Origin: Chloroflexota bacterium
GTDB lineage: Bacteria > Chloroflexota > UBA11872 > VXNJ01
Direction of reading: 5' to 3'
Assembly (NCBI GenBank): GCA_965207915.1
Contig: OZ242304.1
Span: forward strand, 1,389,581-1,453,580
Length of the DNA stretch: 64,000 bases
Part shown: piece after piece, positions 1 through 64,000 of the stretch
How the letters are laid out: every line of letters starts with the position of its first letter
Numbering within the stretch: the first letter of the stretch is position 1
The notes under the pieces: generated by a model
The model's database searches: none
What the model was told of the DNA's origin: nothing
Seen by the model: the letters and a program-made list of their open reading frames with translations, nothing else
Translations under genes and position numbers: made by a program

Positions 1-79
1 GGGCTTGGTAAGGGGTTCTGGGGGTCAAGAATAGGGGTGGTCAAATTCCCAGAAACTCCATTGCCCAGAGGCCCCGAAG

Positions 80-2680
80 ATGCCGATTTCGACCAGTTCC
101 AAGTGGCCCGTTCTCACCAGTTACCCGCAGGACCGATTGCGGGCGATCGGGATGCCCCTGGGCGGTATCGGCACGGGGTGCGTTTCGCTCGGCGGGCGCG
201 GCCAACTGCGCGACTGGGAGATCGTGAACCGGCCGGCCAAGGGGTTTTCACCCCGTCAGCGGCTGGGCAGCGCGACGTTTTTTGCAATCTGGCTCAAAGC
301 CGGCGACGGGGAGCCGCAGGCGCTGTCGCTGGAGGGGACGATCGATCAGGCCGATTACGAGGGTTTTAGGGGCAGCGAGGTTCCCAATCACGGGCTGCCG
401 CACTGGCGCGAGTGCTCGTTTCACGCCGCCTACCCGTTCGGCCAGGTCTGCCTTTCGGATCCGGCGGTGCCGGCCTCGGTGCGGATCGAGGCGTTCAACC
501 CCCTGATCCCGGGCGATGCCGACGCCAGCGGAATGCCGTTCGCGGCCCTGCGCTTCGTGGTGGCCAACGAGTCCGAGTCGGAGCTGGAAGCCTCGATCTG
601 CGGTTCGCTCGATAACTTCATCGGCACCGACGGCAATCGCGGGCAGCCCGATGCAAACCGCAACCGCTTCCGGCAGGCGGACGGCTTCCAGGGCATCTAC
701 ATGGATTCGGAGGGCGTTGCGCCCGGCTCCGAGCAGTGGGGCACCATGGCCCTGGTTACGACCGCTCCGGAGTGCAGCTACCGGACCGCCTGGCCCAACC
801 CCGGCTGGGGCAACTACCTGCTGGACTTCTGGGACGAGTTCGCAGCCGACGGCAAGATTGCCGACCGCCCCGCCGAGGAGTCGCTGGCGGTCGGATCGCT
901 GGCGGTGCCGCTCAAGGTCGCACCGGGCGAAGAGGCCTCGGTCACGTTCCTGCTCAGCTGGCACTTTCCCAACCGACTCACCTGGGACATGCATCGCATG
1001 GGTGCCGACTGCTGCGCCGACGGCGACTGCGGCTGCGGGCAGCCGAGCGACTGCTGCGCCGATGACGATGGCTGCTGTGATGGGACCGGCAATCCGGACT
1101 GGATCGGCAACCACTATGCCACCCGTTTCGACGATGCCTGGGAGGCGGCCGCGGCCGCGGTCGGGCAACTGGATGAACTGGAGCGGCGCAGCCTGGAGTT
1201 CGTGGGCGCCTTTCTGGGCACGGACCTGCCGGGCGCGGTCAAGGAGGCGGCCCTCTTCAACCTCTCGACGCTCAAGTCGCAAACCTGTTTCCGCACCGCC
1301 GACGGGCGTTTCTACGGATGGGAGGGCTGCAACGACGCGGTCGGCTGCTGCCCGGGCTCCTGCACCCACGTCTGGAACTACGAGCAGGCGCTGGCCTACC
1401 TGTTCGGGGACCTGGCCCGCAGCATGCGCGAGGTCGAGTTCGCCCACGCGACCGACGCCGAGGGCAAGATGTCCTTCCGGGTGATGCTGCCGCTGGAGGG
1501 GCGGGCCACCGAGTTCGTATCGGCCGCCGCCGACGGCCAGCTGGGTTGCGTCATGAAGCTTTACCGCGAGTGGCGCCTCAGCGGAGACGACGACTTTCTG
1601 GCCGAACTCTGGCCACACTGCAAGCGGGCGCTGGAGTACTGCTGGGTCGAGGGCGGCTGGGACGGCGACCGCGACGGGGTGATGGAAGGCTGCCAGCACA
1701 ACACCATGGACGTGGAGTACTTCGGCCCCAACCCGCAGATGCAGGGATGGTATCTCGGTGCGCTGCGCGCAGCCGAGGAAATGGCCCGCCACCTGGGCGA
1801 GCGCGACTTCGCCGAAAAATGCCGCCGCCTGTTCGAGGCCGGCAGCGCCTGGTCCGACGCCAACTTATTCAACGGCGAGTACTACGAGCACCAGATAGTC
1901 CCGATCGGCGATCCGGCCGAAATCGCGCCCGGTCTACGCATCGAGTCGATGGGCGCGCGCGACGTTTCCGACCCGGACCTGCAACTGGGCCCGGGCTGCC
2001 TGGTCGACCAGCTGGTCGGGCAGTTCTTCGCTCACCTAAACGGCCTCGGCTACCTGCTGTCGCCCGAGAACGTGGCCGCCACCCACGCGGCGATCATGCG
2101 CCACAACTTCCGCCGCTCCTTCTTCCACCATTTCAATCACGCCCGGACCTACGTCCTCAACGACGAACAGGCCCTGCTGATGGCGACCTGGCCGCGCGGC
2201 GGGCGCCCCAAACGGCCGTTCCCTTACGCCAACGAAGTCATGACCGGATTCGAGTACACCGCCGCCGTGGGCATGATCTTGGAGGGCCAGTTGGCCAGCG
2301 GGTTGGAGGTGATCGAGGCGGTCCGGGCCCGCTACGACGGCCGGCGCCGGAACCCCTTCGACGAGGCCGAATGCGGCCACCACTACGCCCGCGCGATGGC
2401 TTCCTGGGGAGCCGTTCTGGCCCTTTCCGGTTACCAGTACTGCGGGGTCAGCCGGCAGATGCGATTTGCGGCACGCGAGCAGTTCGCCTTTTGGTCCAAC
2501 GGGTCCGCCTTCGGGCGCTGCCGGATCAGCGCTAACGGCGAGGGCTGGGAGGTCGAACTCGGCTGCTCGGAAGGCCGACTGGATCTCGAGGGCTTCGAAT
2601 TGGACGGGGCCGGAGCGGCCGAACTGTCCGCTCCCCTGTCGATTTCGGCCGGCGCGTCGGTGACGCTGCGAGTGGCCTGA
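80..2680 (+). CDS. Glycoside hydrolase family 116 (GBA2-type beta-glucosidase / glucosylceramidase-like)
   Basis: 866-aa ORF. N-terminal GH116 motif PLGGIGTG and a large (alpha/alpha)6-type catalytic region. No signal peptide. Contains an unusual Cys-rich insert (CCADGDCGCG...CCADDDGCCDG). Confidence 0.8.
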   Translation: MPISTSSKWPVLTSYPQDRLRAIGMPLGGIGTGCVSLGGRGQLRDWEIVNRPAKGFSPRQRLGSATFFAIWLKAGDGEPQALSLEGTIDQADYEGFRGSEVPNHGLPHWRECSFHAAYPFGQVCLSDPAVPASVRIEAFNPLIPGDADASGMPFAALRFVVANESESELEASICGSLDNFIGTDGNRGQPDANRNRFRQADGFQGIYMDSEGVAPGSEQWGTMALVTTAPECSYRTAWPNPGWGNYLLDFWDEFAADGKIADRPAEESLAVGSLAVPLKVAPGEEASVTFLLSWHFPNRLTWDMHRMGADCCADGDCGCGQPSDCCADDDGCCDGTGNPDWIGNHYATRFDDAWEAAAAAVGQLDELERRSLEFVGAFLGTDLPGAVKEAALFNLSTLKSQTCFRTADGRFYGWEGCNDAVGCCPGSCTHVWNYEQALAYLFGDLARSMREVEFAHATDAEGKMSFRVMLPLEGRATEFVSAAADGQLGCVMKLYREWRLSGDDDFLAELWPHCKRALEYCWVEGGWDGDRDGVMEGCQHNTMDVEYFGPNPQMQGWYLGALRAAEEMARHLGERDFAEKCRRLFEAGSAWSDANLFNGEYYEHQIVPIGDPAEIAPGLRIESMGARDVSDPDLQLGPGCLVDQLVGQFFAHLNGLGYLLSPENVAATHAAIMRHNFRRSFFHHFNHARTYVLNDEQALLMATWPRGGRPKRPFPYANEVMTGFEYTAAVGMILEGQLASGLEVIEAVRARYDGRRRNPFDEAECGHHYARAMASWGAVLALSGYQYCGVSRQMRFAAREQFAFWSNGSAFGRCRISANGEGWEVELGCSEGRLDLEGFELDGAGAAELSAPLSISAGASVTLRVA

Positions 2681-2694
2681 GGGGTAAGCCTCAG
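2677..2694. terminator. Short hairpin (CTGAGG-GGTAAG-CCTCAG) spanning the two convergent stop codons; possible bidirectional terminator
   Basis: 6-bp inverted repeat read directly from the sequence between convergent genes. There is no U-tract, so the call is weak. Confidence 0.2.
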
Positions 2695-3533
2695 CCGACC
2701 CGCTGGGCGCTGAAAACCAGAGTCAGCTGCACGTCGTCATCCACCCCGGCCACGCGCGGCACGCTGGGAATCTGTAGATCGAAATCGGACCGTAACACCT
2801 CGGTGCTGGCCTCGCCGTTTATCTGATCCTCGGAGGCAAGGGTGACACTCACGGCCCAGACTGTCGAGACGGTGATTTCACGGATGGTCAGATCGCCCAC
2901 CACCTCGAAATCGACCTTGTCGCCTACCGCCACCGAGTCCGGCAACCCGCGCAGTTCGGTCGGAGCAAACGAGATGAACTCGTAAAGGTCCTGGCTTGAT
3001 TCCAGGATCGAATTGCGGATGGCGCGGTCGCGGAAGGGGTTGTCGGTTTCCAGGGTGCGGGCGTTAATCAAGATCGTGCCGAGCTGTGAAGCGGCAGGGT
3101 CGGCCCAGTCGATGACGATGTCACCGGCCGCCTCGTCGGTGATACCCAGGGCGGTGAACGGGGCGTTGTTGAGGATTTCGTCCACGGCGAAGCTGGCCGT
3201 GGCGTCTCCGTCGCCGAAGCGGTAAAGCACCGCATCACCGCTGGGCTCAAGCGCCGGGGCCGGAGACGGCGCAGCGGTCGGCTCGACCGGGGTCGGGGCG
3301 GGCGGTTCGGGAACCGACTGAACTGGCGCGGGAGTTTCCGCGGGGGCGGCGGCCGGTTGGGCGGCCGGAGCCGGCGTGGCGGCCGGGACGGTCAGCGTCG
3401 GAGCCGGCGTCGGGCCCGAAGCTTCGGGCGAACCCTGCGTCCACCAGATCGCAAACCCGGCCACCAGGGCGATGTCAAGGACTATGAATGCGACCAGGAT
3501 CGGCCGCCATCGGCGTCGGAGAAAAGCGATCAT
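2691..3533 (-). CDS. YceI-like domain protein with N-terminal transmembrane anchor and Pro/Ala-rich linker
   Basis: N-terminal hydrophobic helix (ILVAFIVLDIALVAGFAIWW) followed by a PAPT-rich low-complexity segment. C-terminal ~170 aa shows the YceI family pattern (INARTLETDNPFRDRAIRNS...LRSDFDL). Confidence 0.6.
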   Translation of the reverse strand: MIAFLRRRWRPILVAFIVLDIALVAGFAIWWTQGSPEASGPTPAPTLTVPAATPAPAAQPAAAPAETPAPVQSVPEPPAPTPVEPTAAPSPAPALEPSGDAVLYRFGDGDATASFAVDEILNNAPFTALGITDEAAGDIVIDWADPAASQLGTILINARTLETDNPFRDRAIRNSILESSQDLYEFISFAPTELRGLPDSVAVGDKVDFEVVGDLTIREITVSTVWAVSVTLASEDQINGEASTEVLRSDFDLQIPSVPRVAGVDDDVQLTLVFSAQRVG

Positions 3534-3583
3534 CGGCTGTCCTGGGGGCTATCGGAGATTCGTGCGGCCCTGTCTGGCCGCGA

Positions 3584-5095
3584 TCAGTGAACGCCGAGCC
3601 GGAAAAGATCGCGCGGCGGGTGCGGGTAGCGCTCGACCAGCAGGTGCTGGAGCAGCAGGTCTCGCATCTGCTGGCGGAACCGGCGGTGGGTCGGGTCGGC
3701 TGCTAGATTTTCCTGCTCGTCGGGGTCGGCCGCAAGGTCGAACAGCTGCTCGCCCGCCCCCTCCCCGTACAGCGAATAGCGGGCGTCGACAGTGCGGACC
3801 GTCTTGACCCAATTCCCCGGCAAGCGCGAGTCCAGGTTGTTAAACGACTCGATGAATACCGCCTCGCGCCAGTCGGACGGGGTCCGGCCGCGGGCCAGTT
3901 CGAGCAGCGACCTGCCGGCGCAGAAAGGGGCGGCCGGCTGCCCGGGGACCGGGCGCCGCTCGTCCGGCCGGGGACAGGGTAGGCCGGCGGCCTCCAAGAT
4001 CGTCGGGTAGATGTCCTCGATAGCGGCCAGATCGTCGCAGACCTGCCCTTGCGCCAGGCCCGGCCCGCTGATCAGCAGCGGCACCCGGACGCAGGCGTCA
4101 TAGTGGAAGCTGTCCTTGAAAATCAGGCCGTGATCGAGCAGCAGGTCGCCGTGATCGGCCAGCGCGATCACGTAGGTGTCGCGCTGGCGCCCGGCGTCCG
4201 CCAGCCCGTCCAGGACCCGCCCCAGCTGGCGGTCAAGGTGCACCATGTCGGCGAAATAGTGCTCGCGCGCGGCGCGCCATTCGTACTTCTCCGCCACCGC
4301 GGCGCGGGCGCCGAAGGCCGGCGGAGCGAGGGGGTCGTCGCGCCAGGCCGCCGGCACCGGTTCGGGGACGTAATCGAAGTTGACGAATCGCCGGAAACCG
4401 CGCGGCGGAGCATAGGGATTGTGTGGCTGGACGTAGCCGATCTGGCAGAGCAGCGATTGGCCGGGAGGGGTAGAGGCGATCGAATCAAGGGCGCGGTCGG
4501 TAATCCAGTTGGACTGTGAAACCCTGGCCGGAAACGGCAGTTCGTAAACGTTGCCCGGCATCGGCAGGCCGGCCATCAGCTCGGTGAGGTTTTCGCGCTG
4601 CGGGCCGTATTCGGAAAACTCGTCCATCTCGCGCGCCCAGATGGTGGTCAGGACCGCGCGGAAGTGCTCGGGATGCTCGGCCCGGACCCAGTCGAGCCAG
4701 GCTCCGCCGCGCGGGTCCTCGGTGATGTGCTGTTCGCTGAACCCGTAGGGTCGGTAGTCGGGTTCCAGGCTCTCCCAGTGGGGCCGCAGGTGCAGCTTGC
4801 CGCAGGCGGCGGTGTGCCAACCGGCCTCGGAAAGCGCTCCCATGAAAGTGGGCAGTTCGGGCGAGAGCGCATAGCCCAGCTGCATGACGCCGTGGGCGCT
4901 GGAGCGCAGGCCGGTGGCGATGCTGGCGCGGGCCGGGCTGCAGACCGGGTTGGTCGAGAAGCAGCGTGAGAAATAGGTGCCTTGGCCGGCCAGGCGGGCA
5001 AAGTTCGGCAGGTCGGCCGCCCCGCGCAGGCCGGCTTCCAGCCAGGACGCCGCCAGCTGGTCATAGACGATCAGGACGACGTTGGGCGTCGCCAC
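3584..5095 (-). CDS. Sulfatase (arylsulfatase family)
   Basis: 503 aa. Formylglycine motif CSPARAS near the N-terminus (NPVCSPARASIATG) and the typical sulfatase N-terminal fold (VVLIVYDQL). GTG start. No signal peptide. Confidence 0.85.
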   Translation of the reverse strand: MATPNVVLIVYDQLAASWLEAGLRGAADLPNFARLAGQGTYFSRCFSTNPVCSPARASIATGLRSSAHGVMQLGYALSPELPTFMGALSEAGWHTAACGKLHLRPHWESLEPDYRPYGFSEQHITEDPRGGAWLDWVRAEHPEHFRAVLTTIWAREMDEFSEYGPQRENLTELMAGLPMPGNVYELPFPARVSQSNWITDRALDSIASTPPGQSLLCQIGYVQPHNPYAPPRGFRRFVNFDYVPEPVPAAWRDDPLAPPAFGARAAVAEKYEWRAAREHYFADMVHLDRQLGRVLDGLADAGRQRDTYVIALADHGDLLLDHGLIFKDSFHYDACVRVPLLISGPGLAQGQVCDDLAAIEDIYPTILEAAGLPCPRPDERRPVPGQPAAPFCAGRSLLELARGRTPSDWREAVFIESFNNLDSRLPGNWVKTVRTVDARYSLYGEGAGEQLFDLAADPDEQENLAADPTHRRFRQQMRDLLLQHLLVERYPHPPRDLFRLGVH

Positions 5096-5125
5096 AGGCC
5101 GGCTCCTGGACCGGTGCGGGTTGTT

Positions 5126-5509
5126 CTAGTCGGCGCTGTTCTCCAGCAACTCGATTTCATACCCGTCGGGGTCGTCGATGAACGCCATTTTCAGGTTGGC
5201 GAACGCCGATCGCCAGTCGTCCGGCCAGATCTCGACGCCTTTTTGCTCCAGGCCCTCGCAGTAGGCTGTCAGGTCGTCGACGCCGATCGCAAAGTGCATG
5301 AGGTCCTCGGGAACGGCGAGATCGTAATCGGGCGAATAGGTCAGCTCGAGGGTGTGGGCGTTGCCGGGCAATTCGAGGTGCGCGATCTGGTTTCCGTGCG
5401 GCGAACGGGCGCTGCGCGATTTGACGACGAAACCGAAGTGTTCCTCGTAGAAGCTGATCGAATTTTCCAGGTCGGCGACCCGGATGCGGGTGTGGAGGAA
5501 CGTGTTCAT
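5126..5509 (-). CDS. VOC/glyoxalase family protein (lactoylglutathione lyase-like)
   Basis: 127 aa. HTRIRVADLENSISFYEEHFGF is the typical glyoxalase I N-terminal motif. Confidence 0.75.
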   Translation of the reverse strand: MNTFLHTRIRVADLENSISFYEEHFGFVVKSRSARSPHGNQIAHLELPGNAHTLELTYSPDYDLAVPEDLMHFAIGVDDLTAYCEGLEQKGVEIWPDDWRSAFANLKMAFIDDPDGYEIELLENSAD

Positions 5510-5590
5510 GGGTATGCGAGACCTTTGACCGGACTGGCGGCATTCATTCGAAAAATTTTCCTGTAACCCGTCGGTTGGGCCGCGGCCGAA

Positions 5591-6331
5591 TCAATCGCGC
5601 TCGTAGACCGAGATGTGGCCGGGGCTGGCGGCCGTGAAGGGGGAGCGGTGCCAATCGGCCCAACGCGAACGCAACCGCAATCCGGCCAGCCGGGCCATCA
5701 GGTCGAGCTCGGCGGGCCAGGCGTAACGGATCGCCACCGGGAAGATCTCTATTCCGGCGGGCGAGAGGCGCAGATGTGAAGAAACGACCGACTGGGTGAC
5801 CGGGTCGTGGCGGTCGAGATTGACGGTGACGCTGTCTGGCGCTATGTTGCCGGTCGAGATGTGCTGGCCGCGCTCGAAGCGGCCCATGTCGGGCACGAAG
5901 GCCTCGATCACCAGGGTCCCGTCGTCGCCAAGGTGGCGGGCGACCGACTGCAGGCAACTGACCTGTTCGTCCTGACTGGTGAGGGCAAAAAACGTGTTGA
6001 AAACAACGAATACCAGCGAATACGACGACCCCAGATCAAACCGGGCGAAGTCCCCGAGATGCACCGGAATATCGGCCCCGCCCGGTTTCTGGCGCATTTT
6101 TTCAATCATGGCCGCGGATGCATCCAATCCTTCGACCTTCACTCCGCGCCGCGCCATCGGCAGGGCAATGCGCCCGGTGCCGATCCCCAGCTCTAGCGCC
6201 GGGCCGTCGCCGGCCAGTTCGGCGAGGATTTTGATCGCGGGATCGACTGCTTCGGGGGTGTCAAGGTGGGCATGGACCTGGTCGTAGACCTCGGCCCAGC
6301 GGTCGCCGTACGTGGATGCGTCGTTTTCCAT
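5591..6331 (-). CDS. Class I SAM-dependent methyltransferase
   Basis: 246 aa taken from the internal ATG (MENDASTYG...). SAM-binding motif LELGIGTGRIALPMA and motif II/III spacing are present. The long upstream extension of the track ORF (to 7426) is a shadow of the SDR gene on the other strand. Confidence 0.7.
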   Translation of the reverse strand: MENDASTYGDRWAEVYDQVHAHLDTPEAVDPAIKILAELAGDGPALELGIGTGRIALPMARRGVKVEGLDASAAMIEKMRQKPGGADIPVHLGDFARFDLGSSYSLVFVVFNTFFALTSQDEQVSCLQSVARHLGDDGTLVIEAFVPDMGRFERGQHISTGNIAPDSVTVNLDRHDPVTQSVVSSHLRLSPAGIEIFPVAIRYAWPAELDLMARLAGLRLRSRWADWHRSPFTAASPGHISVYERD

Positions 6332-6511
6332 CAAAAGACTGTACAGCCCGCATCGGAGCAGTCCGACTGCAGTCCGGATCCGGGTGCGGGGCGCGGGCCC
6401 GGTTAACCCCAAAATTGGGTCGGCCGGACCTGGTTCCGGTGCAGTTGCTTCCCGATGTCGACCGAGGGTTCGCCCGGCCGCCCGATCGATGCCCCAAAAA
6501 GGAGAAAACCG

Positions 6512-7282
6512 ATGGATTCGCGTGTGGCCTGGATAACCGGTTCGGGTCGGGGACTCGGCGCGGCGATCGCGCGGCGCCTGGCGGCCGACGGCCTGACCGT
6601 CTGCCTGAGCGACCTGGACCTTGCCGCGGCGCAGGAAGTGGCCGCGGAAATCGAGTCCGCCGGCGGCGCGGCGCTGGCCATGCACGGCGACGTGACCGAT
6701 CAGGAATCGACTGATTCCAACATCGGCCAGATCCTGGACAGCTACGGAAGGATCGATGTCCTGGTGGCCAACGCCGGCATCATCATCGCCGGTCCGCCGG
6801 AGGAATTGGACATTGAAAAATTCCAGAAGATTCTGGATGTAAACACTCTGGGCGTCTGGCGCTGCAACCGGGCGGTGGTGCCGACCATGAAGCGGCAGCG
6901 CAGCGGCAAGATCATCAACTGCGCCTCGATCGCCGGCCACCGCGGCAGCAAGGACAACGCGATCTACTGCGCCTCGAAGTTCGCGGTCGTGGGCCTGACC
7001 CAGGCGCTGGCCCACGACATGGCCGAATTCGGCGTTACCGTCAACGCCTACTGCCCGGGGATCGTCGATACCGACATGTGGGTCTATATGGACAAGGTCC
7101 GCAGCGACCTGATGGGCCGCGAGCTCGGCGCCGGATTGCAGGCGGCAATCGACCAGATTCCCCTGGGGCGCGTCGAACAGCCCGAGGACGTAGCCAATTT
7201 CGTCAGCTTCCTGGCTTCGCCCGACTCGGATTACATGACCGGCCAGTCGGTGAACATCTGCGGCGGGCTCCACATGCTCTGA
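6512..7282 (+). CDS. SDR family NAD(P)-dependent oxidoreductase
   Basis: TGSGRGLGAAIARRLA Rossmann motif, NAG motif (VANAGI) and catalytic YxxxK (YCASK). Strong RBS AAAGGAG lies 7 nt upstream of the ATG at 6512. Confidence 0.85.
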   Translation: MDSRVAWITGSGRGLGAAIARRLAADGLTVCLSDLDLAAAQEVAAEIESAGGAALAMHGDVTDQESTDSNIGQILDSYGRIDVLVANAGIIIAGPPEELDIEKFQKILDVNTLGVWRCNRAVVPTMKRQRSGKIINCASIAGHRGSKDNAIYCASKFAVVGLTQALAHDMAEFGVTVNAYCPGIVDTDMWVYMDKVRSDLMGRELGAGLQAAIDQIPLGRVEQPEDVANFVSFLASPDSDYMTGQSVNICGGLHML

Positions 7283-7322
7283 TGCGCATGGCGCAACGGG
7301 CAGTACGGCAACTTCTGGCAGA

Positions 7323-8324
7323 TTGAACGCAACCGCTAACCCGACCACCCGAAGGGCCCGGACGGACAGCCTATACCTGGACCCCTGGGACCATTCCAGC
7401 GCTCTATTGGAAGCCGATCTGCCCACACCGGATCAGGTCGAACCAGATGACGTCGACGTAACCGTAGAGACCGACGGGCCCTGGACCGCGCTGGCCCCGC
7501 CGGCTCCGTCTGCGGCCCCGCCAGTCACGTTCGTCGACGGAGTTCGCAGGACCCACGCGCGGCTCTATCACCAGGGTCCGGATGGGATTGTGGTGCCCGG
7601 ATTGTGCGCCTCGATCGCGGCCGGCAGCTGCACCTGGGAACCGGACGCCGGTCCGGCCCGTTCGCACTTTGGCCTGGTTCGCGCGCGGCGGGTCTGCCTG
7701 TTCGGGAACGGCAAGATGATCAAGCTTCCCGCGGCCGACGAGGTCAAGTTCGAGTCGATATCGAGCCCGGCCCACGACCTACCCGGACTGAGCGCGGCGC
7801 TCAACCAGCGAATGCGCGAGCTGGAGCTCGGGATCACGCGCGACGCGGACACCGGCGCCGGAATGCTGGTAGCCGACGGCCGGCTGGGCCGGCTGGGCGA
7901 CGTCGAGGTGATCGGATACATCAAGTCGCATCACCGGACCTATCTGCAGGATCCGGCGCAACGTCGCCTGGCGGGCGAGCTGGCGGCGGGTCAGCGCACG
8001 CCGCTCTTCGCCATCGGCGGCGCGGTCGAGGTCTATTCCTGGTACCTGGGCCTGTCCGCCGACGTTGACGCCCCGCCCTGGGCGGGAGTTGCCCGCTGCG
8101 AGGTCTCGGCCGCACTTGGCCGCCAGCGCGCGGCGCAATTGGCCGACCAGGCGACGACGCTGTTGCCGCGCGCGGTCCTGCCGCCGTGGCGCGAGGCGCG
8201 CTCGCCCCAGAACCTGGGCCCGATCGCCGCCCTGGAATGGCAGCTGCGACGCGAGCTGGGCGACGCCGGACTGCTGCGGCGCGCGATCGAGCTGGCGGTG
8301 CGGGCGTGGGAGGACGGGGAGTGA
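7323..8324 (+). CDS. NurA-like nuclease (putative partner of HerA)
   Basis: 333 aa with TTG start. The FVDG and LVADGRLGRL motifs are compatible with the NurA RNase-H-like DGS motifs. It sits immediately upstream of the HerA-like ATPase, and its stop overlaps the HerA GTG start (GTGA). Confidence 0.45.
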   Translation: MNATANPTTRRARTDSLYLDPWDHSSALLEADLPTPDQVEPDDVDVTVETDGPWTALAPPAPSAAPPVTFVDGVRRTHARLYHQGPDGIVVPGLCASIAAGSCTWEPDAGPARSHFGLVRARRVCLFGNGKMIKLPAADEVKFESISSPAHDLPGLSAALNQRMRELELGITRDADTGAGMLVADGRLGRLGDVEVIGYIKSHHRTYLQDPAQRRLAGELAAGQRTPLFAIGGAVEVYSWYLGLSADVDAPPWAGVARCEVSAALGRQRAAQLADQATTLLPRAVLPPWREARSPQNLGPIAALEWQLRRELGDAGLLRRAIELAVRAWEDGE

Positions 8325-10036
8325 GCGGCGGGGTCGACCAGCGCGTCGGCCTGGTCAGCGGGATCGAACCCTCGGCCAGCGGCGAGTTCGTGGTCGCTCT
8401 GGATCCGCAGGCCCACCTCGCGGTTGACGACCTGGTCTGCGTGCAGAGCGCGGTGCCCGGCATCCCGGACCCGGTCCTGACGTTCGGGATCGTGACCGAG
8501 AACCACGCCGCCCTGGAGGGGGCCCAGTACCAGTCCGACACCCACCGCATCAGCGACGAGGGCCTGCGGCCGGCGCAGTTGGTCCGATCGGCACAGATCG
8601 CCGTCACCCGGATACTGCCGGAGGTCTGGGTCGCTCCCAGCCCCGGCGCGCCGGTATTCAGGGTCGCCGGCGAGCGTCGCCGCCAGGCGATCTACCACGA
8701 CACGATGAGCCGGCCACTGGCGGTCGGAGTCGACACCCGCGGCGAACCGGTCTTTATCGACGTGCGCTACTTCGACGGCGACAGCGGCGGACACATGTCG
8801 ATCTCGGGCATTTCCGGAGTGGCCACCAAGACCACCTACGCGCTTTTCTTCCTGCGGTTGCTGGTCAGCGGCGGACTGGGCCCGGAGGCGGCCAACACCA
8901 GGGTTCTGGTCTTCAACGTCAAGGGCGAGGACCTGCTCTGGCTGGACAAGCGCTCGAACCAGTTCTCCGCCGAGGACGAGCGCGCCTGGCGCCGGCTCGG
9001 GACCGAAGCCGGCCCCTTCGCCCTGGCCGGCGGCGCCGGCTCGGGACCGAGCGTCTCCTTCTGGGCGCCGGCCGCCCCGGCCGCGCCGGACACCGTCGTC
9101 CCCGACGTGGCCGGGCGCCAGGACGGAGTCGGGGCCTTCTACTGGACCCCGCGCGAGTTCGTGCAACAGGGACTGTTGCGGTTCGTGTTCGCCGACCCCG
9201 CCGACGAGCGCTCGCAGCTCGGATTCGTCGAGGAGCGGGTCCGCACCCGCCTGCAGCGCGAATGCCAGGCGGCCGGCCGGAACGGGGCGCTGCTGCTGGA
9301 TGGAAACCGGATCGAGGACCTTGGTTCGCTGGCCCGGGCAATCGGGCAAAAGCTTGAACCCGAGGACGACCAGGAAGCCGATTACGCCTGGACCGGCCGG
9401 GTGGCCGCAGGGACGATTTCGGCGTTCATGCGCCGCCTGCTGGCGGCCGCCTCCCCGATGCGGCTGGGCCGGCTGGTGCGCTGCGGCCCGCCGCGCGGCA
9501 TCGACCGCGGCCTGGCCAACCTGACGGTGGTCTCGATCGCCAACCTTCACGAGCACGCCCAGCGATTCGTGGTCGGCGCGCTGCTCAAGGAGACGTTCGA
9601 GGAAAAGGAACGCACCGGCACGCGGCTGCCGCTCTCGGTGGTGATGCTGGACGAACTGAACAAGTACGCGCCGCGCAGCGGCGATTCGCCGATCAAGGAG
9701 ATGCTGGTCGACATCGCCCAGCGCGGCCGCTCGCTGGGGGTGCTGCTGGTGGGCGCCCAGCAGAGTGCATCGCGGGTCGACGCCTCGGTGCTGGACAACG
9801 CCGCGATCAAGGTCGTCGGACGCATGGACGCGGCCGAAGTGATGCACGACCAGTACGGCTGGATGCTGCCTTCGATGCGCCAGCGGGCGCGGCTGCTGCG
9901 CCCCGGGCAGATGGTCCTGCAGCAGCCGACCGTGCCCGTTCCGCTGACGCTGCGCTTCCCGCGCGTGCCGTGGGCCACGCGCGCCGACGAAGTCGCCGAC
10001 GACCCGGCGGCCGATCCTTTCGCCGGCCTTGCCTAG
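8321..10036 (+). CDS. HerA/FtsK-superfamily ATPase (DUF87, HerA-like)
   Basis: Walker B SVVMLDELNKY and the HerA-like C-terminal region. The Walker A is deviant (SGISGVATKTT: Lys is present but Thr replaces the preceding Gly). Start taken at the GTG overlapping the upstream stop codon. Confidence 0.6.
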   Translation: MSGGVDQRVGLVSGIEPSASGEFVVALDPQAHLAVDDLVCVQSAVPGIPDPVLTFGIVTENHAALEGAQYQSDTHRISDEGLRPAQLVRSAQIAVTRILPEVWVAPSPGAPVFRVAGERRRQAIYHDTMSRPLAVGVDTRGEPVFIDVRYFDGDSGGHMSISGISGVATKTTYALFFLRLLVSGGLGPEAANTRVLVFNVKGEDLLWLDKRSNQFSAEDERAWRRLGTEAGPFALAGGAGSGPSVSFWAPAAPAAPDTVVPDVAGRQDGVGAFYWTPREFVQQGLLRFVFADPADERSQLGFVEERVRTRLQRECQAAGRNGALLLDGNRIEDLGSLARAIGQKLEPEDDQEADYAWTGRVAAGTISAFMRRLLAAASPMRLGRLVRCGPPRGIDRGLANLTVVSIANLHEHAQRFVVGALLKETFEEKERTGTRLPLSVVMLDELNKYAPRSGDSPIKEMLVDIAQRGRSLGVLLVGAQQSASRVDASVLDNAAIKVVGRMDAAEVMHDQYGWMLPSMRQRARLLRPGQMVLQQPTVPVPLTLRFPRVPWATRADEVADDPAADPFAGLA

Positions 10037-10042
10037 CCGGGC

Positions 10043-11215
10043 ATGAGGGTCCTCCACACCGCCGACTGGCACTTGGGCAAGAAGCTGGGCCGGTTCGAAC
10101 GCTACGCGGAGATGGGCCAATTCGTTAACTGGCTGGTCGAGATCTGCCAACAGCGAACGGTCGACCTGGTGCTGATCGCCGGCGACCTGTTCGACACGCC
10201 ATCGCCACCCAACCGCGCGGTGTCGCTGGCCACCGAGGCGCTGCAGCGCCTGACCGGGCTGGGCGCACAGGTGGTGGCGATCGCCGGAAACCACGATTCG
10301 GCCGACTACTTTGAAAACCTCAACCGTTTCTCGGAACTGCACGGCGTCCACCTGGTCGGGCGCCCGCGCGGGCCCCAACAGGGCGGGATCCTGCGGGTCC
10401 AGACCCGCTCCGGTCCCGCGGCGGTGGCGTGCTGTCCGTACCTGCGCGAGCACGCGGTGGTCGATTTTTTTGCCGAGAGCGGCGAGCGGCACGGCGCCTA
10501 TAAGCAGCGCCTGGGGGCGGTCATGTCGGCGCTGGACCGGGGACTGGCCGACTATCCCGATTGCGTGCGACTGCTCATGGGGCATCTGGCCACTGACGGG
10601 GCGGTGCTCTCGCTCAGCGGGTCCGGACGCGAACCGCGCGGCGAACGCACCCTGACCATCGGCAACGCCTACGTGGTCTCCGGCCAGCAGTTGCCGCAGG
10701 TCGCCCAGTACACCGCCCTGGGGCACATTCATGCCGCGCAGAGGGTGCCCGCGCCCGGACTGGCCCGCTACGCCGGATCGCCGCTGGCGCTGGATTTCGG
10801 GGAACGGAAAGACCGCAAGCAGGTGGTTCTGATCGACGTCGCGCCCGACCGCAGCGCCGCGGTGGAGCCGATCGACGTGCCGCCGGGCCGGCGGCTGCGC
10901 TCGGTCAGCGGCAACTGGGACGAGCTGGTGGCACGCCGCGAAGAGTTCGGCGGCGACTACCTCTCGCTGACCGTAACCGGCGCTGACGCCCCGCGGGCGT
11001 TGTTGCAGCGCGCGGCCGAGACGTTTCCGCGGCTCGTGCGCGCCCACCCGGTTGCGGCCGGCGGCCAATCGCAGGAGCCGGGTCAGCGAATCGACCGCGA
11101 CTGGACCGAGATCTACGCCGAGTACGTGCGCTCGAGCGTCGGCGGCGAACCTCCCCAACCGCTCCTGGAGGAATTCCGCAGGGTTTACGCGACGGTGACC
11201 AATGCGTCCGATTGA
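10043..11215 (+). CDS. sbcD: DNA repair exonuclease SbcD/Mre11
   Basis: Calcineurin-like phosphoesterase motifs: DWHLG at the N-terminus, GDLFD, GNHD, GHIH. Confidence 0.85.
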   Translation: MRVLHTADWHLGKKLGRFERYAEMGQFVNWLVEICQQRTVDLVLIAGDLFDTPSPPNRAVSLATEALQRLTGLGAQVVAIAGNHDSADYFENLNRFSELHGVHLVGRPRGPQQGGILRVQTRSGPAAVACCPYLREHAVVDFFAESGERHGAYKQRLGAVMSALDRGLADYPDCVRLLMGHLATDGAVLSLSGSGREPRGERTLTIGNAYVVSGQQLPQVAQYTALGHIHAAQRVPAPGLARYAGSPLALDFGERKDRKQVVLIDVAPDRSAAVEPIDVPPGRRLRSVSGNWDELVARREEFGGDYLSLTVTGADAPRALLQRAAETFPRLVRAHPVAAGGQSQEPGQRIDRDWTEIYAEYVRSSVGGEPPQPLLEEFRRVYATVTNASD

Positions 11216-13745
11216 GCTGACGCTCAAGGACTTTAGGTCCTTTCAGGGTAGGCACAGCTTTTCCTTCGCCGGCCGGCGCCTGGTGGCGGTGGCCGGGCCG
11301 ATCGGGGCCGGCAAGACCTCGATCCTGGATGCGGTTGCCTACGCCCTCTACGGGCAGACCCCGAAACTGGGGCGCGCTTCGGCGGCACTGATCAACCAGG
11401 AGGCCGTCGAGATGTCGGTGAGGCTGCGGTTCAGGGTGGGCGCGAGCGCCTGGGAGGTGGAACGGCTGGCGCGCCGACGAGGTGCCGGCACCGCGGCGCT
11501 TTACCCCTACTCGGAGCCCGACGGCCGCAACACCGTGGAGCTGCTTAGCGGCGCGCGCAACGTCAATGCCCGCATTGAGGAAATCCTGGGCATGGATTTT
11601 GCCGCCTTCTCGCGCTCGATTTTGCTGCCGCAGGGCGAATTCGCGCAGTTCCTGCAGGCGACCGCAGCCGAAAAAGACCGGGTCCTGAAGGGCGTGTTCG
11701 GACTGGAACGAATCGACCGCATGCGCCAGCTGGCGCGTGAACGGGCTCTGGCGGCGGCGCTGGATGTGACCAGGGTCTCCGACGAGCTGGAGGAGTCCGA
11801 ATCTGCCGCCGCTGAAATTGAAAAGTTGGAACCCATGCTGGAACGAGCCGCTGAACGAGCGGCCGCGGTTGGCGCGCTGCAGTCGCAGGCCGCAGATCTG
11901 GACGCCGGCGAGCAGAAGGTGGCCAGCGCGCTGGAGAGTTTGGATGCGGGCGCCCGCGCGCTCTCCCGAGCCGCGAACCGCCTGCGCCCGGAGAAAGAAA
12001 TCACGGCGGCAGTCGCGGCCGCCGACGACGCCGCCGAAAAAAACCGCGGAGCGGCGGATCAGGTGCGGACTGCCCGCGAAAAGATGGAGTCGGCCGAGGC
12101 CGAAATGCGGCGGTTCCTGGGCGACCTGGGTGATGAGGCGGGCCTGGAGCGGGCCCGGGAGGCCGTCGACGAGCTGGCAATGCGGAGAAAGGGCGCGGCC
12201 GAATCGTCAGCGGAACTCGAAGGCGCCGCAAGGGCGCAGGCCGACTCGCGCCGGGAACTTGAGCGACTGGAGCTTGAGCTGGAAGAGGCGGCCGCAGCGG
12301 CCAGCGCCCGCGAGCGGAGCCTGCGGGCGGTCCGACGTGAACTGGAGATCGCCAGGGAACGGGTGGATGAACTGGAGCGGGCCGACATGGCAATGACGTT
12401 GCGCGAACACCTGGCCCGCGACGATGAGTGCCCGGTGTGCGGTCGTCTGATCAGCCAGTTGCCGGAGGGACACGTCCATCCCGACCTGGATACGGCCCGG
12501 GGCCGGTCCCGGCGCGCGGCCGCCGATCAGGATCGCGCCAGCGAAGCGCTGGCGGCCGCGCGCGAGCAAGCGGCCGGGCTGGAGGCGACCCGGACTGCGG
12601 CCGCGGCTCAGGCAAGCGAAGACCGGCGCGCGTTAGAGAATGCCCGCGCCGACGCCGCGGAAGCGGCCGCCGGTCTCGAGCGGGCCGCCGAGTCCGCCGC
12701 CGGACTTCTCTCTTCCGACGACCCGGAATCAGCGCTGGCGGACCTGGAAACGCGATTTGCCGGCCTGCGCCGAGCGGCCGCCGGAGCCGCCGGTGAATTC
12801 GCCTCATCGGTAGCCGCCGAGGCGGATGTTCGGGTCGCGGGCGAGGCGGCGCGGGCCGACGCGCAGGCGCTCGAACTCGAGCTGAGCGTGATCGCCGGGG
12901 AGATGGGGGTGCGGCCGAAGGACGCGGACCTTCCCGAAATGGGTGTCGCAGAGTTGGCGCGGCGCCTGCGCGATCATGCCCGGCACCGCCGCCGCGAGCT
13001 GGCCCGCGAGCGGGACTCGCTCACGCGTCGGGCGGCCGAGCTGGCCGAGGAGCGCCGCGATCTGCTGACCCGGTGGGACGTCCCCACCGGCGAGGGGGTC
13101 AACGATTTCGCGGCGCGGATCCACGCCGAGGCCGCCACCCTGCGCGCCCGCGAGCGAGAGCTCGGGCAAAAGGCGGCGCGGGGTGCCGATTTGGCGCGGG
13201 CCAAACGGGAACTTGAGCGCCGCCGCCGTCACCTGGAGCGCCTGGTCGAGGACCTGCGCGACAGCCGGTTCCTAAAGTACATGCTCGCCGGCAAGCGGGC
13301 CCAGCTGGCCGAGCTTGGCGGGGAGCGGATCCGCGAACTTACCGGCGGCCGATTCGGCTTCTCGCCCGGGGACCGGTTCGAGATAGTCGACTTTGGTGCC
13401 GCCGACCCGGAACTGCGGGTGCGCGGATCGGACACCCTTTCCGGGGGCGAGACCTTCCTGGCCTCCCTCAGCCTGGCGCTGGCACTGGCCGACCTGGTAG
13501 CCGGGCAGGGCGGACGGCTGGGCAGCTTCTTCCTGGACGAGGGTTTCGGCAGCCTCGATGCCGATCACCTGGCCATCGCCATGGACGGAATCGAGCGACT
13601 GGCGTCGGAGGCCGAGGACCGCCTGGTGGTTCTGGTCTCGCACGTCCCCGGGGTGCAGGAGAGAGTGGAGGACCAGATCGTCCTCGGCGCGCCGGCCGGC
13701 CCGGGCGGCGGTTCCAGGATCGTCTCCGGCGCCGTCCCCGCCTAG
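11202..13745 (+). CDS. sbcC: DNA repair ATPase SbcC/Rad50
   Basis: Walker A GPIGAGKTS, a long coiled-coil with zinc hook CPVCGR, ABC signature LSGGE, D-loop FFLDEGFGSLD and H-loop LVSHV. It overlaps sbcD by 14 nt. Confidence 0.85.
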   Translation: MRPIELTLKDFRSFQGRHSFSFAGRRLVAVAGPIGAGKTSILDAVAYALYGQTPKLGRASAALINQEAVEMSVRLRFRVGASAWEVERLARRRGAGTAALYPYSEPDGRNTVELLSGARNVNARIEEILGMDFAAFSRSILLPQGEFAQFLQATAAEKDRVLKGVFGLERIDRMRQLARERALAAALDVTRVSDELEESESAAAEIEKLEPMLERAAERAAAVGALQSQAADLDAGEQKVASALESLDAGARALSRAANRLRPEKEITAAVAAADDAAEKNRGAADQVRTAREKMESAEAEMRRFLGDLGDEAGLERAREAVDELAMRRKGAAESSAELEGAARAQADSRRELERLELELEEAAAAASARERSLRAVRRELEIARERVDELERADMAMTLREHLARDDECPVCGRLISQLPEGHVHPDLDTARGRSRRAAADQDRASEALAAAREQAAGLEATRTAAAAQASEDRRALENARADAAEAAAGLERAAESAAGLLSSDDPESALADLETRFAGLRRAAAGAAGEFASSVAAEADVRVAGEAARADAQALELELSVIAGEMGVRPKDADLPEMGVAELARRLRDHARHRRRELARERDSLTRRAAELAEERRDLLTRWDVPTGEGVNDFAARIHAEAATLRARERELGQKAARGADLARAKRELERRRRHLERLVEDLRDSRFLKYMLAGKRAQLAELGGERIRELTGGRFGFSPGDRFEIVDFGAADPELRVRGSDTLSGGETFLASLSLALALADLVAGQGGRLGSFFLDEGFGSLDADHLAIAMDGIERLASEAEDRLVVLVSHVPGVQERVEDQIVLGAPAGPGGGSRIVSGAVPA

Positions 13746-14197
13746 ACGGGTATCCCCGGGATGGTCGCGATCTGCACCGGGACGAGTTCGTCCTCGATGT
13801 AGACCCCGTCGGCAAAGTACATGCCGGTGGGATGGACCTTGCCGGTCACGGTGATTTCCGCCAGCAGGGCAAGGGCCGCGTATTCGGGTTCGTCAAGAAT
13901 CCCGAACAACACCGGCTGTACGCGGTTCTTTTCGTCTATCAGCTGAACGACCGCCGATTCCGGGCCGATCGGGACCAGGTCGATGCGGCTGCCGGGAGGC
14001 GGCCGGAGCAGGGTTCCGGGAATGACCTCGCCGGTCAAAGTGGTGCGGCTCTGATAACGCTCCTGGCCCAGGTCGTGCAGTTCGGTAACGCTGAGCGCCC
14101 CGTGCGGGCGTCCGCCGCAGCCGGCCAGCAGCAGGGCCAGGACCAGGGTTGCCGCCAGCGCCGCCCCACCGCGCCGCAGGCAACCGGCGGCGATCAA
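13742..14197 (-). CDS. Putative lipoprotein
   Basis: Signal peptide with lipobox LLAGC. 151 aa with no recognised domain. Confidence 0.5.
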   Translation of the reverse strand: MIAAGCLRRGGAALAATLVLALLLAGCGGRPHGALSVTELHDLGQERYQSRTTLTGEVIPGTLLRPPPGSRIDLVPIGPESAVVQLIDEKNRVQPVLFGILDEPEYAALALLAEITVTGKVHPTGMYFADGVYIEDELVPVQIATIPGIPV

Positions 14198-15054
14198 GCG
14201 CTGATGAAGGCGACCGCCAGCGCCTCGCGTCCCACGTGCGCGCCAATGGCCGGCGCGAGCGGTTCGGCGTCGTGCGTGTTTCCACTCACCTGAACCCGGT
14301 CCAGGATCGCCGTGCGCAATGATTCGAGCTGGCGTGGATCGCCGGAGCTGACGAACCCGATGTCGATGACCCCGTCGGGGGCGTTTTCGGCGGCGAAGTC
14401 AACCAGCATGGAGATCGCCCGCCGCATGCTGCGGGCGCGGCCGACCGGCTGCAACTCGCCCTCGCGCAATTCCAGGATCGGTTTGAATCCGAGCATCGTC
14501 CCGATCAGCGCGCGGGCGTTGCCGATGCGCCCGCCGCGGCGCAGGTACTCCAGCGTCGGCACCGCCACCGCCAGGCGGGTCCGATCGCGCAGTTTTTCGA
14601 GTTCGTCGAGGATGGCTTGAACGTCGCTACCCCCTTCGACCATGCGGGCCGCGGCCAGCACCAGCAGCCCGGAGGCGGTGGTTGCATTTAAGGAGTCGAA
14701 GACGTGAATGTGGGCGTCGGGGAACTGGGCGGCGGCCTGGGTGAATGAGGAGTAGGTGCCGCTCAATTTCGAGGAGATTGTTATCCCGAGCACGTCGTCG
14801 CCGGCCTCGACGTGCGGGCGCATGGCGTCGGCCACCTCGGTCGGCGTCGCCTGCGAGGTGGTGGGGTGGTCGGACGAGGTCTCCAGCAGGTCGTAGAAGC
14901 TGTCGGAGTCGAGATCGACCTGGTCCAGGTAGTCGGTCGTCCCGAACAGCACGTGCTGCGGGACCACGGTGATCCCGTAGCGTTCGACCTCGTCTGAGGG
15001 GACCGAGCAGGTTGTGTCAGTAACTATTCGGATCGCCATCTGTTGCCTCAACAT
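14194..15054 (-). CDS. DegV family fatty-acid-binding protein
   Basis: IRIVTDTTCSVP...TSQATP pattern of the DegV/EDD fold. The internal ATG at about 15039 (MAIRIV) has the better RBS. Confidence 0.75.
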   Translation of the reverse strand: MLRQQMAIRIVTDTTCSVPSDEVERYGITVVPQHVLFGTTDYLDQVDLDSDSFYDLLETSSDHPTTSQATPTEVADAMRPHVEAGDDVLGITISSKLSGTYSSFTQAAAQFPDAHIHVFDSLNATTASGLLVLAAARMVEGGSDVQAILDELEKLRDRTRLAVAVPTLEYLRRGGRIGNARALIGTMLGFKPILELREGELQPVGRARSMRRAISMLVDFAAENAPDGVIDIGFVSSGDPRQLESLRTAILDRVQVSGNTHDAEPLAPAIGAHVGREALAVAFISA

Positions 15055-15155
15055 CCACAGTTCGCCACGCTGAGGAGGGCTCCGATTTGCGCCCTGCCCG
15101 CACGGTGGCGCATTCTATTTGCCGAATCGGTGCAAAGTGGCGATCGGGTCGCGGA

Positions 15156-15539
15156 TCAGGAGCGTGGGGCCCAGTGTCGTTGTCGGAAGTAGACGAGTCC
15201 GATGGCCGGGATTACAGCAAATATCAGCGGGAGAAACGCGTCGCCCGGCTGCACGCCGAGCGCGATCGACGCGCTAAGAGCCAGGTCGGCGAATATGTTC
15301 AACCCCAGCAGCGCCAGCACGACCCGCTGGGTAGACGGCGAGGCGGAAGGGGCCAAAAGACCCACGACCAGCGCGACCGCGGCAATCGGGTGCAGCGCGA
15401 CCAAGACGCCGCGCGAGACAATGTCGGCCCCGTCGGCAAAGCTCCCGACCAACGCGGCGCCTCCGGCCACCAACACTTGAAAGACGCCCAAGACAAGCAT
15501 CAGGACGTGGAGCAATTTCATCGCCGCGCTACCCCTCAT
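15156..15539 (-). CDS. Small integral membrane protein (3-4 TM helices)
   Basis: Hydrophobic segments throughout. No homology recognised. Confidence 0.4.
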   Translation of the reverse strand: MRGSAAMKLLHVLMLVLGVFQVLVAGGAALVGSFADGADIVSRGVLVALHPIAAVALVVGLLAPSASPSTQRVVLALLGLNIFADLALSASIALGVQPGDAFLPLIFAVIPAIGLVYFRQRHWAPRS

Positions 15540-15664
15540 CCGGTTCGCACCTCACCTCTGCGTGCTATCAATTGCCAAATCTCCCCGCGCTGAGACTTCC
15601 GCCCCAAGCATCGATTTGCTGGCCGCTCTGGCTCCCTTGCGCTCGGCAGGCGGCCGAGCACGAC

Positions 15665-15739
15665 GGTGAGCCGGGTGGGAGTCGAACCCACGACCAACGG
15701 ATTAAAAGTCCGCTGCTCTACCAGCTGAGCTACCGGCCC
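15665..15739 (-). tRNA. tRNA-Lys (anticodon UUU)
   Basis: Cloverleaf folded by hand: acceptor GGGCCGG/CCGGCTC, D arm GCTC-AGCTGGTA-GAGC, anticodon stem-loop GCGGA-CTTTTAA-TCCGT, T arm GTGGG-TTCGACT-CCCAC. Discriminator A with CC encoded. Confidence 0.8.
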
Positions 15740-16114
15740 GGACCAAGAGCACCGGGGAATCCGAGGCCGTAGTCCAAGGGTAATTTTCGCCGTCCGCCGT
15801 AATCCGGGGGCCAAGGAGGAGGCGACGGTTTCTGGGAAGACAGCTGCGATCCACCCCCGGCGGGGCTGCAAGCGGTGGTAGGTTCGGCAATTAAGGAATC
15901 GCTATTTAACGTCGAAAGTTATTGAGCAAGACCTGCCGGTTCGCTTAATAAACCCCTGTGTGGTCGGAATCGACGCGGGGCCGACGGGCGGAGCAATCTG
16001 GACCGCGATGAAGACAGTATCCTGGTTGCGAGCGATTTCGAGGTCGAACCGAATTTCTTCCCGTCGGGCGGCAATATTGATGGGCAATTCGCCGCGACGC
16101 TATACCGCGCCGAG

Positions 16115-18637
16115 TCACTCTGCGGGTTCGGCGGTGCCTTCTGAACGCTCGGCCACGCTTTCGACAGCATCATCGGCAAATTCGCCAGCTTCGATAGATT
16201 CTTCCGAAACCGCCAGGCCGGCAACTTCCTCGCCCTCGTTGAGGCGTTGGACGATCATCCCCTGGGCATAGCGGCTCTGGGTCCGCAGCTCACCCAGCGA
16301 CTGGCGGATCATCTGGCCGGAGTTGGAGAGCAGGAACATCTGCGCTTCGGGGTCTGCGAACACCTGCGCGGCCACCACGTGACCGGTCTTGCGGCGCAGG
16401 TTTATTGCCTTCAGCCCCTTGCCGCCGCGCCCCTGCGGGCGAAATTCGCCGATTTCCATCTTCTTGCCGTATCCGCCCGAGGTGATAACGACCACGTAAT
16501 CGTCGTCGTTCGTCAGGTCCATCCCGACCACCGAATCGTCATCGGAGAGCCGGATCCCGAAAACGCCGCCGCTGGTTCGCCCGCTTATCCGCACGTCGTC
16601 CTCGTGAAAGTGGATTCCCATGCCGTTGCGGGTCAGGAACATCACCCGGTTGTCGCCATTGGAGGTGCGAACCCAGCGCAACTCGTCGTTTTCCTCCAGG
16701 CGCATCGCCAAGAGGCCGTTGGAGCGCACCGTGGCGTAGCGGGCCAGCGCGGTCCGCTTGACGTATCCGCGAACCGTGCCGAAGACCAGGTTGAAGTGCT
16801 CCTCGAAATTGCGGATCGCGATCGGAGCCGTGACCTCCTCGCCTCGCTCAAGCCGCACCAGGTTGGCCAGAGCGTAGCCGCGCGCGCTGCGCGACATCTG
16901 CGGGACGTCGAATCCGCGCAGCTTAAACACCCGACCGCGGTTGGTAAACAGCAGCAGGTGAGCATGCGTGTTGGTCAGGATCAGGTGGTTGATCCCGTCC
17001 TCGTCCTGGTCGACGGCCACCCCCCGGATGCCTTTGCCACCGCGGCCCTGCGACTTAAAGACGTGGCTGGGAACGCGCTTGGCGTAACCCTTCCTGGATA
17101 TGGTGATCACCACCTCTTCGTCCGGGTTCAGGTCCTCATCGGACATGTCGGTGGAGAGCACGTCCACGATCTGGGTGCGGCGCGGCGTTCCAAAGCGGGC
17201 TTTGAGCTCCTGGGTCTCCTCTTTGATCACGTCCAGGACCTTGCTGCGGTCGCCGAGGAGTTCGACCAGTTCGCGTATGCGGGCCTGGATTTCCTCCAGC
17301 TCGTCGCGCAGCTTCTGGGTCTCCAGCGCAACCAAACGCCTTAACTGCATGTCCAGCACTGCGTTGGCCTGGATCTGGGAGAGCTCGAAGGCCTCCATCA
17401 ATCCTTCGCGGGCGTCGTCGGTAGTGGGGGCGTTGCGGATCAGCTCGACCACCTCGTCGATGTTGTCCAGCGCGATCAGGAATCCCTCGAGCACGTGTTC
17501 GCGGGCCCGAGCGCGTTCCAGTTCGAAGCGCGCCCGACGCTCCACAACCTCGACCCGGTGGTCGATGAAGTGCGAGAGCATCTCGCGCATGCCCAGGGTC
17601 TCGGGTTGGCCGGCGACCAGACTGACCGCGTTCACACCGAAGGTCGACTGCAGGGCGGTGTGTTTGAGCAGCTGGTTGGTGACGCTGCGCGGGAATGAAT
17701 TGCGTTTGAGGACGACGACGATCCGCATCCCGTTGCGGTCGGACTCGTCGCGAATGTCGACTATGTCGTCGATCACCTTGGCCTGCGCAAGTTCGGCGAT
17801 CTTGACTATCAGGCGCGCCTTTTTCACCATGTACGGCAGCTCGGAAATGATGAGCGTTTCGCGTCCGTTGTCGGCCGTCTCGGGGGCGATCCGGGCCTGC
17901 ATGGTGATGCTGCCGCGCCCGGACGCGTAGGCGGTTTTCACGTTTCGCCGACCGATTTTTCCGCCGGTCGGAAAATCGGGACCCGGCATGATCTTGAGCA
18001 GTTCGTCGACCGTCAGCTCGGGGTTATCGATCAGGGTGCAGATGGCGTCGGCGACCTCGCCCAGGTTGTGCGGCGGAATCTTGGTGGCCAGGCCGACCGC
18101 GATTCCGGCCGCCCCGTTGACCACCAGGTTGGGGAACTTGCCCGGCAGCACCGCCGGCATTTCGGCGGTCGTGTCGAAGTTGTCGACGAAGTCGACGGTG
18201 TCCTGACCGATGTCGGCCAGCATGGCCTCGGAAACCCCGTTCAGCCGTGCCTCGGTGTAGCGCATCGCGGCCGGCGGGTCGTCGTCGATCGATCCGTAAT
18301 TGCCCTGCCCGTCCACCAGCGGAACCCGCATTGCAAAATCTTGCGCTAGGTGAACCAGGGCGTCGTAGATCGCCCCGTCCCCGTGGGGATGGAATTTACC
18401 CATCGTGTCGCCAACAATGCGGGCGCTCTTGCGGTGCTGGCTGCCCGCCCGGGCGCCCAGTTCGAGCATCGAATAAAGGATGCGGCGCTGGACCGGCTTC
18501 AGGCCGTCGCGCACGTCCGGCAGGGCGCGCGAGACGATTGTGCTCATGGCGTAGTCGAGGTAGGCGGCGCCGATCTCGCTCTCGAATACGACGTCCTCGG
18601 TGTGCCCGATTCGGTCCAAGTCGCCAGAGTCGTTCAT
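16115..18637 (-). CDS. gyrA: DNA gyrase subunit A
   Basis: 840 aa. N-terminal [32 protein letters not shown] and the GyrA-box QGRGGKG in the C-terminal beta-pinwheel distinguish it from ParC. Acidic C-terminal tail. Confidence 0.9.
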
Positions 18638-18641
18638 AGGC

Positions 18642-19169
18642 CTACGCGATCTCGCCGGCCGGACCGGCGTCGTTGTCGGCGCGATAGTCGCCGCTGCGTC
18701 CGCCGGATTTCTCCAGCAGCCGGATGCCGCCGATCCGGATCGCGCGGTCGAGCGCCTTGCACATGTCGTAAACGGTCAGCGCGGCCGCGCTGACGGCGGT
18801 GAGCGCCTCCATCTCGACACCCGTGGGCGCGAGCGCCGAAACGCTGGCCCGTACCCTGACCCGGTTCCATTCCGGTTCAGGTTCGAGTCGGACGTTCACC
18901 TGGGTGAGCGGCAGCGGGTGGCAGAGCGGGATCAGTTCGGCGGTGCGCTTGGCGGCCATCACCCCGGCCAGCTCGGCGGTGGAAAGGACGTTGCCCTTGC
19001 CCGATCCCTTAGAGGAGTCTTGGACGGCCGCGAACGCGGCCGCGTTCATCGTCACCAGGCCCTCGGCCAGCGCCCTGCGCTGGGTGGCGGGTTTGCCGGA
19101 AACGTCGACCATCCGCGGACGACCGGATTGGTCAAGATGCGAGAGTGGTTGCTGGGGCGCGGAGATCAA
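18642..19169 (-). CDS. moaC: Cyclic pyranopterin monophosphate synthase MoaC
   Basis: LSHLD...MVDVSGK N-terminus and the conserved MoaC core ([10 protein letters not shown]). Ends 4 nt before the gyrA start. Confidence 0.85.
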
Positions 19170-19303
19170 TGCGTAAAGGGTGCCTTTCCGGGTAGCAAAT
19201 TATAAGAAATCGGGGCTCCGTGTTTGAGGCTCGTATGATATTTCCGGACCGGACCGCCGCCGCGCTAACCTTTGGCTACCGTCACCTTTCCAAAGATGCT
19301 CAA

Positions 19304-19468
19304 ATGTCTGGTTCTGCCAGCCGTGGTCCGGGTATTGCCGCCTACGCGGCGACCATGGCCGCCTTCTTCCTGATCCTGTTTGCCGTCCACGGCGCGTTGG
19401 GCGACGCCCTGCCGGCCGCCCTGCAGGATCTGGTGGACTCGCTGCCGGTGCCGCTGCCGGGCATCTAG
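19304..19468 (+). CDS. Possible small membrane protein (54 aa)
   Basis: Single hydrophobic helix (MAAFFLILFAVHGALG) in the divergent moaC/clp intergenic region. No RBS or homology support. Confidence 0.2.
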   Translation: MSGSASRGPGIAAYAATMAAFFLILFAVHGALGDALPAALQDLVDSLPVPLPGI

Positions 19469-19589
19469 GCCGGCCCCGATGGCGACCGCCGCCCCGAGTC
19501 CCTGGTTGCTGCGATCGCGCTCCCCGCGCGGATCCTCCCCCCGCCGGCGCGGCGGTTCGCAGGGCCGCCGAAGTCGATCCCCGCTGGCC

Positions 19590-21524
19590 ATGTACGGGGT
19601 CGATCTGACCCGCCGGGCCGGAGCCGGCGGCCTGGACCGCGTCATCGGACGCGGCGCCGAGACGCGCCGGGTCCAGGAGATCCTGCTGCGGCGCAACAAG
19701 AACAACCCCTTGCTCGTCGGCGACGCCGGGGTCGGCAAGACCGCGATCGTCGAGGGGCTGGCGCAGCGCATCGTGGCCGGCCGGGTGCCGCCCCAGTTGC
19801 TCGAACAGCGCCTTATCACCCTGGACCTTGCAGCCATGATCGCCGGGGCGCGCTACCGCGGTGAATTTGAGCAGCGGATAAAACTGCTGCTCAAGGAAGT
19901 GGCCGAGGCCAAGGACGTAATCCTCTTCATCGACGAGATCCATTCGATCCTGGGCGCGGGGGGCGTCAGCGGAACGATGGATGCCGCCGGCCTGCTAAAG
20001 CCGGCCCTGGCGCGCGGCCAGATCCGCGTGATCGGGGCTACCACCTGGCGCGAATACCGGCGATTCTTCGTGCGCGACGCAACCCTGCAGCGGCGCTTCC
20101 AGACGGTCGCGGTGGAGGAGCCCGACCCCGAAGATGCCCGGGCGGTCCTCGAAGGTCTGCGCGAGACCTACGAGGAGTTCCACGGCCTGCCGATCTCGGA
20201 CGAGGCGATCGAGTCCGCGGTGCGGCTCTCGGACCGCTACATCCCGGACCGCCAGCTGCCGGACAAGGCGATTGACTTGATCGACGAAGCGCTGGCGCGG
20301 CGCAAGACCGACCGCCTGATGCCGCCGGACGAGATCAAGAAGATGCGCAAGGAGCTGACCCGCTTCCGCGAAAAGCGGGCCGAACTGGCAGTCGACGGCG
20401 ACCAGGCGGACCTGTTGGCCGAATTTGCCGCCGAATCGCGGCTGCGCGAGAAATTGATCGTGGCCCGCCGCCGCTGGTACCGCCGTCTGCAGCAGAGCGC
20501 GACCCCCATCGACGAGAAGGCGGTAGCTGAGGTAGTTGCCGGGGCGACCGGGATCAACCTGGCCGATCTGACCGCGACCGAGTCGGGCCGGTACCTGGAA
20601 CTGGAAACGCGACTGCGCCGGTCCCTGGTCGGCCAGGAGCAGGCGGCGCGCGAAGTCGCCAATTCGCTCAAACGGGCCGCCGCCGGCCTGAAGGCGCGGG
20701 AGCGGCCGATAGGGGTCCTGCTGCTGGCCGGCCCCTCCGGGGTGGGCAAGAGCGAGCTTTCCGAGCTGCTGGCCGAATTCGTGTCCGGCAGCCGCGACAA
20801 GCTGGTGCGGATCGACATGTCCGAACTGAGCGAACCGTTCTCGGTCTCGCGCCTTATCGGCGCGCCGCCGGGCTATGTCGGCTACGACGAGGCCGGCCGC
20901 CTGACCGAGGCCGTGCGTCGCGAGCCGTATTGCGTGGTCCTTTTCGACGAAATTGAAAAGGCGCACCCGCAAGTGCTCTCCCTCCTGCTCCAGATCATGG
21001 ACACCGGGGCGCTCACCGACGCGGCCGGGCGCAAGGCTGATTTCCGCCACGCGATCGTTCTGCTTTCGACCACCGCCGGCGGGCGCGGCGGCGCCGGAAT
21101 CGGGTTCGCGGGGTCCGGTCCGGGCCGCATCGAGCCGGTCGATCCCGACCGCCTGGCCGGCGAGTTGCGCCGCCGCCTGGCGCCGGAATTTGTGAACCGG
21201 ATCGATCGCATCGTTCCCTTCCGCGAGCTGGCCGAGGAGGACTACCGCGAGATCGCGCGGCGGCTCTTGGCGGCGGTGGCCCGACGGGCCGATGGTCAGG
21301 GCGCCCGGATCGAGTTCTCCGGCGCGGTTCTGGAGGCGCTGATCGCGCGCGCCCTGGAAGCCGGCAACGGGGCCAGGCCGCTGCGGGCGGCGGTCGAGCA
21401 CGAGATAGAAGAGCAACTGGCTGCGGCCATGATCGCCGCCGGCCAGGACGGCCCGCGTGACTTCGAGGTGGGATACGAGGACGGGCGGTTCGAAGTGACC
21501 GAGTCGGCGGCGGAGCCGGTTTAG
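19590..21524 (+). CDS. Clp/Hsp100 family AAA+ ATPase (ClpC/ClpB-like, lacking N-domain)
   Basis: Two AAA+ modules: AAA1 LVGDAGVGKTAIVEGLAQRIV and AAA2 LLAGPSGVGKSELS with a short middle linker. Starts at MYGVDLT (the ClpB YGRDLT linker equivalent). The upstream in-frame extension is Arg/Cys-rich and implausible. Confidence 0.8.
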   Translation: MYGVDLTRRAGAGGLDRVIGRGAETRRVQEILLRRNKNNPLLVGDAGVGKTAIVEGLAQRIVAGRVPPQLLEQRLITLDLAAMIAGARYRGEFEQRIKLLLKEVAEAKDVILFIDEIHSILGAGGVSGTMDAAGLLKPALARGQIRVIGATTWREYRRFFVRDATLQRRFQTVAVEEPDPEDARAVLEGLRETYEEFHGLPISDEAIESAVRLSDRYIPDRQLPDKAIDLIDEALARRKTDRLMPPDEIKKMRKELTRFREKRAELAVDGDQADLLAEFAAESRLREKLIVARRRWYRRLQQSATPIDEKAVAEVVAGATGINLADLTATESGRYLELETRLRRSLVGQEQAAREVANSLKRAAAGLKARERPIGVLLLAGPSGVGKSELSELLAEFVSGSRDKLVRIDMSELSEPFSVSRLIGAPPGYVGYDEAGRLTEAVRREPYCVVLFDEIEKAHPQVLSLLLQIMDTGALTDAAGRKADFRHAIVLLSTTAGGRGGAGIGFAGSGPGRIEPVDPDRLAGELRRRLAPEFVNRIDRIVPFRELAEEDYREIARRLLAAVARRADGQGARIEFSGAVLEALIARALEAGNGARPLRAAVEHEIEEQLAAAMIAAGQDGPRDFEVGYEDGRFEVTESAAEPV

Positions 21525-21611
21525 GAGATTTGGCCGCGACCGCGCGGCTAATCTATGTGCTATGTTCGTGCGGTCTGGGATGTGGCGGAACGACCTAGGT
21601 AAGGCGGAGGA

Positions 21612-22463
21612 TTGAAACTACTTGGCCGGGGGTCCGGCAAGGGGCCCGACCTGTGGGTAGAGTGCGGCGGCTGCAAACGGATGCTGCACCGGCGCCGCGA
21701 GTTCGAACAGAACCTGCACGTTTGTCCGCGCTGCAACTGGCACGGGCGAATCGGAGTCTTTCAGCGGCTTGAAATCCTCCTCGACGAGGAGTCCGATTTC
21801 GAACAGGTTGGCCAGGACCTGGTTACCGGCGACCCGCTGGGCTTTAAGCGCGGCGAACTCAGCTACGGCGATCACCTGGCCCGCTACCGCGAGCGCACCG
21901 GCCTCAGCGAGGCCGCAATCGCCGGGCGCGGGCTGGTCGGAGGCCGGCCGATTGCTCTGGCGCTGATCGATTTCCGGTTCCTGGGCGCGTCGATGGGCAC
22001 CGTCGTGGGCGAGAAGGTCGCGCTGGCGATCGAGCTGGCCGAGGCCGAACGAATCCCGCTCCTGATCTGCTCCTGCTCGGGCGGGGCACGGATGCAGGAG
22101 GGCATGCTCTCACTGATGCAGATGGCCAAGACCGCCGCCGCCCTGGAGCGGTTCGGCCGCGGTGGCGGACTCTACATCTCGCTGATGACCGACCCGACCC
22201 TAGCCGGGGTGACGGCGAGCTTCGCCTCGCTGGCCGACGTGATCGTGGCCGAACCGGGGGCCACGGTCGGATTCACCGGGCGGCGGCTGATCGAGCAGAT
22301 CGCCAAGCAGAAGCTGCCCGCCGACGCCCAGAGCGCCGAGTTCATGCAGAAGCGCGGGATGATCGACCTGGTCGTGCCGCGCCGCGCGCAGCGCTCCACG
22401 ATCGTCGGCCTGCTCGATCTCCTTGCCCCGCAGGAAAAGGTCGCCGCGGAGGCGTCGGCGTGA
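21612..22463 (+). CDS. accD: Acetyl-CoA carboxylase carboxyltransferase subunit beta
   Basis: N-terminal zinc ribbon CGGC...CPRC followed by the carboxyltransferase domain. Confidence 0.85.
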   Translation: MKLLGRGSGKGPDLWVECGGCKRMLHRRREFEQNLHVCPRCNWHGRIGVFQRLEILLDEESDFEQVGQDLVTGDPLGFKRGELSYGDHLARYRERTGLSEAAIAGRGLVGGRPIALALIDFRFLGASMGTVVGEKVALAIELAEAERIPLLICSCSGGARMQEGMLSLMQMAKTAAALERFGRGGGLYISLMTDPTLAGVTASFASLADVIVAEPGATVGFTGRRLIEQIAKQKLPADAQSAEFMQKRGMIDLVVPRRAQRSTIVGLLDLLAPQEKVAAEASA

Positions 22464-23458
22464 CGATCCTGGAATTCGAGCTGGGGCTTTCGCAACTGCG
22501 CGCCGAACTGGACGAGCTGCAGCGCGACGGCAACGGCTCGCCGGGGAGGATCGAGCGCCTGAAGCAGCGCTTAAAGAACGAGACCGACGCGGTGTTTGCC
22601 GAACTTACCGACTGGGACCGGGTGCAGCTGGCGCGGCACCCCGACCGCCCGCACACTCTCGATTACGCCAACTGGTGCTTTTCGGGCTTTATCGAACTTC
22701 ACGGCGACCGCAACTTCGGCGACGATCCGGCGATCGTCGGCGGGCCGGCGAGGCTGGGCGAGCAGTCGGTGATGCTGATCGGCCACCAGAAGGGGTCCGA
22801 CGCGCGCGACAACCTGGCGCGAAATTTCGGCATGGCCAGCCCGGAGGGTTTCCGCAAAGCGCGCCGGCTGATGCTGCTGGCCGAAAAATTCGCCCTGCCG
22901 GTGATGACTCTGCTCGACATACCCGGCGCCAGCCCGGTGCTGGAGGCCGAGGAACGCGGCCAGGCCTGGGCCATCGCCGACAACCTGCTGACGATGGCGG
23001 GCCTAAGGACCCCGATCCTGACGATCGTGATCGGCGAGGGCGGCTCCGGCGGAGCGCTGGCCCTGGGAATGGGCGACCGGGTCCTGATGCAGGAGAACAC
23101 CATCTATTCGGTGGCCTCGCCGGAGGGCGCGGCCAGCATCGTCTGGCGTGATTACAAGTACGCCGAGACCGCGGCCGAGGCGCTGAAGCTGACCCCGCGG
23201 CACCTGATCGAGCTCGGGGTAATTGATGGAATCGTCGCCGAACCGCCCGGAGGGGCCCACACCGACGGTCAAGAGGCGGCCCGGTTGCTGCGCGAGACGT
23301 TGACGGCGCAATTGGACGAATTGACCGCTATTCCGACCGCCAGCCTGCTGGAAGCACGCCACGCCAAGTACCGCGCCATGGGGGTTGAACACCTGCGCCG
23401 CGACCCCACGGCCGGCAAGAGCGGGCCGGACGAGGATGGTGGTCCGAACCGAGGCTGA
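22460..23458 (+). CDS. accA: Acetyl-CoA carboxylase carboxyltransferase subunit alpha
   Basis: Typical AccA sequence (DRPHTLDY..., GGSGGALALG). Overlaps the accD stop by 4 nt. Confidence 0.85.
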   Translation: MTILEFELGLSQLRAELDELQRDGNGSPGRIERLKQRLKNETDAVFAELTDWDRVQLARHPDRPHTLDYANWCFSGFIELHGDRNFGDDPAIVGGPARLGEQSVMLIGHQKGSDARDNLARNFGMASPEGFRKARRLMLLAEKFALPVMTLLDIPGASPVLEAEERGQAWAIADNLLTMAGLRTPILTIVIGEGGSGGALALGMGDRVLMQENTIYSVASPEGAASIVWRDYKYAETAAEALKLTPRHLIELGVIDGIVAEPPGGAHTDGQEAARLLRETLTAQLDELTAIPTASLLEARHAKYRAMGVEHLRRDPTAGKSGPDEDGGPNRG

Positions 23459-23565
23459 CCGGCGCCCGGCTTGCGTCCGGACGCTGGGAGCGTCATGGGC
23501 CGGGAACGGAAAAGCGTGGTTTAGTCAGTAACCGCGGTCGGCATCGCCCGGCGCGGACGGCACAA

Positions 23566-24615
23566 CTACTGAAAGTCCTCAACCACGTCCAACAGCTGGG
23601 CGGTCAGTTTGCGGTTGGTCCCGACCGCAGCGTCGAGCGGGAAATCGACGATCGTCTGGTTCACCAGCGCCGGCATGTGCCCCCAGCGACCGCGTTCGGC
23701 CAGCGCCACCGCGCCGCGCCCGAGGCGCGTGCCCAGGACCCGGTCGTAGGCGCTTACCGTGCCGCCTCGCTGGGTGTGCCCGAGAACGACTTCGCGGGTC
23801 GAATAAGGGGTTCCTTCGGAGATCGCGGTAGCCAGCCGGGCGGCCAGCCGGCGGGTCGCCAGCAGTTCGTGACCAAACTGGTCGCGCTCGTCGACCCGGG
23901 CTGATGTGTCGCCCAGACCCGCGACCTGGGCACCCTCGGAGACGACCACCAGCGCGTAAGGCTGCCCGGCCGCGTGGCGGCGCCCCAGCACCGCGATCAC
24001 GTCGGCTACGTCGGTCTCGGTCTCGGGCAACAGCACATAGTCGGCGCCGGCCGCTATTCCGGCGTAAGCCGCCACCCAACCGGCGTCGCGGCCCATGGTC
24101 TCGACCACGATCGCGCGGCGGTGCGAGCGGGCGGTGGTGCGCAGGCTGTCGATGGCTTCGGTCACGCGGGTGATCGCGGTATGGAAACCGATGCAGTAGT
24201 TGGTCCCGGTCACGTCGTTGTCCATCGTTTTGGGGGCCCCGACCACCGGGTAGCCGTCGGCGGCCAGCTGGGCGGCCACCGAGAGCGTGTCGTCGCCGCC
24301 GATCGCCACCAGGGCGTCGATCCCGCCGGGGTCGAACAGGCGGGTGACACGGGCGTAGGTGGCATCGTCGCGGCGCGGATCGGTGCGCGAAGTGCCCAGC
24401 ATGGTCCCGCCCTGGTAGATGATTTCGGCAACGTCCTCGGGGACTAGCTCGGAGTAGTCGTCCTCCAGCGCGCCGGCCCAACCGTTCCGGTAACCGCGGA
24501 CGGTCCAGCCGCGCCGGGAAGCCTGCAGAACGACTGCGCGGATTGCTGCGTTGAGGCCGCAGCAGTCGCCGCCGCCGGTGAGCAGACCGATGGTTCGTAT
24601 CTGCCTTTCTGCCAT
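23566..24615 (-). CDS. 6-phosphofructokinase, probably pyrophosphate-dependent (PPi-PFK)
   Basis: LLTGGGDCCGLNAAIR and the PFK-A fold. The motif GGDDT replaces GGDGS, and Lys in PKTMDNDV replaces the Gly of PGTIDND. Both substitutions are the known signatures of PPi-dependent PFKs. Confidence 0.8.
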   Translation of the reverse strand: MAERQIRTIGLLTGGGDCCGLNAAIRAVVLQASRRGWTVRGYRNGWAGALEDDYSELVPEDVAEIIYQGGTMLGTSRTDPRRDDATYARVTRLFDPGGIDALVAIGGDDTLSVAAQLAADGYPVVGAPKTMDNDVTGTNYCIGFHTAITRVTEAIDSLRTTARSHRRAIVVETMGRDAGWVAAYAGIAAGADYVLLPETETDVADVIAVLGRRHAAGQPYALVVVSEGAQVAGLGDTSARVDERDQFGHELLATRRLAARLATAISEGTPYSTREVVLGHTQRGGTVSAYDRVLGTRLGRGAVALAERGRWGHMPALVNQTIVDFPLDAAVGTNRKLTAQLLDVVEDFQ

Positions 24616-24674
24616 CGCAATTCAAACTTTCGGGTGGATCTTTTGACGAAGGTCGGCAATCCAAATGATGAACA

Positions 24675-25421
24675 ATGCGCGCCGATCGGCCGGCAATGGA
24701 GTTTGAAACCCTCACCCTGCCGCTGCCGCCAGGGAGCGGATTGGCGGGCCTGCGCATCCTGCACCTCTCCGACATCCACGCCCGCGGCGCCGGCTCGGCG
24801 GCCGTCCGCGCGGTCGGGGACCTGGCCGGCGTCGACTGTGACATCGTCTGCCTCACCGGAGATTTGGTTGAGCGCCCCGACGGCATGGATCCGCTGGGCC
24901 GGGCCCTGGCCGGGCTTTCGCCGAAGCTGGGAATCTACGCCTGTCCCGGAAACCACGACCGCCAGCTCCCGCCCGGCGTGTTCGAGGAGGGTTTCGAGCG
25001 CTGGGACGTGGAGCTGCTGGTCAACCGGAGCCTGGTGCTCGAACACGCCGGGACCCGGTTCAACCTGGTCGGGACCGATGATCCCTACCACTACCGGCAC
25101 GACCTTGCCGTCGCCTACGCCGGCGTTGACGAAAGCCTGGGGGTCCTGCTGCTCATCCACACCCCGGACGGGGTCTTCGATCTCGGCGGCCGTCGCAGCG
25201 ACCTGGCCCTGAGCGGCCACACCCACGGCGGGCAGGTCTGTCCGCCGTTGCTGCCCGTCTCCACCAACACCCGCAATCGACTGCCGGACGCGCAGGGGGT
25301 AATGCTCCTGGACGGGTACCTCTGTCACGTCAGCGCCGGATTGGGCTGGTCGACCGTCCCCTGGCGCTGGCGTTGCCCCCCGAAGTCCCACCTGCTGGAG
25401 CTGGTCGAGGTATCGCCCTGA
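24675..25421 (+). CDS. Metallophosphoesterase (calcineurin-like)
   Basis: Motifs ILHLSDIH, GDLV, GNHD and GHTHGGQ. The true start is possibly ATG at 24696 (MEFETL). Confidence 0.7.
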   Translation: MRADRPAMEFETLTLPLPPGSGLAGLRILHLSDIHARGAGSAAVRAVGDLAGVDCDIVCLTGDLVERPDGMDPLGRALAGLSPKLGIYACPGNHDRQLPPGVFEEGFERWDVELLVNRSLVLEHAGTRFNLVGTDDPYHYRHDLAVAYAGVDESLGVLLLIHTPDGVFDLGGRRSDLALSGHTHGGQVCPPLLPVSTNTRNRLPDAQGVMLLDGYLCHVSAGLGWSTVPWRWRCPPKSHLLELVEVSP

Positions 25422-25496
25422 GGGCCCCGACGGCGCTCGGGTCCCGGGAGCCGGCCTGCGATGATTGCAGGTTCAGAGAGCAAGTGACGGGCATCC

Positions 25497-27458
25497 ATGG
25501 GTAAGGACTTGGCCGATCCGCAGATAGCACCCTACGGTTCCTGGGAGTCGCCAATCGACCCGGCGATGCTGACCGAGGGCGCCTTGCGTTTCGATGAAAT
25601 CGATGTCGATGGCGACGACCTGTACTGGGTCGAATCGCGGCCCGATGAGCAGGGTCGCTACGCGGCGATGCGCTACACCGGGAGCGGCGAGTTGGCGGAG
25701 GTCTCCCCGCCCCAGCACAGCGCCCGCACCCTGGTCCACGAATACGGCGGCGGCTCGTTCGCCGTCTCCAACGGCGTGAGCTACTACTCGAACTTTGCCG
25801 ACCAGCGCCTCTACCGTCGGCCCGTGGACGGCTCGGAAGAGGCGATTCCGCTGACCCCCGAGGGCCCGCTGCGCTATGCCGACGCCAGCGTCGACGATCG
25901 CCGCGACCGGCTGATCTGCGTCGTGGAGGACCACCGCCGGGAGGGGCTCGAGGCCGAGAACTACCTGGCCGCGGTGACAACCGACGGGGCTGAGGCGGAA
26001 CCTACCAAGCTGCACGCCGGCTTCGACTTCTATTCATCGCCGCGCCTGAGCCCCGACGGCCGCCTGCTGGCCTGGACCTGCTGGAACCATCCGAACATGC
26101 CCTGGGACGCGACCGAGCTCTGGCTGGCCGAAATCGCCGCTGACGGCGGGCTGCTCGGGTCGCGCCGGATCGCCGGCGACGCCGGGGGCGAGGTCTCCGT
26201 CATCGAGCCGCAGTGGGGCCCGGACGGGACTCTGTTTTTCGTCTCCGACCACTCCGGCTGGTGGAATATCCAGCGCTGGGACGGCGACGGGTTCGCGCCC
26301 GTAAATTGCCTGCCGGCCGAGTTCGGGCAGCCGCAGTGGGAATTCTCGATGTCCACCTACGCGGTACTGGACGAGCGCCGCCTGGCCACCCAGTACGCCA
26401 ACGCGGACGGGCACCGGCTCGGAGTGCTGGACGTCGAATCGGGCGAGTTGAGCGAGATCAAGACTCCGTTTAACGCGTTCGGACATTTCACCGCCGCCTG
26501 CCGGGGCCGGATCGTCTTAGCCGCCGCCGGTCCCGCCGTCGGGACGGCGATCGTCGCCATCGACCCGCGCAACGGGGAGGTCGAGACGCTCCGCGCCTCG
26601 TCGGGCCCAGACCTCGACCCTTCCTTTGTTTCCGAGGCCGAGGCGATCACATTCCCCACCGCAGGAGGCCAGGCCGCGCACGCCTTCTACTACCCGCCGA
26701 ACAATCCGAGGTTCGCGGCGCCTGCCGGCGAGCTGCCGCCGTTGCTCACTTTCATCCACGGCGGCCCGACCGGCGCGACCGGCGCCGGCTTCAGCCTCGC
26801 CGTCCAGTTCTGGACCACGCGCGGTTTCGCGGTGGTCGACGTCAATTACCGCGGTTCGACCGGTTTCGGCACTGCCTACCGTCGCCTGCTGAACGGCAAC
26901 TGGGGGGTCTTCGACCGCGAAGACTGCGAAGCGGCCGCCAGACACCTGGTCGACCGCGGTTGTGTCGACGGTAAGCGGCTGGCCATTCGCGGCGGTTCGG
27001 CGGGCGGCTATACGACCCTGTGCGCGCTGACCTTCGGCGAAGTGTTCACGGCCGGCGCCTCCTACTTCGGCGTCTCGGACGTGGCGGCCCTGGCGCAGGA
27101 CACGCACAAGTTCGAGTCGCGCTACCTCGACTCGCTGATCGGGCCCTACCCCGAGCGGGCGGATCTCTATCGGCGGCGCTCGCCGATCAACGCGGTCGAC
27201 CGGCTGTCCTGCCCGGTCGTCTTCCTGCAGGGCCTTGAAGACAAGATCGTGCCCCCCGACCAGGCCGAGCGGATGGTGGAGGAACTGCGCCGCAAGGGTC
27301 TGCCGGTCGCCTACCTGCCGTTCGCCGGCGAGCAGCACGGGTTCCGGCAGGCGGCCAACATCCAGCGCGCTGCCGAGGCGGAACTTTCTTTTTACGGCCG
27401 GATCTTCGGGTTCGCGCCGGCCGGCGACATCGAGCCGGTCGAGATCGCGAACCTCTAG
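25497..27458 (+). CDS. S9 family serine peptidase (prolyl oligopeptidase/acylaminoacyl-peptidase type)
   Basis: N-terminal beta-propeller-like region and a C-terminal alpha/beta hydrolase with the nucleophile motif GGSAGGY and catalytic His in GEQHGF. Confidence 0.8.
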   Translation: MGKDLADPQIAPYGSWESPIDPAMLTEGALRFDEIDVDGDDLYWVESRPDEQGRYAAMRYTGSGELAEVSPPQHSARTLVHEYGGGSFAVSNGVSYYSNFADQRLYRRPVDGSEEAIPLTPEGPLRYADASVDDRRDRLICVVEDHRREGLEAENYLAAVTTDGAEAEPTKLHAGFDFYSSPRLSPDGRLLAWTCWNHPNMPWDATELWLAEIAADGGLLGSRRIAGDAGGEVSVIEPQWGPDGTLFFVSDHSGWWNIQRWDGDGFAPVNCLPAEFGQPQWEFSMSTYAVLDERRLATQYANADGHRLGVLDVESGELSEIKTPFNAFGHFTAACRGRIVLAAAGPAVGTAIVAIDPRNGEVETLRASSGPDLDPSFVSEAEAITFPTAGGQAAHAFYYPPNNPRFAAPAGELPPLLTFIHGGPTGATGAGFSLAVQFWTTRGFAVVDVNYRGSTGFGTAYRRLLNGNWGVFDREDCEAAARHLVDRGCVDGKRLAIRGGSAGGYTTLCALTFGEVFTAGASYFGVSDVAALAQDTHKFESRYLDSLIGPYPERADLYRRRSPINAVDRLSCPVVFLQGLEDKIVPPDQAERMVEELRRKGLPVAYLPFAGEQHGFRQAANIQRAAEAELSFYGRIFGFAPAGDIEPVEIANL

Positions 27459-27607
27459 TTGCCTCCTGCCCTCAAGATCTCGGTGTCCGGTTCGCGTGCC
27501 GCCGCGGCGTCGGCCCCGTGAAACCGCCCCTGCTCCCGGCCGAAAGCGCGCTTCCCGGGACCGACCGGAACCCCGGCCGGAGCGCTTCGGAACCCGCCCT
27601 GCGCCCC

Positions 27608-29116
27608 ATGGGGATCGAGACCGAGTACGGAATGATCTGCCTCGGCTTCGAGGGGCCGGTGGACTTTGCGTTTGAGGCCTCTACGCTGGTGCGGGCGGCC
27701 GAAATCGAACCGGTGTTCCGGGGCTGGGACTATTCGCACGAGGACGGCCGGCTGGATCTCTTCGGCCAACGCCATCGCCTGGCCCGCGATCCGGGCGATC
27801 TGGCCGACAACCGGCGCCGCAGCGCCGGGCTGTCGCGGCAGGAGCTCATCGCCGACACGGTCCTGCCGAATGGCGCCCGCTACTACAACGATCACAACCA
27901 CCCCGAGTACTGCACCGACGTGACCCGCTCGGTCTTCGAGCTGGTCCGCCAGGACGCCGCCGGCGAGGAGCTGTTGCTCTCCTGCCAGAGAGTCCGCAAC
28001 GCCGCCGGCCTGGAGGGCCAGGTACTGGTAGTCAAAAACAACACCGACTACCACGGTCGCTCCTATGGCACGCACGAGAACTACCTGGTCGACCGCCGGC
28101 TCGACCTGCGGTTCCTGATCGGCCAGCTGGTCCCGTTCCTGGTCTCGCGGATCGCCCTGACCGGCGCCGGCAAGTTCGGCAGCGAAGGGCAGCACGCCGA
28201 CCGGTCGGTCGGGCTGCAGATATCGCAGCGGGCCGATTTCTTCGCCCGCGTCAGCGGCATCAACACCACCACCGACCGCCCGATCTTCAACACCCGCGAC
28301 GAACCGCACAGCCGGCCCGACCGCTACCGCCGCCTGCACGTGATCTGCGGAGACGCCAACCGCTCGCACTACCAGACGGCGCTCAAGGCGGGCCTGACGG
28401 CGCTAGTGCTGGATCGGATCGAGGCCGGCCACGACTTCGGGGTCGCGCTCAACGACCCGGTCCGGGCGATGCGCGCCTTCTCGCGCGATCCGGGCCTTGA
28501 GGCCGTGGTCGAGACTTCGCGCGGGCGCCTGGCGTTGCTGGACGTATTGGAAATCTACCTGGACGCGGTGACCGAGTCGGCGCCGGGATCGGGTGAACGC
28601 GCCTGGATCATCGGCCAGAGTCGCGAACTGCTCGACCAGCTGCGCAGCGATCCCTCGGCGGCCGCCGACCGGGTCGACTGGTGCGCCAAAGCCGGGCTGG
28701 TCGCCGCGCTCGAGGACGGCGGGGAACCCCTTACCGGTTCCGAGCTGCAGCGCCTGGATCTGGCCTACCATTACCTCGATCCGCGCTACTCGACGCACCT
28801 CCAGCTGGTCGGCCAGGGCCGGATGCGCTCCCTGGTGGCGCCGGAGCAGGCGGGCGCGGCGCTGCGCCGCGCGCCAAGTGACACCCGGGCCCGCCTGCGC
28901 GGCCTGCTCGTTGCCCGATTCGGCGGACTGATCGAGGCGATCGAATGGGACTCGGTGCAACTGCGCCTCGGCGACCGGCGGCTGCGGATCGATCTGGGCG
29001 AGGTCCATTCAGGCGATATCGACGAACTCTCGGCCGCGGCCGAGCGGGCGGCCGACGCCGCGGCCTTGGAGCGCGCGCTGGCCCGCTCCGGACTGGTCGC
29101 GTTCGGGGAACGATAA
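27608..29116 (+). CDS. Pup ligase/deamidase family protein (PafA-like by N-terminal motif GIETEYG)
   Basis: MGIETEYG N-terminus and the carboxylate-amine ligase fold typical of PafA/Dop. Assigning it as PafA rather than Dop is tentative. Confidence 0.75.
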   Translation: MGIETEYGMICLGFEGPVDFAFEASTLVRAAEIEPVFRGWDYSHEDGRLDLFGQRHRLARDPGDLADNRRRSAGLSRQELIADTVLPNGARYYNDHNHPEYCTDVTRSVFELVRQDAAGEELLLSCQRVRNAAGLEGQVLVVKNNTDYHGRSYGTHENYLVDRRLDLRFLIGQLVPFLVSRIALTGAGKFGSEGQHADRSVGLQISQRADFFARVSGINTTTDRPIFNTRDEPHSRPDRYRRLHVICGDANRSHYQTALKAGLTALVLDRIEAGHDFGVALNDPVRAMRAFSRDPGLEAVVETSRGRLALLDVLEIYLDAVTESAPGSGERAWIIGQSRELLDQLRSDPSAAADRVDWCAKAGLVAALEDGGEPLTGSELQRLDLAYHYLDPRYSTHLQLVGQGRMRSLVAPEQAGAALRRAPSDTRARLRGLLVARFGGLIEAIEWDSVQLRLGDRRLRIDLGEVHSGDIDELSAAAERAADAAALERALARSGLVAFGER

Positions 29117-29146
29117 TCGCGGCACCTTGGTGATAGCCGGGTCGAT

Positions 29147-29359
29147 TTGAGAGGCAGGTTGCAGGTGCGTTCAGATCAAGTCGACGCCGGTCCGGACCGA
29201 ATCTGCCTGGAGACCGACGCACCGGCCAAACCGGACACTGAGACCGAGACCGATCCGGCCGAGGCGCCGGACGAGGGCAAGGAAGAGGAGCTCGGCGAGC
29301 GGGTACGGCGGATCATCCGCGAAATCCCCGATCCGACGCCGCAACCGGGCGGGCAGTAG
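29147..29359 (+). CDS. Pup/UBact-like small protein modifier (ends in GGQ)
   Basis: About 65-70 aa, acidic and disordered (DTETETDPAEAPDEGKEEELGERVRR), terminating in GGQ. It sits between two Pup-ligase-family genes, 7 nt upstream of the next. Non-ATG start: TTG at 29147 or GTG at 29165. Confidence 0.5.
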   Translation: MRGRLQVRSDQVDAGPDRICLETDAPAKPDTETETDPAEAPDEGKEEELGERVRRIIREIPDPTPQPGGQ

Positions 29360-29365
29360 AAGGCC

Positions 29366-30916
29366 ATGCAGGACGCGCTGTTCGGGACCGAAGTCGAGTT
29401 CGGCGTAACCGGCGCGGTCGACGCGCCGCTGGCGGCGGCGATGGTCAAGACCGAGATCTTCGACGGCTACCGCTACGGGGTGGTCGATCCGGCGCCCCGC
29501 GAGTGGGGCGAGACCCCCGCCAACGGCGGTTTTCTGTTCAACGGCGGTCGCCTGCTGATCGACTCCGGGCACCTCGAATACGCCACTCCCGAATGCCGCA
29601 CCCTGGCCTCGCTGGTGGCCCAGGAAATGGCCGTCGAGCAGATTCTGGGCGAGACGGTCGGGCGATTGGGCAAGGACGAGAGCATCTACTTCGTCAAGAG
29701 CAACACCGACTACTGTGGCAACACCTTCGGCTACCACGAGAGCTATTCGATGCGCCGCCGCCCCGACGACGACCTGGTCATCGCCGGGCTCATGCCGTTC
29801 CTGGTCACCCGCCAGATCTTCGCCGGGGCCGGGATGGTCTTCTTCGGCGGCCGCAACGAAGTGGCCCGGTACTTCATTTCGCAGCGGGCCCAGTTCGCCG
29901 ACGTGGGGGTTTCGCGGCGGGTCCGCTACGGCGGCCGCCCGATCATCAACCTGCGCGACGAGCCACTGGGGACCAGGGCCCGCCTGCACGTGATCATCGG
30001 CGACGCCAACCGTTCCGAATACGCCACCGCGCTCAAGATTGGCACGGCCGCGCTGGTAACCCAGCTCCTTGACGGCGGCTGGACCCAGCCGCTGACGCTC
30101 AGTACTCCGGTCCGCGATCTGCGCCAGATAGCGGCCAACACCGAGGGCGACTGGACGGTCCAGGACGAGCGCTACGGTTCGGTTTCCGCGGTGGAGGTGC
30201 AGCGCCTTTACCTGCACGAGGCCACGCGGCGCTTCGCCGGCCGCGACGCCGACACCGACTGGACGCTGGAGAACTGGGCCGCGGTGCTCGACCAGCTGGA
30301 AAGCGACCCCGAAAAGCTGAACGGCAAGCTGGACTGGGTCACCAAGCGCGGCGTGCTGCGCGAGGTCGCCGGCGAGAGCGAATCGGGCTGGAGCGATCGG
30401 GACCTGCTCAAGGTCGATCAGGCCTATCACATAGTGGGATCCGAGCAGAGCGTGTTCGCCGCGCTGCGCGAGCGCTCCGAGATGGGTTTTCTGCTGCCGG
30501 CGCCGGTGGCCCGGCGGGCGATCGCCTCCCCGCCCACCGACACCCGCGCGTTCGCCCGGGCCCAGGTCCTGCGGGCCCTGGCCGAGGCCGGCGCGGCCGA
30601 TCACGTGAACTGGCGGCGGCTGCGCAACGGACTGTCCGACTACGCACTGTGGGAGGGCCGCCTGTACCGGGTCTATTCCTACATTGACGGCTGGGAGGAG
30701 ATCGAGGCCTCCGGAGCCTGGGACGTGGTGCCCTACGTGCTGGACTGGGAATCAATCGCGGTCAACGGCGCGGTGCTGCAGATCAGCGATCCGTTTGAAC
30801 GCTATGCCGAGGATTCGGCCGCGTTCGCCGGGCAGATCGGCCAACTGCTCGAAGAACCCCCCTACGACGAGGCCGAATACGAGGAAGACGATCTCGATCC
30901 GGGGGAGGGCCTTTGA
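29366..30916 (+). CDS. Pup ligase/deamidase family protein (Dop-like by N-terminal motif GTEVEFG)
   Basis: The GTEVEFG N-terminus resembles the Dop GTEVEYG motif. Same fold as the 27608 gene and a paralog of it. Confidence 0.75.
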   Translation: MQDALFGTEVEFGVTGAVDAPLAAAMVKTEIFDGYRYGVVDPAPREWGETPANGGFLFNGGRLLIDSGHLEYATPECRTLASLVAQEMAVEQILGETVGRLGKDESIYFVKSNTDYCGNTFGYHESYSMRRRPDDDLVIAGLMPFLVTRQIFAGAGMVFFGGRNEVARYFISQRAQFADVGVSRRVRYGGRPIINLRDEPLGTRARLHVIIGDANRSEYATALKIGTAALVTQLLDGGWTQPLTLSTPVRDLRQIAANTEGDWTVQDERYGSVSAVEVQRLYLHEATRRFAGRDADTDWTLENWAAVLDQLESDPEKLNGKLDWVTKRGVLREVAGESESGWSDRDLLKVDQAYHIVGSEQSVFAALRERSEMGFLLPAPVARRAIASPPTDTRAFARAQVLRALAEAGAADHVNWRRLRNGLSDYALWEGRLYRVYSYIDGWEEIEASGAWDVVPYVLDWESIAVNGAVLQISDPFERYAEDSAAFAGQIGQLLEEPPYDEAEYEEDDLDPGEGL

Positions 30917-31938
30917 ACCCGGCCCTGGCGGCGATCTGGGAATGGGCCGGCTACGCGGTGCGCTCCGCCGGCTGGAAGATCCGGACCGGCCGGATCGAGG
31001 AGGCGCTGGCCGGGATCGAACTGTTCGAGCGGCTGTCCCCGGAATTTCGCCGCCAACTGGCCCGGCGCAGCCGGCTGCTGATCGCCGAGCCCGGGACGGT
31101 CATCACCGAACCCGGCATGCGCGACCGCAATCTCTACGTGCTGGCGGCCGGCTCGGTGCGACTCTCGGTGCCGAGCCATCCCGACGAGGGTCAGCGGCGC
31201 GGCTGGCTGGTCGGCGAGGGCGCGGCGTTCGGCAACTTCGAAAGGGTCCTGGGGCTGCCGGAAATGATCCACGCCTCGGCCGAGGCCCACAGCGAAGTCC
31301 TGGTCCTGGATGTCGGCTCGCTGCTCGGCGGGGAGGTCCAGCGCTCCGATCTGACCGCGGCCCTGAACGAGTCGTACCTGCGGACCGTGTTCGCCGCCTA
31401 CCTGCGCAACATCACCTACCTGGACCAACTCGAGGACGAGCAGATCGAATCGCTGGCGGCACGCTTCAGCTGGCGGCGCCACCCGGCCGGGGCAATCCTC
31501 TACCGTCAGGGCGACTACGGCACCGACTTCTACTTTCTGCGGCGCGGCCAGGCGCTGTTGCAGGTCTCGCACTTCGACCGCGGCCGCGGCCGCCGCCGGA
31601 CCCGTTTCCACGAACTCTCCGAAGGGGACCACTTCGGCGAACTGGCCCTGCTCGGGCAGACCGCGCGTCCGGCTTCTGTGCGGGCGATCACGGCGCTCTC
31701 TACGCTGGTGATCCGGCGCGACGCGCTGCTGGATTTTTATGCCGAATACCCGCAGACCCAGAGCGGCATAGAGCAGGGGATGCTCGACTACGTCTCCTCG
31801 CGAGCGTGGCTCGAAAAACACGACTTGCCGTCCCCACCGCGGCCGGATGTGAACTGGCTGGAACCGATGCACGACGACTCCAGGGTCGAATGGCTCAAGC
31901 GCAGCAGCGGCGATTCGGTCGCCGGGCTCGGCGCGTAA
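30913..31938 (+). CDS. Tandem cyclic-nucleotide-binding (cNMP/Crp-like effector) domain protein
   Basis: Two cNMP-binding domains (LFERLSPEF...GEGAAFG and FGELALLGQTARPASVRA). No output domain. The start overlaps the upstream stop by 4 nt. Confidence 0.7.
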   Translation: MNPALAAIWEWAGYAVRSAGWKIRTGRIEEALAGIELFERLSPEFRRQLARRSRLLIAEPGTVITEPGMRDRNLYVLAAGSVRLSVPSHPDEGQRRGWLVGEGAAFGNFERVLGLPEMIHASAEAHSEVLVLDVGSLLGGEVQRSDLTAALNESYLRTVFAAYLRNITYLDQLEDEQIESLAARFSWRRHPAGAILYRQGDYGTDFYFLRRGQALLQVSHFDRGRGRRRTRFHELSEGDHFGELALLGQTARPASVRAITALSTLVIRRDALLDFYAEYPQTQSGIEQGMLDYVSSRAWLEKHDLPSPPRPDVNWLEPMHDDSRVEWLKRSSGDSVAGLGA

Positions 31939-31942
31939 ACCG

Positions 31943-32500
31943 CTATCCGACGCTGGCCCCGGACAGGCCCAGCAGGTAGACGAAGTAGGGCGTGGAGGGG
32001 AACTCGACCGTCCACTGCCGGGCGCCGCTCAGGAATGCGGGCAGCGGCAGGAACCCGAAGCGCTCGATCGCCAACTGCAGTTGCATGGCCCCGTCCGCGG
32101 TGGCGGCGGTGGCCCGGCCGGCGAAGGCAACGTACACGTGCCCACGCAGTTCGCCCTCGATCGAGATCTGGGAACCGTCGATGCGCGCCCGCGCCCACTC
32201 CAGCTGCGGTGCGGCCCGGCCCGAGGCCGCCACGAAGTGGTTGAACGCCACCGCCGAAATGCCGATCTCGCGTCCACCGGCGGGATCCTCCACCACCGTC
32301 GAATCCTCGAGCACGGTGGCGAAATTCGGGGCCTCCGCCTCGTACCCGGCCAGGCGGCCGGCGCTCTCGGACGAGACTCCGGCCAGTTGCGGGACTGGCA
32401 GGATGCCGACGACCGCGGCAAGGTAGGCAACGTAAACCAGGCCCAGCGCGACGATTGCAAAGACGCCGAGCAGCACGGCCCGGAAGATCAACCCGATCAC
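31943..32500 (-). CDS. Hypothetical membrane-anchored protein
   Basis: N-terminal TM helices. 185 aa, no recognised domain. Confidence 0.4.
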   Translation of the reverse strand: MIGLIFRAVLLGVFAIVALGLVYVAYLAAVVGILPVPQLAGVSSESAGRLAGYEAEAPNFATVLEDSTVVEDPAGGREIGISAVAFNHFVAASGRAAPQLEWARARIDGSQISIEGELRGHVYVAFAGRATAATADGAMQLQLAIERFGFLPLPAFLSGARQWTVEFPSTPYFVYLLGLSGASVG

Positions 32501-32606
32501 GGCCTGGAATAGCCCATCGCGGAGGCTTGATAGGGGTCCGGCATTGTCAATAATGGGCCACAGGATAGCCGCTCAGGCGCAGCCGGTGAGATAGGCCCTG
32601 GCCCAG

Positions 32607-33683
32607 ATGGAATATCGCACGTTCGGCGACTCGGAGCTGGAAGTCTCGGTGATCGGGTTCGGCGGCTGGCCGATGGGCGGGTCAAATTACGGCCTGGTCG
32701 ACGACGGCGAAAGCAAGGCCGCGGTTCGGCGTGCGTTCGACCTGGGAATCACCTGTTTCGACAACGCCGCCGTCTACGGCGTGGGCCATTCCGAGCGCGT
32801 GATGGGGGCGGCGCTCAAACCGATACGCGACCAGATCGTGCTGGTGACCAAGTGCGGGCTGGCCTGGAACGACGAGGTCAAGCGCGTCGAGCGCAACGGC
32901 ACCCGGGAAAGCGTCATCGCATCCTGCGAGCGGAGCCTCAAGGATCTTGGGACCGACTACATCGACCTGCTGCTGGTCCACTGGCCCGACGTTTACACCC
33001 CCTTCGAGGAGACGATGCGGGCGCTCGAAGAACTCCGGCAGGCCGGCAAGATCCGCTACGCCGGGGTCTCCAACTTCATGCCCGAGATGCTGGAGGAGTG
33101 CCGGCGGCACCTGGGGATCGTGGCCAATCAGATGGGATATTCGCTGCTGGAACGCCGCATCGAGCGCGACGTGATGCCATGGTGTGAAGAAAACGGGATC
33201 GGGATCATGGGTTATGGCTCGCTGGCCCACGGCCTGCTCTCGGGGGCGATGGACGCCGGCCACCAGTTCGAGACCGGCGACTGGCGGGCTACCGGTCACG
33301 CATTCGGACTGCCGATCTTTGACCGCGAAAAGCACTTCCCGGCCAACGTGGAAGTCCAGAACCGGCTCCGCGCAATTGCCGTACGCGAAGGCCACACCCT
33401 GCCCGAACTTGCGACGGCCTGGGTTCTTGCCCAGGAGGTCGTGACCACCGCGCTGGTCGGATTCCGGACCCCGGCCGAAGTCGACGAGGCTGCCCGCGCG
33501 GCCGACTGGAAGCTCACGGCCGAGCTCTCCGCCGAGGTGACCGCGATCTCCGACGAGGCCTACCAGCGCAACGTCGCCGACGAGCTGTTGACCCCGCCGA
33601 TCGGAAACTGGAATCCGTGGAACCGGCAACCGCAGCGGTTCGGCACCGCCGGACTCTCGCCCTCCGATCGGACAGACGACTAG
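32607..33683 (+). CDS. Aldo/keto reductase (copy 1 of 3)
   Basis: MEYRTFGDSELEVSVIGFGGWPMGG and the AKR catalytic tetrad context (LGITCFDNAAVYG...HWPD). Confidence 0.85.
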   Translation: MEYRTFGDSELEVSVIGFGGWPMGGSNYGLVDDGESKAAVRRAFDLGITCFDNAAVYGVGHSERVMGAALKPIRDQIVLVTKCGLAWNDEVKRVERNGTRESVIASCERSLKDLGTDYIDLLLVHWPDVYTPFEETMRALEELRQAGKIRYAGVSNFMPEMLEECRRHLGIVANQMGYSLLERRIERDVMPWCEENGIGIMGYGSLAHGLLSGAMDAGHQFETGDWRATGHAFGLPIFDREKHFPANVEVQNRLRAIAVREGHTLPELATAWVLAQEVVTTALVGFRTPAEVDEAARAADWKLTAELSAEVTAISDEAYQRNVADELLTPPIGNWNPWNRQPQRFGTAGLSPSDRTDD

Positions 33684-33864
33684 GTTGCAGCCGCTCGCGC
33701 GGCGCCTTGAGAATCCCGGCTGTCCTTTTCCGGGCTCGTGAACGACCGGCCGCCGGCGGGTAGCTTTGAGGGACGAAGAGGGGCGTTGAATCCGTCAATA
33801 ATGGGCGGTCAATGCGCCCCGCGGACGCTCACCCTGCGCGGCGCCCGGGAATGGATGGACGGCG

Positions 33865-34902
33865 ATGGAATACCGCAAGTTTGGTGATTCGGAACTCGAG
33901 GTCTCGGTTGTCGGGTTCGGCGGCTGGCCGATGGGTGGAAATTACGGCGAGTCCGACGACAGCGAAGGCCAGGCTGCGGTGCGGCGCGCGCATGAATTGG
34001 GGGTCACCTGCTTCGACAACGCCGCCGTTTACGGGCAGGGGCACTCCGAGCGGGTGATGGGCGCGGCGCTCAAACCGATACGCGACCAGATCGTGCTGGT
34101 GACCAAGTGCGGACTTGACCGCGACCCCGAGGGCGGCGGAGTGATCCGCAACGGCACCCGTGCCCACGTGCTGGAGTCCTGCGAGCGGAGCCTGAAGAAC
34201 CTGGACACCGACTACATCGACCTGATGCTGGTCCACTGGCCGGACATCTTCACCCCATTCGAGGAGACCATGCGGGCGCTGGAAGAGCTCCACCGGACCG
34301 GCAAGATTCGCTACGCCGGGGTGTCGAACTTCCTGCCGGACATGCTGGAGGAATGCAAGAAGCACTTCGGCATCGTCGCCAACCAGATGGGCTACTCGAT
34401 GCTGGACCGGCGCATCGAACGCGACGTGATGCCCTGGTGCGGGCAGAACGGGATCGGGATCATGAGCTACGGCTCGCTGGCCCACGGCCTGCTGTCGGGG
34501 GCCATGACCGCCGAATACGAATTCAAGCCGAACGACTGGCGCTACTCGGGCAACGCCTTCGGACTGCCGTTTTTTGATCGCGCGAAGCACTTCCCGGCCA
34601 ACATCCAGACCCAGGACCGGCTGCGGGCGATCGCCGAGCGCGAGGGCCACACCCTCCCCGATCTGGCGCTCTCCTGGGTGGTCTCGCACGAGACGGTAAC
34701 CACCGCGCTGGTCGGATTCACCACTCCGGGACAGGTCGAGGATGCGGCCCGCGCGGCCGAGTGGAAACTCTCGCCCGAGCTCTACGCCGAAGTGACCGCG
34801 ATATCCGACGAGGCCTACCAGCGCAACGTCTCGGGCGAGATGATGGCCCCGCCGGTGGGAACCAAGAACGCCTGGAATCCCAACCCGACCAAGTTCGCCT
34901 AA
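33865..34902 (+). CDS. Aldo/keto reductase (copy 2 of 3)
   Basis: Paralog of copy 1 (MEYRKFGDSELEVSVVGFGGWPMGG). Confidence 0.85.
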   Translation: MEYRKFGDSELEVSVVGFGGWPMGGNYGESDDSEGQAAVRRAHELGVTCFDNAAVYGQGHSERVMGAALKPIRDQIVLVTKCGLDRDPEGGGVIRNGTRAHVLESCERSLKNLDTDYIDLMLVHWPDIFTPFEETMRALEELHRTGKIRYAGVSNFLPDMLEECKKHFGIVANQMGYSMLDRRIERDVMPWCGQNGIGIMSYGSLAHGLLSGAMTAEYEFKPNDWRYSGNAFGLPFFDRAKHFPANIQTQDRLRAIAEREGHTLPDLALSWVVSHETVTTALVGFTTPGQVEDAARAAEWKLSPELYAEVTAISDEAYQRNVSGEMMAPPVGTKNAWNPNPTKFA

Positions 34903-35033
34903 CCGTGGTCGCCGGGTGAGGCGTTGAACCGCCCGGGCCGGACCGCGCGCGGTCCGGCATTGCCAGAATTGGCGGCGCCAGAACCGCGCCGGCGCCGTGT
35001 CGGCCGCGTAGCCAGGGAATAGCCAAAAACGCC

Positions 35034-36110
35034 ATGGAATACCGCAAATTCGGAGATTCGGACCTCGAGGTCTCAGTAGTTGGTTTCGGCGGCTGGCCGA
35101 TGGGTGGTACCCAGTACGGCGAAGTCGACGACAGCGAGGGCCAGGACGCGGTTCGGCGGGCCTTTGACCTGGGGGTCACGTGTTTCGACAACGCCGCCGG
35201 CTACGGCCTGGGGCATTCCGAGCGGGTTATGGGCGCGGCGCTCAAGCCGATCCGCGACCAGATCGTGCTGGTTACCAAGTGCGGAATCGCCTGGAACGAC
35301 GCCGAAAAGCGGATGGAGCGCAACGGCACCCGCGCCCACGTCCTGGAGTCCTGCGAGCGAAGCCTGAAGAACCTGCAGACCGACTACATCGACCTGCTGC
35401 TGATCCACTGGCCCGACGTCGATACGCCGTTCGAGGAGACGATGCGCGCCCTGGAAGAGCTGCAGCAGGCCGGCAAGATCCGCTACGCCGGAGTCTCCAA
35501 CTTCATGCCCGAGATGCTTACCGAGTGCAAGAAGCACCTGGGGATAGTCGCCAACCAGATGGGCTACTCGATGCTGGAGCGCCGCATCGAGCGCGACGTG
35601 ATGCCCTGGTGCGAGCAGAACGGGGTGGGGATCATGAGCTACGGATCGCTGGCCCACGGCTTGCTCTCCGGCGCGATGCCGGCCGACTACCAGTTCGAAA
35701 CCTGGGACTGGCGCGATTCCGGCCATGCCTTCGGCATGCCGTTCTTCGACCGCCAGAAACACTTCCCGGCCAATGTCGAAACCCAGCACCGCCTGCAGGC
35801 GATCGCCGAACGCGAGGGGCACACCCTGCCCGATCTGGCCCTAGCCTGGGTGCTCTCGCACGAGGTCGTTTCCACCGCGCTGGTCGGGTTCCGGACCCCG
35901 GCCGAGGTCAACGACGCCGCGCGCGCGGCCGAGTGGAAACTCTCGCCCGAGCTCTACGCCGAAGTGACCGCGATATCCGACGAGGCCTACCAGCGCAACG
36001 TCGCCGACGAGATGATGGTTTCCCCCAAGGGCGGATGGAATCCCTGGAACCGCGAACCGCAGCGCTTTGCCGGCGGCGGCCGCGATCTGCCCGAAGACGA
36101 GGCCGAATAA
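35034..36110 (+). CDS. Aldo/keto reductase (copy 3 of 3)
   Basis: Paralog of copies 1 and 2. Shares a perfectly identical ~78-bp tract with copy 2. Confidence 0.85.
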   Translation: MEYRKFGDSDLEVSVVGFGGWPMGGTQYGEVDDSEGQDAVRRAFDLGVTCFDNAAGYGLGHSERVMGAALKPIRDQIVLVTKCGIAWNDAEKRMERNGTRAHVLESCERSLKNLQTDYIDLLLIHWPDVDTPFEETMRALEELQQAGKIRYAGVSNFMPEMLTECKKHLGIVANQMGYSMLERRIERDVMPWCEQNGVGIMSYGSLAHGLLSGAMPADYQFETWDWRDSGHAFGMPFFDRQKHFPANVETQHRLQAIAEREGHTLPDLALAWVLSHEVVSTALVGFRTPAEVNDAARAAEWKLSPELYAEVTAISDEAYQRNVADEMMVSPKGGWNPWNREPQRFAGGGRDLPEDEAE

Positions 36111-36126
36111 GGCCGGCCGGGGACCG

Positions 36127-36501
36127 TTGCCGGAAGAGCGTCTTTACTCGCTAAAAGAGGCTCGCGCACTGCTGCCGGCCACCGTTCGCCGGCTGGAGCA
36201 GATCGCGGAGCTCCGCGGGCAGATGCGGGCCTGGGGGAGCGCCGCCGAAGGGATTGCGCCGGCCGAGGGCGACGCACCCGGACTCGACGAACTGCTCGCG
36301 TCGATAAACGCACGGTTGCGCGAGCTCTCCGACGACGGGATCCTGGTTCGCGACCTGCGCAGCGGGATCATCGATTTCCCGGGCCGCGACGCCGACGGTC
36401 CGCTGTGCTGGTGCTTCCGGCTGGGCGAACCGGACATCCTCTTTTGGCACCGTCCCGACGAGGGTTTCGCGGGCCGCAAACCGGTGCAGGATTTCCAATG
36501 A
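36127..36501 (+). CDS. DUF2203-like conserved hypothetical protein
   Basis: TTG start giving MPEERLYSLKEARALLP, with the C-terminal CWCFRLGEPDILFWHRPDEGFAGRKP motif that I recall as characteristic of DUF2203. The track ORF start at 36067 overlaps the upstream AKR. Confidence 0.45.
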   Translation: MPEERLYSLKEARALLPATVRRLEQIAELRGQMRAWGSAAEGIAPAEGDAPGLDELLASINARLRELSDDGILVRDLRSGIIDFPGRDADGPLCWCFRLGEPDILFWHRPDEGFAGRKPVQDFQ

Positions 36502-36691
36502 ACGAGCGAAATAGCGCGGCAATCGAATAAAGCAACCCAGCTGAAATTGAAACGTTTTGTCAAATTGGCATTGCTATTCCATAAACGGTGATTTCACTAC
36601 TGTCCGAAACGGGAGAAGAATCGGAACCGGGAATTGAATACCGGACCATTTCTTGATTGGACTTGGAGCACAGTTAGTTTTTCCCGAATTT

Positions 36692-36744
36692 GCTTCCCCA
36701 ATTGGCAATCATTCGACGAAAGCTCGACACTCAATTGGGGAAGC
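36692..36744. repeat. Perfect 13-bp inverted repeat (GCTTCCCCAATTG ... CAATTGGGGAAGC) with 27-nt spacer
   Basis: Read directly from the AT-rich leader of the RNR gene. Could be an RNA hairpin or a protein-binding palindrome. Confidence 0.7.
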
Positions 36745-36998
36745 GAGTCGGACGGTTTGCAGTCCACGTGATCGATGGGCGTGGCGTATTCCGAATTTGG
36801 CCAATTGGGCGCCAAGATTTTTGGAACTGCGAAATTGACAATTCGTAGCAGGAAATTGCAAGCGCACAGTCGCTCACACGGTGGCGCATTTCCCAAGTGA
36901 ATCGTTTGATTCTTGGCTCGGAAATAAGCAGAACTGCGATAATTTCACTTTGGGCGTACGCAATAATTAGGCGAAATTGCCCCGTTTGGACCACCATG

Positions 36999-37014
36999 AC
37001 ACTAGATGTAGTGC
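36999..37014. promoter_or_regulatory. NrdR-box-like palindrome ACACTAGATGTAGTGC
   Basis: 13/16 match to the consensus NrdR box acaCwAtATaTwGtgt. Lies about 105 nt upstream of the RNR start codon. A second, weak half-match sits at 37068-37083. Confidence 0.4.
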
Positions 37015-37119
37015 CTCCGAATTGCCCAGCGCGATCGGTGCGACAACGATCAAAATTCGAACAATTGACAAAGATGTGGTGTTAGGTTTAAACGCTTGTA
37101 ATTAGTTAAATTTCGCCCG

Positions 37120-40011
37120 TTGTTCACTAGTACAAAAATGCCTAACGAGTGGTCGGGGCAGGCTAGCCAATCACCATCGATTGATTTCACCGCGATGCTC
37201 GTTCAAAAGCGCGACGGTCGGGTCGTCTCTTTTGACATCAAACGCATTCGTGACGCAATGGCTAAAGCCTTTCGCGCCGATTTGGGAATGGCAATAGACC
37301 AGGAGTTGTCGGACGCGATTTCGGGAGAAGTCGACGCAATAACTCACGCGGTATTGCAAAAGATCTCAGCCAATGCCAGGACAGATGAGGGTGTTGAGAT
37401 TGAAGCGATACAAAATGCCGTCGAAGAGGAATTAATGAGGAGAGGCCACTATTCGGTGGCCAGATCCTATATCTTGTACCGGGCGGAACGGGCAAGATTG
37501 CGCGCGATTCGTCGGATCGTCAAACCGGCGGATCAACTCAAAGATCCGATATTAGTAACCAAATCGGACAAGACTCGTCAGCCTCTGGAAGTCGCTCGCA
37601 TTCGCGCGGAGTTGTTCGAGGTCTTTAGAGGACTCGATGGACATTGTTCCATTGATGACATTGAAGACGCAGTTTTTCTTTCGTTACACGACGGGATTTC
37701 CTCCGGAGACATCCAACGTGCATTGATTTTGGTTGCTCGTCAATGCATGGAAGCTGAGCCCGCGTACGATCGCGTAGCCACGCGTTTACTTTTGAGGCTC
37801 ATTTATCGAGAAGCGTTGGGCGCCGCTCCGACCATTACTGAACTTGACGAACCATATAGGGAAGGATTTGCTCCCTATTTGCGCGCTGGTGTCGAGGCAG
37901 GAAGAATCGATTCCAAGCTGTTGGACTTCGATCTCGAGCGCCTGAAATTGGCGTTGCGCGTTGACCGCGACGACAACTTCAGGATCCTCGGCCTGCAGAC
38001 CCTGTACGACCGGTACCTATTGCACGTCGACGGGCGCCGCATCGAGACTCCGCAATATTTCTGGATGCGGGTGGCGATGGGGTTAGCCCAAAACGAGGAT
38101 GACCGTGAGGCTCGCGCGATCGAGTTCTATGAAACACTCTCACGGTGCCTTTTCGTTTCGGCAACTCCGACGCTCTTTAATTCCGGCACGCCGCATCCCC
38201 AGCTCTCTTCTTGTTACCTCTCCACAGTTAGCGACGACCTGGAGGGCATATTTAAGTGCATCTCCGACAATGCCGCGCTTTCAAAGTGGGCCGGGGGCCT
38301 GGGCAACGACTGGACCCCGATCCGCGCCACCGGATCCCACATCAAAGGCACCAACGGCGAGAGCCAGGGCGTAATCCCGTTCCTCAAGATCGTCAACGAC
38401 ACCGCGGTAGCGGTGAACCAGGGCGGCAAGCGCAAGGGCGCTGTCTGCGCCTATCTGGAGACCTGGCATCTGGACATCGAAAGCTTCGTCGAACTCCGCA
38501 AAAACACCGGCGACGAGCGCCGCCGCACCCACGACATGAACACCGCCAACTGGGTCCCCGACCTGTTCATGCAGCGGGTGGCCCAGAACGGACGCTGGAC
38601 GCTGTTCTCGCCCGACGAGGTCCCGGACCTGCACGATCTTTACGGTAAGGCTTTTGCTGAGCGTTACGAGCACTACGAGCGCCAAGCTAATCGCGGACAA
38701 ATCCGCCGCTACAAGGAAGTCGATGCGCGGGATCTCTGGCGCCAGATGCTCTCGATGCTCTTTGAGACCGGGCATCCCTGGATCACGTTCAAAGACCCGT
38801 CAAACATTCGTTCACCGCAGGACCACGTCGGAGTCGTGCACAGCTCCAACTTGTGCACCGAGATCCTGTTGAATACCTCCTCCACCGAGACCGCAGTCTG
38901 CAACCTGGGTTCGCTAAACCTGCCCGCCCACACGACCCCTGAGGGAATCGACGAGAAACTGCTGGCCAGCACGGTTGCTACCGCAATGCGGATGCTGGAC
39001 AACGTAATCGACATTAACTACTATCCGACCCCGGAAGCCCGGCGCTCCAACACTGCCCACAGACCGGTCGGACTGGGCGTCATGGGCTTCCAGGACGCGC
39101 TATATATCCAGCGCATTCCCTACGCTTCGCAAGAAGCAGTCGAATTCGCCGACCTTTCCATGGAATTGGTTTCATACAACGCGATCCTCTCTTCATCGGA
39201 ACTTGCTTCAGAGCGCGGCCCATACCCTAGCTATCAGGGATCGAAGTGGGACCGCGGCCTGCTCCCGATCGACACCATCGATCTGCTGGAACTGGAGCGC
39301 GGTGAGCCGGTCGAGATGAACCGCGAAAAAACCCTGGACTGGGGCTTGGTGCGTTCGCGGATTAACCGCGACGGTATGCGCAACTCCAACGTCCTGGCCA
39401 TTGCCCCGACCGCGACGATTTCCAACATCGCCGGGGTCTCGCAGTCGATCGAGCCGATCTATCGCAACCTCTACGCCAAATCAAACCTCTCCGGGGACTT
39501 CACGATCCTTAACCCGTATCTGGTTCGTGACTTGCGGCGACTGGACCTATGGGACCAGCGCATGATCGAGGATCTGAAGTACTACGACGGTGTGCTTGCC
39601 GAAATCTCCCGGATCCCTGAGGAGCTGCGGCGTCTCTACCTGGCAGCGACCCAGATTGAACCGGCCTGGCTGATCGAATGCGCGGCCCGTCGCCAGAAGT
39701 GGATCGACATGGGTCAGTCGCTGAACCTCTACATCGCCACACCGTCCGGGAAAGCGGTCGACGAGATGTACTTCCTGGCCTGGCGGCGGGGCCTGAAGAC
39801 CACCTACTACCTGCGCTCGTTCGCCCCTACCCAGATCGAAAAGACGTCGATCGACATCAACGCCCGCGCCATCCAGCCGCGCTGGATGAAATCCGAGTCG
39901 GCCTCGTCCCGGATCGCGGTTAAGCGCGCCGAAGCCCCAGCCGAAGTCCGCTCCACCGTCAACGGGCTGGTGTGCGACCCGTTCGACGAGGAATGCGAGG
40001 CCTGCCAGTAG
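37120..40011 (+). CDS. nrdA: Ribonucleoside-diphosphate reductase large (alpha) subunit with two N-terminal ATP-cone domains
   Basis: 963 aa. ATP-cone ([20 protein letters not shown]) plus a second degenerate cone, the catalytic core PTLFNSGTP...SSCYL, a tyrosine dyad KTTYYLRS near the C-terminus (class-I-like) and C-terminal Cys residues ([12 protein letters not shown]). No nrdB is adjacent, so class II (NrdJ) cannot be fully excluded. Confidence 0.8.
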
Positions 40012-40099
40012 GCAGCCTCCCGGCGCGGTCCCGATCGGGACGGCCGGCAATTGATAAATACGCCGGCGCCGCGGGCGTTGGCCGATTGGGCCGTCGGCG

Positions 40100-40753
40100 G
40101 TGAAGGCCGTCTTCTGGGATCTTGACGACACCGTCCTGGACACGCTGTCCGGCCGGGCCGACGCCCTGACCGCAACCTATGAAGAATTCATCGGCGAGCG
40201 ACCCGACGCGCGCGAACTCTGGCGCATGCACCTGGGAGTCACGATTGAAGCGCTGGCCAAGGAGCTCACGGGCAACGACTGGCCGCGATTCGTCGAGCGC
40301 TACCGGGCAATCTATTACGCGAGCGAGGAACCGCTCGAGCCCTACCCTGGAGTGGTCGAGACCCTGGAGGCGCTGAGCTCCGACGGGCTGGAGATGGCCA
40401 TCGTTACCTCGAAGATCTCCTGGGGCGCCAGGGGCGAGTTGGAGCGCGCCGGACTGCTGGATTACTTTGCAGCCGTGGTGGGCTGGGACGACTGCGCAAG
40501 GCCCAAACCGGCGCCCGACCCGCTGCTGGTGGCAATGGAACGCACCGGGCAAAAAGAGCCGGCGCAGATCGCCTACGTGGGCGACGTGCCGACCGACGTC
40601 CAGGCCGCCCGCGCGGCCGGCTGCCGTGCAATCGGGGCGAGCTGGGGGTCGCTGGATCCGGAGCGGCTGCGAGCCGCCGAACCGGACCTGCTGGCCGAAC
40701 ATCCATCCGCGGTGCTGGCATACGTCCGCCGGAGTCGGCGGCCGATCGCCTGA
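40100..40753 (+). CDS. HAD family hydrolase (phosphatase)
   Basis: GTG start. Motif I DLDDTV, motif III K, motif IV GDVPTD. Confidence 0.7.
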   Translation: MKAVFWDLDDTVLDTLSGRADALTATYEEFIGERPDARELWRMHLGVTIEALAKELTGNDWPRFVERYRAIYYASEEPLEPYPGVVETLEALSSDGLEMAIVTSKISWGARGELERAGLLDYFAAVVGWDDCARPKPAPDPLLVAMERTGQKEPAQIAYVGDVPTDVQAARAAGCRAIGASWGSLDPERLRAAEPDLLAEHPSAVLAYVRRSRRPIA

Positions 40754-40906
40754 CGGCTGCGCCGCCGGTTCCGGGCCGGTTGGGACGCCCGCAATTGGGA
40801 TATCCTGCGGAAGCTGTCCCGTATCCGGCCCCTGAGCCGGCCGCCACCGGGCAGGATCCCGAAAACACTTCGGTCCGGCAGGGCACTGCGAGGTAAATGC
40901 AGTCCG

Positions 40907-42046
40907 ATGAATCCAGATATCGAACGCGTCGGCGACCTGCTCCAGCAGTTGGTTGCAATCGATTCGGTCAACCCAGACATGCCGGGCGGCGAGAGGGGCG
41001 AAAACGAATACGGCGATTTCGTGGCCGAATTCGGCCGGGATCTGGGCCTTGCGGTATCCCGCCAGGAGGTGGTCGACGGGCGGGCCAACGTGCTGCTCGA
41101 ACTTGACGGCGGCCACGAACGCACGCTGCTTTTCGACATCCACCTGGATACCGTGCCGCAGGAAGGCGATCTGGGCAGCGCCCGACTGGTGCGCGACGGA
41201 GGACGGATCTACGGACGCGGCGCCTGCGACGTCAAGGGCTCGATGGTCTCGGCGCTGTTCATGTTTGAGCGTCTGGTCCGCGACCCGCCGCCGCTGAACG
41301 TAGCCCTGGCGGCGGTCGTCGACGAGGAGTACCGCAAGCGCGGGGCGCATCATATGGCGGCCGGTATTTCCCCCGACGCGGTGGTCGTGGGTGAGCCAAC
41401 GTCACTGCAGCCGGTAATCGCCCAGAAGGGCATCCTGCGATTCGCGATCGAGGCGGCGGGCAAATCGGCCCACACCGCCAATCCCGAACTGGGCAGCAAC
41501 GCGATCTACTCGATGCTGGACGCCATATCCGTGCTGCGCGCGCTGCCGCCGGAGGTCATGCCCGATGCTCCGCACCCGCTCTGCGGCAAGGGGCAGCTGA
41601 CGGTTTCGACCATATCCGGCGGGGTCCAGGTAAACGTGGTCCCGGCCAGCTGCCGGGCGATGGTCGACCGGCGGATGCTGCCCGGCGAGGATCCCATGGC
41701 GGTCTGGGCGGCGTTCGTCGAACTTTTCTCCGGGCGGGAAGCAATCACCGTCGGGGAGCCCTATGCAGCCGAGGCCGGCGTCGAGTCCGGCCCCGAGGCG
41801 CCGATCGTGCGCGCCGCCGCCGCCGCCTGCGGCAGGCTGGGCCGGACCGAATTGATCGGGGTTCCCTACAGCACCGATGCGGCCGCCTACGCGCCGTTGG
41901 GACGCGATTTCGTGGTCCTGGGTCCTGGCGACATCGCCCAGGCGCACTCCAACCGCGAATACGTGGAGCTCGCCGAAGTTTCCGCCTGCGTGGGGGTGTA
42001 CGAAGATCTGGTACGGTCGTTTGCCGAGGAGGATGGCAGAGGTTGA
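40907..42046 (+). CDS. M20 family metallopeptidase (ArgE/DapE-like deacylase)
   Basis: Motifs HLDTV, GACDVKG and the dimerisation domain. 379 aa. Confidence 0.8.
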   Translation: MNPDIERVGDLLQQLVAIDSVNPDMPGGERGENEYGDFVAEFGRDLGLAVSRQEVVDGRANVLLELDGGHERTLLFDIHLDTVPQEGDLGSARLVRDGGRIYGRGACDVKGSMVSALFMFERLVRDPPPLNVALAAVVDEEYRKRGAHHMAAGISPDAVVVGEPTSLQPVIAQKGILRFAIEAAGKSAHTANPELGSNAIYSMLDAISVLRALPPEVMPDAPHPLCGKGQLTVSTISGGVQVNVVPASCRAMVDRRMLPGEDPMAVWAAFVELFSGREAITVGEPYAAEAGVESGPEAPIVRAAAAACGRLGRTELIGVPYSTDAAAYAPLGRDFVVLGPGDIAQAHSNREYVELAEVSACVGVYEDLVRSFAEEDGRG

Positions 42047-42264
42047 TCGATCCAGCCGGCGCGCTCGTCTCCGATCTGCGCGCGATCGCGCGCCTGACCG
42101 ACGAACTGGCCGGCGGGTCGGCACAGGCCGCCGCAGAGCTGCGGGCGGCTATGGCCAGGGTCGAGGAACAGGCCCGCGCGTGCGAGGATCGGCAGCTGCG
42201 CCACTTCCTGCAAAAGCACAGTTACGCCAAAGCGCTAGAGTACCTGGAACTTTCGACCACCTGA
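42043..42264 (+). CDS. Small hypothetical protein (73 aa)
   Basis: Overlaps the M20 stop by 4 nt. Predicted helical, no recognised domain. Confidence 0.3.
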   Translation: MIDPAGALVSDLRAIARLTDELAGGSAQAAAELRAAMARVEEQARACEDRQLRHFLQKHSYAKALEYLELSTT

Positions 42265-42302
42265 AGCGCGCGTCCCGCCGGGGACGGGGTTGAGCGGTCT
42301 CG

Positions 42303-43055
42303 CTAGAGGGCGATTAGCTCGCGGGCCAACACCAGGATGCTGGTGATCACGATCACCGTCACCACGAGTTGGCGGAACCGTCGGGCGTTCATGTGGCGGG
42401 TCAGCCGCACCGCCAACAGGTAACCGACCGCCACCATCGGGGCGGCGGCGACCACCAGCAGGAGGCGCTCGCCGGTGAACAGGCCTTCCAGGTAGTAGCC
42501 GGCCAGGGCCACGCCGTAGGCGACGGTCGAAAAGTAGGCCACCGCCGCCCGCAGCTCCTGCCGGCCCATGCCGCTGCCCAGGAAAAAAAGCACGATGATC
42601 GGGCCGCCGATCGAGAGGCCGGAGACCAGGGCGCCGGTCAGGAATCCCAGCAGCGGGCCGGTGATCCGGGGCTTGGGAACCTTCCTCTGTGGGTTGGTGA
42701 TGATCAGGACCGTGACCACCAGGACGAGCAGTGCGATGCCGATCCGCAGGTAGGTCGGATCCAATTCGCTCAGCGCCCACACCCCGATCGGGGTGCCTAG
42801 TACGCCGGCCAGGACCATCGGCGTTAACTCGCGGATTCGCAGCCGGGCGCGGGTTTCAATTAGAACCAGCGCGAATGCCAGCACGGCCACCGAATTGACC
42901 ACGGTGACTACCGTCTGCGGGTCCAAAAAGAGCAGGAGGAAGGGGGTGGTGGACAGGGCGAACCCGAATCCAATCGCTCCAATCGTGAATCCGGCAAGAG
43001 TGAGAACTAATGCGGTGCTTGCAATCTCGACCGGCCCGATCACTTCTACGCCCAC
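42303..43055 (-). CDS. TauE/SafE family sulfite exporter (DUF81)
   Basis: 250 aa, about 8 TM helices, internally duplicated 4-TM halves with a GxxxG-rich pattern typical of TauE. Confidence 0.75.
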   Translation of the reverse strand: MGVEVIGPVEIASTALVLTLAGFTIGAIGFGFALSTTPFLLLFLDPQTVVTVVNSVAVLAFALVLIETRARLRIRELTPMVLAGVLGTPIGVWALSELDPTYLRIGIALLVLVVTVLIITNPQRKVPKPRITGPLLGFLTGALVSGLSIGGPIIVLFFLGSGMGRQELRAAVAYFSTVAYGVALAGYYLEGLFTGERLLLVVAAAPMVAVGYLLAVRLTRHMNARRFRQLVVTVIVITSILVLARELIAL

Positions 43056-43722
43056 CGCGTTCGAAAAGCTGAATCTATCTTTGTGCTTCGAATCTTGAAA
43101 GTGGCGGAAACTGACCGCCCGAAACTAGCCCAATTCTGGTCAGGAATCGCAAAGCAACTTGCGGAATTCGCAGTTCATCGGGCTCACAAGATTTCAGCTT
43201 GACTAGCAAGAGTCACTGCCTCGCCGTATCGGTGGCGTGGATTGAACCATGAAGTCGGTTGAATCTAGGTCAAATTGGGCCAACTGAATAGCCGTGTTTG
43301 ATATTTCGCCGCCAAATCTTGAGATCTGGAGGTAATTCGAGCGGCAGTTATCGTCTCCGAATTTCCGCCCTTCTTTCCGCGGAAATGGCGATCCTGGTAT
43401 TCGCTACACGGTGCAATCTGCGTCAATCTCACGTTTGGAGAATTGCGCGCCGTGCGCTGAATAGATTTGTCGTGCCACTTGGAACTGTCGGCTTCGTGAA
43501 ACCACTGACGCCGTGGAAACCGAAAGTCTTAAGAATTACGCAGGGTGCAGCCGAAGTGGTCGGCCTGACACAAAATGTAGGAATAGAGTCGCAAATTGCG
43601 CGGCCAGGCACCCAACTGATGGTGGGTGCTCTTCACCGGAATTTTTGATCCCGTACAATCGGAGCCCGGCTTTTTTGGAGTATTTGAAACCGGGTGTTCG
43701 GATGCGGAGAGGAGGTGAAAAG

Positions 43723-43854
43723 ATGACCGATCGACGAGCTGGTAAGCGGGTTCCGCACGTGCCAAGCAAGGGCGGCGCGCAACCGCGCGCCCGAAACAAT
43801 GACGGCACGTGGCGCCGGAAACGTTCTGACGCCGGTAAACCAAGGCGCAAATGA
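43723..43854 (+). CDS. Candidate small basic protein (43 aa, pI>12)
   Basis: Strong SD GGAGAGGAGGTG 7 nt upstream of the ATG. MTDRRAGKRVPHVPSKGGAQPRARNNDGTWRRKRSDAGKPRRK. Lies inside the AT-rich island. Only this C-terminal part of track ORF 43513..43854 has translation signals. Confidence 0.3.
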   Translation: MTDRRAGKRVPHVPSKGGAQPRARNNDGTWRRKRSDAGKPRRK

Positions 43855-44310
43855 CGCCTCTCGCAGGAAACTTGGCGGGCCCGAATACTTAAGCGTGCCA
43901 ACCAATTACCCGAATTAATCAGGTACGGTTCGACACCAATTAGGGTGACTCGCCACGTATAGGGTCCACCAAGCCCTGCGGCAACCCATACGCCCAATGG
44001 GAAACATTGGGAAATGGCTGCGATTCAATTATGGTTACCGCTGGACCAAACGGCGGCACGATGTGATCAGCGAATCGAAGCGCTATCGTAAATCGCCACA
44101 AACAAATCTTGATGTGGCCATTGCGAATCGCAATCGGAACCGAAGTCTGCAACCGTTGGAATCGATTTGACGGTATTGCCGGGCCCGCGATTTGAGTCCA
44201 TCCAATCCTGCTGCAAAGCGGCCAGATTGTTGGAAGATGCGGGGAATTACTCATCAATGCGGACATTGGCCCTAACGAATTAAGCAACTACAACTAATTA
44301 GGAGTGATTT

Positions 44311-44664
44311 GTGGAAGTCACTACTGGCGTATCAATCTTGGTCGGCGCTATCTCCGCGCTGATTTCGATATTTGCAATCTGGTTGGCATATTCGGCCAAA
44401 TCGGAAAGTTCGGCGAATTTCGAAAAAGCACAGCGAGTGTTAGCTGAAATTGACAAGAGGGCAGCAGTTACCGAGGAGGTCGTCGCAGAACATCAGCGCG
44501 AACTAATGGACACGGTTCGACAACTGGTGATTCCGGCGAAACCCGACGTGGGCGAGATGCTTGGCGCAAAGTTCCTTGAGTCGATCGTGCAAGACCCTGA
44601 TCGCTTCATGAAAATGATGCCGATGTTGGAGCGATTTTCAGAACGGAAACAACGGGACGAATAA
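44311..44664 (+). CDS. Hypothetical membrane-anchored protein (AT-rich, likely acquired)
   Basis: RBS AGGAGTG 6 nt before the GTG. N-terminal TM helix. Its GC content is far below the genome background. Confidence 0.5.
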   Translation: MEVTTGVSILVGAISALISIFAIWLAYSAKSESSANFEKAQRVLAEIDKRAAVTEEVVAEHQRELMDTVRQLVIPAKPDVGEMLGAKFLESIVQDPDRFMKMMPMLERFSERKQRDE

Positions 44665-44814
44665 CCCCGTTGATTGCGCAGTGTCGTCTAGATACATGCA
44701 TGCCAAATGGCACATGACTTTACGAACTACGAGCATGTTGGGATTTCGCGAATTGATCCGATTTCCATTTGTGGATTGTTCGGCAGCGGATTTCGACGCG
44801 AGGTAATCCCTAGC

Positions 44815-44852
44815 ATCGAATCGCCCGGCAGAATTCTGCCGGGCGATTCGAT
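44815..44852. repeat. Perfect 38-bp palindrome ATCGAATCGCCCGGCAGAATTCTGCCGGGCGATTCGAT
   Basis: Read directly. 17-bp arms around a central GAATTC. Located between the convergent 44311 ORF and the MFS transporter, so it is a likely bidirectional terminator or a protein-binding site. Confidence 0.7.
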
Positions 44853-44903
44853 TGATGCGCTCAAGCGACTCGGATTGCACTGGCTACCCAGTTGCCCCAG
44901 TCC

Positions 44904-46187
44904 TCAGATCGACTTGAGCAGCGCCACGTCGTCCTGCAGGGGCCGCAGGATCAGGGCGGCGGCGATCATGAAAAGCGCCATCACCAGGTAAACGATCGTG
45001 AATCCGTGCAGCTGGCCGCCGCGGTTGCCCAGGTCGAGCACTATCCCGGCCCACAGGGTCCCGACCGCGTCGCCGCCGGCGCCGGCGAAATTGGCCAGTC
45101 CCAGATAGAGTCCGGCGCTGTTGGGGTTGGGGATCTTGTCGATCAGCAGCGCCCAGTCGCCGGCCGAGAACGCGCCCAGCGCGAACCCCAGCATCACCAC
45201 CGCAAATCCCAGCGCCGCGATGTGCACGATGAAGGCGGCGCAAATAGAGCCCACGCAGCCGCAGGTGCAGGCCACGTAGACCACCGTCTTGCGCCCGAAA
45301 CGGTCGCCGATCACCCCCGCCGGCCAGGCCGAAGCGATCGTGGCCAGGAGCAGGAGTCCGAGCAGGATCGAGGACCACTGCCCGGGGTTATCGACCTCCA
45401 GGCGGTCGCGCAGGTTAAAGAGCAGGGTGTTGTCGGCAGCCAGTATGGCCCCGAAGAAGACCAGCCGCGAGGCGACCACGCGGACGAACGCGGGCTGGGC
45501 TTTCAGGTAGGAAATGACCTGCCCGAACTCGCTGCGCAGCGGGGGCTGCGGCGCCGCCGGCGCGGTCGGCCCCTTGGGGATTAGCAGGAACGCCAGCAGC
45601 CCAGCGAAGGCGACCGTCAGCCCGCCCACGAACACGAAGCCGCCCGGATTGCCGGCATCTAGGAACACCCCGGCGATGGTGGCCCCGATGACGGTGCCGC
45701 CGATGTTCAGGATCCCGTTGATCGAGGATGCGCGTGCCATCTGGGTGGTCCCGACAAGGTCGGGCAGCACGCCCTTTATCGCCGCCCGCGAGAAGTTCTC
45801 GGAAATCTGCTGGCAGAGGATCAGCGCCAGCAGAGCCAGGTAGGTGGCCGTCAGCGACATCAGCAGCACGAACACCGCGGTGCAGATCGCGCCCAGGATC
45901 AGCATCGGCCGGCGCCGGCCCCAGCGCGACCAGGCCCGGTCCGAGATCCCGCCGGCCAGGGGCTGGACGATGATCGCCGCGGTCACCCCGACCGCGGTGA
46001 TGACCCCCAGCATGGTGCCCTTGATGTCGGGGCCGACCAGCTGCTCGACCCGGTCGGGCAGGTACACGATCGCGAACCCGCCCCAGAGCAGCGAAAGCCC
46101 CAGCCAGTAAATGTTGAGCCGCACCAGCATCAGCGGCGAGAGCGCCTGCCGCGAGGCGTAGGCCAGGGCCGCCGGCGAAACCGACAT
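44904..46187 (-). CDS. MFS transporter
   Basis: 427 aa, 12 predicted TM helices, with the MFS loop motif GGISDRWGRRRPML. Confidence 0.8.
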   Translation of the reverse strand: MSVSPAALAYASRQALSPLMLVRLNIYWLGLSLLWGGFAIVYLPDRVEQLVGPDIKGTMLGVITAVGVTAAIIVQPLAGGISDRAWSRWGRRRPMLILGAICTAVFVLLMSLTATYLALLALILCQQISENFSRAAIKGVLPDLVGTTQMARASSINGILNIGGTVIGATIAGVFLDAGNPGGFVFVGGLTVAFAGLLAFLLIPKGPTAPAAPQPPLRSEFGQVISYLKAQPAFVRVVASRLVFFGAILAADNTLLFNLRDRLEVDNPGQWSSILLGLLLLATIASAWPAGVIGDRFGRKTVVYVACTCGCVGSICAAFIVHIAALGFAVVMLGFALGAFSAGDWALLIDKIPNPNSAGLYLGLANFAGAGGDAVGTLWAGIVLDLGNRGGQLHGFTIVYLVMALFMIAAALILRPLQDDVALLKSI

Positions 46188-47275
46188 TAGTCCAGGAAGC
46201 CGGTCTGGGCGTTATGGCGCAGCGCCTGGTCGATGAGGACCAGGGTGCACATGGCCTCTACGATCGGCACCGCCCGCGGCAGGACGCAGGGGTCGTGGCG
46301 GCCGCGTCCGCCGAATTCGACTTCGTTGCCGTCATCGTCGACGGTGCGCTGGGCCTTGAGGATCGTGGCGGTCGGCTTGAACGCCACCCGGCCCACGACG
46401 TCCTCGCCGTTGGAGATTCCGCCCTGGATCCCCCCGGAGCGGTTGGTGCGGGTCCTTACCCGCTGTTCCTGCATGTAGAACTCGTCGTTGTGGGTCACCC
46501 CGGACAGCCGAGTGCCGGCAAAGCCGGTACCGATCTCGAACCCCTTGGCCGCCGGCAGCGAGAGCATCGCCCGGGCCAGCTCGCCGTCGAGTTTTCCGAA
46601 CACCGGCTCGCCCAGTCCGGGCGGGACCCCGCGGCAGACGAATTCGACCACCCCGCCCAGCGAGTCTCCGTCCTTGCGGGCCTTATCGATCCGCTCGTAG
46701 ATAAGGGCGGCCGCGCGCGCGTCGGGGACCCGGGTAGGACTCAAATCGACCGTCTCGCGCGAAATGCCGGCCATGTCCACCGGGGACTCTATATCGGCCA
46801 CCTGCTTGACGTAGGCAACGACCTCTATTCCGTACCTGACCGCCAGCAGCTTGCGGGCCACCGCCCCGGCCGCCACCCGCCCGATCGTCTCGCGCGCCGA
46901 GGCCCGTCCGCCGCCGCGCCAGTTCCGGATCCCGTACTTGGCCTGGTAGGTGTAGTCGGCGTGCGAGGGGCGGTAGATGCGCCGCATGTACTCGTAGTCC
47001 TTGCCGCGCGCGTCCTCGTTGCGCACCACGATTGAGACCGGCGTCCCCAGGGTCACCCCGTCGAACACGCCCGAGAGGATCTCGGCGCGGTCGTCCTCGC
47101 GCCGCTGGGTGGTGATCCGGCTCTGGCCGGGCCGGCGGCGGTCTAGGTCGGGCTGGATGTCGTCGGCCGAGAGCTCAAGGCGCGGCGGGCAGCCGTCGAT
47201 TACCGCCCCGACCGCCTCGCCGTGCGACTCGCCCCAGGTGGTGACCCGGAAAGCCTGACCGAAGCTGTTGCTCAT
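46187..47275 (-). CDS. aroC: Chorismate synthase
   Basis: [12 protein letters not shown]-terminus and conserved AroC signature regions (GGRSSARET-like, RHDPC). Confidence 0.9.
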
Positions 47276-48771
47276 CGCTCGTCGTCTACCTCTTCGCCGA
47301 ACCGGTGGCGGATGAAGTCGCCTATCGTGTACTGGACGTTGCGACGCGCCGCCGCCGCGACCGAGGTTACATACCAGCGGTGAATCCGGGCTAGCATCTC
47401 ATCGCGTCGTTCGGCCTGGGCGGGATCGTCCCAGAGGTTTACGAGCTCGTCGGGGTCGGCCTTCAGGTCGAACAGCATTCCGCGCTCTTCGCCCAAAAAT
47501 TCCACGCACTTGAAATCCCGGGTGCGGAGCATGATCTGGTACTCGATCGCGTTCATCACGGTGTCGCGCGAGAGCTCGGAGAACACCTCGTCGCGGCCGG
47601 CGGCCCCGGCGCGGCCCTCGAGCTGCGGCAGCATGCTTGAGGCCTGGAAGTGCCCGGGAGTCTCAAGGCCGGCGCACTCCAGGACCGTGGGGCCCAGATC
47701 GAACCAGCTGTAGAGGTCGTCGATCGTTCGCCCGCCGGTGAACTTTTCAGGCGCCCAGACGATGGTCGGTACCCGCGTGACGCAGTCGTACATGTTCCAT
47801 TTGGCGTACATGCCGTGATCGCCCAGGGATTCGCCGTGGTCGGAGGTGAAGATCACGATCGAATTGGCCAGCAGTTCGTGACGTTCGAGGGCGTCCAGTA
47901 TCTGGCCGACCTTGGCGTCGATCATCTCGCAGTTGGCCATGTAATAGGCGCGCTGGCGATGGCGCCGCTCGCGCGAGGCCCGCGAATCGTGGACGACCGC
48001 GTCGACGTCATATTGTTCGAAGAACGCGCGCAACTTCTTGAGCCCCTCGGGCTGGGCCGCCATCTCGGCCTCGGTGACTTCGAGCATCGGAATCTCGCGC
48101 TGCATGTATTTTTCGGCCACTTCGGCCAGCGGGTCGAATGGCGGATGCGGTCCGGGGAAGCCGATCTCCAGGAACAGCGGTTGCGGCAGCGGCCGCGAGG
48201 CGGCGCTGGTGTCCAGCCAGCGCACCACCGAGTCGCCGACGAATTCGTCGGGATGCAGGTGATCGGGCAGCGGCCATTCGAACGCCCCCAGGCGTTCGGC
48301 GTAGTCGGGTACCTGCTCGCGGTAGGTGTGGCGACCGGGTTTTTCCAGGTCGTGGGCCAGGATCGCTTTGTCGAGCTCGTCGAAGAATTTGAGCGGGGCG
48401 TGGAAGCGGTCCTTGTTCTCGACCACGTAGCGTTCGTGGAATCCGGCGGGAGCGTCGTACGGGCCGGTGTGCATCTTGCCGATGTTGACGCAGTGGTACC
48501 CGGATGCGGCCAGGTCTTCGACCCAGCACTCGCGCCAGATCGAATCGTTGCGCAGGACCCCGGCATTGTGCGGTGTCATCCCGGAAAAGAGCGCCGCCCG
48601 CGCCGGTCCGCAGACCGGGGCGTTTACGAAGACGTTCGAGAAGACGACGCCTTCGCTGACCAGCCGGTCAAGGTTCGGGGTGTCCATCCAGGGACAGCCC
48701 AGGGCGGCGATCGTGTCGAATCGCTGCTGATCGGTGATGATCAGCACGATGTTGGGGCGATCGTTGGCCAA
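47272..48771 (-). CDS. Sulfatase (arylsulfatase family)
   Basis: [13 protein letters not shown] and the formylglycine motif [11 protein letters not shown]. No signal peptide. Overlaps the aroC stop by 4 nt. Confidence 0.85.
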
Positions 48772-48947
48772 TTAGACGGTCCGGCGAGCGAGTCTGCGTC
48801 GATGTTGATTTTTAAGAATAGGGACGCTGCCGCGACAGGGTGGTTGCGCCCGGCCCTTTCCTTATTCTTTTATTGGCGTCCGCGCACCTTTAAGGGTTTC
48901 AACGGCGGGGTGGGCAGGCGCCTTGTTGGCGCTACGTTTATTGGAGT

Positions 48948-49838
48948 TTGCTAGTGCAAGCGATCAAGTACGCGGCGCCCACCAGCATTGCCGACGCGGT
49001 CGAAATCCTCGATCAGCACGGTTCCAAGGCCCGCATGTTGGCCGGCGGCACCGACCTGATCGTGCAGGTCCGGGAATGGGTGCGGGACGTTGACGTTTTC
49101 GTCGACGCCAAGCACATTCCGGAGTTGACCGAGATCGCGGTCGCCGCCGATGGCGGGGTTACGCTGGGGGCGGCTGCTCCTTGTTATCAGATCTATGCCA
49201 ATGCGGCGATCACCGAATCCTTCCCGGGAATCGTTGACGCTGCGACCATCATCGGCGGGACCGGCATTCAGGGCCGGGCGTCGATGGGCGGAAACCTCTG
49301 CAACTCGGGGCCGGCGGCCGATTCGACCCCGCCGCTGATCATCTACTCGGCGGTCTGCAACATCGCCGGGCCGGGCGGCACGCGCCAGGTGGCGGCCGAG
49401 GACTTCTGCACCGGCCCGGGCCAGAACGTGCTGGCCGAAAACGAACTGCTGGTTTCGCTCACGCTGCCGCCGCAACCGGCCGGTTCGGGGGCCCACTACC
49501 TGCGCTTTATCCCGCGCAACGAGATGGACATCGCGGTGGTTTCGGCCGGCGCCTGGGTCCAGCTCGACGGCGACACAATCACCGGCGCGCGAATTGCCCT
49601 GGGGGCGGTCGCGCCGACCCCGCTTTACGTCGAAGCAGCCGGCGCGGCGCTCGTCGGGCAGACCGCCGGCGAGGAAGCCTACGAGGCTGCCGCCGCCCAC
49701 TCGGTCGCGGCGGCGTCGCCGATCACCGACATGCGCGGCACCATCGAGTACCGCCAGCACCTCAGCGGCGTTTTGACCAAGCGCGCCCTGCGCGGCGCCG
49801 TGGCCCGCGCCAAAGGAGAGTCCCACAGTGCCCACTGA
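48948..49838 (+). CDS. Xanthine dehydrogenase family FAD-binding subunit (CoxM/CutB-like)
   Basis: Molybdopterin-dehydrogenase FAD-binding motifs (AGGTDL, GGNLC). The start is probably the GTG at 48954, which has a GGAG RBS. Confidence 0.8.
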   Translation: MLVQAIKYAAPTSIADAVEILDQHGSKARMLAGGTDLIVQVREWVRDVDVFVDAKHIPELTEIAVAADGGVTLGAAAPCYQIYANAAITESFPGIVDAATIIGGTGIQGRASMGGNLCNSGPAADSTPPLIIYSAVCNIAGPGGTRQVAAEDFCTGPGQNVLAENELLVSLTLPPQPAGSGAHYLRFIPRNEMDIAVVSAGAWVQLDGDTITGARIALGAVAPTPLYVEAAGAALVGQTAGEEAYEAAAAHSVAAASPITDMRGTIEYRQHLSGVLTKRALRGAVARAKGESHSAH

Positions 49839-50325
49839 CCTGATCGCGGGCAAGACCCACATAACCACCACGATCAACGGCGAGCGCACCGACTTTCTGT
49901 GCGAGCCCCGCGACTCGCTGCTGGACGTGTTGCGCGAGAACCTGCAACTGTACGGGGCCAAGGAAGGCTGCAACAACGGCAACTGCGGAGCCTGCAACGT
50001 GGTCATGGATGGCCGCCTGGTCAACAGTTGCTGCGTGCTGGCGGTCGAGTCGTCTGGCTGCGAGATCGAGACCATCGAGGGAGTCGGCGAACCCGACAAG
50101 CTCCATCCGCTGCAGCAGTCGTTCCTTGAGAACGCGGCCCTGCAGTGCGGGATCTGCACCCCGGGCTTCATCGTCGCGGCGAAAGCCCTGCTGGAGCAGA
50201 ATCCGGACCCAAGCGAACACGAAATCCGCTGGTGGCTGGCTGGCAACCTCTGCCGCTGCACCGGCTACGACAAGATCATCCGAGCGGTCCAGGACGCGGC
50301 CGCGCGCATGCGGGAGGAAGCCTGA
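49828..50325 (+). CDS. Xanthine dehydrogenase family (2Fe-2S)-binding subunit (CoxS/CutC-like)
   Basis: Plant-type ferredoxin Cys cluster CNNGNCGACNV and the second cluster CGICTPG...CRCTGY. Confidence 0.85.
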   Translation: MPTDLIAGKTHITTTINGERTDFLCEPRDSLLDVLRENLQLYGAKEGCNNGNCGACNVVMDGRLVNSCCVLAVESSGCEIETIEGVGEPDKLHPLQQSFLENAALQCGICTPGFIVAAKALLEQNPDPSEHEIRWWLAGNLCRCTGYDKIIRAVQDAAARMREEA

Positions 50326-50327
50326 CG

Positions 50328-52616
50328 ATGGCAACTGAAACCCACCTGGTCAAGACCGGGGACTTCAAGGTCCTTGGCAAATCGCCCGTCCGGCATGACG
50401 GCGTCGACAAGGTAACCGGCCGCGCCGCCTACGGATCCGACATCTGGCTGACCGGCCAGCTGTACGGCAAGGTGCTGCGTTCCCCGCATGCCCATGCCAA
50501 CATCCTCTCGATCGACACCTCGGCGGCCGAGGCCTACCCGGGCGTTCATTCGGTCATCACCAGCGCCGACCTGCCGGAGCCCAAGACCGGCCTCACCGAC
50601 ATCGGCGAGGGCGGCCTGCAGTCGACCAAGTTCAAGGCCATGAACATGCTGGCCACCGACAAGGCCCTTTACGACGGGCACGCGATCGCGGCCGTGGCGG
50701 CGTCCGACCCGCACACCGCCGAGGAAGCGGCCCGCCTGATCAAGGTCGAATACGAGGTGCTCGACCCGGTCATGACCGCGCGCCAGGTGCGCGACGGCGA
50801 CGGCCCGGTGATCCTCGATGAGATCCGGACCATGACCGAGGGCGAGGCCGGCGACGACCCGTCAAACGTCGCCGAGCACCGCATCTACGAGGAAGGCGAC
50901 GTTGCGGCCGGATTCGCGGCCGCCGACCACATCTTCGAGAACGTGTACGAGACCGCGACGGTCCACCAGGGCTACATCGAGACCCACAACGCCTCCGCGC
51001 TCTGGCACGAGGACGGTCACCTCGAGGTCTGGTGCTCCTCGCAGGGCGCCTTTGCGATCCGCAACGAGCTCCAGGACCTGCTGCAGATGCCGGTCTCCAA
51101 GATCAAGGTGATCCCGATGGAGATCGGGGGCGGATTCGGCGGCAAGACCACCTCCTACCTCGAACTGCTGGCCGCGGTGATGTCGCGCAAGAGCGGCCGC
51201 CCGATCAAGATGGCGATGGACCGCAACGAGGTGATCCGCGCCACCGGGCCGACCCCGGGCACCTGGATGCGAGTGAAGATCGGCGTCACCAACGCCGGCA
51301 AGATCACCGCCGTGGAAGGCGAATTCTGGTTCGAGGCCGGGCCCTATCCGGGCTCGCCGATCCACCCCGGCTGCGTGTGCGCGTTCGCGCCCTATTCGAC
51401 CACCAACGTCCGGGTCGACGGCTACGATGTCCTGGTGAACAAGCCGCACTCGCACGCCTACCGGGCGCCGGGCGCGACGATGAGCGAATTCGCGGTCGAG
51501 ACGACCGTCGATGAGATCTGCGAGAAGCTTGGCTTCGACCCGATCGAGTTCCGCCTGCAAAACGCTTCCAAGGAAGGCGACTGGCGCGCCGACGGCCCGC
51601 CGTTCCCGCGCGTGGGCAACATCGAATGCGTCGAGGCGATCCGCGACTCGGACCACTGGCAGAGCGACCTGGGCGAGCCCTCGGGCCCGAACAAGGCGCG
51701 CGGCCGCGGGGTGGCTTCCGGGTTCTGGTTCAACGCCGGCATGACCTCCTCGGCTTCGGGGCGGGTCAACGCCGACGGCACGGTGACACTGATCGAGGGT
51801 TCGACCGACATCGGCGGCACCCGTACCTCGGTCGCCATGCAGATGGCCGAGGCGCTGGGAATCTCCGAACAGGAAATCATCCCGATCGTGGGACACACCG
51901 ACGAAATCGCCTTCACCGCCGTGACCGGCGGTTCGCGGGTGACGTTCGCCACCGGTTACGCCGCCTACGAGGCGGCCCGCGAAATCCTGGCCAAGATGCG
52001 CGCGGCGCTGGCCGGGCTCTGGGACGTTGAACCCTCGGCGGTCGAAGCCGTCGACGGCTACTTCATCGGAGCCGGCAACGAACTCTCGTTTGCCGAAGCG
52101 GCCGCGCTGCTCGGCGAGCACGAGCTTGAAATCGTCGGCAACGCCACCGTCAACCCCACCCAGCGCGGTGCGTCGTTTACGACCCATGCCGCCGACGTGG
52201 AAGTCGATCTCGAGACCGGAAAAGTCGAAATCCTGCGCTACACGATTGCCCAGGATGCCGGCAAGGCGGTCTACCCGCCGTACGTGGAAGGCCAGATGCA
52301 GGGCGGCGTCGTCCAGGGCATCGGCTGGGCTCTCAACGAGGGCTACTGGTACGACGACGAGGGACGGCTGCGCAATCACAGTCTGCTCGACTACCGCCTG
52401 CCGACCGCGCTCGACCTCCCGATGATCGAGACGATCATCGTCGAGGTGCCCAACCCCGGCCACCCGTACGGGGTGCGCGGGGTTGGCGAATCCAGCATCG
52501 TGCCGCCGCCGGCGACGATCGCCAACGCGATCTTTGCCGCCACCGGCAAGCGCCTGCAGGAACTGCCGATGTCTCCGCCGACCGTCCAGGCGGCGCTGGC
52601 CAACGGGTCCTCCTAG
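50328..52616 (+). CDS. Xanthine dehydrogenase family molybdopterin-binding large subunit (form-II CoxL-like)
   Basis: Start at MATETHL with RBS GGGAGGAAG. Aldehyde oxidase/XDH a/b hammerhead and Moco domains. The active-site loop reads AYRAPG (form-II AYRGAGR-like, not the form-I CODH VAYRCSFR). Confidence 0.85.
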   Translation: MATETHLVKTGDFKVLGKSPVRHDGVDKVTGRAAYGSDIWLTGQLYGKVLRSPHAHANILSIDTSAAEAYPGVHSVITSADLPEPKTGLTDIGEGGLQSTKFKAMNMLATDKALYDGHAIAAVAASDPHTAEEAARLIKVEYEVLDPVMTARQVRDGDGPVILDEIRTMTEGEAGDDPSNVAEHRIYEEGDVAAGFAAADHIFENVYETATVHQGYIETHNASALWHEDGHLEVWCSSQGAFAIRNELQDLLQMPVSKIKVIPMEIGGGFGGKTTSYLELLAAVMSRKSGRPIKMAMDRNEVIRATGPTPGTWMRVKIGVTNAGKITAVEGEFWFEAGPYPGSPIHPGCVCAFAPYSTTNVRVDGYDVLVNKPHSHAYRAPGATMSEFAVETTVDEICEKLGFDPIEFRLQNASKEGDWRADGPPFPRVGNIECVEAIRDSDHWQSDLGEPSGPNKARGRGVASGFWFNAGMTSSASGRVNADGTVTLIEGSTDIGGTRTSVAMQMAEALGISEQEIIPIVGHTDEIAFTAVTGGSRVTFATGYAAYEAAREILAKMRAALAGLWDVEPSAVEAVDGYFIGAGNELSFAEAAALLGEHELEIVGNATVNPTQRGASFTTHAADVEVDLETGKVEILRYTIAQDAGKAVYPPYVEGQMQGGVVQGIGWALNEGYWYDDEGRLRNHSLLDYRLPTALDLPMIETIIVEVPNPGHPYGVRGVGESSIVPPPATIANAIFAATGKRLQELPMSPPTVQAALANGSS

Positions 52617-52633
52617 GGGGATCGCCCCAGACG

Positions 52634-52909
52634 ATGCCGCGGGTCCACGTGCCGCGCGCCCTGCGCGAGCATACCGGCGGCAAAGTTGAAATCGAGCTCC
52701 CCGGCCGGACGGTCGGGGAGCTTATCGACGCTTTAGAGGAGCGTCACCCGGGCATCAAGGCGCGCCTGGTCTCCGACGAGACGACCCACGGCCTGCGGCC
52801 GGGCCTGGCGATCTGGCTGGACGGCCACGACCTGGCGACCGGGGTCCGCACCAAAGTGCCGGAGGACTCGATCGTTTATTTCGTGCCGGCCCAGGCCGGC
52901 GGAGGCTAG
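52634..52909 (+). CDS. MoaD/ThiS/CysO-family sulfur carrier protein (C-terminal GG)
   Basis: 91 aa with a beta-grasp pattern. Ends in AQAGGG. Directly downstream of the molybdoenzyme genes. Confidence 0.6.
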   Translation: MPRVHVPRALREHTGGKVEIELPGRTVGELIDALEERHPGIKARLVSDETTHGLRPGLAIWLDGHDLATGVRTKVPEDSIVYFVPAQAGGG

Positions 52910-53793
52910 TTCCGGCCCCTAAAAGTCAGTTCGGCCACGGCGCTCTTGTCCAATTCGCCCTTGCCGGCATCCATCAGGCGCACGAACTGGGCCTTGGTGG
53001 CGGACGCCAGCGGGAGATTGAGCCCCTCTTCGGCGGCCAGGTCAAGGGCTATCCCCGAGTCCTTGGCGGCATGGTCGGCCGAGAAATAGACCTCGTGGTC
53101 GCGGTCGCGCATGTCCTCGCCGTCGGTCTCCAGCACGCGCGAGTTTGCCCCGGTCTGGGAGAAGACCTCCATGACCATGTCCAGGTCCAGGCCCAGCGCG
53201 TCGGCCAGGCCCAGGCCTTCGGCCAGCCCGGCGGTATTGATGTTCATGACCATGTTCACCAGCGCCTTGACCTCGGCGGCCTGGCCGACGGAACCGATGC
53301 GGCGGACTTCGCCCAGATCGGCCAGCAGCCCGGCGGCGCGGTCCTGGGCGGCGTCGGAACCGGCCGTCATCAGATAGAGGGTCCCGTCGCGGGCCTGGGT
53401 GATCGAGGAGGCCATGCATGCTTCGAGGGCCTCGGCCCCGGCGGCCGAGACCGCGGCGTCGACTTCGCGATGGATCGCCGGCGAAAGGGTCGCGCAATTG
53501 ATGAACAGCTTGCCGGTGGCCCCTTCCAGGAGGTTGTCGCCGTCGGCCATGTAGATGTCGCGCATCGACTGGTCGTTGGTCACCACGGTGATGATCACGT
53601 CGGCGCTGGCGGTGGCGCCGGCCAGGCTATCGGCGACCTGGCAACCGACGTCGTTGGCCACGACCATCGCCATGTGCTGGTTGGTGTCGATCACGCTGGC
53701 GACGGTGTAGCCGCAGTCATTGAGGCGAAGTGCCATGTTCGACCCCATGCGACCAACTCCCACGAACGCGACTGTCGGTTTGGATTCGGCCAT
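52906..53793 (-). CDS. NAD(P)-dependent oxidoreductase, 3-hydroxyisobutyrate dehydrogenase family
   Basis: N-terminal Rossmann AFVGVGRMGSNMA and the 6PGDH-like C-terminal domain. Confidence 0.75.
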   Translation of the reverse strand: MAESKPTVAFVGVGRMGSNMALRLNDCGYTVASVIDTNQHMAMVVANDVGCQVADSLAGATASADVIITVVTNDQSMRDIYMADGDNLLEGATGKLFINCATLSPAIHREVDAAVSAAGAEALEACMASSITQARDGTLYLMTAGSDAAQDRAAGLLADLGEVRRIGSVGQAAEVKALVNMVMNINTAGLAEGLGLADALGLDLDMVMEVFSQTGANSRVLETDGEDMRDRDHEVYFSADHAAKDSGIALDLAAEEGLNLPLASATKAQFVRLMDAGKGELDKSAVAELTFRGRN

Positions 53794-53973
53794 CGGTTAC
53801 CCCGCTTGATCATTTAGTCCGGTTTGGAATAAGCGTATCGACAGGCCGGCCGGCCGGGTCGCCAATTCGATCCTTCCGGGCCCCGCCTGCACCGGATCGA
53901 TTGGGGGCGACAAGCGAATTCGGCGGCGCGCGCCAGGATCGCTCCCTCGCCCGGTCCAGCTTCAATTCAAGGG

Positions 53974-54354
53974 GTGGAAGTTGTCGACAATTCGGCGCCA
54001 AAACAACTTGGTTGGAGGATTTCCGGACGGGATTGTGGAGGGATGACCCAGGATTTAGTCGGCTGTAGCCTTCCGGACGGGCTGATCGCGACCGGTAGCT
54101 CGCCCGTCTTCGAGCGCGGTACATTGCCCGCCGCTCTGCAACAGGAGCACTCCCTCGCCGAGGGTTTCTGGGCCGTCCTGCACGTCTTGGCCGGAAGCGT
54201 TAGGTTCGAGGACCTTCAGACTGGCGAAATCCGGAGAATTTCCGCCCCCGGCCGCCAGGTCATTTGCCCCCTAGCGCCGCACCGCTTGATCGCCGACGGC
54301 CAGTTTCGGTGCCGGATCGACTTTTTCAAATCACCCATTACGGAGCCGGGATAA
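53974..54354 (+). CDS. DUF1971 (YeaR-like, tellurite-resistance-related) protein
   Basis: The FERGTLPAAL...GFWAVLHVLAGSVRFE...IDFFKSP pattern resembles E. coli YeaR (IFERH...IDFFVAP). Alternative start at ATG 54043. Confidence 0.45.
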   Translation: MEVVDNSAPKQLGWRISGRDCGGMTQDLVGCSLPDGLIATGSSPVFERGTLPAALQQEHSLAEGFWAVLHVLAGSVRFEDLQTGEIRRISAPGRQVICPLAPHRLIADGQFRCRIDFFKSPITEPG

Positions 54355-54403
54355 GCGTAATCCGGTCCGGCCAGTTCCCGTCCCAGCTAGGTTGCACCGC
54401 CGA

Positions 54404-55087
54404 TCAGTACGGCAATTCGACGGCGCGGGTAAGGAACTGCATGTAGGAAGAAGCCCGGCGACAGGCGTCGGCGTAGACATCGATGAAATCGGTTCGGTAA
54501 ATCTGCTCGTGGGTAAACGGCAGCGAAGCGATGTGGTCTTTGCGCTTGAGGTCCTCCAGCAGCGGGTGTTCTTTCGGGAACCCCTTGGGCGGACGCTTCA
54601 GCGAACGCCCGTGGCGATTGAACGCCGCGGCGAAATCCCGCTCGGTGACAATGCCGCGCCACTGTCCGGGGTCGGCGACGATCGCCTCCCGGATCTTGGT
54701 GAGGGTGGGTGTGTCGGGTCCCCACAGGCCGATTCCGGCAAAAACCTCTTCCGGAGCCAGGTGCAGGTAAAAACCGGGCGCGTGGGCCGACTTGCCGAAT
54801 TCATGCCGGAACTGCGCCGCCGCCTGAGTCTTGTAGGGGGATTTGTCCTTGGAGAACCTGACGTCGCGGTAGATCCTGAACATCGAGCCGCCGTTTCCGC
54901 GCGGGTCGGCCACAAAGTGCGGGCTGATCGCCTCCAGTTCGGGGGCGAAATCCTCGATGAAGCGCTGCAGCGGCCGCTTGACGTGTTCTTCGTAGCGCCG
55001 TTTGTTGGCCTGAAACCATTCGCGGTTGTTGTTTTGCCGCAACTGGCGCAGGAATTTAAAAAGCTCGGGACCAAAGTGGGCGTTCAT
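54404..55087 (-). CDS. DUF2461 (TIGR02453) family protein
   Basis: Hallmark RIYRDVRFSKDKSPYKT motif plus the LRQNNNREWF N-terminus. Confidence 0.7.
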   Translation of the reverse strand: MNAHFGPELFKFLRQLRQNNNREWFQANKRRYEEHVKRPLQRFIEDFAPELEAISPHFVADPRGNGGSMFRIYRDVRFSKDKSPYKTQAAAQFRHEFGKSAHAPGFYLHLAPEEVFAGIGLWGPDTPTLTKIREAIVADPGQWRGIVTERDFAAAFNRHGRSLKRPPKGFPKEHPLLEDLKRKDHIASLPFTHEQIYRTDFIDVYADACRRASSYMQFLTRAVELPY

Positions 55088-55130
55088 CGCAAATAGAACC
55101 TCTTCCGGCAGTGGCAGGCCCGGGGGACCG

Positions 55131-56051
55131 TCAGCCCTGGTCGAGCGCCCCGATCGTGCCCAGGAATTCGCGCATCATGGCCAGGCACTCTTCCGGTTCC
55201 TCCAACTGCAGGAAGTGGGTCGAGTCCGGAATGAAGTCGTAGTTGACGCGGGCGATTGCGCTCAGGTCCAGGCTCGGTAGGTAGGAGTAGGGGATCGTCG
55301 GATCGGCGCCGATTACCTGGATCGGGCATTCAATCGCCTCCAGGTCCACCGCGACCGCAAAGGCGCAGGCGTATTCCATGATCCGGGCTTCGTATTCCTT
55401 GGGGCACCGCAAGGTGAATCCCTCACGACTGCGGTTAGGGCGCAGGGTCGTGTCGGCGATGAGTTGGTAAACCCCCGGCACCATTCGCTGGTAAATCGGA
55501 ATGACCGAAAGGACTTCAATCATCTTGATTTTGGTCGGGATGTTGTCGGCCCGGCGGCGGGCCATCGCCGCCGCGCGATTGGCGGCCGCCTCAAACTCCT
55601 GGTAGTCGCGCCCCGCTTTGGTGATCGGCGGATCGATCAAAACCAGCGCCTGGTAGTTGGCGCCGAGGGCGGGGGAGAGCAAAGCAATGAGCGCCGAAAC
55701 CGAGTGGTATAGACCTATCGCGGGCTTTTCCCCAAAGTTGGCGGCGACCGCTTCCAGGACCCGATCGTGATCGTCGACCATGTTCGGGATGTTGTGACCA
55801 TCTATGTCTCCGACCGGGTTTCGGCCGTGGTTGCGCAGGTCGTAAACGACCAGATCGAATTCATCTTCCAGCAGCGACCAGAACGGGTAGTACATATCGC
55901 TGGCCAGGCCGTTGCCGTGGCTGACCAGGATGCGTGGGCCTTCGGGGTTTCCGTGACGTCGCAGCAGGATCGTCGCGCCGCCGCCCAGGTCGAGCTCGAC
56001 CGAGGCGTTTGGCTCAGGGATGAACCAGATCCGTTCAGGAGATGAAGACAA
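55131..56051 (-). CDS. Alpha/beta hydrolase fold protein
   Basis: HGNG oxyanion-hole region. 306 aa. Non-canonical nucleophile elbow (GLYHSVS). Confidence 0.65.
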   Translation of the reverse strand: MSSSPERIWFIPEPNASVELDLGGGATILLRRHGNPEGPRILVSHGNGLASDMYYPFWSLLEDEFDLVVYDLRNHGRNPVGDIDGHNIPNMVDDHDRVLEAVAANFGEKPAIGLYHSVSALIALLSPALGANYQALVLIDPPITKAGRDYQEFEAAANRAAAMARRRADNIPTKIKMIEVLSVIPIYQRMVPGVYQLIADTTLRPNRSREGFTLRCPKEYEARIMEYACAFAVAVDLEAIECPIQVIGADPTIPYSYLPSLDLSAIARVNYDFIPDSTHFLQLEEPEECLAMMREFLGTIGALDQG

Positions 56052-56302
56052 GTTAGGGCAACAACTTCGTGATACTGCCTATTCGTGAGTGCCCAACGGC
56101 ACTTTCCCAGGGCCTGAATCGCCGGATTTCACCACCGTCCGATTGACGGCGGCTGCGTGCCGCCACGACCCCTGCCACTTGCGATTTCAGCGGGCCGGGT
56201 TCCCGACCGCGCCGGCAAGGCCGAACCGCCGCTGGAAGCACTGGGTCTCGGAGTTTTGCGCGCCTGGGGAAATCCGCCACGCGGAACCGGCCCGGCGTGG
56301 AG

Positions 56303-56548
56303 TCAGGCCGCCTTGGCGTCGATGAAATCGGCCAGTTGCGCAAGATCAGTGATCGACGTGCAGTCTTCGATTGCAAACGTGATATTGAATTCTTCGGCGA
56401 CCAGTTTGCCAAGCGCCACCAGATCGAGTGAAGAAACGCCGGCGTCGGCAAGACTGAAATTCAGGTCGGCCGGAATGTCCAGCGACTTGCCGTCTACTTC
56501 AACGTTTTCGCTTACCAGCTTGCGCAGGCGTTCGGCGGTGGATGCCAT
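56303..56548 (-). CDS. Acyl/peptidyl carrier protein-like (orphan ACP)
   Basis: 81 aa. Phosphopantetheine-attachment-like motif DAGVSSLDLV in a four-helix-sized protein. RBS GAGGAG 7 nt upstream. Confidence 0.45.
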   Translation of the reverse strand: MASTAERLRKLVSENVEVDGKSLDIPADLNFSLADAGVSSLDLVALGKLVAEEFNITFAIEDCTSITDLAQLADFIDAKAA

Positions 56549-56570
56549 GTACCGTCTCCTCGTATCTTGA

Positions 56571-58120
<1,550 letters not shown>

Positions 58121-58321
58121 CAAGTTGCCGGCGGCGCTATTTGTGTCAGGGTTGAAACGCTGGGATTCCGAGGTAAGTCGCGCAGTAATTCAGCAGGATT
58201 GCGGATTCGATGCGTCCGAGCCCCAATCCGGTGCGAGGGAATGGCGGTGACGCGACAACGCCGATCCCCTGGACCGCGAGCGCGGGTGAGAGCGCGGCTT
58301 CCAGAACTGGATTCCCGCTGA

Positions 58322-61300
58322 TCAGGGCGCCGGCGCCACCGCGAACGCGTCTGACCAAGGGCCGGCGCCGGCGCGATTGCGGGCCCGAATCTGAAATTCG
58401 TACGAAAGATCGTCCTCGAGACCGTCAAGAACCAGATTGAGGCCGGCGACGGGATCCAGGCGGCCGATCATCGTCCAGTACCGGTCGGATTTCTCTGGGG
58501 TCCCGGCATAGATGTAGCGCAGGTCGTAGCCAGTGATTCGACTTCCTCCGGTAATGTCCGGCGGAGACCAGTAAATCTCCGTTCGAGCGGGGCTCCGCGC
58601 GACCGCGGCTATTGCGGGCGGCGAAGGCTTGCCCGGGGTGCGCACGATCACCAGCGCGTAGATGCGAACCCTGCTTGAATCGGCCGACTGCACCCGCAGC
58701 AGCAGAATGTTCGGGCCCGAGGCGGTATCGAACTGGAAACCGTTGCCCGGTTCGCCGTCGGCATCGGGCAGCGGGAGCGGCCCGCCTGAGCCGACCGGCG
58801 GCGCCAGGAATTCGAAAACCGCCGCCGGGTCGATCGTTCGGGGCTCGATGGTGATGCGTTCGGACTGGTGATTGACCAGGCGGCGCAGGTAACTCGAACC
58901 GATGGAATAGTTGGAAAACTGCCCGGCGACCCCGATCGCCTCCAGGCCAACCTCGCCCGGTTTGGCGAGTTCGATCGCAAAACTGTAAGTCTGCTCGGAG
59001 GCTGGGTTTGAAACCCGGATGCTCAGTTCGAAGGGTTCCCCGTCCGGCGGCAGCCGCGACAGATTGATCTGAAACCCGTCGGACCGGGGATCGGCGTCCA
59101 CCAGCGGGACAAGATCCGGGCCCAGGTAGCTGACTTCGGAGCTTTCATTGAATAGTTCCGGCGCCAGCGAGAGTTGCGCGGAGACGTCGCCTATTTCCAC
59201 GAATAGCCGGTAGCGGGTGTCGCCCGGCGAAAAAGCGGGCAGCAATCGGCCGAGGTTCAGCGGCAGCGCACGGATTCCGACGTCGCAGAAAGAAAGCCCG
59301 AGCCGGGCGAAATCGTGGTACTGCAATACGTCGACGCGGAGCGTTGCCGGCAGACAGCCCCCCAATCGGTTGCCGGCGAGGCGCAATGTCCCCAGGGCCG
59401 GCAGATTCCCGAACGACTCGGGGACGGGCCCGGTGAACTCGTTGCCGGCCAGCCCCAACCCGATCAGCTCAGCGGCGTTGCCGAAGGAGGTCGGGAGCGG
59501 ACCGGACAGTTCGTTCTCGTCAAGCGAGAGCAGCAGAAGTTTGGGCAATTGGGCCACCTGGTCCGGCAGGGGTCCGGAAAGCCGGTTGCCGCTCAGTTCC
59601 AGGATCACCAGCTCGCTCAACTGGCCGAAGGCGGACGGGATCTCGCCGCTCAGGCGGTTTTTTCTGAGGTCGAGATTCCGCAACCGGACAAGGTCGGCGA
59701 TCGCGGCCGGCAACGGGCCGCTCAACCCGTTGTCGCCCAACTCGAGCTCGACCACGCGACCGGCGTTGTCGGTGTTGACCCCGTGCCAATCGCCGAGTGG
59801 ATCTTCGGACAGCCATCCCTCGCTTCGGGACCATGCGGGGCCGCCGGTGGCTTCATAGAGCCGGATCAGGATGTCACGGTCCGGGGCCAGGCGCTCCAGG
59901 GCCAGCTCGAATCCGCGCCCGTTTTGCCCGTCGGCCGGGGTCACCTCGATCAGGATGCTGTTCGCACCGACCGCCAGGTCGACCTGGTGGCCGTTTTCGG
60001 CGACCTGATCGGCATCGGGCGGGGAGATGTTCACGGTCGCCCCGGGATCAAGCGCCAGCGGTTCGACTCGCACCCGTCCGCGTTCGAAACCGACCCTATG
60101 CGAAAACTCTCCCGCCTCGATGCCGGCGAATATCGGGCGGCCATCGACCAACACCGCGAACAACCCCGCTTCCCCGGCCCGGGCGGGCGAGAACCGCAGA
60201 CTGTAGCGGTATTTCAGGTCCCCCGAGATCACCTCCACCGACATCAGCGGCGGGAGGTCATCGGCGGTCAGTTCGGCAATATCCAGCTGAAAGCCGCCGG
60301 TCTGGCTGTCGGCGTCGGCAAGGATCCGACCGTTTGCGTCAAGAAACGCGACCGCCTGCAATTCCTGGTATGCGAAGAGCCTTAGCGAAACGTGTCGCGA
60401 ACTCTCGGGGGCGGGAACGTCTACGACGTAATCGTGGCGGGCTGAATCGAATTCGGGTCGGATTTGTCCGGGCGAAACACTTATCAGGCTCAGGGCCAGG
60501 TCGCAGAACGGTCTGCCGCCGAATTCCAGCAGGTCGATCGTGGAGCGGAGGCGGCGAATCTCGTTAGGGGCGCAGCCCTCGAAGCCGTTCCCTTCCAGGA
60601 ACAGTTCGCGCAATCGCGACAACTGGGCAATCTCCTCCGGGATCAATCCTTCAAGCCGGTTGTGGGCGAGGTTTAGCCAGCGCATGCGGCCAAGATCGCC
60701 AAGCGCGGCCGGGATGGAGCCGCCAAGCCGGTTGTTGCTCAGGTCTAGATGCTCTAGTTCGGCCAGCGACGCCAGCGACGGCGGGATCTGGCCCTCGAGC
60801 TGGTTGCCGGACAGGTCGAGACTGAGCAGCCCAGGAATGGAACCGATTGACTCGGGCACCGGCCCGGCGAGGAGATTCCGCTCGATCCCGAGCTCGAGCA
60901 GGGATTGCAGGCGACCGATGTCGTCCGGAATTTCGCCGCTGAGCCGGTTGCGGCCGAGACGCAGGTCGGAAAGCGCGTCCAGGTCCGGCAGCCAGCCTGG
61001 CAACTCCCCACTCAGTCGGTTACCGTGCAGATGCAGCGATCTGATCCGCGATGATCTGCCCAGCGAATCCGGGATCGGTCCGATCAACTGGTTGTCGTTG
61101 AGCCGCAGACGGGTGAGCGCCGGTAAGCCGCCGAATCGGTCCGGGATCGTTCCGCTGAAAGCGTTGTTGTCGAGCTCGAGCACCTGTAGTTGAGCGACCG
61201 AGAAAAGATTCGGCGGGATCGGCCCCGAGAGCGCGTTGTCGCTCAGGCGCAGGTACTGCAGTCCGGAGAAGTCTCCGAACCACGGCGGAATCTGGCCGGT

Positions 61301-62713
61301 CAGTTGGTTTCCGCCCAGATCGACCCACCGCAGGTTCGCCAGCGATCGCAATCCGCCCGGGATCGGGGCGGTCAGGTTCGCGTTTGCAAGGTCCAGGTCC
61401 TGGAGGGACTCGAGCTCTCCGAGCCAGCCGGGTATCGCGCCGGTCAGCGGATTTCCTCCCAGCGCCAGCCGGACTACGCGGCTCAATTCGGCCATTTCCT
61501 TCGGCGGCGGCCCGGTAAGCGAATTCGAGCTCAGGTCGAGCACTTCAAGTGATGAAAGCTCCGCCAGCCAGGCGGGTATCGGGCCGGAGAGGGAGTTGCC
61601 GCCCAAATCCAGGTGCGAAAGGGTCGCGAGCGCCGAGAGATCCGGTATTTGGCCGGTCAACTGGTTGCCGCCGGCCCAGAGCTCGGTCAAGTTCTCCAGC
61701 TGGCCGAGCCGCCGCGGCAGCGAGCCCGAAAACCGATTGCCGCCGACCCGCAGGACCCGCAGATCGGCCATGTCGCCGAGTCCCGCAGGAATCGGGCCCC
61801 TGAATACGTTGCTGGAAAGATCAAGGTGCTGCAGACCGTCAAACCTGGCGATCGCGCTCGGCACCGGGCCGGTGATGATGTTGCCCGAAAGATCTAGCCG
61901 CTGCAGGCGCGTGGGCGGTCCGCCGGGGATTCGGAGGCGTCCATTCAGTCGGTTGCCGGAAAGGTCAAGTTCCGCCAGATCTGCGATGCCGAACAATCCG
62001 GCCGGGATTTCACCGGACAGCGAGTTTTCCGCCATCAACAGCCGTTTGAGGTTTTGCAGGGTTCCGAGCGAGGCCGGAATCGGACCATGGAACCCGTTTT
62101 GACTCAAGTCCAGGTGGGTCAGGCGCGAAAAGTTGGCCAATTCCCGGCGGACGCGGTCGATCAGTCGGTTGCCGCTCAAATCGAGTCGCTCAAGCGAGCT
62201 CAGCTCATAAAACTGGTCCGGGATGCCGGCGACCAGCTGGTTGCCGGAGAGGTCAAGGATTTGCAGTCGCGGAGCTGCGCCCAGGGCGGCCGGAATCGAA
62301 CCGCTGAAACGGTTGTCGGCCAGACTTATCGTTCTGATCGCCGGGAGCCGCCCGAGTCCGAGGGGGACCGCGCCGCGGAGCAGGTTGTTGCTTAGGTCTA
62401 GCGCTTCGAGGCCTTGAAGTTGATCGATCGCGGGCGTGATTTGCCCCCGCAGGCGGTTGGAAGCCAGAGCGATTGCGGTGACCCTGCCGGCTTCATCAGT
62501 GGTGAGGCCGTACCACTGATCCAGCGGGGCCGAGCTGTTCCAGTTGTCGGAATTGAGCCATCCCGATCCGCCGGCGGCTTCGAATAATTCGGCAAGAACC
62601 GCCCGGTCCGATGCGGGTGACGATTGCGGCGCCACGATCGCCGCGTCTGCGGTCGGCGCCGCGCCGCTGAAGCCCAGCACCGCCGCCAGGATCAAGGCCA
62701 GGGGACGAATCAC
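58322..62713 (-). CDS. Large secreted leucine-rich-repeat protein (two plant-type LRR blocks with LRRNT-like caps, central beta-rich region, C-terminal fibronectin type III domain)
   Basis: Signal peptide (MIRPLALILAAVLGFSGAAPTADA). Over 40 24-residue LxxLxxLxLxxNxLxGxIPxxLGx repeats. N-caps AELFEAAGGSGWLNSDNWNSS...WYGLTTD..GRVTAI resemble the plant LRRNT_2. The C-terminal FN3 is recognisable from the W...Y...Y pattern (IYWSPP...YDLRY...YEFQIRARN). Confidence 0.8.
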   Translation of the reverse strand: MIRPLALILAAVLGFSGAAPTADAAIVAPQSSPASDRAVLAELFEAAGGSGWLNSDNWNSSAPLDQWYGLTTDEAGRVTAIALASNRLRGQITPAIDQLQGLEALDLSNNLLRGAVPLGLGRLPAIRTISLADNRFSGSIPAALGAAPRLQILDLSGNQLVAGIPDQFYELSSLERLDLSGNRLIDRVRRELANFSRLTHLDLSQNGFHGPIPASLGTLQNLKRLLMAENSLSGEIPAGLFGIADLAELDLSGNRLNGRLRIPGGPPTRLQRLDLSGNIITGPVPSAIARFDGLQHLDLSSNVFRGPIPAGLGDMADLRVLRVGGNRFSGSLPRRLGQLENLTELWAGGNQLTGQIPDLSALATLSHLDLGGNSLSGPIPAWLAELSSLEVLDLSSNSLTGPPPKEMAELSRVVRLALGGNPLTGAIPGWLGELESLQDLDLANANLTAPIPGGLRSLANLRWVDLGGNQLTGQIPPWFGDFSGLQYLRLSDNALSGPIPPNLFSVAQLQVLELDNNAFSGTIPDRFGGLPALTRLRLNDNQLIGPIPDSLGRSSRIRSLHLHGNRLSGELPGWLPDLDALSDLRLGRNRLSGEIPDDIGRLQSLLELGIERNLLAGPVPESIGSIPGLLSLDLSGNQLEGQIPPSLASLAELEHLDLSNNRLGGSIPAALGDLGRMRWLNLAHNRLEGLIPEEIAQLSRLRELFLEGNGFEGCAPNEIRRLRSTIDLLEFGGRPFCDLALSLISVSPGQIRPEFDSARHDYVVDVPAPESSRHVSLRLFAYQELQAVAFLDANGRILADADSQTGGFQLDIAELTADDLPPLMSVEVISGDLKYRYSLRFSPARAGEAGLFAVLVDGRPIFAGIEAGEFSHRVGFERGRVRVEPLALDPGATVNISPPDADQVAENGHQVDLAVGANSILIEVTPADGQNGRGFELALERLAPDRDILIRLYEATGGPAWSRSEGWLSEDPLGDWHGVNTDNAGRVVELELGDNGLSGPLPAAIADLVRLRNLDLRKNRLSGEIPSAFGQLSELVILELSGNRLSGPLPDQVAQLPKLLLLSLDENELSGPLPTSFGNAAELIGLGLAGNEFTGPVPESFGNLPALGTLRLAGNRLGGCLPATLRVDVLQYHDFARLGLSFCDVGIRALPLNLGRLLPAFSPGDTRYRLFVEIGDVSAQLSLAPELFNESSEVSYLGPDLVPLVDADPRSDGFQINLSRLPPDGEPFELSIRVSNPASEQTYSFAIELAKPGEVGLEAIGVAGQFSNYSIGSSYLRRLVNHQSERITIEPRTIDPAAVFEFLAPPVGSGGPLPLPDADGEPGNGFQFDTASGPNILLLRVQSADSSRVRIYALVIVRTPGKPSPPAIAAVARSPARTEIYWSPPDITGGSRITGYDLRYIYAGTPEKSDRYWTMIGRLDPVAGLNLVLDGLEDDLSYEFQIRARNRAGAGPWSDAFAVAPAP

Positions 62714-63020
62714 GCGTTAAGCCGGGCCCCAAGATTGCCCGGTAGTGGAACCAATTGCCAGCATTGGGTCCGAATTCTGTGTCTGCAAATCAGGGTGCCG
62801 CCGCCAGTGAAAGTCCCTTCAGGGCACCCATTCTTGCAAGGTGCGAGGGAGCGGAAATGGCGGCGTCTCGCGTTTGAGTTCTATATCGGCCCGATCGGCG
62901 AACCGCCCGGCTGCAAGAATCGCGCGGCGTCAATCCCCAACCCATAGCTCTGGAAGTTCAGCGCCCGTGAATGCATCGCCAAGCTCCGCGGCTTCCTCCG
63001 CCCGGGAAACTCCGGGCTCC

Positions 63021-64000
63021 ATGCCCAACATCGTGTTTCTGATGAGTGACGACCACGGATGGCATGAAACCGGCTACAACGGGCATCCGATCGTGCAGAC
63101 GCCGGTCCTGGACGAAATGGCCTCCGAAGGGCTCTGTCTCGACAGCTTCTATTCCGGGGCGCCGCTCTGTTCGCCAACCCGGGCGAGCGTGATTACCGGC
63201 CGTCATCCGAATCGGTGCGGAACGTTCAACCCGGGCTGGTCGATTCGGCCGGAGGAAATTACCATCGCGCAGATCCTGTCGCGGGCGGGTTACGCTTGCG
63301 GCCACTTCGGCAAGTGGCATCTCGGTCCGGTGAAGGCCGATTCGCCGACCAATCCGCGGGCAATGGGGTTTGAGGAATACCTCTCGCACGACAACTTTTT
63401 CGACATGGACCCATACCTTTCGCACAATGGCGGTCCGCCGGAGAAGTACGAAGGTGAAAGCTCCCAGATCGTCGTCGATGCGGCCAACCGTTTCATCTCG
63501 GATGCGCGGGCAGCCGGGCGCCCGTTTTTCGTGGTGGCCTGGTTCGGATCCCCGCACGAGCCCTACAGCGCACTTGATGAGGACCTTGCCACCTACGGCG
63601 ATCTGCCGGAAGAATTGCAGCAGAACACAGCGCAGATCACCTCGCTTGAGACCGGAGAGCAGGTGCATATCCGACTGGACAGGGTGCTACAGGCGCGTTA
63701 TGCAGAGATCACCGCGATGGACAGGGCGATTGGCGATCTGCGCCAGCACCTGTCCCGGGAGCAGATAAGGGATGAGACTTTGCTCTGGTACTGCGGCGAC
63801 AACGGCGCACCGCGGGAGAGCCGGTTCGCCTCGCCAATGCGCGGTTACAAAGGGCTCGTTTACGAGGGCGGAATAAGAGTGCCTGCGGTTATCGAGTGGC
63901 CAGCCCGGTTTAAGGAACCTAATCGCTTGTCGATGGACTCGGTCACCAGCGACATCCTGCCGACATTGTGCGAGCTGACGGGACAGCCATTGCCCGATCG
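63021..64000 (+). CDS. Sulfatase (arylsulfatase family), 3' truncated by window end
   Basis: MPNIVFLMSDDHGW and the formylglycine motif CSPTRASVITG. No signal peptide. It is absent from the ORF track only because no stop codon falls inside the window. Confidence 0.8.
   Translation, partial: MPNIVFLMSDDHGWHETGYNGHPIVQTPVLDEMASEGLCLDSFYSGAPLCSPTRASVITGRHPNRCGTFNPGWSIRPEEITIAQILSRAGYACGHFGKWHLGPVKADSPTNPRAMGFEEYLSHDNFFDMDPYLSHNGGPPEKYEGESSQIVVDAANRFISDARAAGRPFFVVAWFGSPHEPYSALDEDLATYGDLPEELQQNTAQITSLETGEQVHIRLDRVLQARYAEITAMDRAIGDLRQHLSREQIRDETLLWYCGDNGAPRESRFASPMRGYKGLVYEGGIRVPAVIEWPARFKEPNRLSMDSVTSDILPTLCELTGQPLPD

Follow-up and report, generated by a model that had tools for sequence, protein, structure and literature searches.

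The window analysed here, 64,000 nt from a Chloroflexota bacterium (contig OZ242304.1, positions 1,389,581–1,453,580 of the forward strand), carries a chromosomal nurA-herA-sbcD-sbcC operon that we judge, with a probability of roughly 0.8, to encode a complete nuclease and motor set that processes DNA double-strand ends. At the level of sequence, the four proteins and their catalytic motifs are intact. The operon is a common bacterial arrangement made of known bacterial families, and it is barely mentioned in the literature. All coordinates below are window positions.

Organization of the locus

The list of open reading frames and inspection of the sequence place four co-directional genes at 7323–13745 (Table 1). 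The TGA stop of nurA (8322–8324) overlaps the GTG start of herA (8321–8323) as GTGA, the herA stop and the sbcD start are separated by a 6-nt gap, and the adjacent, co-oriented sbcD and sbcC overlap by 14 nt. Upstream, 40 nt separate nurA from an SDR gene that ends at 7282. The mechanical list starts herA at 8186; position 8321 is preferred because the N-termini of homologues and the gene calls on a near-identical contig support it. The preliminary description had reported this tight coupling with the two overlaps and the 40-nt spacing, and the reading frames and the sequence agree with it on each. Such close packing of the reading frames, which overlap or abut, suggests that the four proteins are co-translated in fixed proportions. 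That NurA, HerA, SbcD (Mre11) and SbcC (Rad50) are all encoded in the one cluster, as had also been proposed, is confirmed by profile and structure comparisons.

Table 1 Genes and motifs of the nurA-herA-sbcD-sbcC operon
Feature	Window position	Strand	Residues	Description
nurA	7323..8324	+	333 aa	Bacterial-type NurA nuclease; TTG start
NurA LDPW	7377–7388	+	W22	Conserved Trp, N-terminal strand region
NurA FVDGVRR	7530–7550	+	D72	Predicted active-site residue
NurA VADGRL	7869–7886	+	D185	Predicted active-site residue
herA	8321..10036	+	571 aa	Bacterial-type HerA hexameric DNA translocase/ATPase, by homology; GTG start
HerA Walker A/P-loop GISGVATKTT	8807–8836	+	aa 163–172	K170/T171 = drHerA K175/T176
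HerA NVKGEDL	8915–8935	+	E203/D204	Catalytic acidic pair after beta2; = drHerA E219/D220
HerA Walker B MLDELNKY	9644–9667	+	aa 442–449	D444/E445 = drHerA D487/E488
sbcD	10043..11215	+	390 aa	Mre11-family nuclease subunit
sbcC	11202..13745	+	847 aa	Rad50-family SMC-like ATPase
SbcC Walker A GPIGAGKTS	11295–11321	+		ABC-type head
SbcC zinc hook CPVC	12429–12440	+	aa 410–413	CxxC
SbcC signature LSGGE	13437–13451	+		ABC-type head
SbcC Walker B FFLDEG	13527–13544	+		ABC-type head

The NurA-HerA pair

NurA and HerA of the window are homologous over their full length to the Deinococcus radiodurans pair (drNurA and drHerA, DR_0836/DR_0837; PDB 7F6D, 7WRW, 7WRX), with 34% identity for NurA and 43% for HerA, and in both organisms nurA lies immediately upstream of herA.

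The 7323 ORF, put forward earlier as a NurA-like nuclease, holds as a bacterial-type NurA with a predicted RNase-H-like fold. The protein has no direct match in Pfam, NCBIfam or PADLOC. The HMM comparison suggested for it comes out negative with PF09376 itself, which stays below threshold on the window protein and rises above it on several homologues, and positive with a profile of the NurA family (A2). Compared with the PDB, this profile matches drNurA (7f6d_H) over its full length with E=2.4e-58 and Thermotoga TM1739 (1zup) with E=3e-23. An AlphaFold model (pLDDT 89.7, pTM 0.87) gives the same two proteins as its sole significant Foldseek matches in the PDB, 7f6d_G (E 1.6e-17, TM 0.67) and 1zup (E 1.8e-13). 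D72, E168 and D185 do not vary among 47 homologues and align with D53, E155 and D184 of drNurA; from the NurA literature they are the predicted metal-binding, acidic residues of the active site. A counterpart of the N-terminal strand and tryptophan element of drNurA is probably present: W22 is kept in at least 90% of homologues and is HMM-aligned to W8 in the drNurA sequence RIRLDPW, and residues 16–19 form a strand in the model. The pin region is of low confidence (pLDDT 53–59) and low sequence similarity, and the window protein differs from drNurA in a 15-residue N-terminal extension, again modelled with low confidence.

By profile and by model, the 8321 ORF holds as a true HerA, belonging to the drHerA clade of the FtsK-HerA superfamily. 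The HerA profile (A1) matches drHerA (7f6d_B) with E=2.7e-148 over the full length (positions 5–568 aligned to 11–603), a homology that spans the HAS-barrel, the RecA-like domain and the inserted helical bundle. The top matches of the AlphaFold model (pLDDT 79) are drHerA structures 7wrw and 7wrx (E 1e-50, TM 0.83–0.84), followed by Sir2-HerA and archaeal HerA with E about 1e-22 to 1e-19, TM 0.5–0.6 and 13% identity (13–15% for the archaeal structures). Archaeal HerA equivalog models score 15–16 bits on the window protein (E 4e-3 to 5e-3) against cutoffs of 800–970. Among archaeal, Deinococcus and defence-associated HerAs, the groups against which a placement had been called for, these profile and model comparisons put the window protein on the Deinococcus side.

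The Walker A motif of HerA had been singled out as deviant. It does depart from GxxxxGK[ST], but it is no oddity, since SG[IV]SG[VI]A[TS]KT[ST] is found in 91 of 91 related loci, is invariant in alignments A1 and A3, and is present in drHerA as SGISGVATKT. In the crystal structure of drHerA, K175 and T176 bind ADP/Mg, and mutants of K175 and of D487/E488 lose both ATPase activity and resection (PMC9960219). GISGVATKT is the form that a normal, functional P-loop takes throughout the bacterial HerA clade, drHerA among its members, and it is not a local peculiarity. Walker B is intact, as had been noted; like the catalytic acidic pair, it is shared with drHerA and does not vary in A1 or A3. R96 and R552, which the same study mutated in drHerA, correspond to Q92 and H509 in the window protein.

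SbcD and SbcC

Sequence comparison supports SbcD and SbcC of the E. coli SbcCD type rather than archaeal Mre11/Rad50, whose models score well under the bacterial SbcD and SbcC models. SbcD scores over the cutoff with TIGR00619 sbcd (1.1e-47), matches PF00149 (1.5e-13) and falls slightly short of the 24.4-bit cutoff with SbcD_C (22 bits). All five phosphoesterase motifs, I–V, are present (DWHLG, GDLFD, GNHD, MGHL, GHIH). The best relative of solved structure is E. coli SbcD (9e-34), followed by Thermotoga Mre11 (4e-18) and Pyrococcus Mre11 (3e-10). For SbcC, AAA_23, SMC_N and SbcC_Walker_B are over their cutoffs, and the match to TIGR00618 sbcc (E=2.5e-60, 204 bits) is under the 478-bit full-length cutoff, which is consistent with a shorter coiled coil. 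The motifs of the ABC-type head are complemented by an H-loop (VSHV). Here too the best solved relative is the E. coli protein (1.2e-31), then Thermotoga Rad50 (2.6e-24) and archaeal Rad50 (4e-16). With E. coli SbcCD (PDB 6S6V, 4LTY) the window proteins share the nuclease and ABC-ATPase motifs, the CxxC hook and the overlapping genes. They differ in that SbcC has 1048 aa in E. coli, which implies shorter coiled coils in the window protein, and in that sbcCD of E. coli is unlinked to nurA-herA.

Distribution of the operon

Related loci were counted in three sets: 91 for the P-loop motif, 82 independent loci for clustering and 79 with enough flanking sequence for the adjacency of herA and sbcD. 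Of the 82 independent loci, 71 have the four genes in one cluster, so the arrangement is not due to chance, and most of the loci without the full cluster are interrupted by contig ends. The order is nurA-herA-sbcD-sbcC in 50 of the clustered loci and herA-sbcD-sbcC-nurA in 19; the other two read herA-sbcD-sbcC, with the upstream side cut by a contig end. sbcD directly follows herA in 76/79 informative loci, typically after a gap of 0–30 nt, and nurA adjoins herA or ends the cluster in nearly all. In the HerA tree the two stable gene orders form separate clades. Carriers come from Actinomycetota, Chloroflexota, Cyanobacteria and further phyla; they number hundreds of bacterial species and fall into coherent clades. 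HerA is 55–60% identical across phyla, and the four-gene cluster is kept even at 30–35% HerA identity. Several taxa fall in the HerA tree in incongruent nested positions, which indicates some horizontal mobility or binning errors.

The preliminary description had taken bacterial HerA-NurA pairs not to be fused to sbcCD. This does not stand, as the fusion prevails in the clade and had been noted for Oceanithermus profundus, where Blesa et al. 2017 (PMC5448004) mention nurA-hepA(herA)-sbcD-sbcC. This was the only mention that our literature search for the bacterial arrangement found. The operon is therefore widespread but not well described, so that half of what the earlier text had set out as counting against its reading is borne out.

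Relation to characterized systems

Compared with the Deinococcus and Thermus pairs, the difference lies in the joining of nurA-herA to sbcD-sbcC in one cluster. In the D. radiodurans genome sbcCD presumably lies elsewhere, apart from nurA-herA. In Thermus, nurA-hepA is described as a two-gene "duet" (PMC5448004). The same paper treats the Oceanithermus locus, which resembles the one in the window in its bacterial-type proteins and in having sbcD and sbcC directly downstream of herA, as a one-off secondary recruitment within the Thermales, whereas here the arrangement is the common state across phyla.

The label archaeal-style, applied to the operon at the outset, fits its gene content but not its proteins. 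The archaeal herA-mre11-rad50-nurA operon (Sulfolobus, Pyrococcus, Thermococcus) clusters the same four roles with the same folds: a HAS-barrel and RecA-like core in HerA, an RNase-H-like NurA, an Mre11 phosphoesterase and a Rad50 with a zinc hook. The same working logic is therefore to be expected, with end recognition or clipping followed by motor-driven resection. The gene order differs, however, and SbcCD in the window is nearer to that of E. coli. Archaeal HerA, which has a canonical Walker A, is remote (models at E about 4e-3, structural TM about 0.58, 13–15% identity). Archaeal NurA has no pin-like motif and forms its dimer in a different way (PMC9960219).

Alternative roles and origins

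Several anti-phage systems share HerA and SMC-head ATPase folds with the operon, among them Sir2-HerA (Nezha), DUF4297-HerA, Lamassu (LmuB) and MADS (mad3/mad8). The four genes could in principle form a defence module in the way of Lamassu, Wadjet or the two HerA systems, in which SbcCD and HerA, with NurA as its nuclease effector, recognise and degrade invading linear or hairpin DNA of phages or plasmids. PADLOC gives weak, partial matches of HerA to "HerA Type III coevolved" (aa 402–542, 5e-9) and mad8 (1e-7), and of SbcC to mad3 (2e-26) and LmuB (1e-22). The HerA matches lie only around Walker B and the SbcC matches only in the SMC heads, parts that are generic to ATPases, and NurA has no match. 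Some relatives do lie among defence genes: a diverged herA-sbcD-sbcC-nurA-like module with 31% HerA identity sits in a defence island between SIR2_2, DUF1156/HmaB methylase and DUF499 genes, and a copy on a Streptomyces linear plasmid adjoins TIGR02680/TIGR02678/DUF2397 genes and an ImmA/IrrE gene. A cyanobacterial copy is carried on a conjugative plasmid. At the locus in the window the context is housekeeping, not defence. The neighbours include SDR, small SAM methyltransferase, glyoxalase, sulfatase, DegV, GyrA, MoaC and ClpB genes, the genes that recur beside related loci are metabolic (aconitase, thiolase, CoA-transferase, transporters), and no Sir2, DUF4297, LmuA or methylase effector or modification gene was found beside the operon in the window. 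No copy of the module was found on viral contigs, HerA is conserved across phyla to a degree unusual in defence genes, and in structure the window HerA resembles the defence HerAs much less (TM about 0.55, 13% identity) than it does drHerA (TM 0.83). We therefore regard a defence role, which the earlier text had allowed for the NurA-HerA pair, as improbable for this operon.

A role outside repair, in DNA transfer or the maintenance of replicons, such as partition of plasmids or chromosomes or processing during cell-to-cell transfer, would be in line with the description of HerA-NurA operons as plasmid-partitioning machinery (Koonin and Wolf 2008, PMC2588523) and with a link between loss of the Thermus HerA homologue HepA and changed conjugation-like "transjugation" (PMC5448004). 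Plasmid copies exist but are few (6 records among 72,556), no conjugation, partition or replication genes were found near the operon in the window, and the tight, conserved linkage is to SbcCD, a DNA-end nuclease. The nearest characterized homologue carries out end resection (PMC9960219), and we consider a transfer or maintenance role very unlikely. Least probable of all is that the archaeal cluster was recently imported as a whole. Such an import would account for a gene content like that of thermophilic archaea, and bacterial HerA has been described in earlier papers as archaeal in origin (PMC5448004). Yet all four proteins are much nearer to bacterial than to archaeal relatives, and this similarity ranking effectively refutes a recent import; the GC content of the region (0.66–0.72) is that of the rest of the genome, and the cluster is, as described above, common property of bacterial clades.

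Proposed mechanism and implications

We thus return to the processing of double-strand ends as the preferred reading, with a mechanism modelled on characterized relatives. SbcC2-SbcD2 would bind DNA ends and clip those that are blocked, hairpin-shaped or protein-bound in an ATP-dependent manner. A HerA hexamer would then load on the duplex end, and ATP hydrolysis would drive the duplex into a NurA dimer on the face of HerA, where NurA would separate the strands and digest the 5' strand so that a 3' tail remains for RecA. We infer that the four genes are co-transcribed and that in bacteria SbcCD works together with NurA-HerA, physically or functionally. To our knowledge, cooperation of HerA-NurA with SbcCD (Mre11-Rad50) has been demonstrated for archaeal proteins only. 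By analogy with drHerA, the window HerA is probably a hexameric, DNA-dependent ATPase and translocase (PMC9960219). For the bacterial pair, the same work describes 5' resection coupled to translocation, with a pin-like motif and the conserved tryptophan W8. It calls the physiological role of bacterial NurA-HerA controversial, and reports modest or even improved damage resistance upon deletion of nurA or herA in Deinococcus and Thermus, the only bacteria studied genetically (PMC9960219).

The interest of the locus is modest, and it lies in how widespread and under-annotated the nurA-herA-sbcD-sbcC operon is in bacteria.

Gene coupling and coding content

The four genes nurA, herA, sbcD and sbcC are tightly coupled, and this coupling is conserved. 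In the window the TGA stop codon of nurA is interleaved with the GTG start of herA (GTGA), and the remaining junctions are listed in the table. On the upstream side, 40 bases separate the nurA start from the end of an SDR gene, a neighbor that is not kept in other genomes. Each detail of the cluster in the preliminary description agrees with the ORF list and the sequence, and the identities it gave to the genes (NurA, HerA, SbcD and SbcC) are right.

Coordinates of the cluster and of other features in the window
Feature	Position	Strand	Remarks
nurA-like	7323–8324	+	TTG start, 333 aa
herA-like	8321–10036	+	GTG start, 571 aa
sbcD	10043–11215	+	starts six bases past the herA stop
sbcC	11202–13745	+	14-base overlap with sbcD
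151-aa ORF	13742–14197	–	4-nt overlap of the sbcC stop codon
Pup-ligase-family gene (Dop/PafA-like)	27518–29116		
70-aa ORF	29147–29359	+	ends ...PQPGGQ
Pup-ligase-family gene (Dop/PafA-like)	29366–30916		
Three aldo/keto reductase paralogues	32607–36110		358, 345 and 358 aa, tandem, same orientation
Ribonucleotide reductase large subunit	37120–40011		ATP-cone domains
IS110-family transposase gene	56634–57848	+	adjoins the repeat-protein gene
"Eukaryote-like" repeat protein	58322–62713	–	1463 aa

A herA start at 8186 in a mechanical ORF list was dropped for the one at 8321 on the basis of homologue N-termini and gene calls on the matching contig. An antisense ORF at 8033–11227 (1064 aa) is considered a shadow ORF, such as high-GC DNA often contains (the G+C content of the window is about 67%) and was rejected because it lies opposite herA and sbcD, whose products have clear homologues. 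Contig JAPPLS010000016.1 from the Chloroflexota metagenome-assembled genome (MAG) GCA_028874095.1 is essentially identical to the window, and the closest protein matches carry the label Chloroflexi or Chloroflexota bacterium. A consensus scan for promoters and terminators across 5400–14600 was uninformative, with one promoter-like site versus 0.7 expected, and revealed no terminator on the + strand after sbcC. The 151-aa ORF convergent with sbcC has no Pfam match; the gene calls on two near-identical contigs include it, and it lies outside the conserved module.

NurA, HerA and SbcCD

Direct scans of the nurA ORF gave no Pfam, NCBIfam or PADLOC match, and the herA ORF reached no Pfam model and only weak NCBIfam and PADLOC matches in the Walker B region. 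The two proteins were therefore identified only via family profiles searched against PDB sequences. A profile of 47 NurA sequences matches Deinococcus radiodurans NurA (drNurA, 7F6D chain H) over its full length with E = 2.4e-58, and Thermotoga TM1739 (1ZUP) at 3e-23. The AlphaFold model built on this 47-sequence alignment is confident (pLDDT 89.7, pTM 0.87), and its only significant neighbors in the PDB are these same bacterial structures, 7F6D (E 1.6e-17) and 1ZUP (E 1.8e-13), as expected for a NurA fold. The Pfam NurA model PF09376, to which the preliminary description had looked for recognition, stays below threshold on the window ORF and is reached by a few of its 127 relatives. Residues D72, E168 and D185 are invariant across the family and align with D53, E155 and D184 of drNurA. 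W22, nearly invariant, lines up with the drNurA tryptophan beside the "pin-like" motif; mutation of that tryptophan leads to less resection (PMC9960219).

The HerA profile matches D. radiodurans HerA (drHerA) over the whole protein (E = 2.7e-148; 43% pairwise identity), and the AlphaFold model (pLDDT 79) superimposes on drHerA with a TM-score of 0.83–0.84 and an E-value of 1e-50. A second tier of structures, comprising Sir2-HerA, DUF4297-HerA and the Thermococcus and Sulfolobus HerAs, follows at E-values of 1e-22 to 1e-19, TM-scores of 0.5–0.6 and 12–15% identity. The full-length profile match and a superposition far ahead of this next tier identify the window protein as a genuine HerA of the bacterial Deinococcus-type clade and not a non-HerA relative of FtsK. 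Archaeal and defence-associated HerAs are about equally distant from it. The family is very large and strongly conserved: 6,952 clusters at 90% identity were counted among 8,000 candidates scored, 283 clusters have E ≤ 1e-30 in a scan of 50%-identity representatives, and members from different phyla are 55–60% identical.

The Walker A motif of the window HerA, GISGVATKT, differs from the pattern GxxxxGK[ST] and had been regarded as deviant. This view did not survive comparison with the family. The motif is invariant in the HerA alignments, the pattern SG[IV]SG[VI]A[TS]KT[ST] is found in all 91 related loci, even where identity is down to about 30%, and the P-loop of drHerA, where it is functional, is identical. 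In the drHerA crystal structure K175 pairs with the β-phosphate of ADP and T176 coordinates Mg2+, and mutants of K175 and of D487/E488 lose ATPase activity and resection (PMC9960219). By alignment, K170/T171, D444/E445 and E203/D204 of the window HerA correspond to K175/T176, D487/E488 and E219/D220 of drHerA. The motif is a clade signature, neither a defect nor a novelty of the window locus.

SbcD and SbcC are of bacterial type, with bacterial models scoring far above archaeal Mre11/Rad50 models on the window proteins. Among solved structures, E. coli SbcD (9e-34) and E. coli SbcC (1.2e-31) come closest, with the Thermotoga and archaeal proteins behind. All phosphoesterase motifs are present in SbcD; SbcC has a CPVC zinc hook as well as the ABC-ATPase motifs. 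At 847 aa SbcC is short, implying that its coiled coils are shorter than those of its E. coli counterpart. Judged by their sequences, the four genes encode intact enzymes with all catalytic motifs.

Distribution of the fused cluster

A scan with the HerA alignment, covering one genome for each GTDB species, gave at least 564 encoding stretches. Gene order was scored by tblastn with the four window proteins in 82 loci, namely the best 80 of these at least 564 stretches and two loci from the plasmid database. The order nurA-herA-sbcD-sbcC is present in 50 loci and herA-sbcD-sbcC-nurA in 19; most of the remaining loci are cut by a contig end and are consistent with one of these two orders. Only three loci with sufficient downstream sequence (L055, L067 and L078) have no adjacent sbcD, so sbcD directly follows herA in 76 of 79 informative loci, usually with a gap of 0–30 bases. 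The cluster had been presented as archaeal-style, and bacterial HerA-NurA pairs as not fused to sbcCD. The arrangement is no archaeal-style rarity among bacteria, however, and the pair is commonly fused to sbcCD.

Carriers include Dehalococcoidia, Chloroflexia and Thermoleophilia, many Acidimicrobiia and Actinomycetes MAGs, and the cultured genera Amycolatopsis, Glycomyces and Pilimelia, as well as MAGs labelled Acidobacteriota, Gemmatimonadaceae and Gammaproteobacteria. The cluster is also found on a Streptomyces linear plasmid and on a conjugative plasmid of the cyanobacterium Sphaerospermopsis. In a rough neighbor-joining HerA tree rooted on drHerA, the loci with nurA last form one clade and those with nurA first, including the window, make up the remainder. 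The HerAs of L038, L051, L066 and L078, from MAGs labelled Acidobacteriota, Gemmatimonadaceae or Gammaproteobacteria, nest within Actinomycetota clades, which points to horizontal transfer of the module or else to mis-binning of the contigs. Of the HerA relatives that are much more distant (30–35% identity), some still precede a Metallophos/SbcD gene and an SbcC gene, and others do not.

Repair or defence

The setting of the operon is ordinary chromosome. Around it lie genes for a glycosidase, sulfatases, a glyoxalase, a methyltransferase and the SDR protein; the window also contains DegV, tRNA-Lys, GyrA, MoaC, a ClpB-like ATPase and acetyl-CoA carboxylase subunits and, further along, phosphofructokinase, ribonucleotide reductase, chorismate synthase and others. 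Such a neighborhood speaks against a role of the window locus in anti-phage defence, as do the flanks of the related loci, where no family is common to more than 14 of 82 loci and the recurrent ones are metabolic (aconitase, thiolase, CoA-transferase, sugar kinase, transporters). The HerA-alignment scan found no relative on viral contigs, and the plasmid database holds HerA relatives in only six records, one of which (Nonomuraea, 11.85 Mb) is evidently a chromosome.

Two contexts nevertheless keep defence as a minor rival to repair for the window locus. In locus L089 (metagenome contig Ga0268387_1064988, 1–15857), a diverged herA-sbcD-sbcC-nurA-like module, with a HerA 31% identical to that of the window and a NurA-like fourth gene (hhalign probability 98.7%), is flanked by genes of the SIR2_2, DUF1156/HmaB DNA methylase and DUF499 families. 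These surroundings look like an anti-phage defence island, so one branch of these modules may have been recruited into defence. On the linear plasmid of Streptomyces sp. BB1-1-1 (L083; NZ_CP134205.1, 1–17620), a module of order herA-sbcD-sbcC-nurA, whose herA and nurA appear in RefSeq as "ATP-binding protein" and "hypothetical protein", adjoins an ImmA/IrrE peptidase gene and TIGR02680/TIGR02678/DUF2397 genes, three families that make up the Wadjet-type JetC/JetB/JetA set.

Other features of the window

The two Pup-ligase-family genes are separated by a 70-aa ORF whose product ends in the C-terminal signature of Pup, the prokaryotic ubiquitin-like protein; no proteasome subunit genes lie between them. 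Such a pupylation cassette stands out in Chloroflexota because pupylation is chiefly described in Actinobacteria. GC content reaches its minimum for the window (0.54 versus about 0.67 elsewhere) in the stretch that holds the ribonucleotide reductase gene, and this could stem from compositional constraint or horizontal acquisition. The stretch at 36–40 kb had been suspected to be rRNA or a foreign island and was found to encode this enzyme; an Rfam scan of the window gave only one tRNA above family threshold. The large repeat protein contains many leucine-rich repeats and cadherin-like and fibronectin-III domains.

Discussion

Bacterial NurA-HerA is said to occur in few bacteria only, e.g. Deinococcus-Thermus (PMC9960219, PMC11442139). 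Blesa et al. 2017 noted sbcD and sbcC downstream of a herA homologue in Oceanithermus profundus and read this as secondary recruitment (PMC5448004). Our literature search for the fused operon in Actinobacteria, Chloroflexi, cyanobacteria and Streptomyces found only this remark, though older comparative papers may mention it, and the MADS preprint offers no domain-level description useful for comparison with the window module. The operon is thus widespread, as the preliminary description had allowed, and hardly well described. The Pfam NurA (PF09376) and HerA models and the NCBIfam HerA models do not recognise the bacterial clade, and annotation of hundreds of genomes therefore misses nurA and herA; solved structures of the clade do exist (7F6D, 7WRW). 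Because public annotation names are uninformative ("hypothetical protein" for nurA, "ATP-binding protein" for herA) and the Pfam models miss both genes, the module is largely invisible in genome annotations.

We consider it about an even chance (probability roughly 0.5) that nurA-herA-sbcD-sbcC is how bacterial NurA-HerA is organised by default, perhaps ancestrally, the unlinked genes of Deinococcus and Thermus being atypical. Across Actinomycetota, Chloroflexota, Cyanobacteria and other phyla, several hundred species or more may carry the four-gene operon. By analogy with the Deinococcus complex and archaeal work, SbcCD would recognise and clip DNA ends, hexameric HerA would translocate the duplex into the NurA dimer, and NurA would part the strands and degrade the 5' one, so that a 3' tail remains for RecA.

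The window locus alone is of little import, being a well-formed example of known enzymes. Some value lies in how widely bacterial NurA-HerA occurs and in its almost constant linkage to SbcCD, neither of which is reflected in current literature and annotation. The physiological role of NurA-HerA is disputed in Deinococcus and Thermus, where knock-outs are mild or paradoxical (PMC9960219), and the conserved linkage provides a concrete, testable hypothesis for it, with culturable, genetically tractable carriers in Amycolatopsis, Glycomyces, Streptomyces plasmids and Nostocales. If the proposed configuration holds, SbcCD and NurA-HerA would work as a single machine for end resection across a large range of so far unstudied bacteria.

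What the first reader, a model, noticed from the sequence alone, without database searches (positions are those of the whole stretch)
27608..31938. Proteasome-less pafA-pup-dop locus with inverted gene order and a translationally coupled tandem cNMP-binding protein
Two Pup-ligase-family paralogs flank a small acidic ORF that ends in GGQ. The first has an N-terminal GIETEYG (PafA-like) and the second GTEVEFG (Dop-like). No prcB/prcA or Mpa/ARC genes lie between or beside them, and the order (PafA-like first, Dop-like last) is inverted relative to the actinobacterial dop-pup-prcBA-pafA. The Dop-like gene overlaps by 4 nt a protein made only of two cyclic-nucleotide-binding domains. This suggests a cNMP-responsive partner for a pupylation system without a dedicated proteasome.
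Basis: partly seen in the sequence, partly recalled or inferred. Interest (0 to 1): 0.7.

Follow-up and report, generated by a model that had tools for sequence, protein, structure and literature searches.

The report
Chloroflexota Pup-like tagging cassette, no proteasome
This is a Chloroflexota version of the bacterial "pupylation" protein-tagging cassette (remover enzyme, small tag, attacher enzyme, in the normal order) that uses a previously unnamed tag family, has no proteasome genes nearby, and in this one lineage is fused in an operon with a cyclic-nucleotide sensor protein.

Summary
Two intact Pup-ligase-family genes (27608-29116 and 29366-30916) flank a 64-aa acidic ORF ending PGGQ (29165-29359). 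A tandem cNMP-binding gene (30913-31938) overlaps the second enzyme by 4 nt.

The first enzyme is Dop-like: it has the Dop-loop and DHxHPEY, and scores 256 bits against Dop versus 169 against PafA. The second lacks the loop and groups with PafA in a tree. The order is therefore the canonical dop-tag-pafA with prcBA missing, not inverted.

The window comes from an uncultured Chloroflexota genome. The three-gene cassette is present in all 78 non-redundant copies examined (the window plus 77 Chloroflexota loci). None has Mpa, PrcA or PrcB within 10 kb.

The tag has an invariant C-terminus, RI[IV]RE[IVM]P[DGN]PTPQPGG[E/Q], under strong purifying selection. It matches neither the Pup nor the UBact models, and every database copy is named "hypothetical protein".

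The cNMP protein resembles a PKA regulatory subunit. Its family has only 10 database clusters, and every member examined lies directly after the PafA-like gene. Sister clades carry a CBS protein or unrelated genes at that position.

A whole-genome check for a proteasome was not possible. Verdict: a new variant of a known kind, of moderately high interest.

The parts
27608..29116 (+). Dop-like depupylase/deamidase homologue, 502 aa. An alternative GTG start at 27518 is possible; gene callers in close relatives also give 502 aa.
   Evidence: PF03136 at 407 bits. TIGR03688 Dop 341 bits against TIGR03686 PafA 270, both below the equivalog cutoffs. Full-length alignment to Dop 4B0R/5LRT at 256 bits against PafA at 169. 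Reciprocal best hit to the Dop of a canonical Latescibacterota mpa-dop-UBact-prcB-prcA-pafA locus. Tree placement. Catalytic motifs GIETEYG, NDHNHPEY, NNTDYHGRSYGTHENY, RPIFNTRDEPH and RLHVICGDAN are intact.
27719..27853 (+). Dop-loop segment of the first enzyme, about residues 38-82 (RGWDYSHEDGRLDLFGQRHRLARDPGDLADN...).
   Evidence: Aligns with the Dop-loop of A. cellulolyticus Dop (RWDFEEENPLRDARGFE...). The segment is absent from every PafA-like paralogue. The Dop-loop is defined in PMC7947786.
29165..29359 (+). Pup-like small tag gene: 64 aa, pI 4.2, proline-rich, C-terminus ...GERVRRIIREIPDPTPQPGGQ. It lies 48 nt after the dop-like stop and 6 nt before the pafA-like start.
   Evidence: A homologous ORF sits between the two enzymes in all 78 non-redundant copies, 49 ending GGE and 29 GGQ. 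Purifying selection: 20,932 synonymous against 3,174 nonsynonymous codon differences. Called as a 64-aa gene in relatives.
29309..29356 (+). Invariant C-terminal motif of the tag, RIIREIPDPTPQPGGQ.
   Evidence: Alignment A2 and per-codon statistics.
29366..30916 (+). PafA-like ligase homologue, 516 aa, with an acidic C-terminal tail.
   Evidence: PF03136 at 333 bits. No Dop-loop, IDSGHLEYATPEC, and a G-V-S element in the alpha-loop. Reciprocal best hit to Latescibacterota PafA. Groups with PafA at 84-88% bootstrap. NCBI names its relatives 'PafA2 family protein'.
30913..31938 (+). Tandem cyclic-nucleotide-binding protein, 341 aa, PKA-R-like. Its TTG start overlaps the pafA-like stop.
   Evidence: PF00027 at 83 bits with two stretches. 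AlphaFold model pLDDT 71, pTM 0.67. Foldseek top hits are PKA/PKG regulatory tandem CNB domains at E 1e-18. The family has only 10 clusters, and every member examined lies directly after the PafA-like gene.
31633..31686 (+). Phosphate-binding cassette of CNB domain B, FGELALLGQTARPASVRA, residues 241-258.
   Evidence: Conserved across the family. The Glu and Arg sit at the spacing I recall for the PKA RI-alpha cassette GELALIYGTPRAATV (my own knowledge). Domain A (FGNFERVLGLPEMIHA) lacks both residues.

Best explanation
The locus is a Chloroflexota form of the pupylation cassette in the canonical order: Dop-like enzyme, small tag, PafA-like enzyme.

**Proposed mechanism**
1. The 64-aa acidic tag is made with a C-terminal Gln.
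2. The Dop-like enzyme deamidates the Gln to Glu.
3. The PafA-like enzyme uses ATP to phosphorylate the gamma-carboxylate of that Glu and joins it to lysine side chains of target proteins.
4. The Dop-like enzyme also removes the tag again.

**Shown here**
- The gene content and order.
- Which paralogue resembles which enzyme.
- Intact catalytic motifs in both enzymes.
- An extremely conserved GG[E/Q] tag.
- The absence of neighbouring mpa and prcBA in 78 non-redundant copies.

**Inferred**
- The chemistry, by homology with Pup, PafA and Dop.
- Because no Mpa/ARC or 20S genes accompany the cassette, tagging most likely acts without a proteasome, either as a reversible regulatory mark or as a signal read by some other factor.
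- In the window's own lineage, a dedicated PKA-regulatory-subunit-like protein with one intact cNMP site is co-translated with the ligase. I propose as a hypothesis that it binds the ligase or its products and makes tagging respond to cAMP or cGMP.
For: **Organism and conservation**
- The window matches a Chloroflexota MAG at 94% identity.
- The triad of enzyme 1, small ORF and enzyme 2 is found in all 78 non-redundant copies.

**Enzyme identity**
-, using the discriminating positions listed in PMC7947786.
- A canonical Latescibacterota locus (mpa-dop-UBact-prcB-prcA-pafA) gives reciprocal best hits: its Dop to enzyme 1 and its PafA to enzyme 2.

**Tag**
- Invariant RI[IV]RE[IVM]P[DGN]PTPQPGG[EQ], with variation almost entirely at third codon positions.
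- The GGE/GGQ alternation matches the pattern known for Pup (PMC8223512).

**No proteasome nearby**
- No Mpa, PrcA or PrcB in the window or within +-10 kb in relatives.

**cNMP protein**
- Tandem CNB fold with an intact B-site cassette.
- The family is confined to this context.

**Precedent**
- Proteasome-free pupylation is documented in C. glutamicum (PMC8223512; PMC12288473).
Against: - No biochemical data exist for any member of this system.
- Both enzymes score below the NCBIfam equivalog cutoffs for Dop and PafA.
- The PafA-like enzyme lacks several PafA-specific residues: the Val65 insertion, Ser50/Ser51, and His188/Trp190/Glu191 of the alpha-loop. By raw score it is closer to Dop than to C. 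glutamicum PafA.
- The tag shows no significant similarity to Pup or UBact.
- Proteasome and Mpa genes elsewhere in the roughly 2.4-Mb genome could not be excluded.
- The cNMP link is phylogenetically shallow, probably a single origin. Most Chloroflexota cassettes lack it, so it cannot be part of the core mechanism.
Confidence: 0.7

Rival explanations
1. One reading: the locus runs pafA-pup-dop, inverted relative to Actinobacteria, with the Dop-like gene coupled to the cNMP protein.
For: The first enzyme begins GIETEYG as M. tuberculosis PafA does (my own knowledge). The second begins GTEVEFG, as M. tuberculosis Dop begins GTEVEYG (9CKU alignment).
Against: - A. cellulolyticus Dop also begins MGIETEYG.
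- The Dop-loop, the DHxHPEY motif and the higher Dop scores all belong to the first enzyme.
- The second enzyme lacks the loop and groups with PafA.
- Reciprocal best hits with a canonical Latescibacterota locus agree.
Confidence: 0.04
2. The core cassette is as described, but the cNMP-binding gene is only an operon passenger. It would be a lineage-specific gene that arose or landed after pafA, with no direct functional tie to tagging.
For: - It occurs only in the window's own clade, where PafA-like identity is at least 73%.
- Sister clades carry a CBS protein, a transporter, an unannotated 318-aa protein with no Pfam match, CysRS, a CoA-transferase and other genes at that position.
- Synteny over the whole 20 kb is conserved in that clade, so adjacency alone carries little weight.
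Against: - The family has only 10 clusters among 5.8 billion proteins. All nine relatives examined (the tenth cluster is the window's own sequence) sit directly after the PafA-like gene, six of them with the same 4-nt overlap, as in the window.
- This persists while other neighbours changed: the S9 peptidase moved, and a VanZ-like gene was inserted in L090.
- It evolves faster than the ligase yet keeps its B-site cassette.
Confidence: 0.4
3. The system is not proteasome-free. Mpa/ARC and 20S genes lie elsewhere in the genome, and the tag still delivers proteins for proteasomal degradation.
For: - Only 64 kb of a roughly 2.4-Mb genome, and +-10 kb in relatives, could be inspected.
- The enzymes are closest to those of UBact-type loci that do include mpa and prcBA.
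Against: - In every described system the unfoldase, and the 20S genes where the organism has them, sit in the same locus as the tagging genes (PMC8223512; L088).
- None of the 78 non-redundant copies has them within 10 kb.
- The survey in PMC7947786 does not list Chloroflexi among phyla carrying Dop or PafA homologues.
- I know of no described Chloroflexota proteasome (my own knowledge).
Confidence: 0.15
4. It is not a protein tag at all. The small conserved peptide would be the substrate of two glutamine-synthetase-like enzymes that attach or remove a small amine at its C-terminal Glu/Gln, making a modified peptide product rather than a conjugation system.
For: - The tag has no detectable homology to Pup or UBact.
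- The ligase-like enzyme diverges in the alpha-loop, which in PafA contacts protein targets (PMC7947786).
Against: - The combination of a Dop-like enzyme, a GG[E/Q]-ending intrinsically simple acidic protein and a PafA-like enzyme in this order is exactly the pupylation signature.
- Both enzymes sit firmly inside PF03136 and group with bona fide Dop and PafA.
- The alternation of Q and E at the last residue matches Pup biology.
Confidence: 0.06

Closest known systems
Actinobacterial pupylation loci that lack the proteasome (Corynebacterium glutamicum, Micrococcus luteus: arc-dop-pup-pafA)
   Same: - Order dop, tag, pafA with no prcBA between.
- An acidic tag of about 64 aa ending GG[Q/E].
- A Dop enzyme with a Dop-loop and a PafA enzyme without one.
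- A precedent for non-degradative tagging (PMC8223512; PMC12288473).
   Different: - A different phylum, Chloroflexota.
- No ARC/Mpa gene at the locus.
- The tag is not recognised by the Pup models: no hit at E<=10 in Pfam, NCBIfam or the PDB Pup chains, and hhalign probability 1% against M. tuberculosis Pup. The stretch before the terminal GGQ is a proline-rich segment (IPDPTPQP) where M. tuberculosis Pup has ENAEDFVRAYVQK.
- Both enzymes score below the Dop and PafA equivalog cutoffs.
- No pafBC downstream. In this lineage a tandem-CNB gene sits there instead.
UBact-proteasome loci of Gram-negative phyla, here Latescibacterota L087/L088: mpa-dop-UBact-prcB-prcA-pafA
   Same: - The enzymes are the closest relatives outside Chloroflexota at 36-38% identity, with reciprocal best hits.
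- The PafA-like motif GNGGFLFN...D-x-GHLEYATPEC is shared.
   Different: - UBact is basic (pI 10.7) and ends RRYRQRTGE. The Chloroflexota tag is acidic (pI 4.2) and ends PTPQPGG[EQ].
- The UBact loci carry mpa, prcB and prcA. The Chloroflexota loci carry none.
PKA/PKG regulatory subunits (tandem CNB-A/CNB-B)
   Same: - Two consecutive cNMP-binding beta-barrels with no enzymatic or DNA-binding output domain.
- The best structural matches, at E 1e-18 over about 270 columns.
- The B-site cassette keeps the Glu and the Arg.
   Different: - Only about 19% sequence identity.
- No inhibitor or dimerisation region was recognised.
- The A-site is degenerate.
- The partner, if there is one, would be a Pup-type ligase or depupylase rather than a kinase.

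Membership tests
Pup-ligase/deamidase family (Pfam PF03136) | Profile match above the gathering score, with GhExE, the catalytic Asp, and the NNTD...HENY, RPIxNxRDEP and RLHVIxGDAN motifs | tested here: met
   407 and 333 bits against a cutoff of 25. The motifs are visible in the alignments.
Dop (NCBIfam TIGR03688 equivalog), first enzyme | Score at or above the curated equivalog cutoff of 492.3 bits | tested here: not met
   341.3 bits. It is still the best-scoring model and matches end to end (1-475 against 4-479 of 485).
Dop, first enzyme | Presence of the roughly 40-residue Dop-loop (PMC7947786) | tested here: met
   RGWDYSHEDGRLDLFGQ... aligns with Acel Dop RWDFEEENPLRDARGFE.... The loop is present in all PL1 sequences aligned and absent in all PL2 sequences aligned.
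Dop, first enzyme | Dop-type residues beside the catalytic Asp (D-H95-A96-H, no insertion) and a Dop-type alpha-loop (F208, E210, V211, E212, G214, L215, E216) | tested here: inconclusive
   N-D-H-N-H-P-E-Y keeps His95 and the Dop spacing. In the alpha-loop ADFFARVSGINTT, F208, G214 and L215 (as Ile) are kept but the acidic positions are not. Other Chloroflexota PL1 sequences have ADFFEEV.GINTT.
Dop, first enzyme | Deamidase and depupylase activity | not testable with these tools
   Requires biochemistry.
PafA (NCBIfam TIGR03686 equivalog), second enzyme | Score at or above the curated equivalog cutoff of 551.3 bits | tested here: not met
   246.2 bits for PafA (end to end, 5-420 against 3-428 of 457) against 249.3 for Dop (only from residue 55).
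PafA, second enzyme | Absence of the Dop-loop | tested here: met
   A gap of about 45 columns, as in Latescibacterota PafA. Alignments to Dop start only after the loop.
PafA, second enzyme | PafA-specific residues (S50, S51, F54, L63, V65 insertion, G66, S67, A72, T73, A74; alpha-loop H188, W190, E191, G192, S194, S195, A196, R199, S200; D439) | tested here: inconclusive
   Present: F54 (F56), G66, A72, T73, G192, S194, and Asn at the D439 position. Absent: S50/S51, the V65 insertion, A74 (Pro, as in Dop), H188 (Phe, as in Dop), W190, E191, S195, A196, R199 and S200. There is one extra residue.
PafA, second enzyme | Phylogenetic grouping with PafA rather than Dop | tested here: met
   NJ tree on 398 columns with 100 bootstraps: PL2 plus Latescibacterota PafA 88%, plus C. 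glutamicum PafA 84%. The method is simple and only one actinobacterial PafA was included.
Pup (Pfam PF05639 / TIGR03687) | Sequence match to the Pup models or to solved Pup chains | tested here: not met
   No hit at E<=10 for 20 members in Pfam or NCBIfam, or for the profile against PDB. hhalign against M. tuberculosis Pup gives probability 1%, E 0.054.
Pup | A small protein of about 60-70 aa, acidic, with C-terminal Gly-Gly-Gln/Glu, encoded directly after dop | tested here: met
   64 aa, pI 4.2...PGGQ. 49 copies end GGE and 29 end GGQ.
Pup | Covalent attachment to lysines of target proteins | not testable with these tools
   Needs proteomics or an in vitro assay.
UBact | Basic small protein ending R-[TS]-G-[EQ] | tested here: not met
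   The tag is acidic and ends PGG[EQ]. hhalign against the L088 UBact gives probability 0.25%.
Pup-proteasome system locus | mpa/arc and prcB-prcA encoded with dop, pup and pafA | tested here: not met
   None in the 64-kb window or within +-10 kb in 77 related loci. The rest of the genome was not searchable.
cNMP-binding domain proteins (PF00027), tandem CNB of PKA-R type | Two CNB beta-barrels, and a phosphate-binding cassette with Glu and Arg | tested here: met
   PF00027 at 83 bits with two stretches. Foldseek E 1e-18 to PKA and PKG R-subunits. The B-site FGELALLGQTARPASV is intact and the A-site is degenerate. Ligand binding itself was not testable.

The most novel reading that the evidence does not exclude
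Chloroflexota carry a third, so far unnamed family of prokaryotic ubiquitin-like tags, after Pup and UBact. Its signature is ...RIIREIPDPTPQPGG[E/Q]. Its own Dop-like and PafA-like enzymes write and erase it, and it works without Mpa or a proteasome. In one soil lineage, a dedicated PKA-regulatory-subunit-like receptor co-translated with the ligase places the ligase under cyclic-nucleotide control.
Probability: 0.3. Interest if true: 0.8.

Novelty: new variant of a known kind. Interest (0 to 1): 0.6.

Why it matters
- **Phylum range.** Pupylation is treated as an actinobacterial trait, with Nitrospirae and, via UBact, scattered Gram-negative phyla. The survey in PMC7947786 does not list Chloroflexi.
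- **A distinct tag.** Here an abundant environmental phylum shows a conserved three-gene cassette whose tag is as distinct from Pup as UBact is, and which is annotated everywhere as "hypothetical protein".
- **Tagging without unfoldase or protease genes nearby.** The cassette travels without any unfoldase or 20S genes. It offers a clean case for asking what Pup-type tagging does on its own, and whether conjugation chemistry came before proteasome coupling.
- **Mechanistic handle.** The invariant proline-rich C-terminus predicts a different way of docking into the enzyme groove than Pup's second helix.
- **Possible second-messenger control.** The cNMP-sensor fusion in the operon, with a CBS protein at the same place in the sister clade, suggests a testable link between nucleotide signalling and protein tagging.
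- **Experimental access.** Thermoflexus hugenholtzii, a cultured species (my own knowledge), carries the cassette (L075, L083), so experiments are feasible.

Tried and rejected
1. **Small ORF against Pfam and NCBIfam** (E<=0.01, then E<=10 for 20 members), and its profile against PDB. This gave only chance hits such as FtsA_C and an rRNA methyltransferase.
2. **hhalign of the tag profile against M. tuberculosis Pup and a Latescibacterota UBact.** Not significant. Only the short acidic helix 'DLxExxxR' lines up.
3. **Promoter and terminator consensus scan of 24.5-32.7 kb.** No more sites than in shuffled sequence, so uninformative.
4. **Rfam and tRNA scans of the window.** Only a tRNA-Lys at 15.7 kb, with no RNA element near the locus.
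5. **Search for a conserved fourth gene.** I clustered all neighbouring ORFs in 79 loci. Nothing beyond the triad is shared by more than about 28 loci. Neighbours are housekeeping genes: ornithine cyclodeaminase, CysRS, CoA-transferase, UDG and a solute-binding protein.
6. **The nearby N-domain-less ClpA/C-like ATPase as a stand-in for Mpa.** It lies within 10 kb in only about a third of loci and is never adjacent, so I kept it only as a side note.
7. **Exact-sequence look-up of the window's own cNMP protein (P0241)** to find the source contig. Not on record.
8. **Literature searches** for pupylation or PafA together with Chloroflexi/Chloroflexota, UBact, and Thermoflexus with proteasome. No description of this system was found.

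Full report
**Observation**

The window is GC-rich, about 67%. On the + strand it carries four tightly packed genes:
- ORF 27608-29116, beginning MGIETEYG. An upstream GTG at 27518 is a possible alternative start.
- A small ORF whose most plausible start is GTG 29165 and which ends at 29359. It gives 64 aa, pI 4.2, and the C-terminus ...EELGERVRRIIREIPDPTPQPGGQ.
- ORF 29366-30916, beginning MQDALFGTEVEFG.
- ORF 30913-31938, whose TTG start overlaps the preceding TGA (cTTTGAa).

Both large proteins are full-length members of Pfam Pup_ligase, at 407 and 333 bits against a cutoff of 25. The last protein has two cNMP_binding stretches.

**Which enzyme is which**

That motif does not discriminate, because the crystallised Dop of Acidothermus cellulolyticus itself begins MGIETEYG. 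The features that do discriminate are listed in PMC7947786. They are a roughly 40-residue Dop-loop present only in Dop, the residues flanking the catalytic Asp, and the 'alpha-loop'.

The first enzyme is Dop-like:
- It aligns end to end with Dop, including the loop. RGWDYSHEDGRLDLFGQ lines up with RWDFEEENPLRDARGFE.
- It keeps D-H-x-H-P-E-Y.
- It scores Dop above PafA: 341 against 270 bits in NCBIfam, and 256 against 169 bits against PDB sequences.

The second enzyme is PafA-like:
- It lacks the loop completely.
- It has the PafA-type Phe54, Gly66 and Ala72-Thr73 equivalents, and a G-V-S element in the alpha-loop.
- It lacks other PafA signatures, and by raw score it is slightly nearer to Dop.

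Two further tests settle the assignment:
- A Latescibacterota locus fetched in the same scan (L088) has the canonical mpa-dop-UBact-prcB-prcA-pafA layout, with Mpa confirmed by Pfam. Its Dop is the reciprocal best hit of enzyme 1, at 283 against 228 bits. Its PafA is the reciprocal best hit of enzyme 2, at 294 against 216 bits.
- In a neighbour-joining tree (398 columns, 100 bootstraps), the second enzymes group with Latescibacterota PafA (88%) and then with C. glutamicum PafA (84%). The first enzymes fall on the Dop side.

The order is thus dop-tag-pafA. This is the canonical order with prcBA missing, as in proteasome-lacking Actinobacteria (PMC8223512). It is not an inversion. Both enzymes retain all the catalytic motifs, so neither looks like a dead paralogue.

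**Organism and conservation**

A scan of one genome per species returned 80 loci. The best are Chloroflexota MAGs: 94% identity to CAXXYJ010000066 and 89% to chromosome OZ244573.1. The 77 closest loci are all Chloroflexota, including Thermoflexus hugenholtzii.

In every locus that contains the region, the same triad is present. Across the 78 non-redundant copies (window included), the small ORF has an invariant C-terminus, RI[IV]RE[IVM]P[DGN]PTPQPGG[E/Q]. Of these, 49 end in GGE and 29 in GGQ. A semi-conserved E-T-E-A-P-x-K-P motif lies further upstream.

Over the last 16 codons, the summed entropy at codon positions 1, 2 and 3 is 2.37, 0.35 and 20.26 bits. There are 20,932 synonymous against 3,174 nonsynonymous pairwise codon differences. 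This is a real protein under very strong purifying selection.

**What the tag is, and is not**

The E/Q alternation at the last residue, the acidity, the size and the position between a Dop-like and a PafA-like gene are the hallmarks of Pup. By sequence, however, the family is not Pup:
- It gives no hit to any Pfam or NCBIfam model, or to solved Pup chains, even at E<=10.
- Profile comparison with M. tuberculosis Pup gives probability 1%. I checked that Pup sequence against PDB 7PX9.
- It is not UBact either. UBact in the same data set is basic (pI 10.7) and ends RRYRQRTGE.
- Only a short acidic helix, D-L-x-E-x-[IV]-x-R, lines up among the three.
- Where Pup has the stretch ENAEDFVRAYVQK before its terminal GGQ, the Chloroflexota tag has a rigid-looking proline-rich stretch, IPDPTPQP.

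A profile search of 5.8 billion proteins found 159 clusters. Every named copy is called 'hypothetical protein', none has a Pfam domain, and almost all of the named ones are labelled Chloroflexota. A 2020 survey of Dop and PafA distribution lists Actinobacteria, Nitrospirae and several sporadic phyla but not Chloroflexi (PMC7947786). Further literature searches found no description.

**Proteasome**

No proteasome subunit or Mpa/ARC ATPase is among about 45 window ORFs scanned with Pfam. tblastn with Latescibacterota Mpa, PrcB and PrcA finds nothing in the window or within +-10 kb in any Chloroflexota locus, although it recovers the second Latescibacterota locus easily.

Clustering of all neighbouring ORFs shows that only the triad is conserved. 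The flanks are varied housekeeping genes. Within these limits the cassette is free of proteasome and Mpa genes.

**The cNMP protein**

- *Structure.* The 341-aa protein models as two CNB beta-barrels plus a disordered tail (pLDDT 71, pTM 0.67). Its best structural matches are the tandem CNB-A/B regulatory modules of PKA and PKG, at E about 1e-18 over about 270 columns.
- *Binding sites.* The second domain keeps a canonical phosphate-binding cassette, FGELALLGQTARPASV. Its Glu and Arg sit at the spacing I recall for PKA RI-alpha. The first domain has lost both residues.
- *Distribution.* The family is tiny, with 10 clusters at 55% identity or more. The next hits are generic cNMP proteins at E 1e-9.
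- *Context.* Every member whose context I could see lies directly after the PafA-like gene: the window, L001, L003, L009, L010, L012, L089, L090 and L091. Most share the same 4-nt overlap. This holds even though other neighbours changed. The S9 peptidase is upstream only in the closest relatives, and L090 has a VanZ-like gene inserted between dop and the tag.
- *Sister clades.* The sister clade (PafA-like identity 54-60%) has a small CBS-domain protein at that position. More distant clades have unrelated genes.

The link is therefore exclusive but phylogenetically shallow. It is compatible with a dedicated cNMP-responsive subunit and also with a lineage-specific operon passenger. I rate these two readings as roughly equally likely.

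**Mechanism proposed**

Shown:
- Gene content and order.
- Enzyme type.
- Intact active sites.
- A conserved GG[E/Q] tag.
- Absence of mpa and prcBA nearby.

Inferred from homology:
- The Dop-like enzyme deamidates the terminal Gln of this organism's tag.
- The PafA-like enzyme activates the resulting gamma-carboxylate with ATP and ligates it to lysines.
- The Dop-like enzyme reverses the mark.

That the Dop-like gene is retained in the 49 genomes whose tag already ends in Glu argues that it also works as an eraser. Without Mpa or 20S, the mark probably acts non-degradatively or is read by another factor, as ARC reads it in C. glutamicum.

Hypothesis: in this lineage the PKA-R-like protein couples tagging to cAMP or cGMP.

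**Verdict**

What is there is a new variant of a known kind, a Chloroflexota-wide Pup-type cassette with its own unannotated tag family. Interest is 0.6.

Noticed in passing
window 19380-21524 (+); the likely true start is near 19590 (MYGVDLTRR...): A double-ring Hsp100/Clp ATPase that lacks the usual N-domain and the ClpB middle domain but keeps a ClpP-docking IGF loop (GAGIGFAGSG). A homologue lies within 10 kb of the tagging cassette in two different arrangements: upstream on the same strand in the window's clade, and about 7.5 kb downstream on the opposite strand in the L028/L032/L035 clade. This could be leftover synteny, or a hint of an alternative unfoldase for tagged proteins.
   Followed up: partly
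L005 11682-12173, L008 5967-6425, L016 6949-7476, L018 11632-12168, L019 11681-12181: In the sister clade, a small CBS-domain protein (another nucleotide-sensing module) occupies the slot after the PafA-like gene where the window has the cNMP protein. It is on the same strand, with gaps of 22-184 nt by my ORF calls (the gene caller puts the L008 start at 6000).
   Followed up: partly
window 25497-27458 (+): An S9 (prolyl-oligopeptidase-type) serine peptidase with a beta-propeller N-terminus sits immediately upstream of the Dop-like gene in the closest relatives only (L009, L010, L089-L091; in L090 the gap is 1 nt). In the 89%-identity relative it lies 10 kb away on the other strand, and there a metallophosphoesterase overlaps the Dop-like start instead.
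   Followed up: partly
L039 11598-12554 and the same position in about 15 other loci (L030, L033, L036, L037, L040, L042, L047, L048, L050, L055, L058, L081 and others): In another large Chloroflexota clade, a conserved 318-aa protein with no Pfam match follows the PafA-like gene by about 100 nt. An ornithine-cyclodeaminase-family gene precedes the Dop-like gene there.
   Followed up: no
L090 2402-2956: One relative has a VanZ-like gene inserted between the Dop-like gene and the tag gene. The cassette tolerates interruption there while the PafA-cNMP overlap stays intact.
   Followed up: no
L002 about 9878-10043, compared with L001 9800-9994: Two assemblies of the same species differ by a frameshift near the C-terminus of the tag ORF. 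In L002 the PDPTPQPGGQ end is in another frame. This is probably a long-read indel error rather than biology.
   Followed up: no
window 36000-40000: GC content drops from about 68% to 54-60% around a class I-type ribonucleotide reductase large subunit with ATP-cone domains (37120-40011). No Rfam riboswitch reached the gathering score in the 600-nt leader.
   Followed up: partly
window 32607-36110 (+): Three tandem aldo/keto-reductase paralogues (358, 345 and 358 aa) followed by a DUF2203 gene. The arrangement is conserved in the close relatives.
   Followed up: no
window 56571-57848 (+): An IS110-family transposase in a lower-GC stretch of the window (54-64 kb, GC 62-64%).
   Followed up: no
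window 7254-10036 (+): Two long GC3-rich ORFs (356 and 655 aa, overlapping frames) with no Pfam or NCBIfam match lie directly upstream of an SbcD/SbcC-like pair (10037-13745).
   Followed up: no

Follow-up and report, generated by a model that had tools for sequence, protein, structure and literature searches.

A small low-GC islet, very probably acquired horizontally, carries two conserved small genes between transporter genes of a Chloroflexota genome

Flexible genomic islands and islets that are exchanged by recombination in flanking core genes are known from populations of marine and halophilic prokaryotes. The 64,000-nucleotide stretch of Chloroflexota DNA analysed here (the window) holds a segment of this ordinary type between a TauE/SafE-family and an MFS transporter gene, which could be delimited to the base, lacks mobility genes and, in a relative that also carries it, adjoins a recombination tract that is still visible. 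We observed a foreign composition, polymorphism of the insertion, a recombination tract, selection against amino-acid change in both ORFs, hairpin covariation, a conserved spacer and the contexts of homologues. The segment is very probably a flexible genomic islet of small size that was gained by horizontal transfer; its cargo is uncharacterised, and we infer a function for it below. Its features, in window coordinates, are as follows.

42303-43055, minus strand: TauE/SafE-family transporter gene, left flank (Pfam TauE, E=5e-29)
43056-44903, no strand: inserted low-GC islet (52.1% GC), bordered by the TauE start on one side and the MFS stop codon on the other
43056-43640, no strand: fast-evolving left part, 585 bp, with no detectable gene
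43088-43107, minus strand: 20-nt block TCGAATCTTGAAAGTGGCGG, kept in both islet copies, about 35-65 nt upstream of the TauE start
43654-43659, plus strand: -10-like hexamer TACAAT from a promoter scan, upstream of p43, candidate promoter
43665-43694, plus strand: p43-leader hairpin CCCGG...CCGGG, in both copies, stem invariant and hence without covariation support
43723-43854, plus strand: p43, 43 aa, ATG start, Shine-Dalgarno AGGAGG at 43710-43715
43855-44310, plus strand: conserved noncoding spacer between p43 and p117, 456 nt, possibly a structured RNA
44311-44664, plus strand: p117, 117 aa, GTG start, AGGAG 7 nt upstream
44815-44852, no strand: perfect 38-bp palindrome (17-bp hairpin with AAUU loop) between the convergent p117 and MFS genes
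44904-46187, minus strand: MFS transporter gene, right flank (Pfam MFS_1, E=2.3e-29), its stop codon abutting the islet

The GC content was 0.48-0.59 over approximately 42950-44900 compared to 0.64-0.69 in the flanks, and the islet proper differed from its flanks as a whole (66.7% GC) as well as at third codon positions, where GC3 was 0.59 in p43, 0.56 in p117 and 0.50-0.59 over the islet overall, compared to 0.84 in the TauE gene and 0.92 in the MFS gene. Only two tracts of more than 330 bp under 56% GC were found in a 200-bp scan of the 64 kb, one at 42888-44936 (52.7% GC) that covers the islet and one at 36385-38296 that corresponds to the RNR leader and 5' end. The AT-rich 1.85-kb island with a sharp drop in GC that had been described in an earlier, sequence-only reading of this DNA is therefore borne out. 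That reading also saw an echo of RNR leader motifs in the island, which proved to be at chance level with no demonstrable link: AATTGCGCG occurs five times in the window against 1.2 expected, only two of the copies lying in the islet, and a motif count returned zero copies of GAAATTGC inside it. The 12-bp palindrome TTTCCGCGGAAA that it placed at about 43369 does exist, but lies at 43374-43385 and is likewise at chance level (approximately 0.45 such palindromes expected in 1.85 kb, 1850/4^6); it was not kept in the second islet copy, L028.

We compared the site with that of relatives. Orthologues of the MFS gene in L001-L006 and L028 showed 72-96% protein identity, and the islet had no counterpart in any of the four syntenic species-level relatives (L001, L003, L004 and L006; related Chloroflexota). 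In these genomes homology ended at 44904 and restarted at approximately 43043, and the site was found empty, with 43-50 bp from the MFS stop to the TauE start and only a GC-rich spacer of about 40-50 bp there, the spacers of L001 and L003 resembling each other. The islet, suggested for comparison with the syntenic region of relatives, is thus not conserved in all of them. An insertion in the L006 MFS gene was considered as a related islet and rejected, as it consists of two aldo-keto reductase paralogues. In L028 and L029 the islet is present at exactly this site, joined to its flanks at the same bases on either side. The two records are an ENA scaffold and a Logan contig, respectively, of one independent sample assembled two ways; two islet copies (window and L028) are known, and the conservation and covariation tests made on them are low-powered. 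The related genomes are MAGs and the L002 contig breaks 5 nt past the MFS stop, as might be seen if the islet were an assembly chimera in a metagenome-derived genome. This is extremely improbable, as the same arrangement and junctions recur in an independent sample, in two assemblies (L028 and L029) and with diverged sequence.

The L028 scaffold also retained a trace of how the islet may have arrived. Its right flank is 98.5% identical to that of islet-free L001, and within the TauE gene there were 0 differences between the two at nt 511-738, while nt 1-510, beside the islet, formed a divergent allele (dS 0.47, dN/dS 0.076). Because the islet adjoins this 510-nt divergent tract in the otherwise near-identical L028, import by homologous recombination is indicated; the tract was seen on the left side only, as identity to L001 is 100% up to the right-hand junction and no crossover is visible there. 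Between the window and L028, dS was 0.66-1.07 for the islet genes compared to 0.22-0.30 for MFS and AroC. The proposal of the sequence-only reading that the island was horizontally acquired is strongly supported by this tract, the foreign composition, the absence from four relatives and the variable presence inside a single species-level lineage. Searches for hallmarks of autonomous mobility gave a uniformly negative picture: Pfam and other domain searches returned no integrase or transposase domains in islet ORFs, a tRNA scan placed no tRNA beside the islet (the sole window tRNA lies at 15665-15739), repeat searches returned no terminal direct or inverted repeats, target duplication or tandem repeats of note, none of 50,697 phage and 72,556 plasmid records resembled the islet at the DNA level, and no prophage was found in the window. 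An IS element, MITE or IS200/IS605-type element was rejected, as a palindrome is present at just one of the two ends and was seen once in the window, and neither a TIR, a target duplication nor a second copy was found.

We then turned to the cargo. p43 has 15 Arg/Lys and 3 Asp residues (net charge approximately +12) and differs from its L028 copy by 18.5 synonymous and 4.5 nonsynonymous differences (dN/dS 0.045), with 17 of 23 mismatches at third codon positions. The corresponding values for p117 were a dN/dS of 0.063 and 34 of 46 mismatches at third positions. Both are real, selectively maintained genes, and because these ratios were obtained at dS 0.66-1.07 they have been maintained for a long time. 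The two ORFs were found where they had been reported, p117 with its strong ribosome-binding site and p43 with AGGAGG 7 nt before its ATG, but the count of only one convincing gene was too low, as dN/dS and homologues show the 43-aa ORF to be a gene as well; coding is sparse in that genes are few, though two small genes are functional rather than one. A -10-like TACAAT, identical in L028 and inside the conserved block TTTGATCCC.TACAATCGGAGCCCGGC, lies upstream of p43 and may be its promoter.

p43 is probably a disordered, Arg/Lys-rich peptide that binds nucleic acid. p117 has one N-terminal membrane helix (approximately residues 6-27), a helical C-terminal part and the family motif FAIWL...ES.AN...LAEIDKRAAVTE; it is probably a single-pass membrane protein, with a predicted topology that would place the helical domain in the cytoplasm. 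An AlphaFold2 model of p117 was all-helical and, with a pLDDT of 55, too weak to be used in a fold search. No islet ORF, p43 and p117 included, belonged to a family at threshold in Pfam, NCBIfam, PHROGs or PADLOC, and the same four resources returned no recognised defence, toxin or mobility domain in the islet. PDB profile searches with both families gave only low-complexity or coiled-coil noise, and literature searches on their signature motifs found no papers.

The spacer between the two genes was conserved between the two copies but noncoding. Identity to L028 is 74.5% over positions 43866-44136, whereas synonymous sites reach 43-56% and the neutral left part approximately 54%. No codon phase was seen in the mismatches, indels are of 1-2 nt, and no shared open frame had higher amino-acid than nucleotide identity. 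The spacer folds better than shuffled sequence (z-score -2.9 on the plus strand and -2.5 on the minus strand) and contains an invariant hairpin, CCCAATG-GGAAA-CATTGGG, at 43993-44011. Rfam 15 gave no islet match at gathering score and none significant at E<=5, the best sub-threshold match being isrO on the 38-bp palindrome (20 bits vs 42). The spacer could be a new RNA; as to the sRNA content envisaged for the island, an sRNA or structured RNA is possible for 43855-44310.

The perfect palindrome noted at the right edge of the island was confirmed and is the longest in the window, the next longest being 22 and 20 bp. It folds with an energy of -38 to -40 kcal/mol on either strand (z-scores -5.7 and -6.3). 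The L028 hairpin has four double compensatory changes in 14 aligned pairs with 100% of cells paired, compared to 25-44% for slid pairs; a shuffle control gave 30/500, with only two copies to compare. Because four compensatory pair changes have preserved the hairpin, the palindrome is probably a bidirectional terminator, serving the islet transcript and the convergent MFS transcript. A U-tract was not seen after the hairpin (the next bases are TGATGCG on the plus strand and GCTAGGG on the minus strand) and a terminator scan made no call. The palindrome occurred once, with no further copies in the window, in 27 loci or in viral contigs.

The left part behaved differently. It was 44-64% identical to L028 with an indel of approximately 110 nt, its mismatches were spread over the codon positions (61/47/57) without codon phase, and its translated frames had no Pfam, plasmid-protein or phage-protein matches. 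Together with 44665-44810 (approximately 150 bp) it looks neutral, both outer parts differing between the copies by indels. Other six-frame open stretches were concatenated and searched against a 5.8-billion-protein set without a match, a null that was discarded because the query contained p43, which alone finds 47 homologues; the concatenate minus p43 gave no tblastn match in plasmids or phages. Within the left part, the conserved block TCGAATCTTGAAAGTGGCGG may serve TauE as a substitute promoter or operator. This block, the position of the region directly upstream of TauE and the folding of the spacer RNA would also be compatible with native regulatory DNA of TauE or MFS, that is, sRNAs or a silencer-bound leader, that was deleted in the relatives. 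We regard this as very unlikely: the region is absent from all four syntenic relatives and from the 98.5%-identical genome, its codon usage is foreign, its genes have relatives in other phyla, plasmids and phages, and the divergent TauE tract of L028 points to import.

Homologues of both genes were found well beyond this site. Those of p43 formed 47 clusters at 60-88% identity, were also present on 86 plasmids and 14 viral contigs, and occur in other phyla. The family has members in Chloroflexota, in phages and on 4-kb ColE1-type plasmids of enterobacteria, and its loci span 28% to 70% GC. The gene tables listed for the matching plasmids do not include p43. In an anecdotal sample of approximately six p43 and seven p117 loci, considered without statistics, p43 homologues adjoin a Type ISP restriction enzyme and IS21 (L033), an SLFN/AlbA ATPase (L034), E1/E2 Bil-like genes and GmrSD (L035), ThsB_TIR (L036), transposases with a reverse transcriptase (L032) and, on a Klebsiella plasmid, a RelE/ParE pair; one lies in a housekeeping setting near the S10 ribosomal operon. 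p117 has homologues at 40-47% identity, and at least 184 clusters reached E<=1e-3 in a representative library; the window's own p117 had no entry in the contig index. In all five p117 clusters from the protein search, a gene of approximately 540 aa with N6_N4_Mtase, Mrr_cat and NA-iREase1 domains lies 4-224 nt downstream or overlaps. A separate subgroup occurs in viral contigs, where the L027 homologue is found, moron-like, between lambda K-like and I-like tail genes.

The window lacks the methyltransferase-Mrr partner (tblastn of the L007 protein, best E 0.84), and the islet contains no mobility genes. These absences, and the neutral rate and indels of the outer 585 bp and approximately 150 bp, could suggest that the islet is what is left of a larger mobile or defence element (such as one with methyltransferase-Mrr), decaying and without present function. 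Such decay is improbable given the dN/dS of both genes at this divergence, the compensatory changes that kept the hairpin and a spacer approximately 20 points more conserved than neutral; moreover, no methyltransferase-Mrr remnant was detected by tblastn or by tblastx of the islet against p117-homologue loci, which matched only p117. The description of the island as a remnant mobile element consequently fits its outer parts, which look neutral, but not its core, which is under purifying selection, and hallmarks of mobility were not found.

We also considered an addiction- or abortive-infection-like module, in which p117 would be a membrane-damaging effector held by p43 and/or the spacer RNA and the islet would persist through costly loss or the killing of infected cells. 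p117 is a small membrane protein with sub-threshold matches to SLATT_1 (PF18181; 15 bits, under the 26.3-bit Pfam gathering cut-off) and CyanoTRADDas_TM, and SLATT_1 matched weakly in 7 of 60 p117 family members (best E=1.5e-4). The strong purifying selection on p43 and p117 with a conserved spacer RNA between them, and the defence and mobile contexts of homologues, including the plasmid-borne p43 beside RelE/ParE, are consistent with such a module. It is nevertheless unlikely, as there was no match at any curated threshold, p43 and p117 were not found together outside the islet among the homologue loci, the 456-nt gap is atypical for toxin-antitoxin pairs, a tandem-repeat RNA of the type III kind was not found, and the islet is easily lost or lacking in close relatives.

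We favor the flexible islet, in which foreign DNA of approximately 52% GC would have replaced the short MFS-TauE spacer of a 66% GC Chloroflexota genome. Having no mobility genes of its own, it would be passed among related lineages when the core genes on either side recombine homologously. The working core would extend over approximately 43640-44852 and comprise TACAAT, p43, the probably structured spacer RNA, p117 and the 17-bp hairpin as a putative transcription unit. Since both families occur on mobile elements and beside restriction and defence genes, the most likely role would be an accessory one connected with mobile elements, phage defence or phage exclusion, with p117 acting at the membrane and p43 as a nucleic-acid-binding partner; a functional pairing of p43 and p117 is conjecture. 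As a side effect, TauE would be cut off from the MFS transcript and would have to be expressed from islet sequence.

A bolder reading is that p43, the 456-nt structured RNA and p117 constitute a mobile cassette, self-contained and so far undescribed, that serves to exclude or resist phages or acts in competition among plasmids or phages. We hold this to be doubtful; if true, the p43 family would be a widespread, unannotated nucleic-acid-binding peptide of mobile elements. More generally, the islet points to two uncharacterised small-protein families that are mostly missed by annotation pipelines, and should either protein turn out to act in phage defence or in the biology of plasmids, the p43 copies on enterobacterial plasmids would make it easy to test.

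Several described systems resemble parts of the locus. The right-hand hairpin is like an intrinsic bidirectional terminator in being a strong GC-rich hairpin between convergent genes with compensatory changes, and differs in having no U-tract on either strand and a 17-bp stem much longer than typical. An Arg-rich peptide with an invariant Trp followed downstream by an invariant hairpin with a purine-rich GGAAA pentaloop recalls lambda N and boxB, a likeness we take as a lead only, although no boxB-like hairpin was found after the other p43 genes, the sequences share no similarity, and nothing was seen that would indicate antitermination. The weak similarity of p117 to SLATT covers the membrane helix and the next helix, and both occur in conflict-system contexts, whereas p117 falls short of the family cut-off and has one predicted helix rather than two. 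p117 resembles phage morons and superinfection exclusion proteins in being a small protein that spans the membrane once and has its own signals, and in having a relative between lambda-type tail genes K and I; the window, however, has no prophage, and p117 no similarity to characterised exclusion proteins. With defence islands and restriction-modification partners the locus shares p117 relatives immediately upstream of methyltransferase-Mrr fusion genes (at least one overlapping) and p43 relatives beside Type ISP, GmrSD, Thoeris TIR, Bil-like and Schlafen-like genes, as seen at a few loci, but the islet itself carries no defence enzyme and matches no PADLOC model. Compared with flexible islets, it is very small, with two tiny genes in 1.85 kb, lacks a tRNA, an integrase and repeats, and bears cargo of unknown function in place of the usual surface-glycosylation or transporter genes; it shares with them a low-GC variable insert at a fixed core-gene site, a divergent adjacent tract, presence and absence within a species, and islet alleles that are older than the surrounding genome.

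Between the genes for a TauE/SafE transporter and an MFS transporter, the GC content, about 66% over the window, falls to 0.48-0.59 from 42950 to 44900, with sharp edges. A 200-bp scan placed the low-GC tract at 42888-44936 (52.7%), in agreement with the AT-rich island described in the sequence-only reading, and both ORFs proposed there (43 and 117 aa) are present. The region is laid out as follows:
42303-43055, - strand, TauE/SafE transporter, left flank
about 43640-43854, conserved block with a -10-like TACAAT (43654-43659), a leader hairpin, an AGGAGG Shine-Dalgarno and the 43-aa ORF
43723-43854, + strand, 43-aa ORF (p43)
43855-44310, spacer
44311-44664, + strand, 117-aa ORF (p117)
44815-44852, 38-bp palindrome
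44904-46187, - strand, MFS transporter, right flank, then chorismate synthase and sulfatase

Across the 64 kb just one other long tract dips under 56% GC: 36385-38296 (51.7%), which takes in the 600-nt leader of a ribonucleotide reductase (RNR) gene (37120-40011, + strand) and the 5'-terminal third of that gene; because the same region is low-GC in the related loci L001 and L003, it is conserved and not an insertion. At about 36998-37013 a palindrome resembling an NrdR box (ACACTAGATGTAGTGC) was spotted by eye, and three tandem aldo-keto reductase paralogues lie at 32607-36110. The island motifs said to echo the RNR leader are not enriched, and GAAATTGC is wholly absent from the island.

Species-representative genomes scanned with the MFS protein yielded six Chloroflexota MAG loci. 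In L001, L003, L004 and L006 the order sulfatase, AroC, MFS, TauE, p73, peptidase is kept and the MFS stop lies 43-50 bp from the TauE start; the syntenic comparison that had been proposed thus finds the island absent from these relatives. Homology of the window DNA to the relatives ends exactly at 44904 and restarts at about 43043. Their spacer is GC-rich, and those of L001 and L003 resemble each other and show no similarity to the island ends. This break, together with an unrelated short spacer in the relatives, therefore indicates that about 1.85 kb replaced a short native spacer. In L002, the contig ends 5 nt past the MFS stop (L002 9484-9489), exactly at the island junction, which fits a polymorphic junction where strain-level presence or absence of the island broke the assembly. 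In L006, two aldo-keto reductase paralogues (7354-9710) are inserted in the MFS gene, splitting it. The direct consequence for the host concerns TauE, which used to follow MFS at a distance of 45 bp and was probably transcribed together with it. Today 1.85 kb and a strong hairpin separate the two, and TauE has to draw on island sequence for its expression; its coding sequence is still under purifying selection.

The 90%-identity cluster of p117 has a second member, P0007, on contig L028, which comes from another metagenome sample and was independently assembled as L029. An assembly chimera is effectively excluded, since both assemblies show the window's arrangement of TauE, island and MFS with identical junction positions. 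Both island copies are still 52% GC. Against the island-free L001, L028 has flank identities of 98.5% (right) and 95.5% (left), which place these two in one species-level lineage; the corresponding values for the window against each of the two are about 91% and 86%. The island is therefore present or absent within one lineage and common to two.

Between L028 and L001, TauE shows no difference over its last 228 nt, and the first 510 nt, abutting the island, differ with a dS of 0.47 and a dN/dS of 0.076. The L028 tract is thus a divergent yet functional allele and bears the signature of import by homologous recombination, with the left crossover inside TauE. On the right, L028 is 100% identical to L001 up to the junction, so only the left crossover can be seen. 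Between the window and L028, dS is 0.66-1.07 for the island genes and 0.22-0.30 for MFS and AroC; this makes the island alleles several times as old as the host backbones, a gap that fits an island circulating in a broader population rather than one diverging along with its host. That the island is native regulatory DNA lost elsewhere is effectively excluded. The account with the best support is that of a foreign, small flexible genomic islet that stays at a single chromosomal site and travels from one related lineage to another when the flanking core genes recombine.

Comparison of the two copies split the islet into five parts. The first, 43056-43640, is 44-64% identical with an indel of about 110 nt and, because its substitutions lack codon phase, is read as neutral sequence. 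A 20-nt block near the TauE start (43088-43107) is conserved in both copies. A 12-bp palindrome noted earlier does exist, at 43374-43385, but at chance level (about 0.45 expected per 1.85 kb).

A functionless remnant is an unlikely rival account of this content, and the substitutions in the two ORFs speak against it. Those in p43 comprise 18.5 synonymous and 4.5 nonsynonymous changes (dN/dS 0.045; 17 of 23 mismatches at third codon positions), and those in p117 give a dN/dS of 0.063 (34 of 46 at third positions). The 47 p43 homologue clusters, 60-88% identical, share the consensus M[TA]DRRAG..PHVPSKGG.QPRARN.DG.WRKKRSDAGKPR. p43 is a real gene. Its product has 15 Arg/Lys, 3 Asp and no hydrophobic core, and is therefore probably disordered and nucleic-acid-binding. 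The family is absent from Pfam, NCBIfam, PHROGs and PDB, and no paper quoting the motif was found.

In the spacer, identity over 43866-44136 reaches 74.5%, which exceeds that of the neutral parts by about 20 points and is also higher than at synonymous sites; across the spacer substitutions lack codon phase, indels are 1-2 nt long, and no open frame shared by the window and L028 had amino-acid identity above nucleotide identity. This pattern marks it as noncoding sequence that is conserved. Its folding is slightly more stable than that of shuffled sequence (z -2.9 on the + strand, -2.5 on the - strand), and it holds an invariant hairpin at 43993-44011, though two sequences cannot prove an RNA structure. 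Neither spacer nor island matched Rfam, and no further coding signal was found in the island beyond p43 and p117. A concatenated multi-frame query of a large protein set gave no matches; we disregarded this negative because the query contained p43, which alone has 47 homologues, and failed to recover it; negatives from concatenated queries of this sort are best not relied on.

The 38-bp palindrome was confirmed to occur once, and no other palindrome of the window comes near it in length. Around it, 44665-44903 is only 38-46% identical. The L028 palindrome differs in sequence and still forms a 15-bp hairpin: in 4 of 14 aligned stem pairs both partners have changed, every pair is still intact, and slid controls pair at only 25-44%, so the structure appears to be under selection. 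The hairpin is 150 nt beyond the stop codon of p117 and 52 nt beyond that of the convergent MFS gene, and because of this position the simplest reading is a bidirectional terminator, despite the lack of a U-tract after it.

p117 has one N-terminal hydrophobic helix and an otherwise helical remainder (AlphaFold2 model poor, pLDDT 55); charge distribution, by the positive-inside rule, suggests a cytoplasmic C-terminal part. Grouped at 50% identity, its family comprises at least 184 clusters; it has no curated model, SLATT_1 matching only sub-threshold. In 5/5 clusters of the first protein search a gene of about 540 aa follows immediately, overlapping in at least one; it encodes a fusion of methyltransferase and endonuclease with the domains N6_N4_Mtase, Mrr_cat and NA-iREase1 (L007 6445-8061; L009 3567-5189; L011 6485-8107). 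In other bacteria this fusion and a small membrane protein of the p117 type, encoded directly upstream, thus form a recurrent two-gene unit, of which PADLOC recognises only the methyltransferase part of the fusion; no methyltransferase-Mrr gene was found in the 64-kb window. A second p117 subgroup occurs in viral contigs, and in L027 a relative lies where two tail genes, one lambda K-like (JAB+NlpC/P60) and the other lambda I-like, are separated by a moron-like gap of about 2.8 kb.

The p43-bearing loci (window; L030-L050; L051 2026-2154) range from 28% to 70% GC, with these settings:
L030, housekeeping context, one case
L032, amid transposases and a reverse transcriptase
L033, adjoins a Type ISP restriction enzyme and IS21
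L034, adjoins a Schlafen/AlbA-type ATPase
L035, adjoins an E1/E2 Bil-like cluster and GmrSD
L036, adjoins a Thoeris TIR protein

Tandem p43 homologues lie near the S10 ribosomal protein operon of one metagenomic genome (L030 5001-5210, in a region with a run of N; L031 5321-5442). Eighty-six plasmids also carry homologues; many are ColRNAI plasmids of 4-5 kb from Klebsiella and Enterobacter, where the matches fall outside every gene of a gene table known to be incomplete. On such plasmids, including those of 4.1 kb, p43 lies shortly upstream of a gene called 'protein L'. Fourteen viral contigs carry homologues, and in some of them larger proteins, a peptidase and a membrane protein among them, begin with the C-terminal motif.

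On the best-supported reading, p43, the conserved RNA spacer, p117 and the putative terminator hairpin make up a compact cassette that selection maintains. From the company its families keep elsewhere, mobile-element biology or phage defence/exclusion is its most likely role, though a tentative assignment that is less likely than not; its site of action would be the membrane, perhaps alongside a partner that binds nucleic acid. A less likely rival is an addiction or abortive-infection pair; among the homologue loci, p43 and p117 are neighbours nowhere except in this island. Flexible islets are already a well-known kind of feature, and one more is no surprise as such; the cargo of this one comprises two small-protein families, both widespread and uncharacterised, along with a stretch of noncoding DNA that is conserved.
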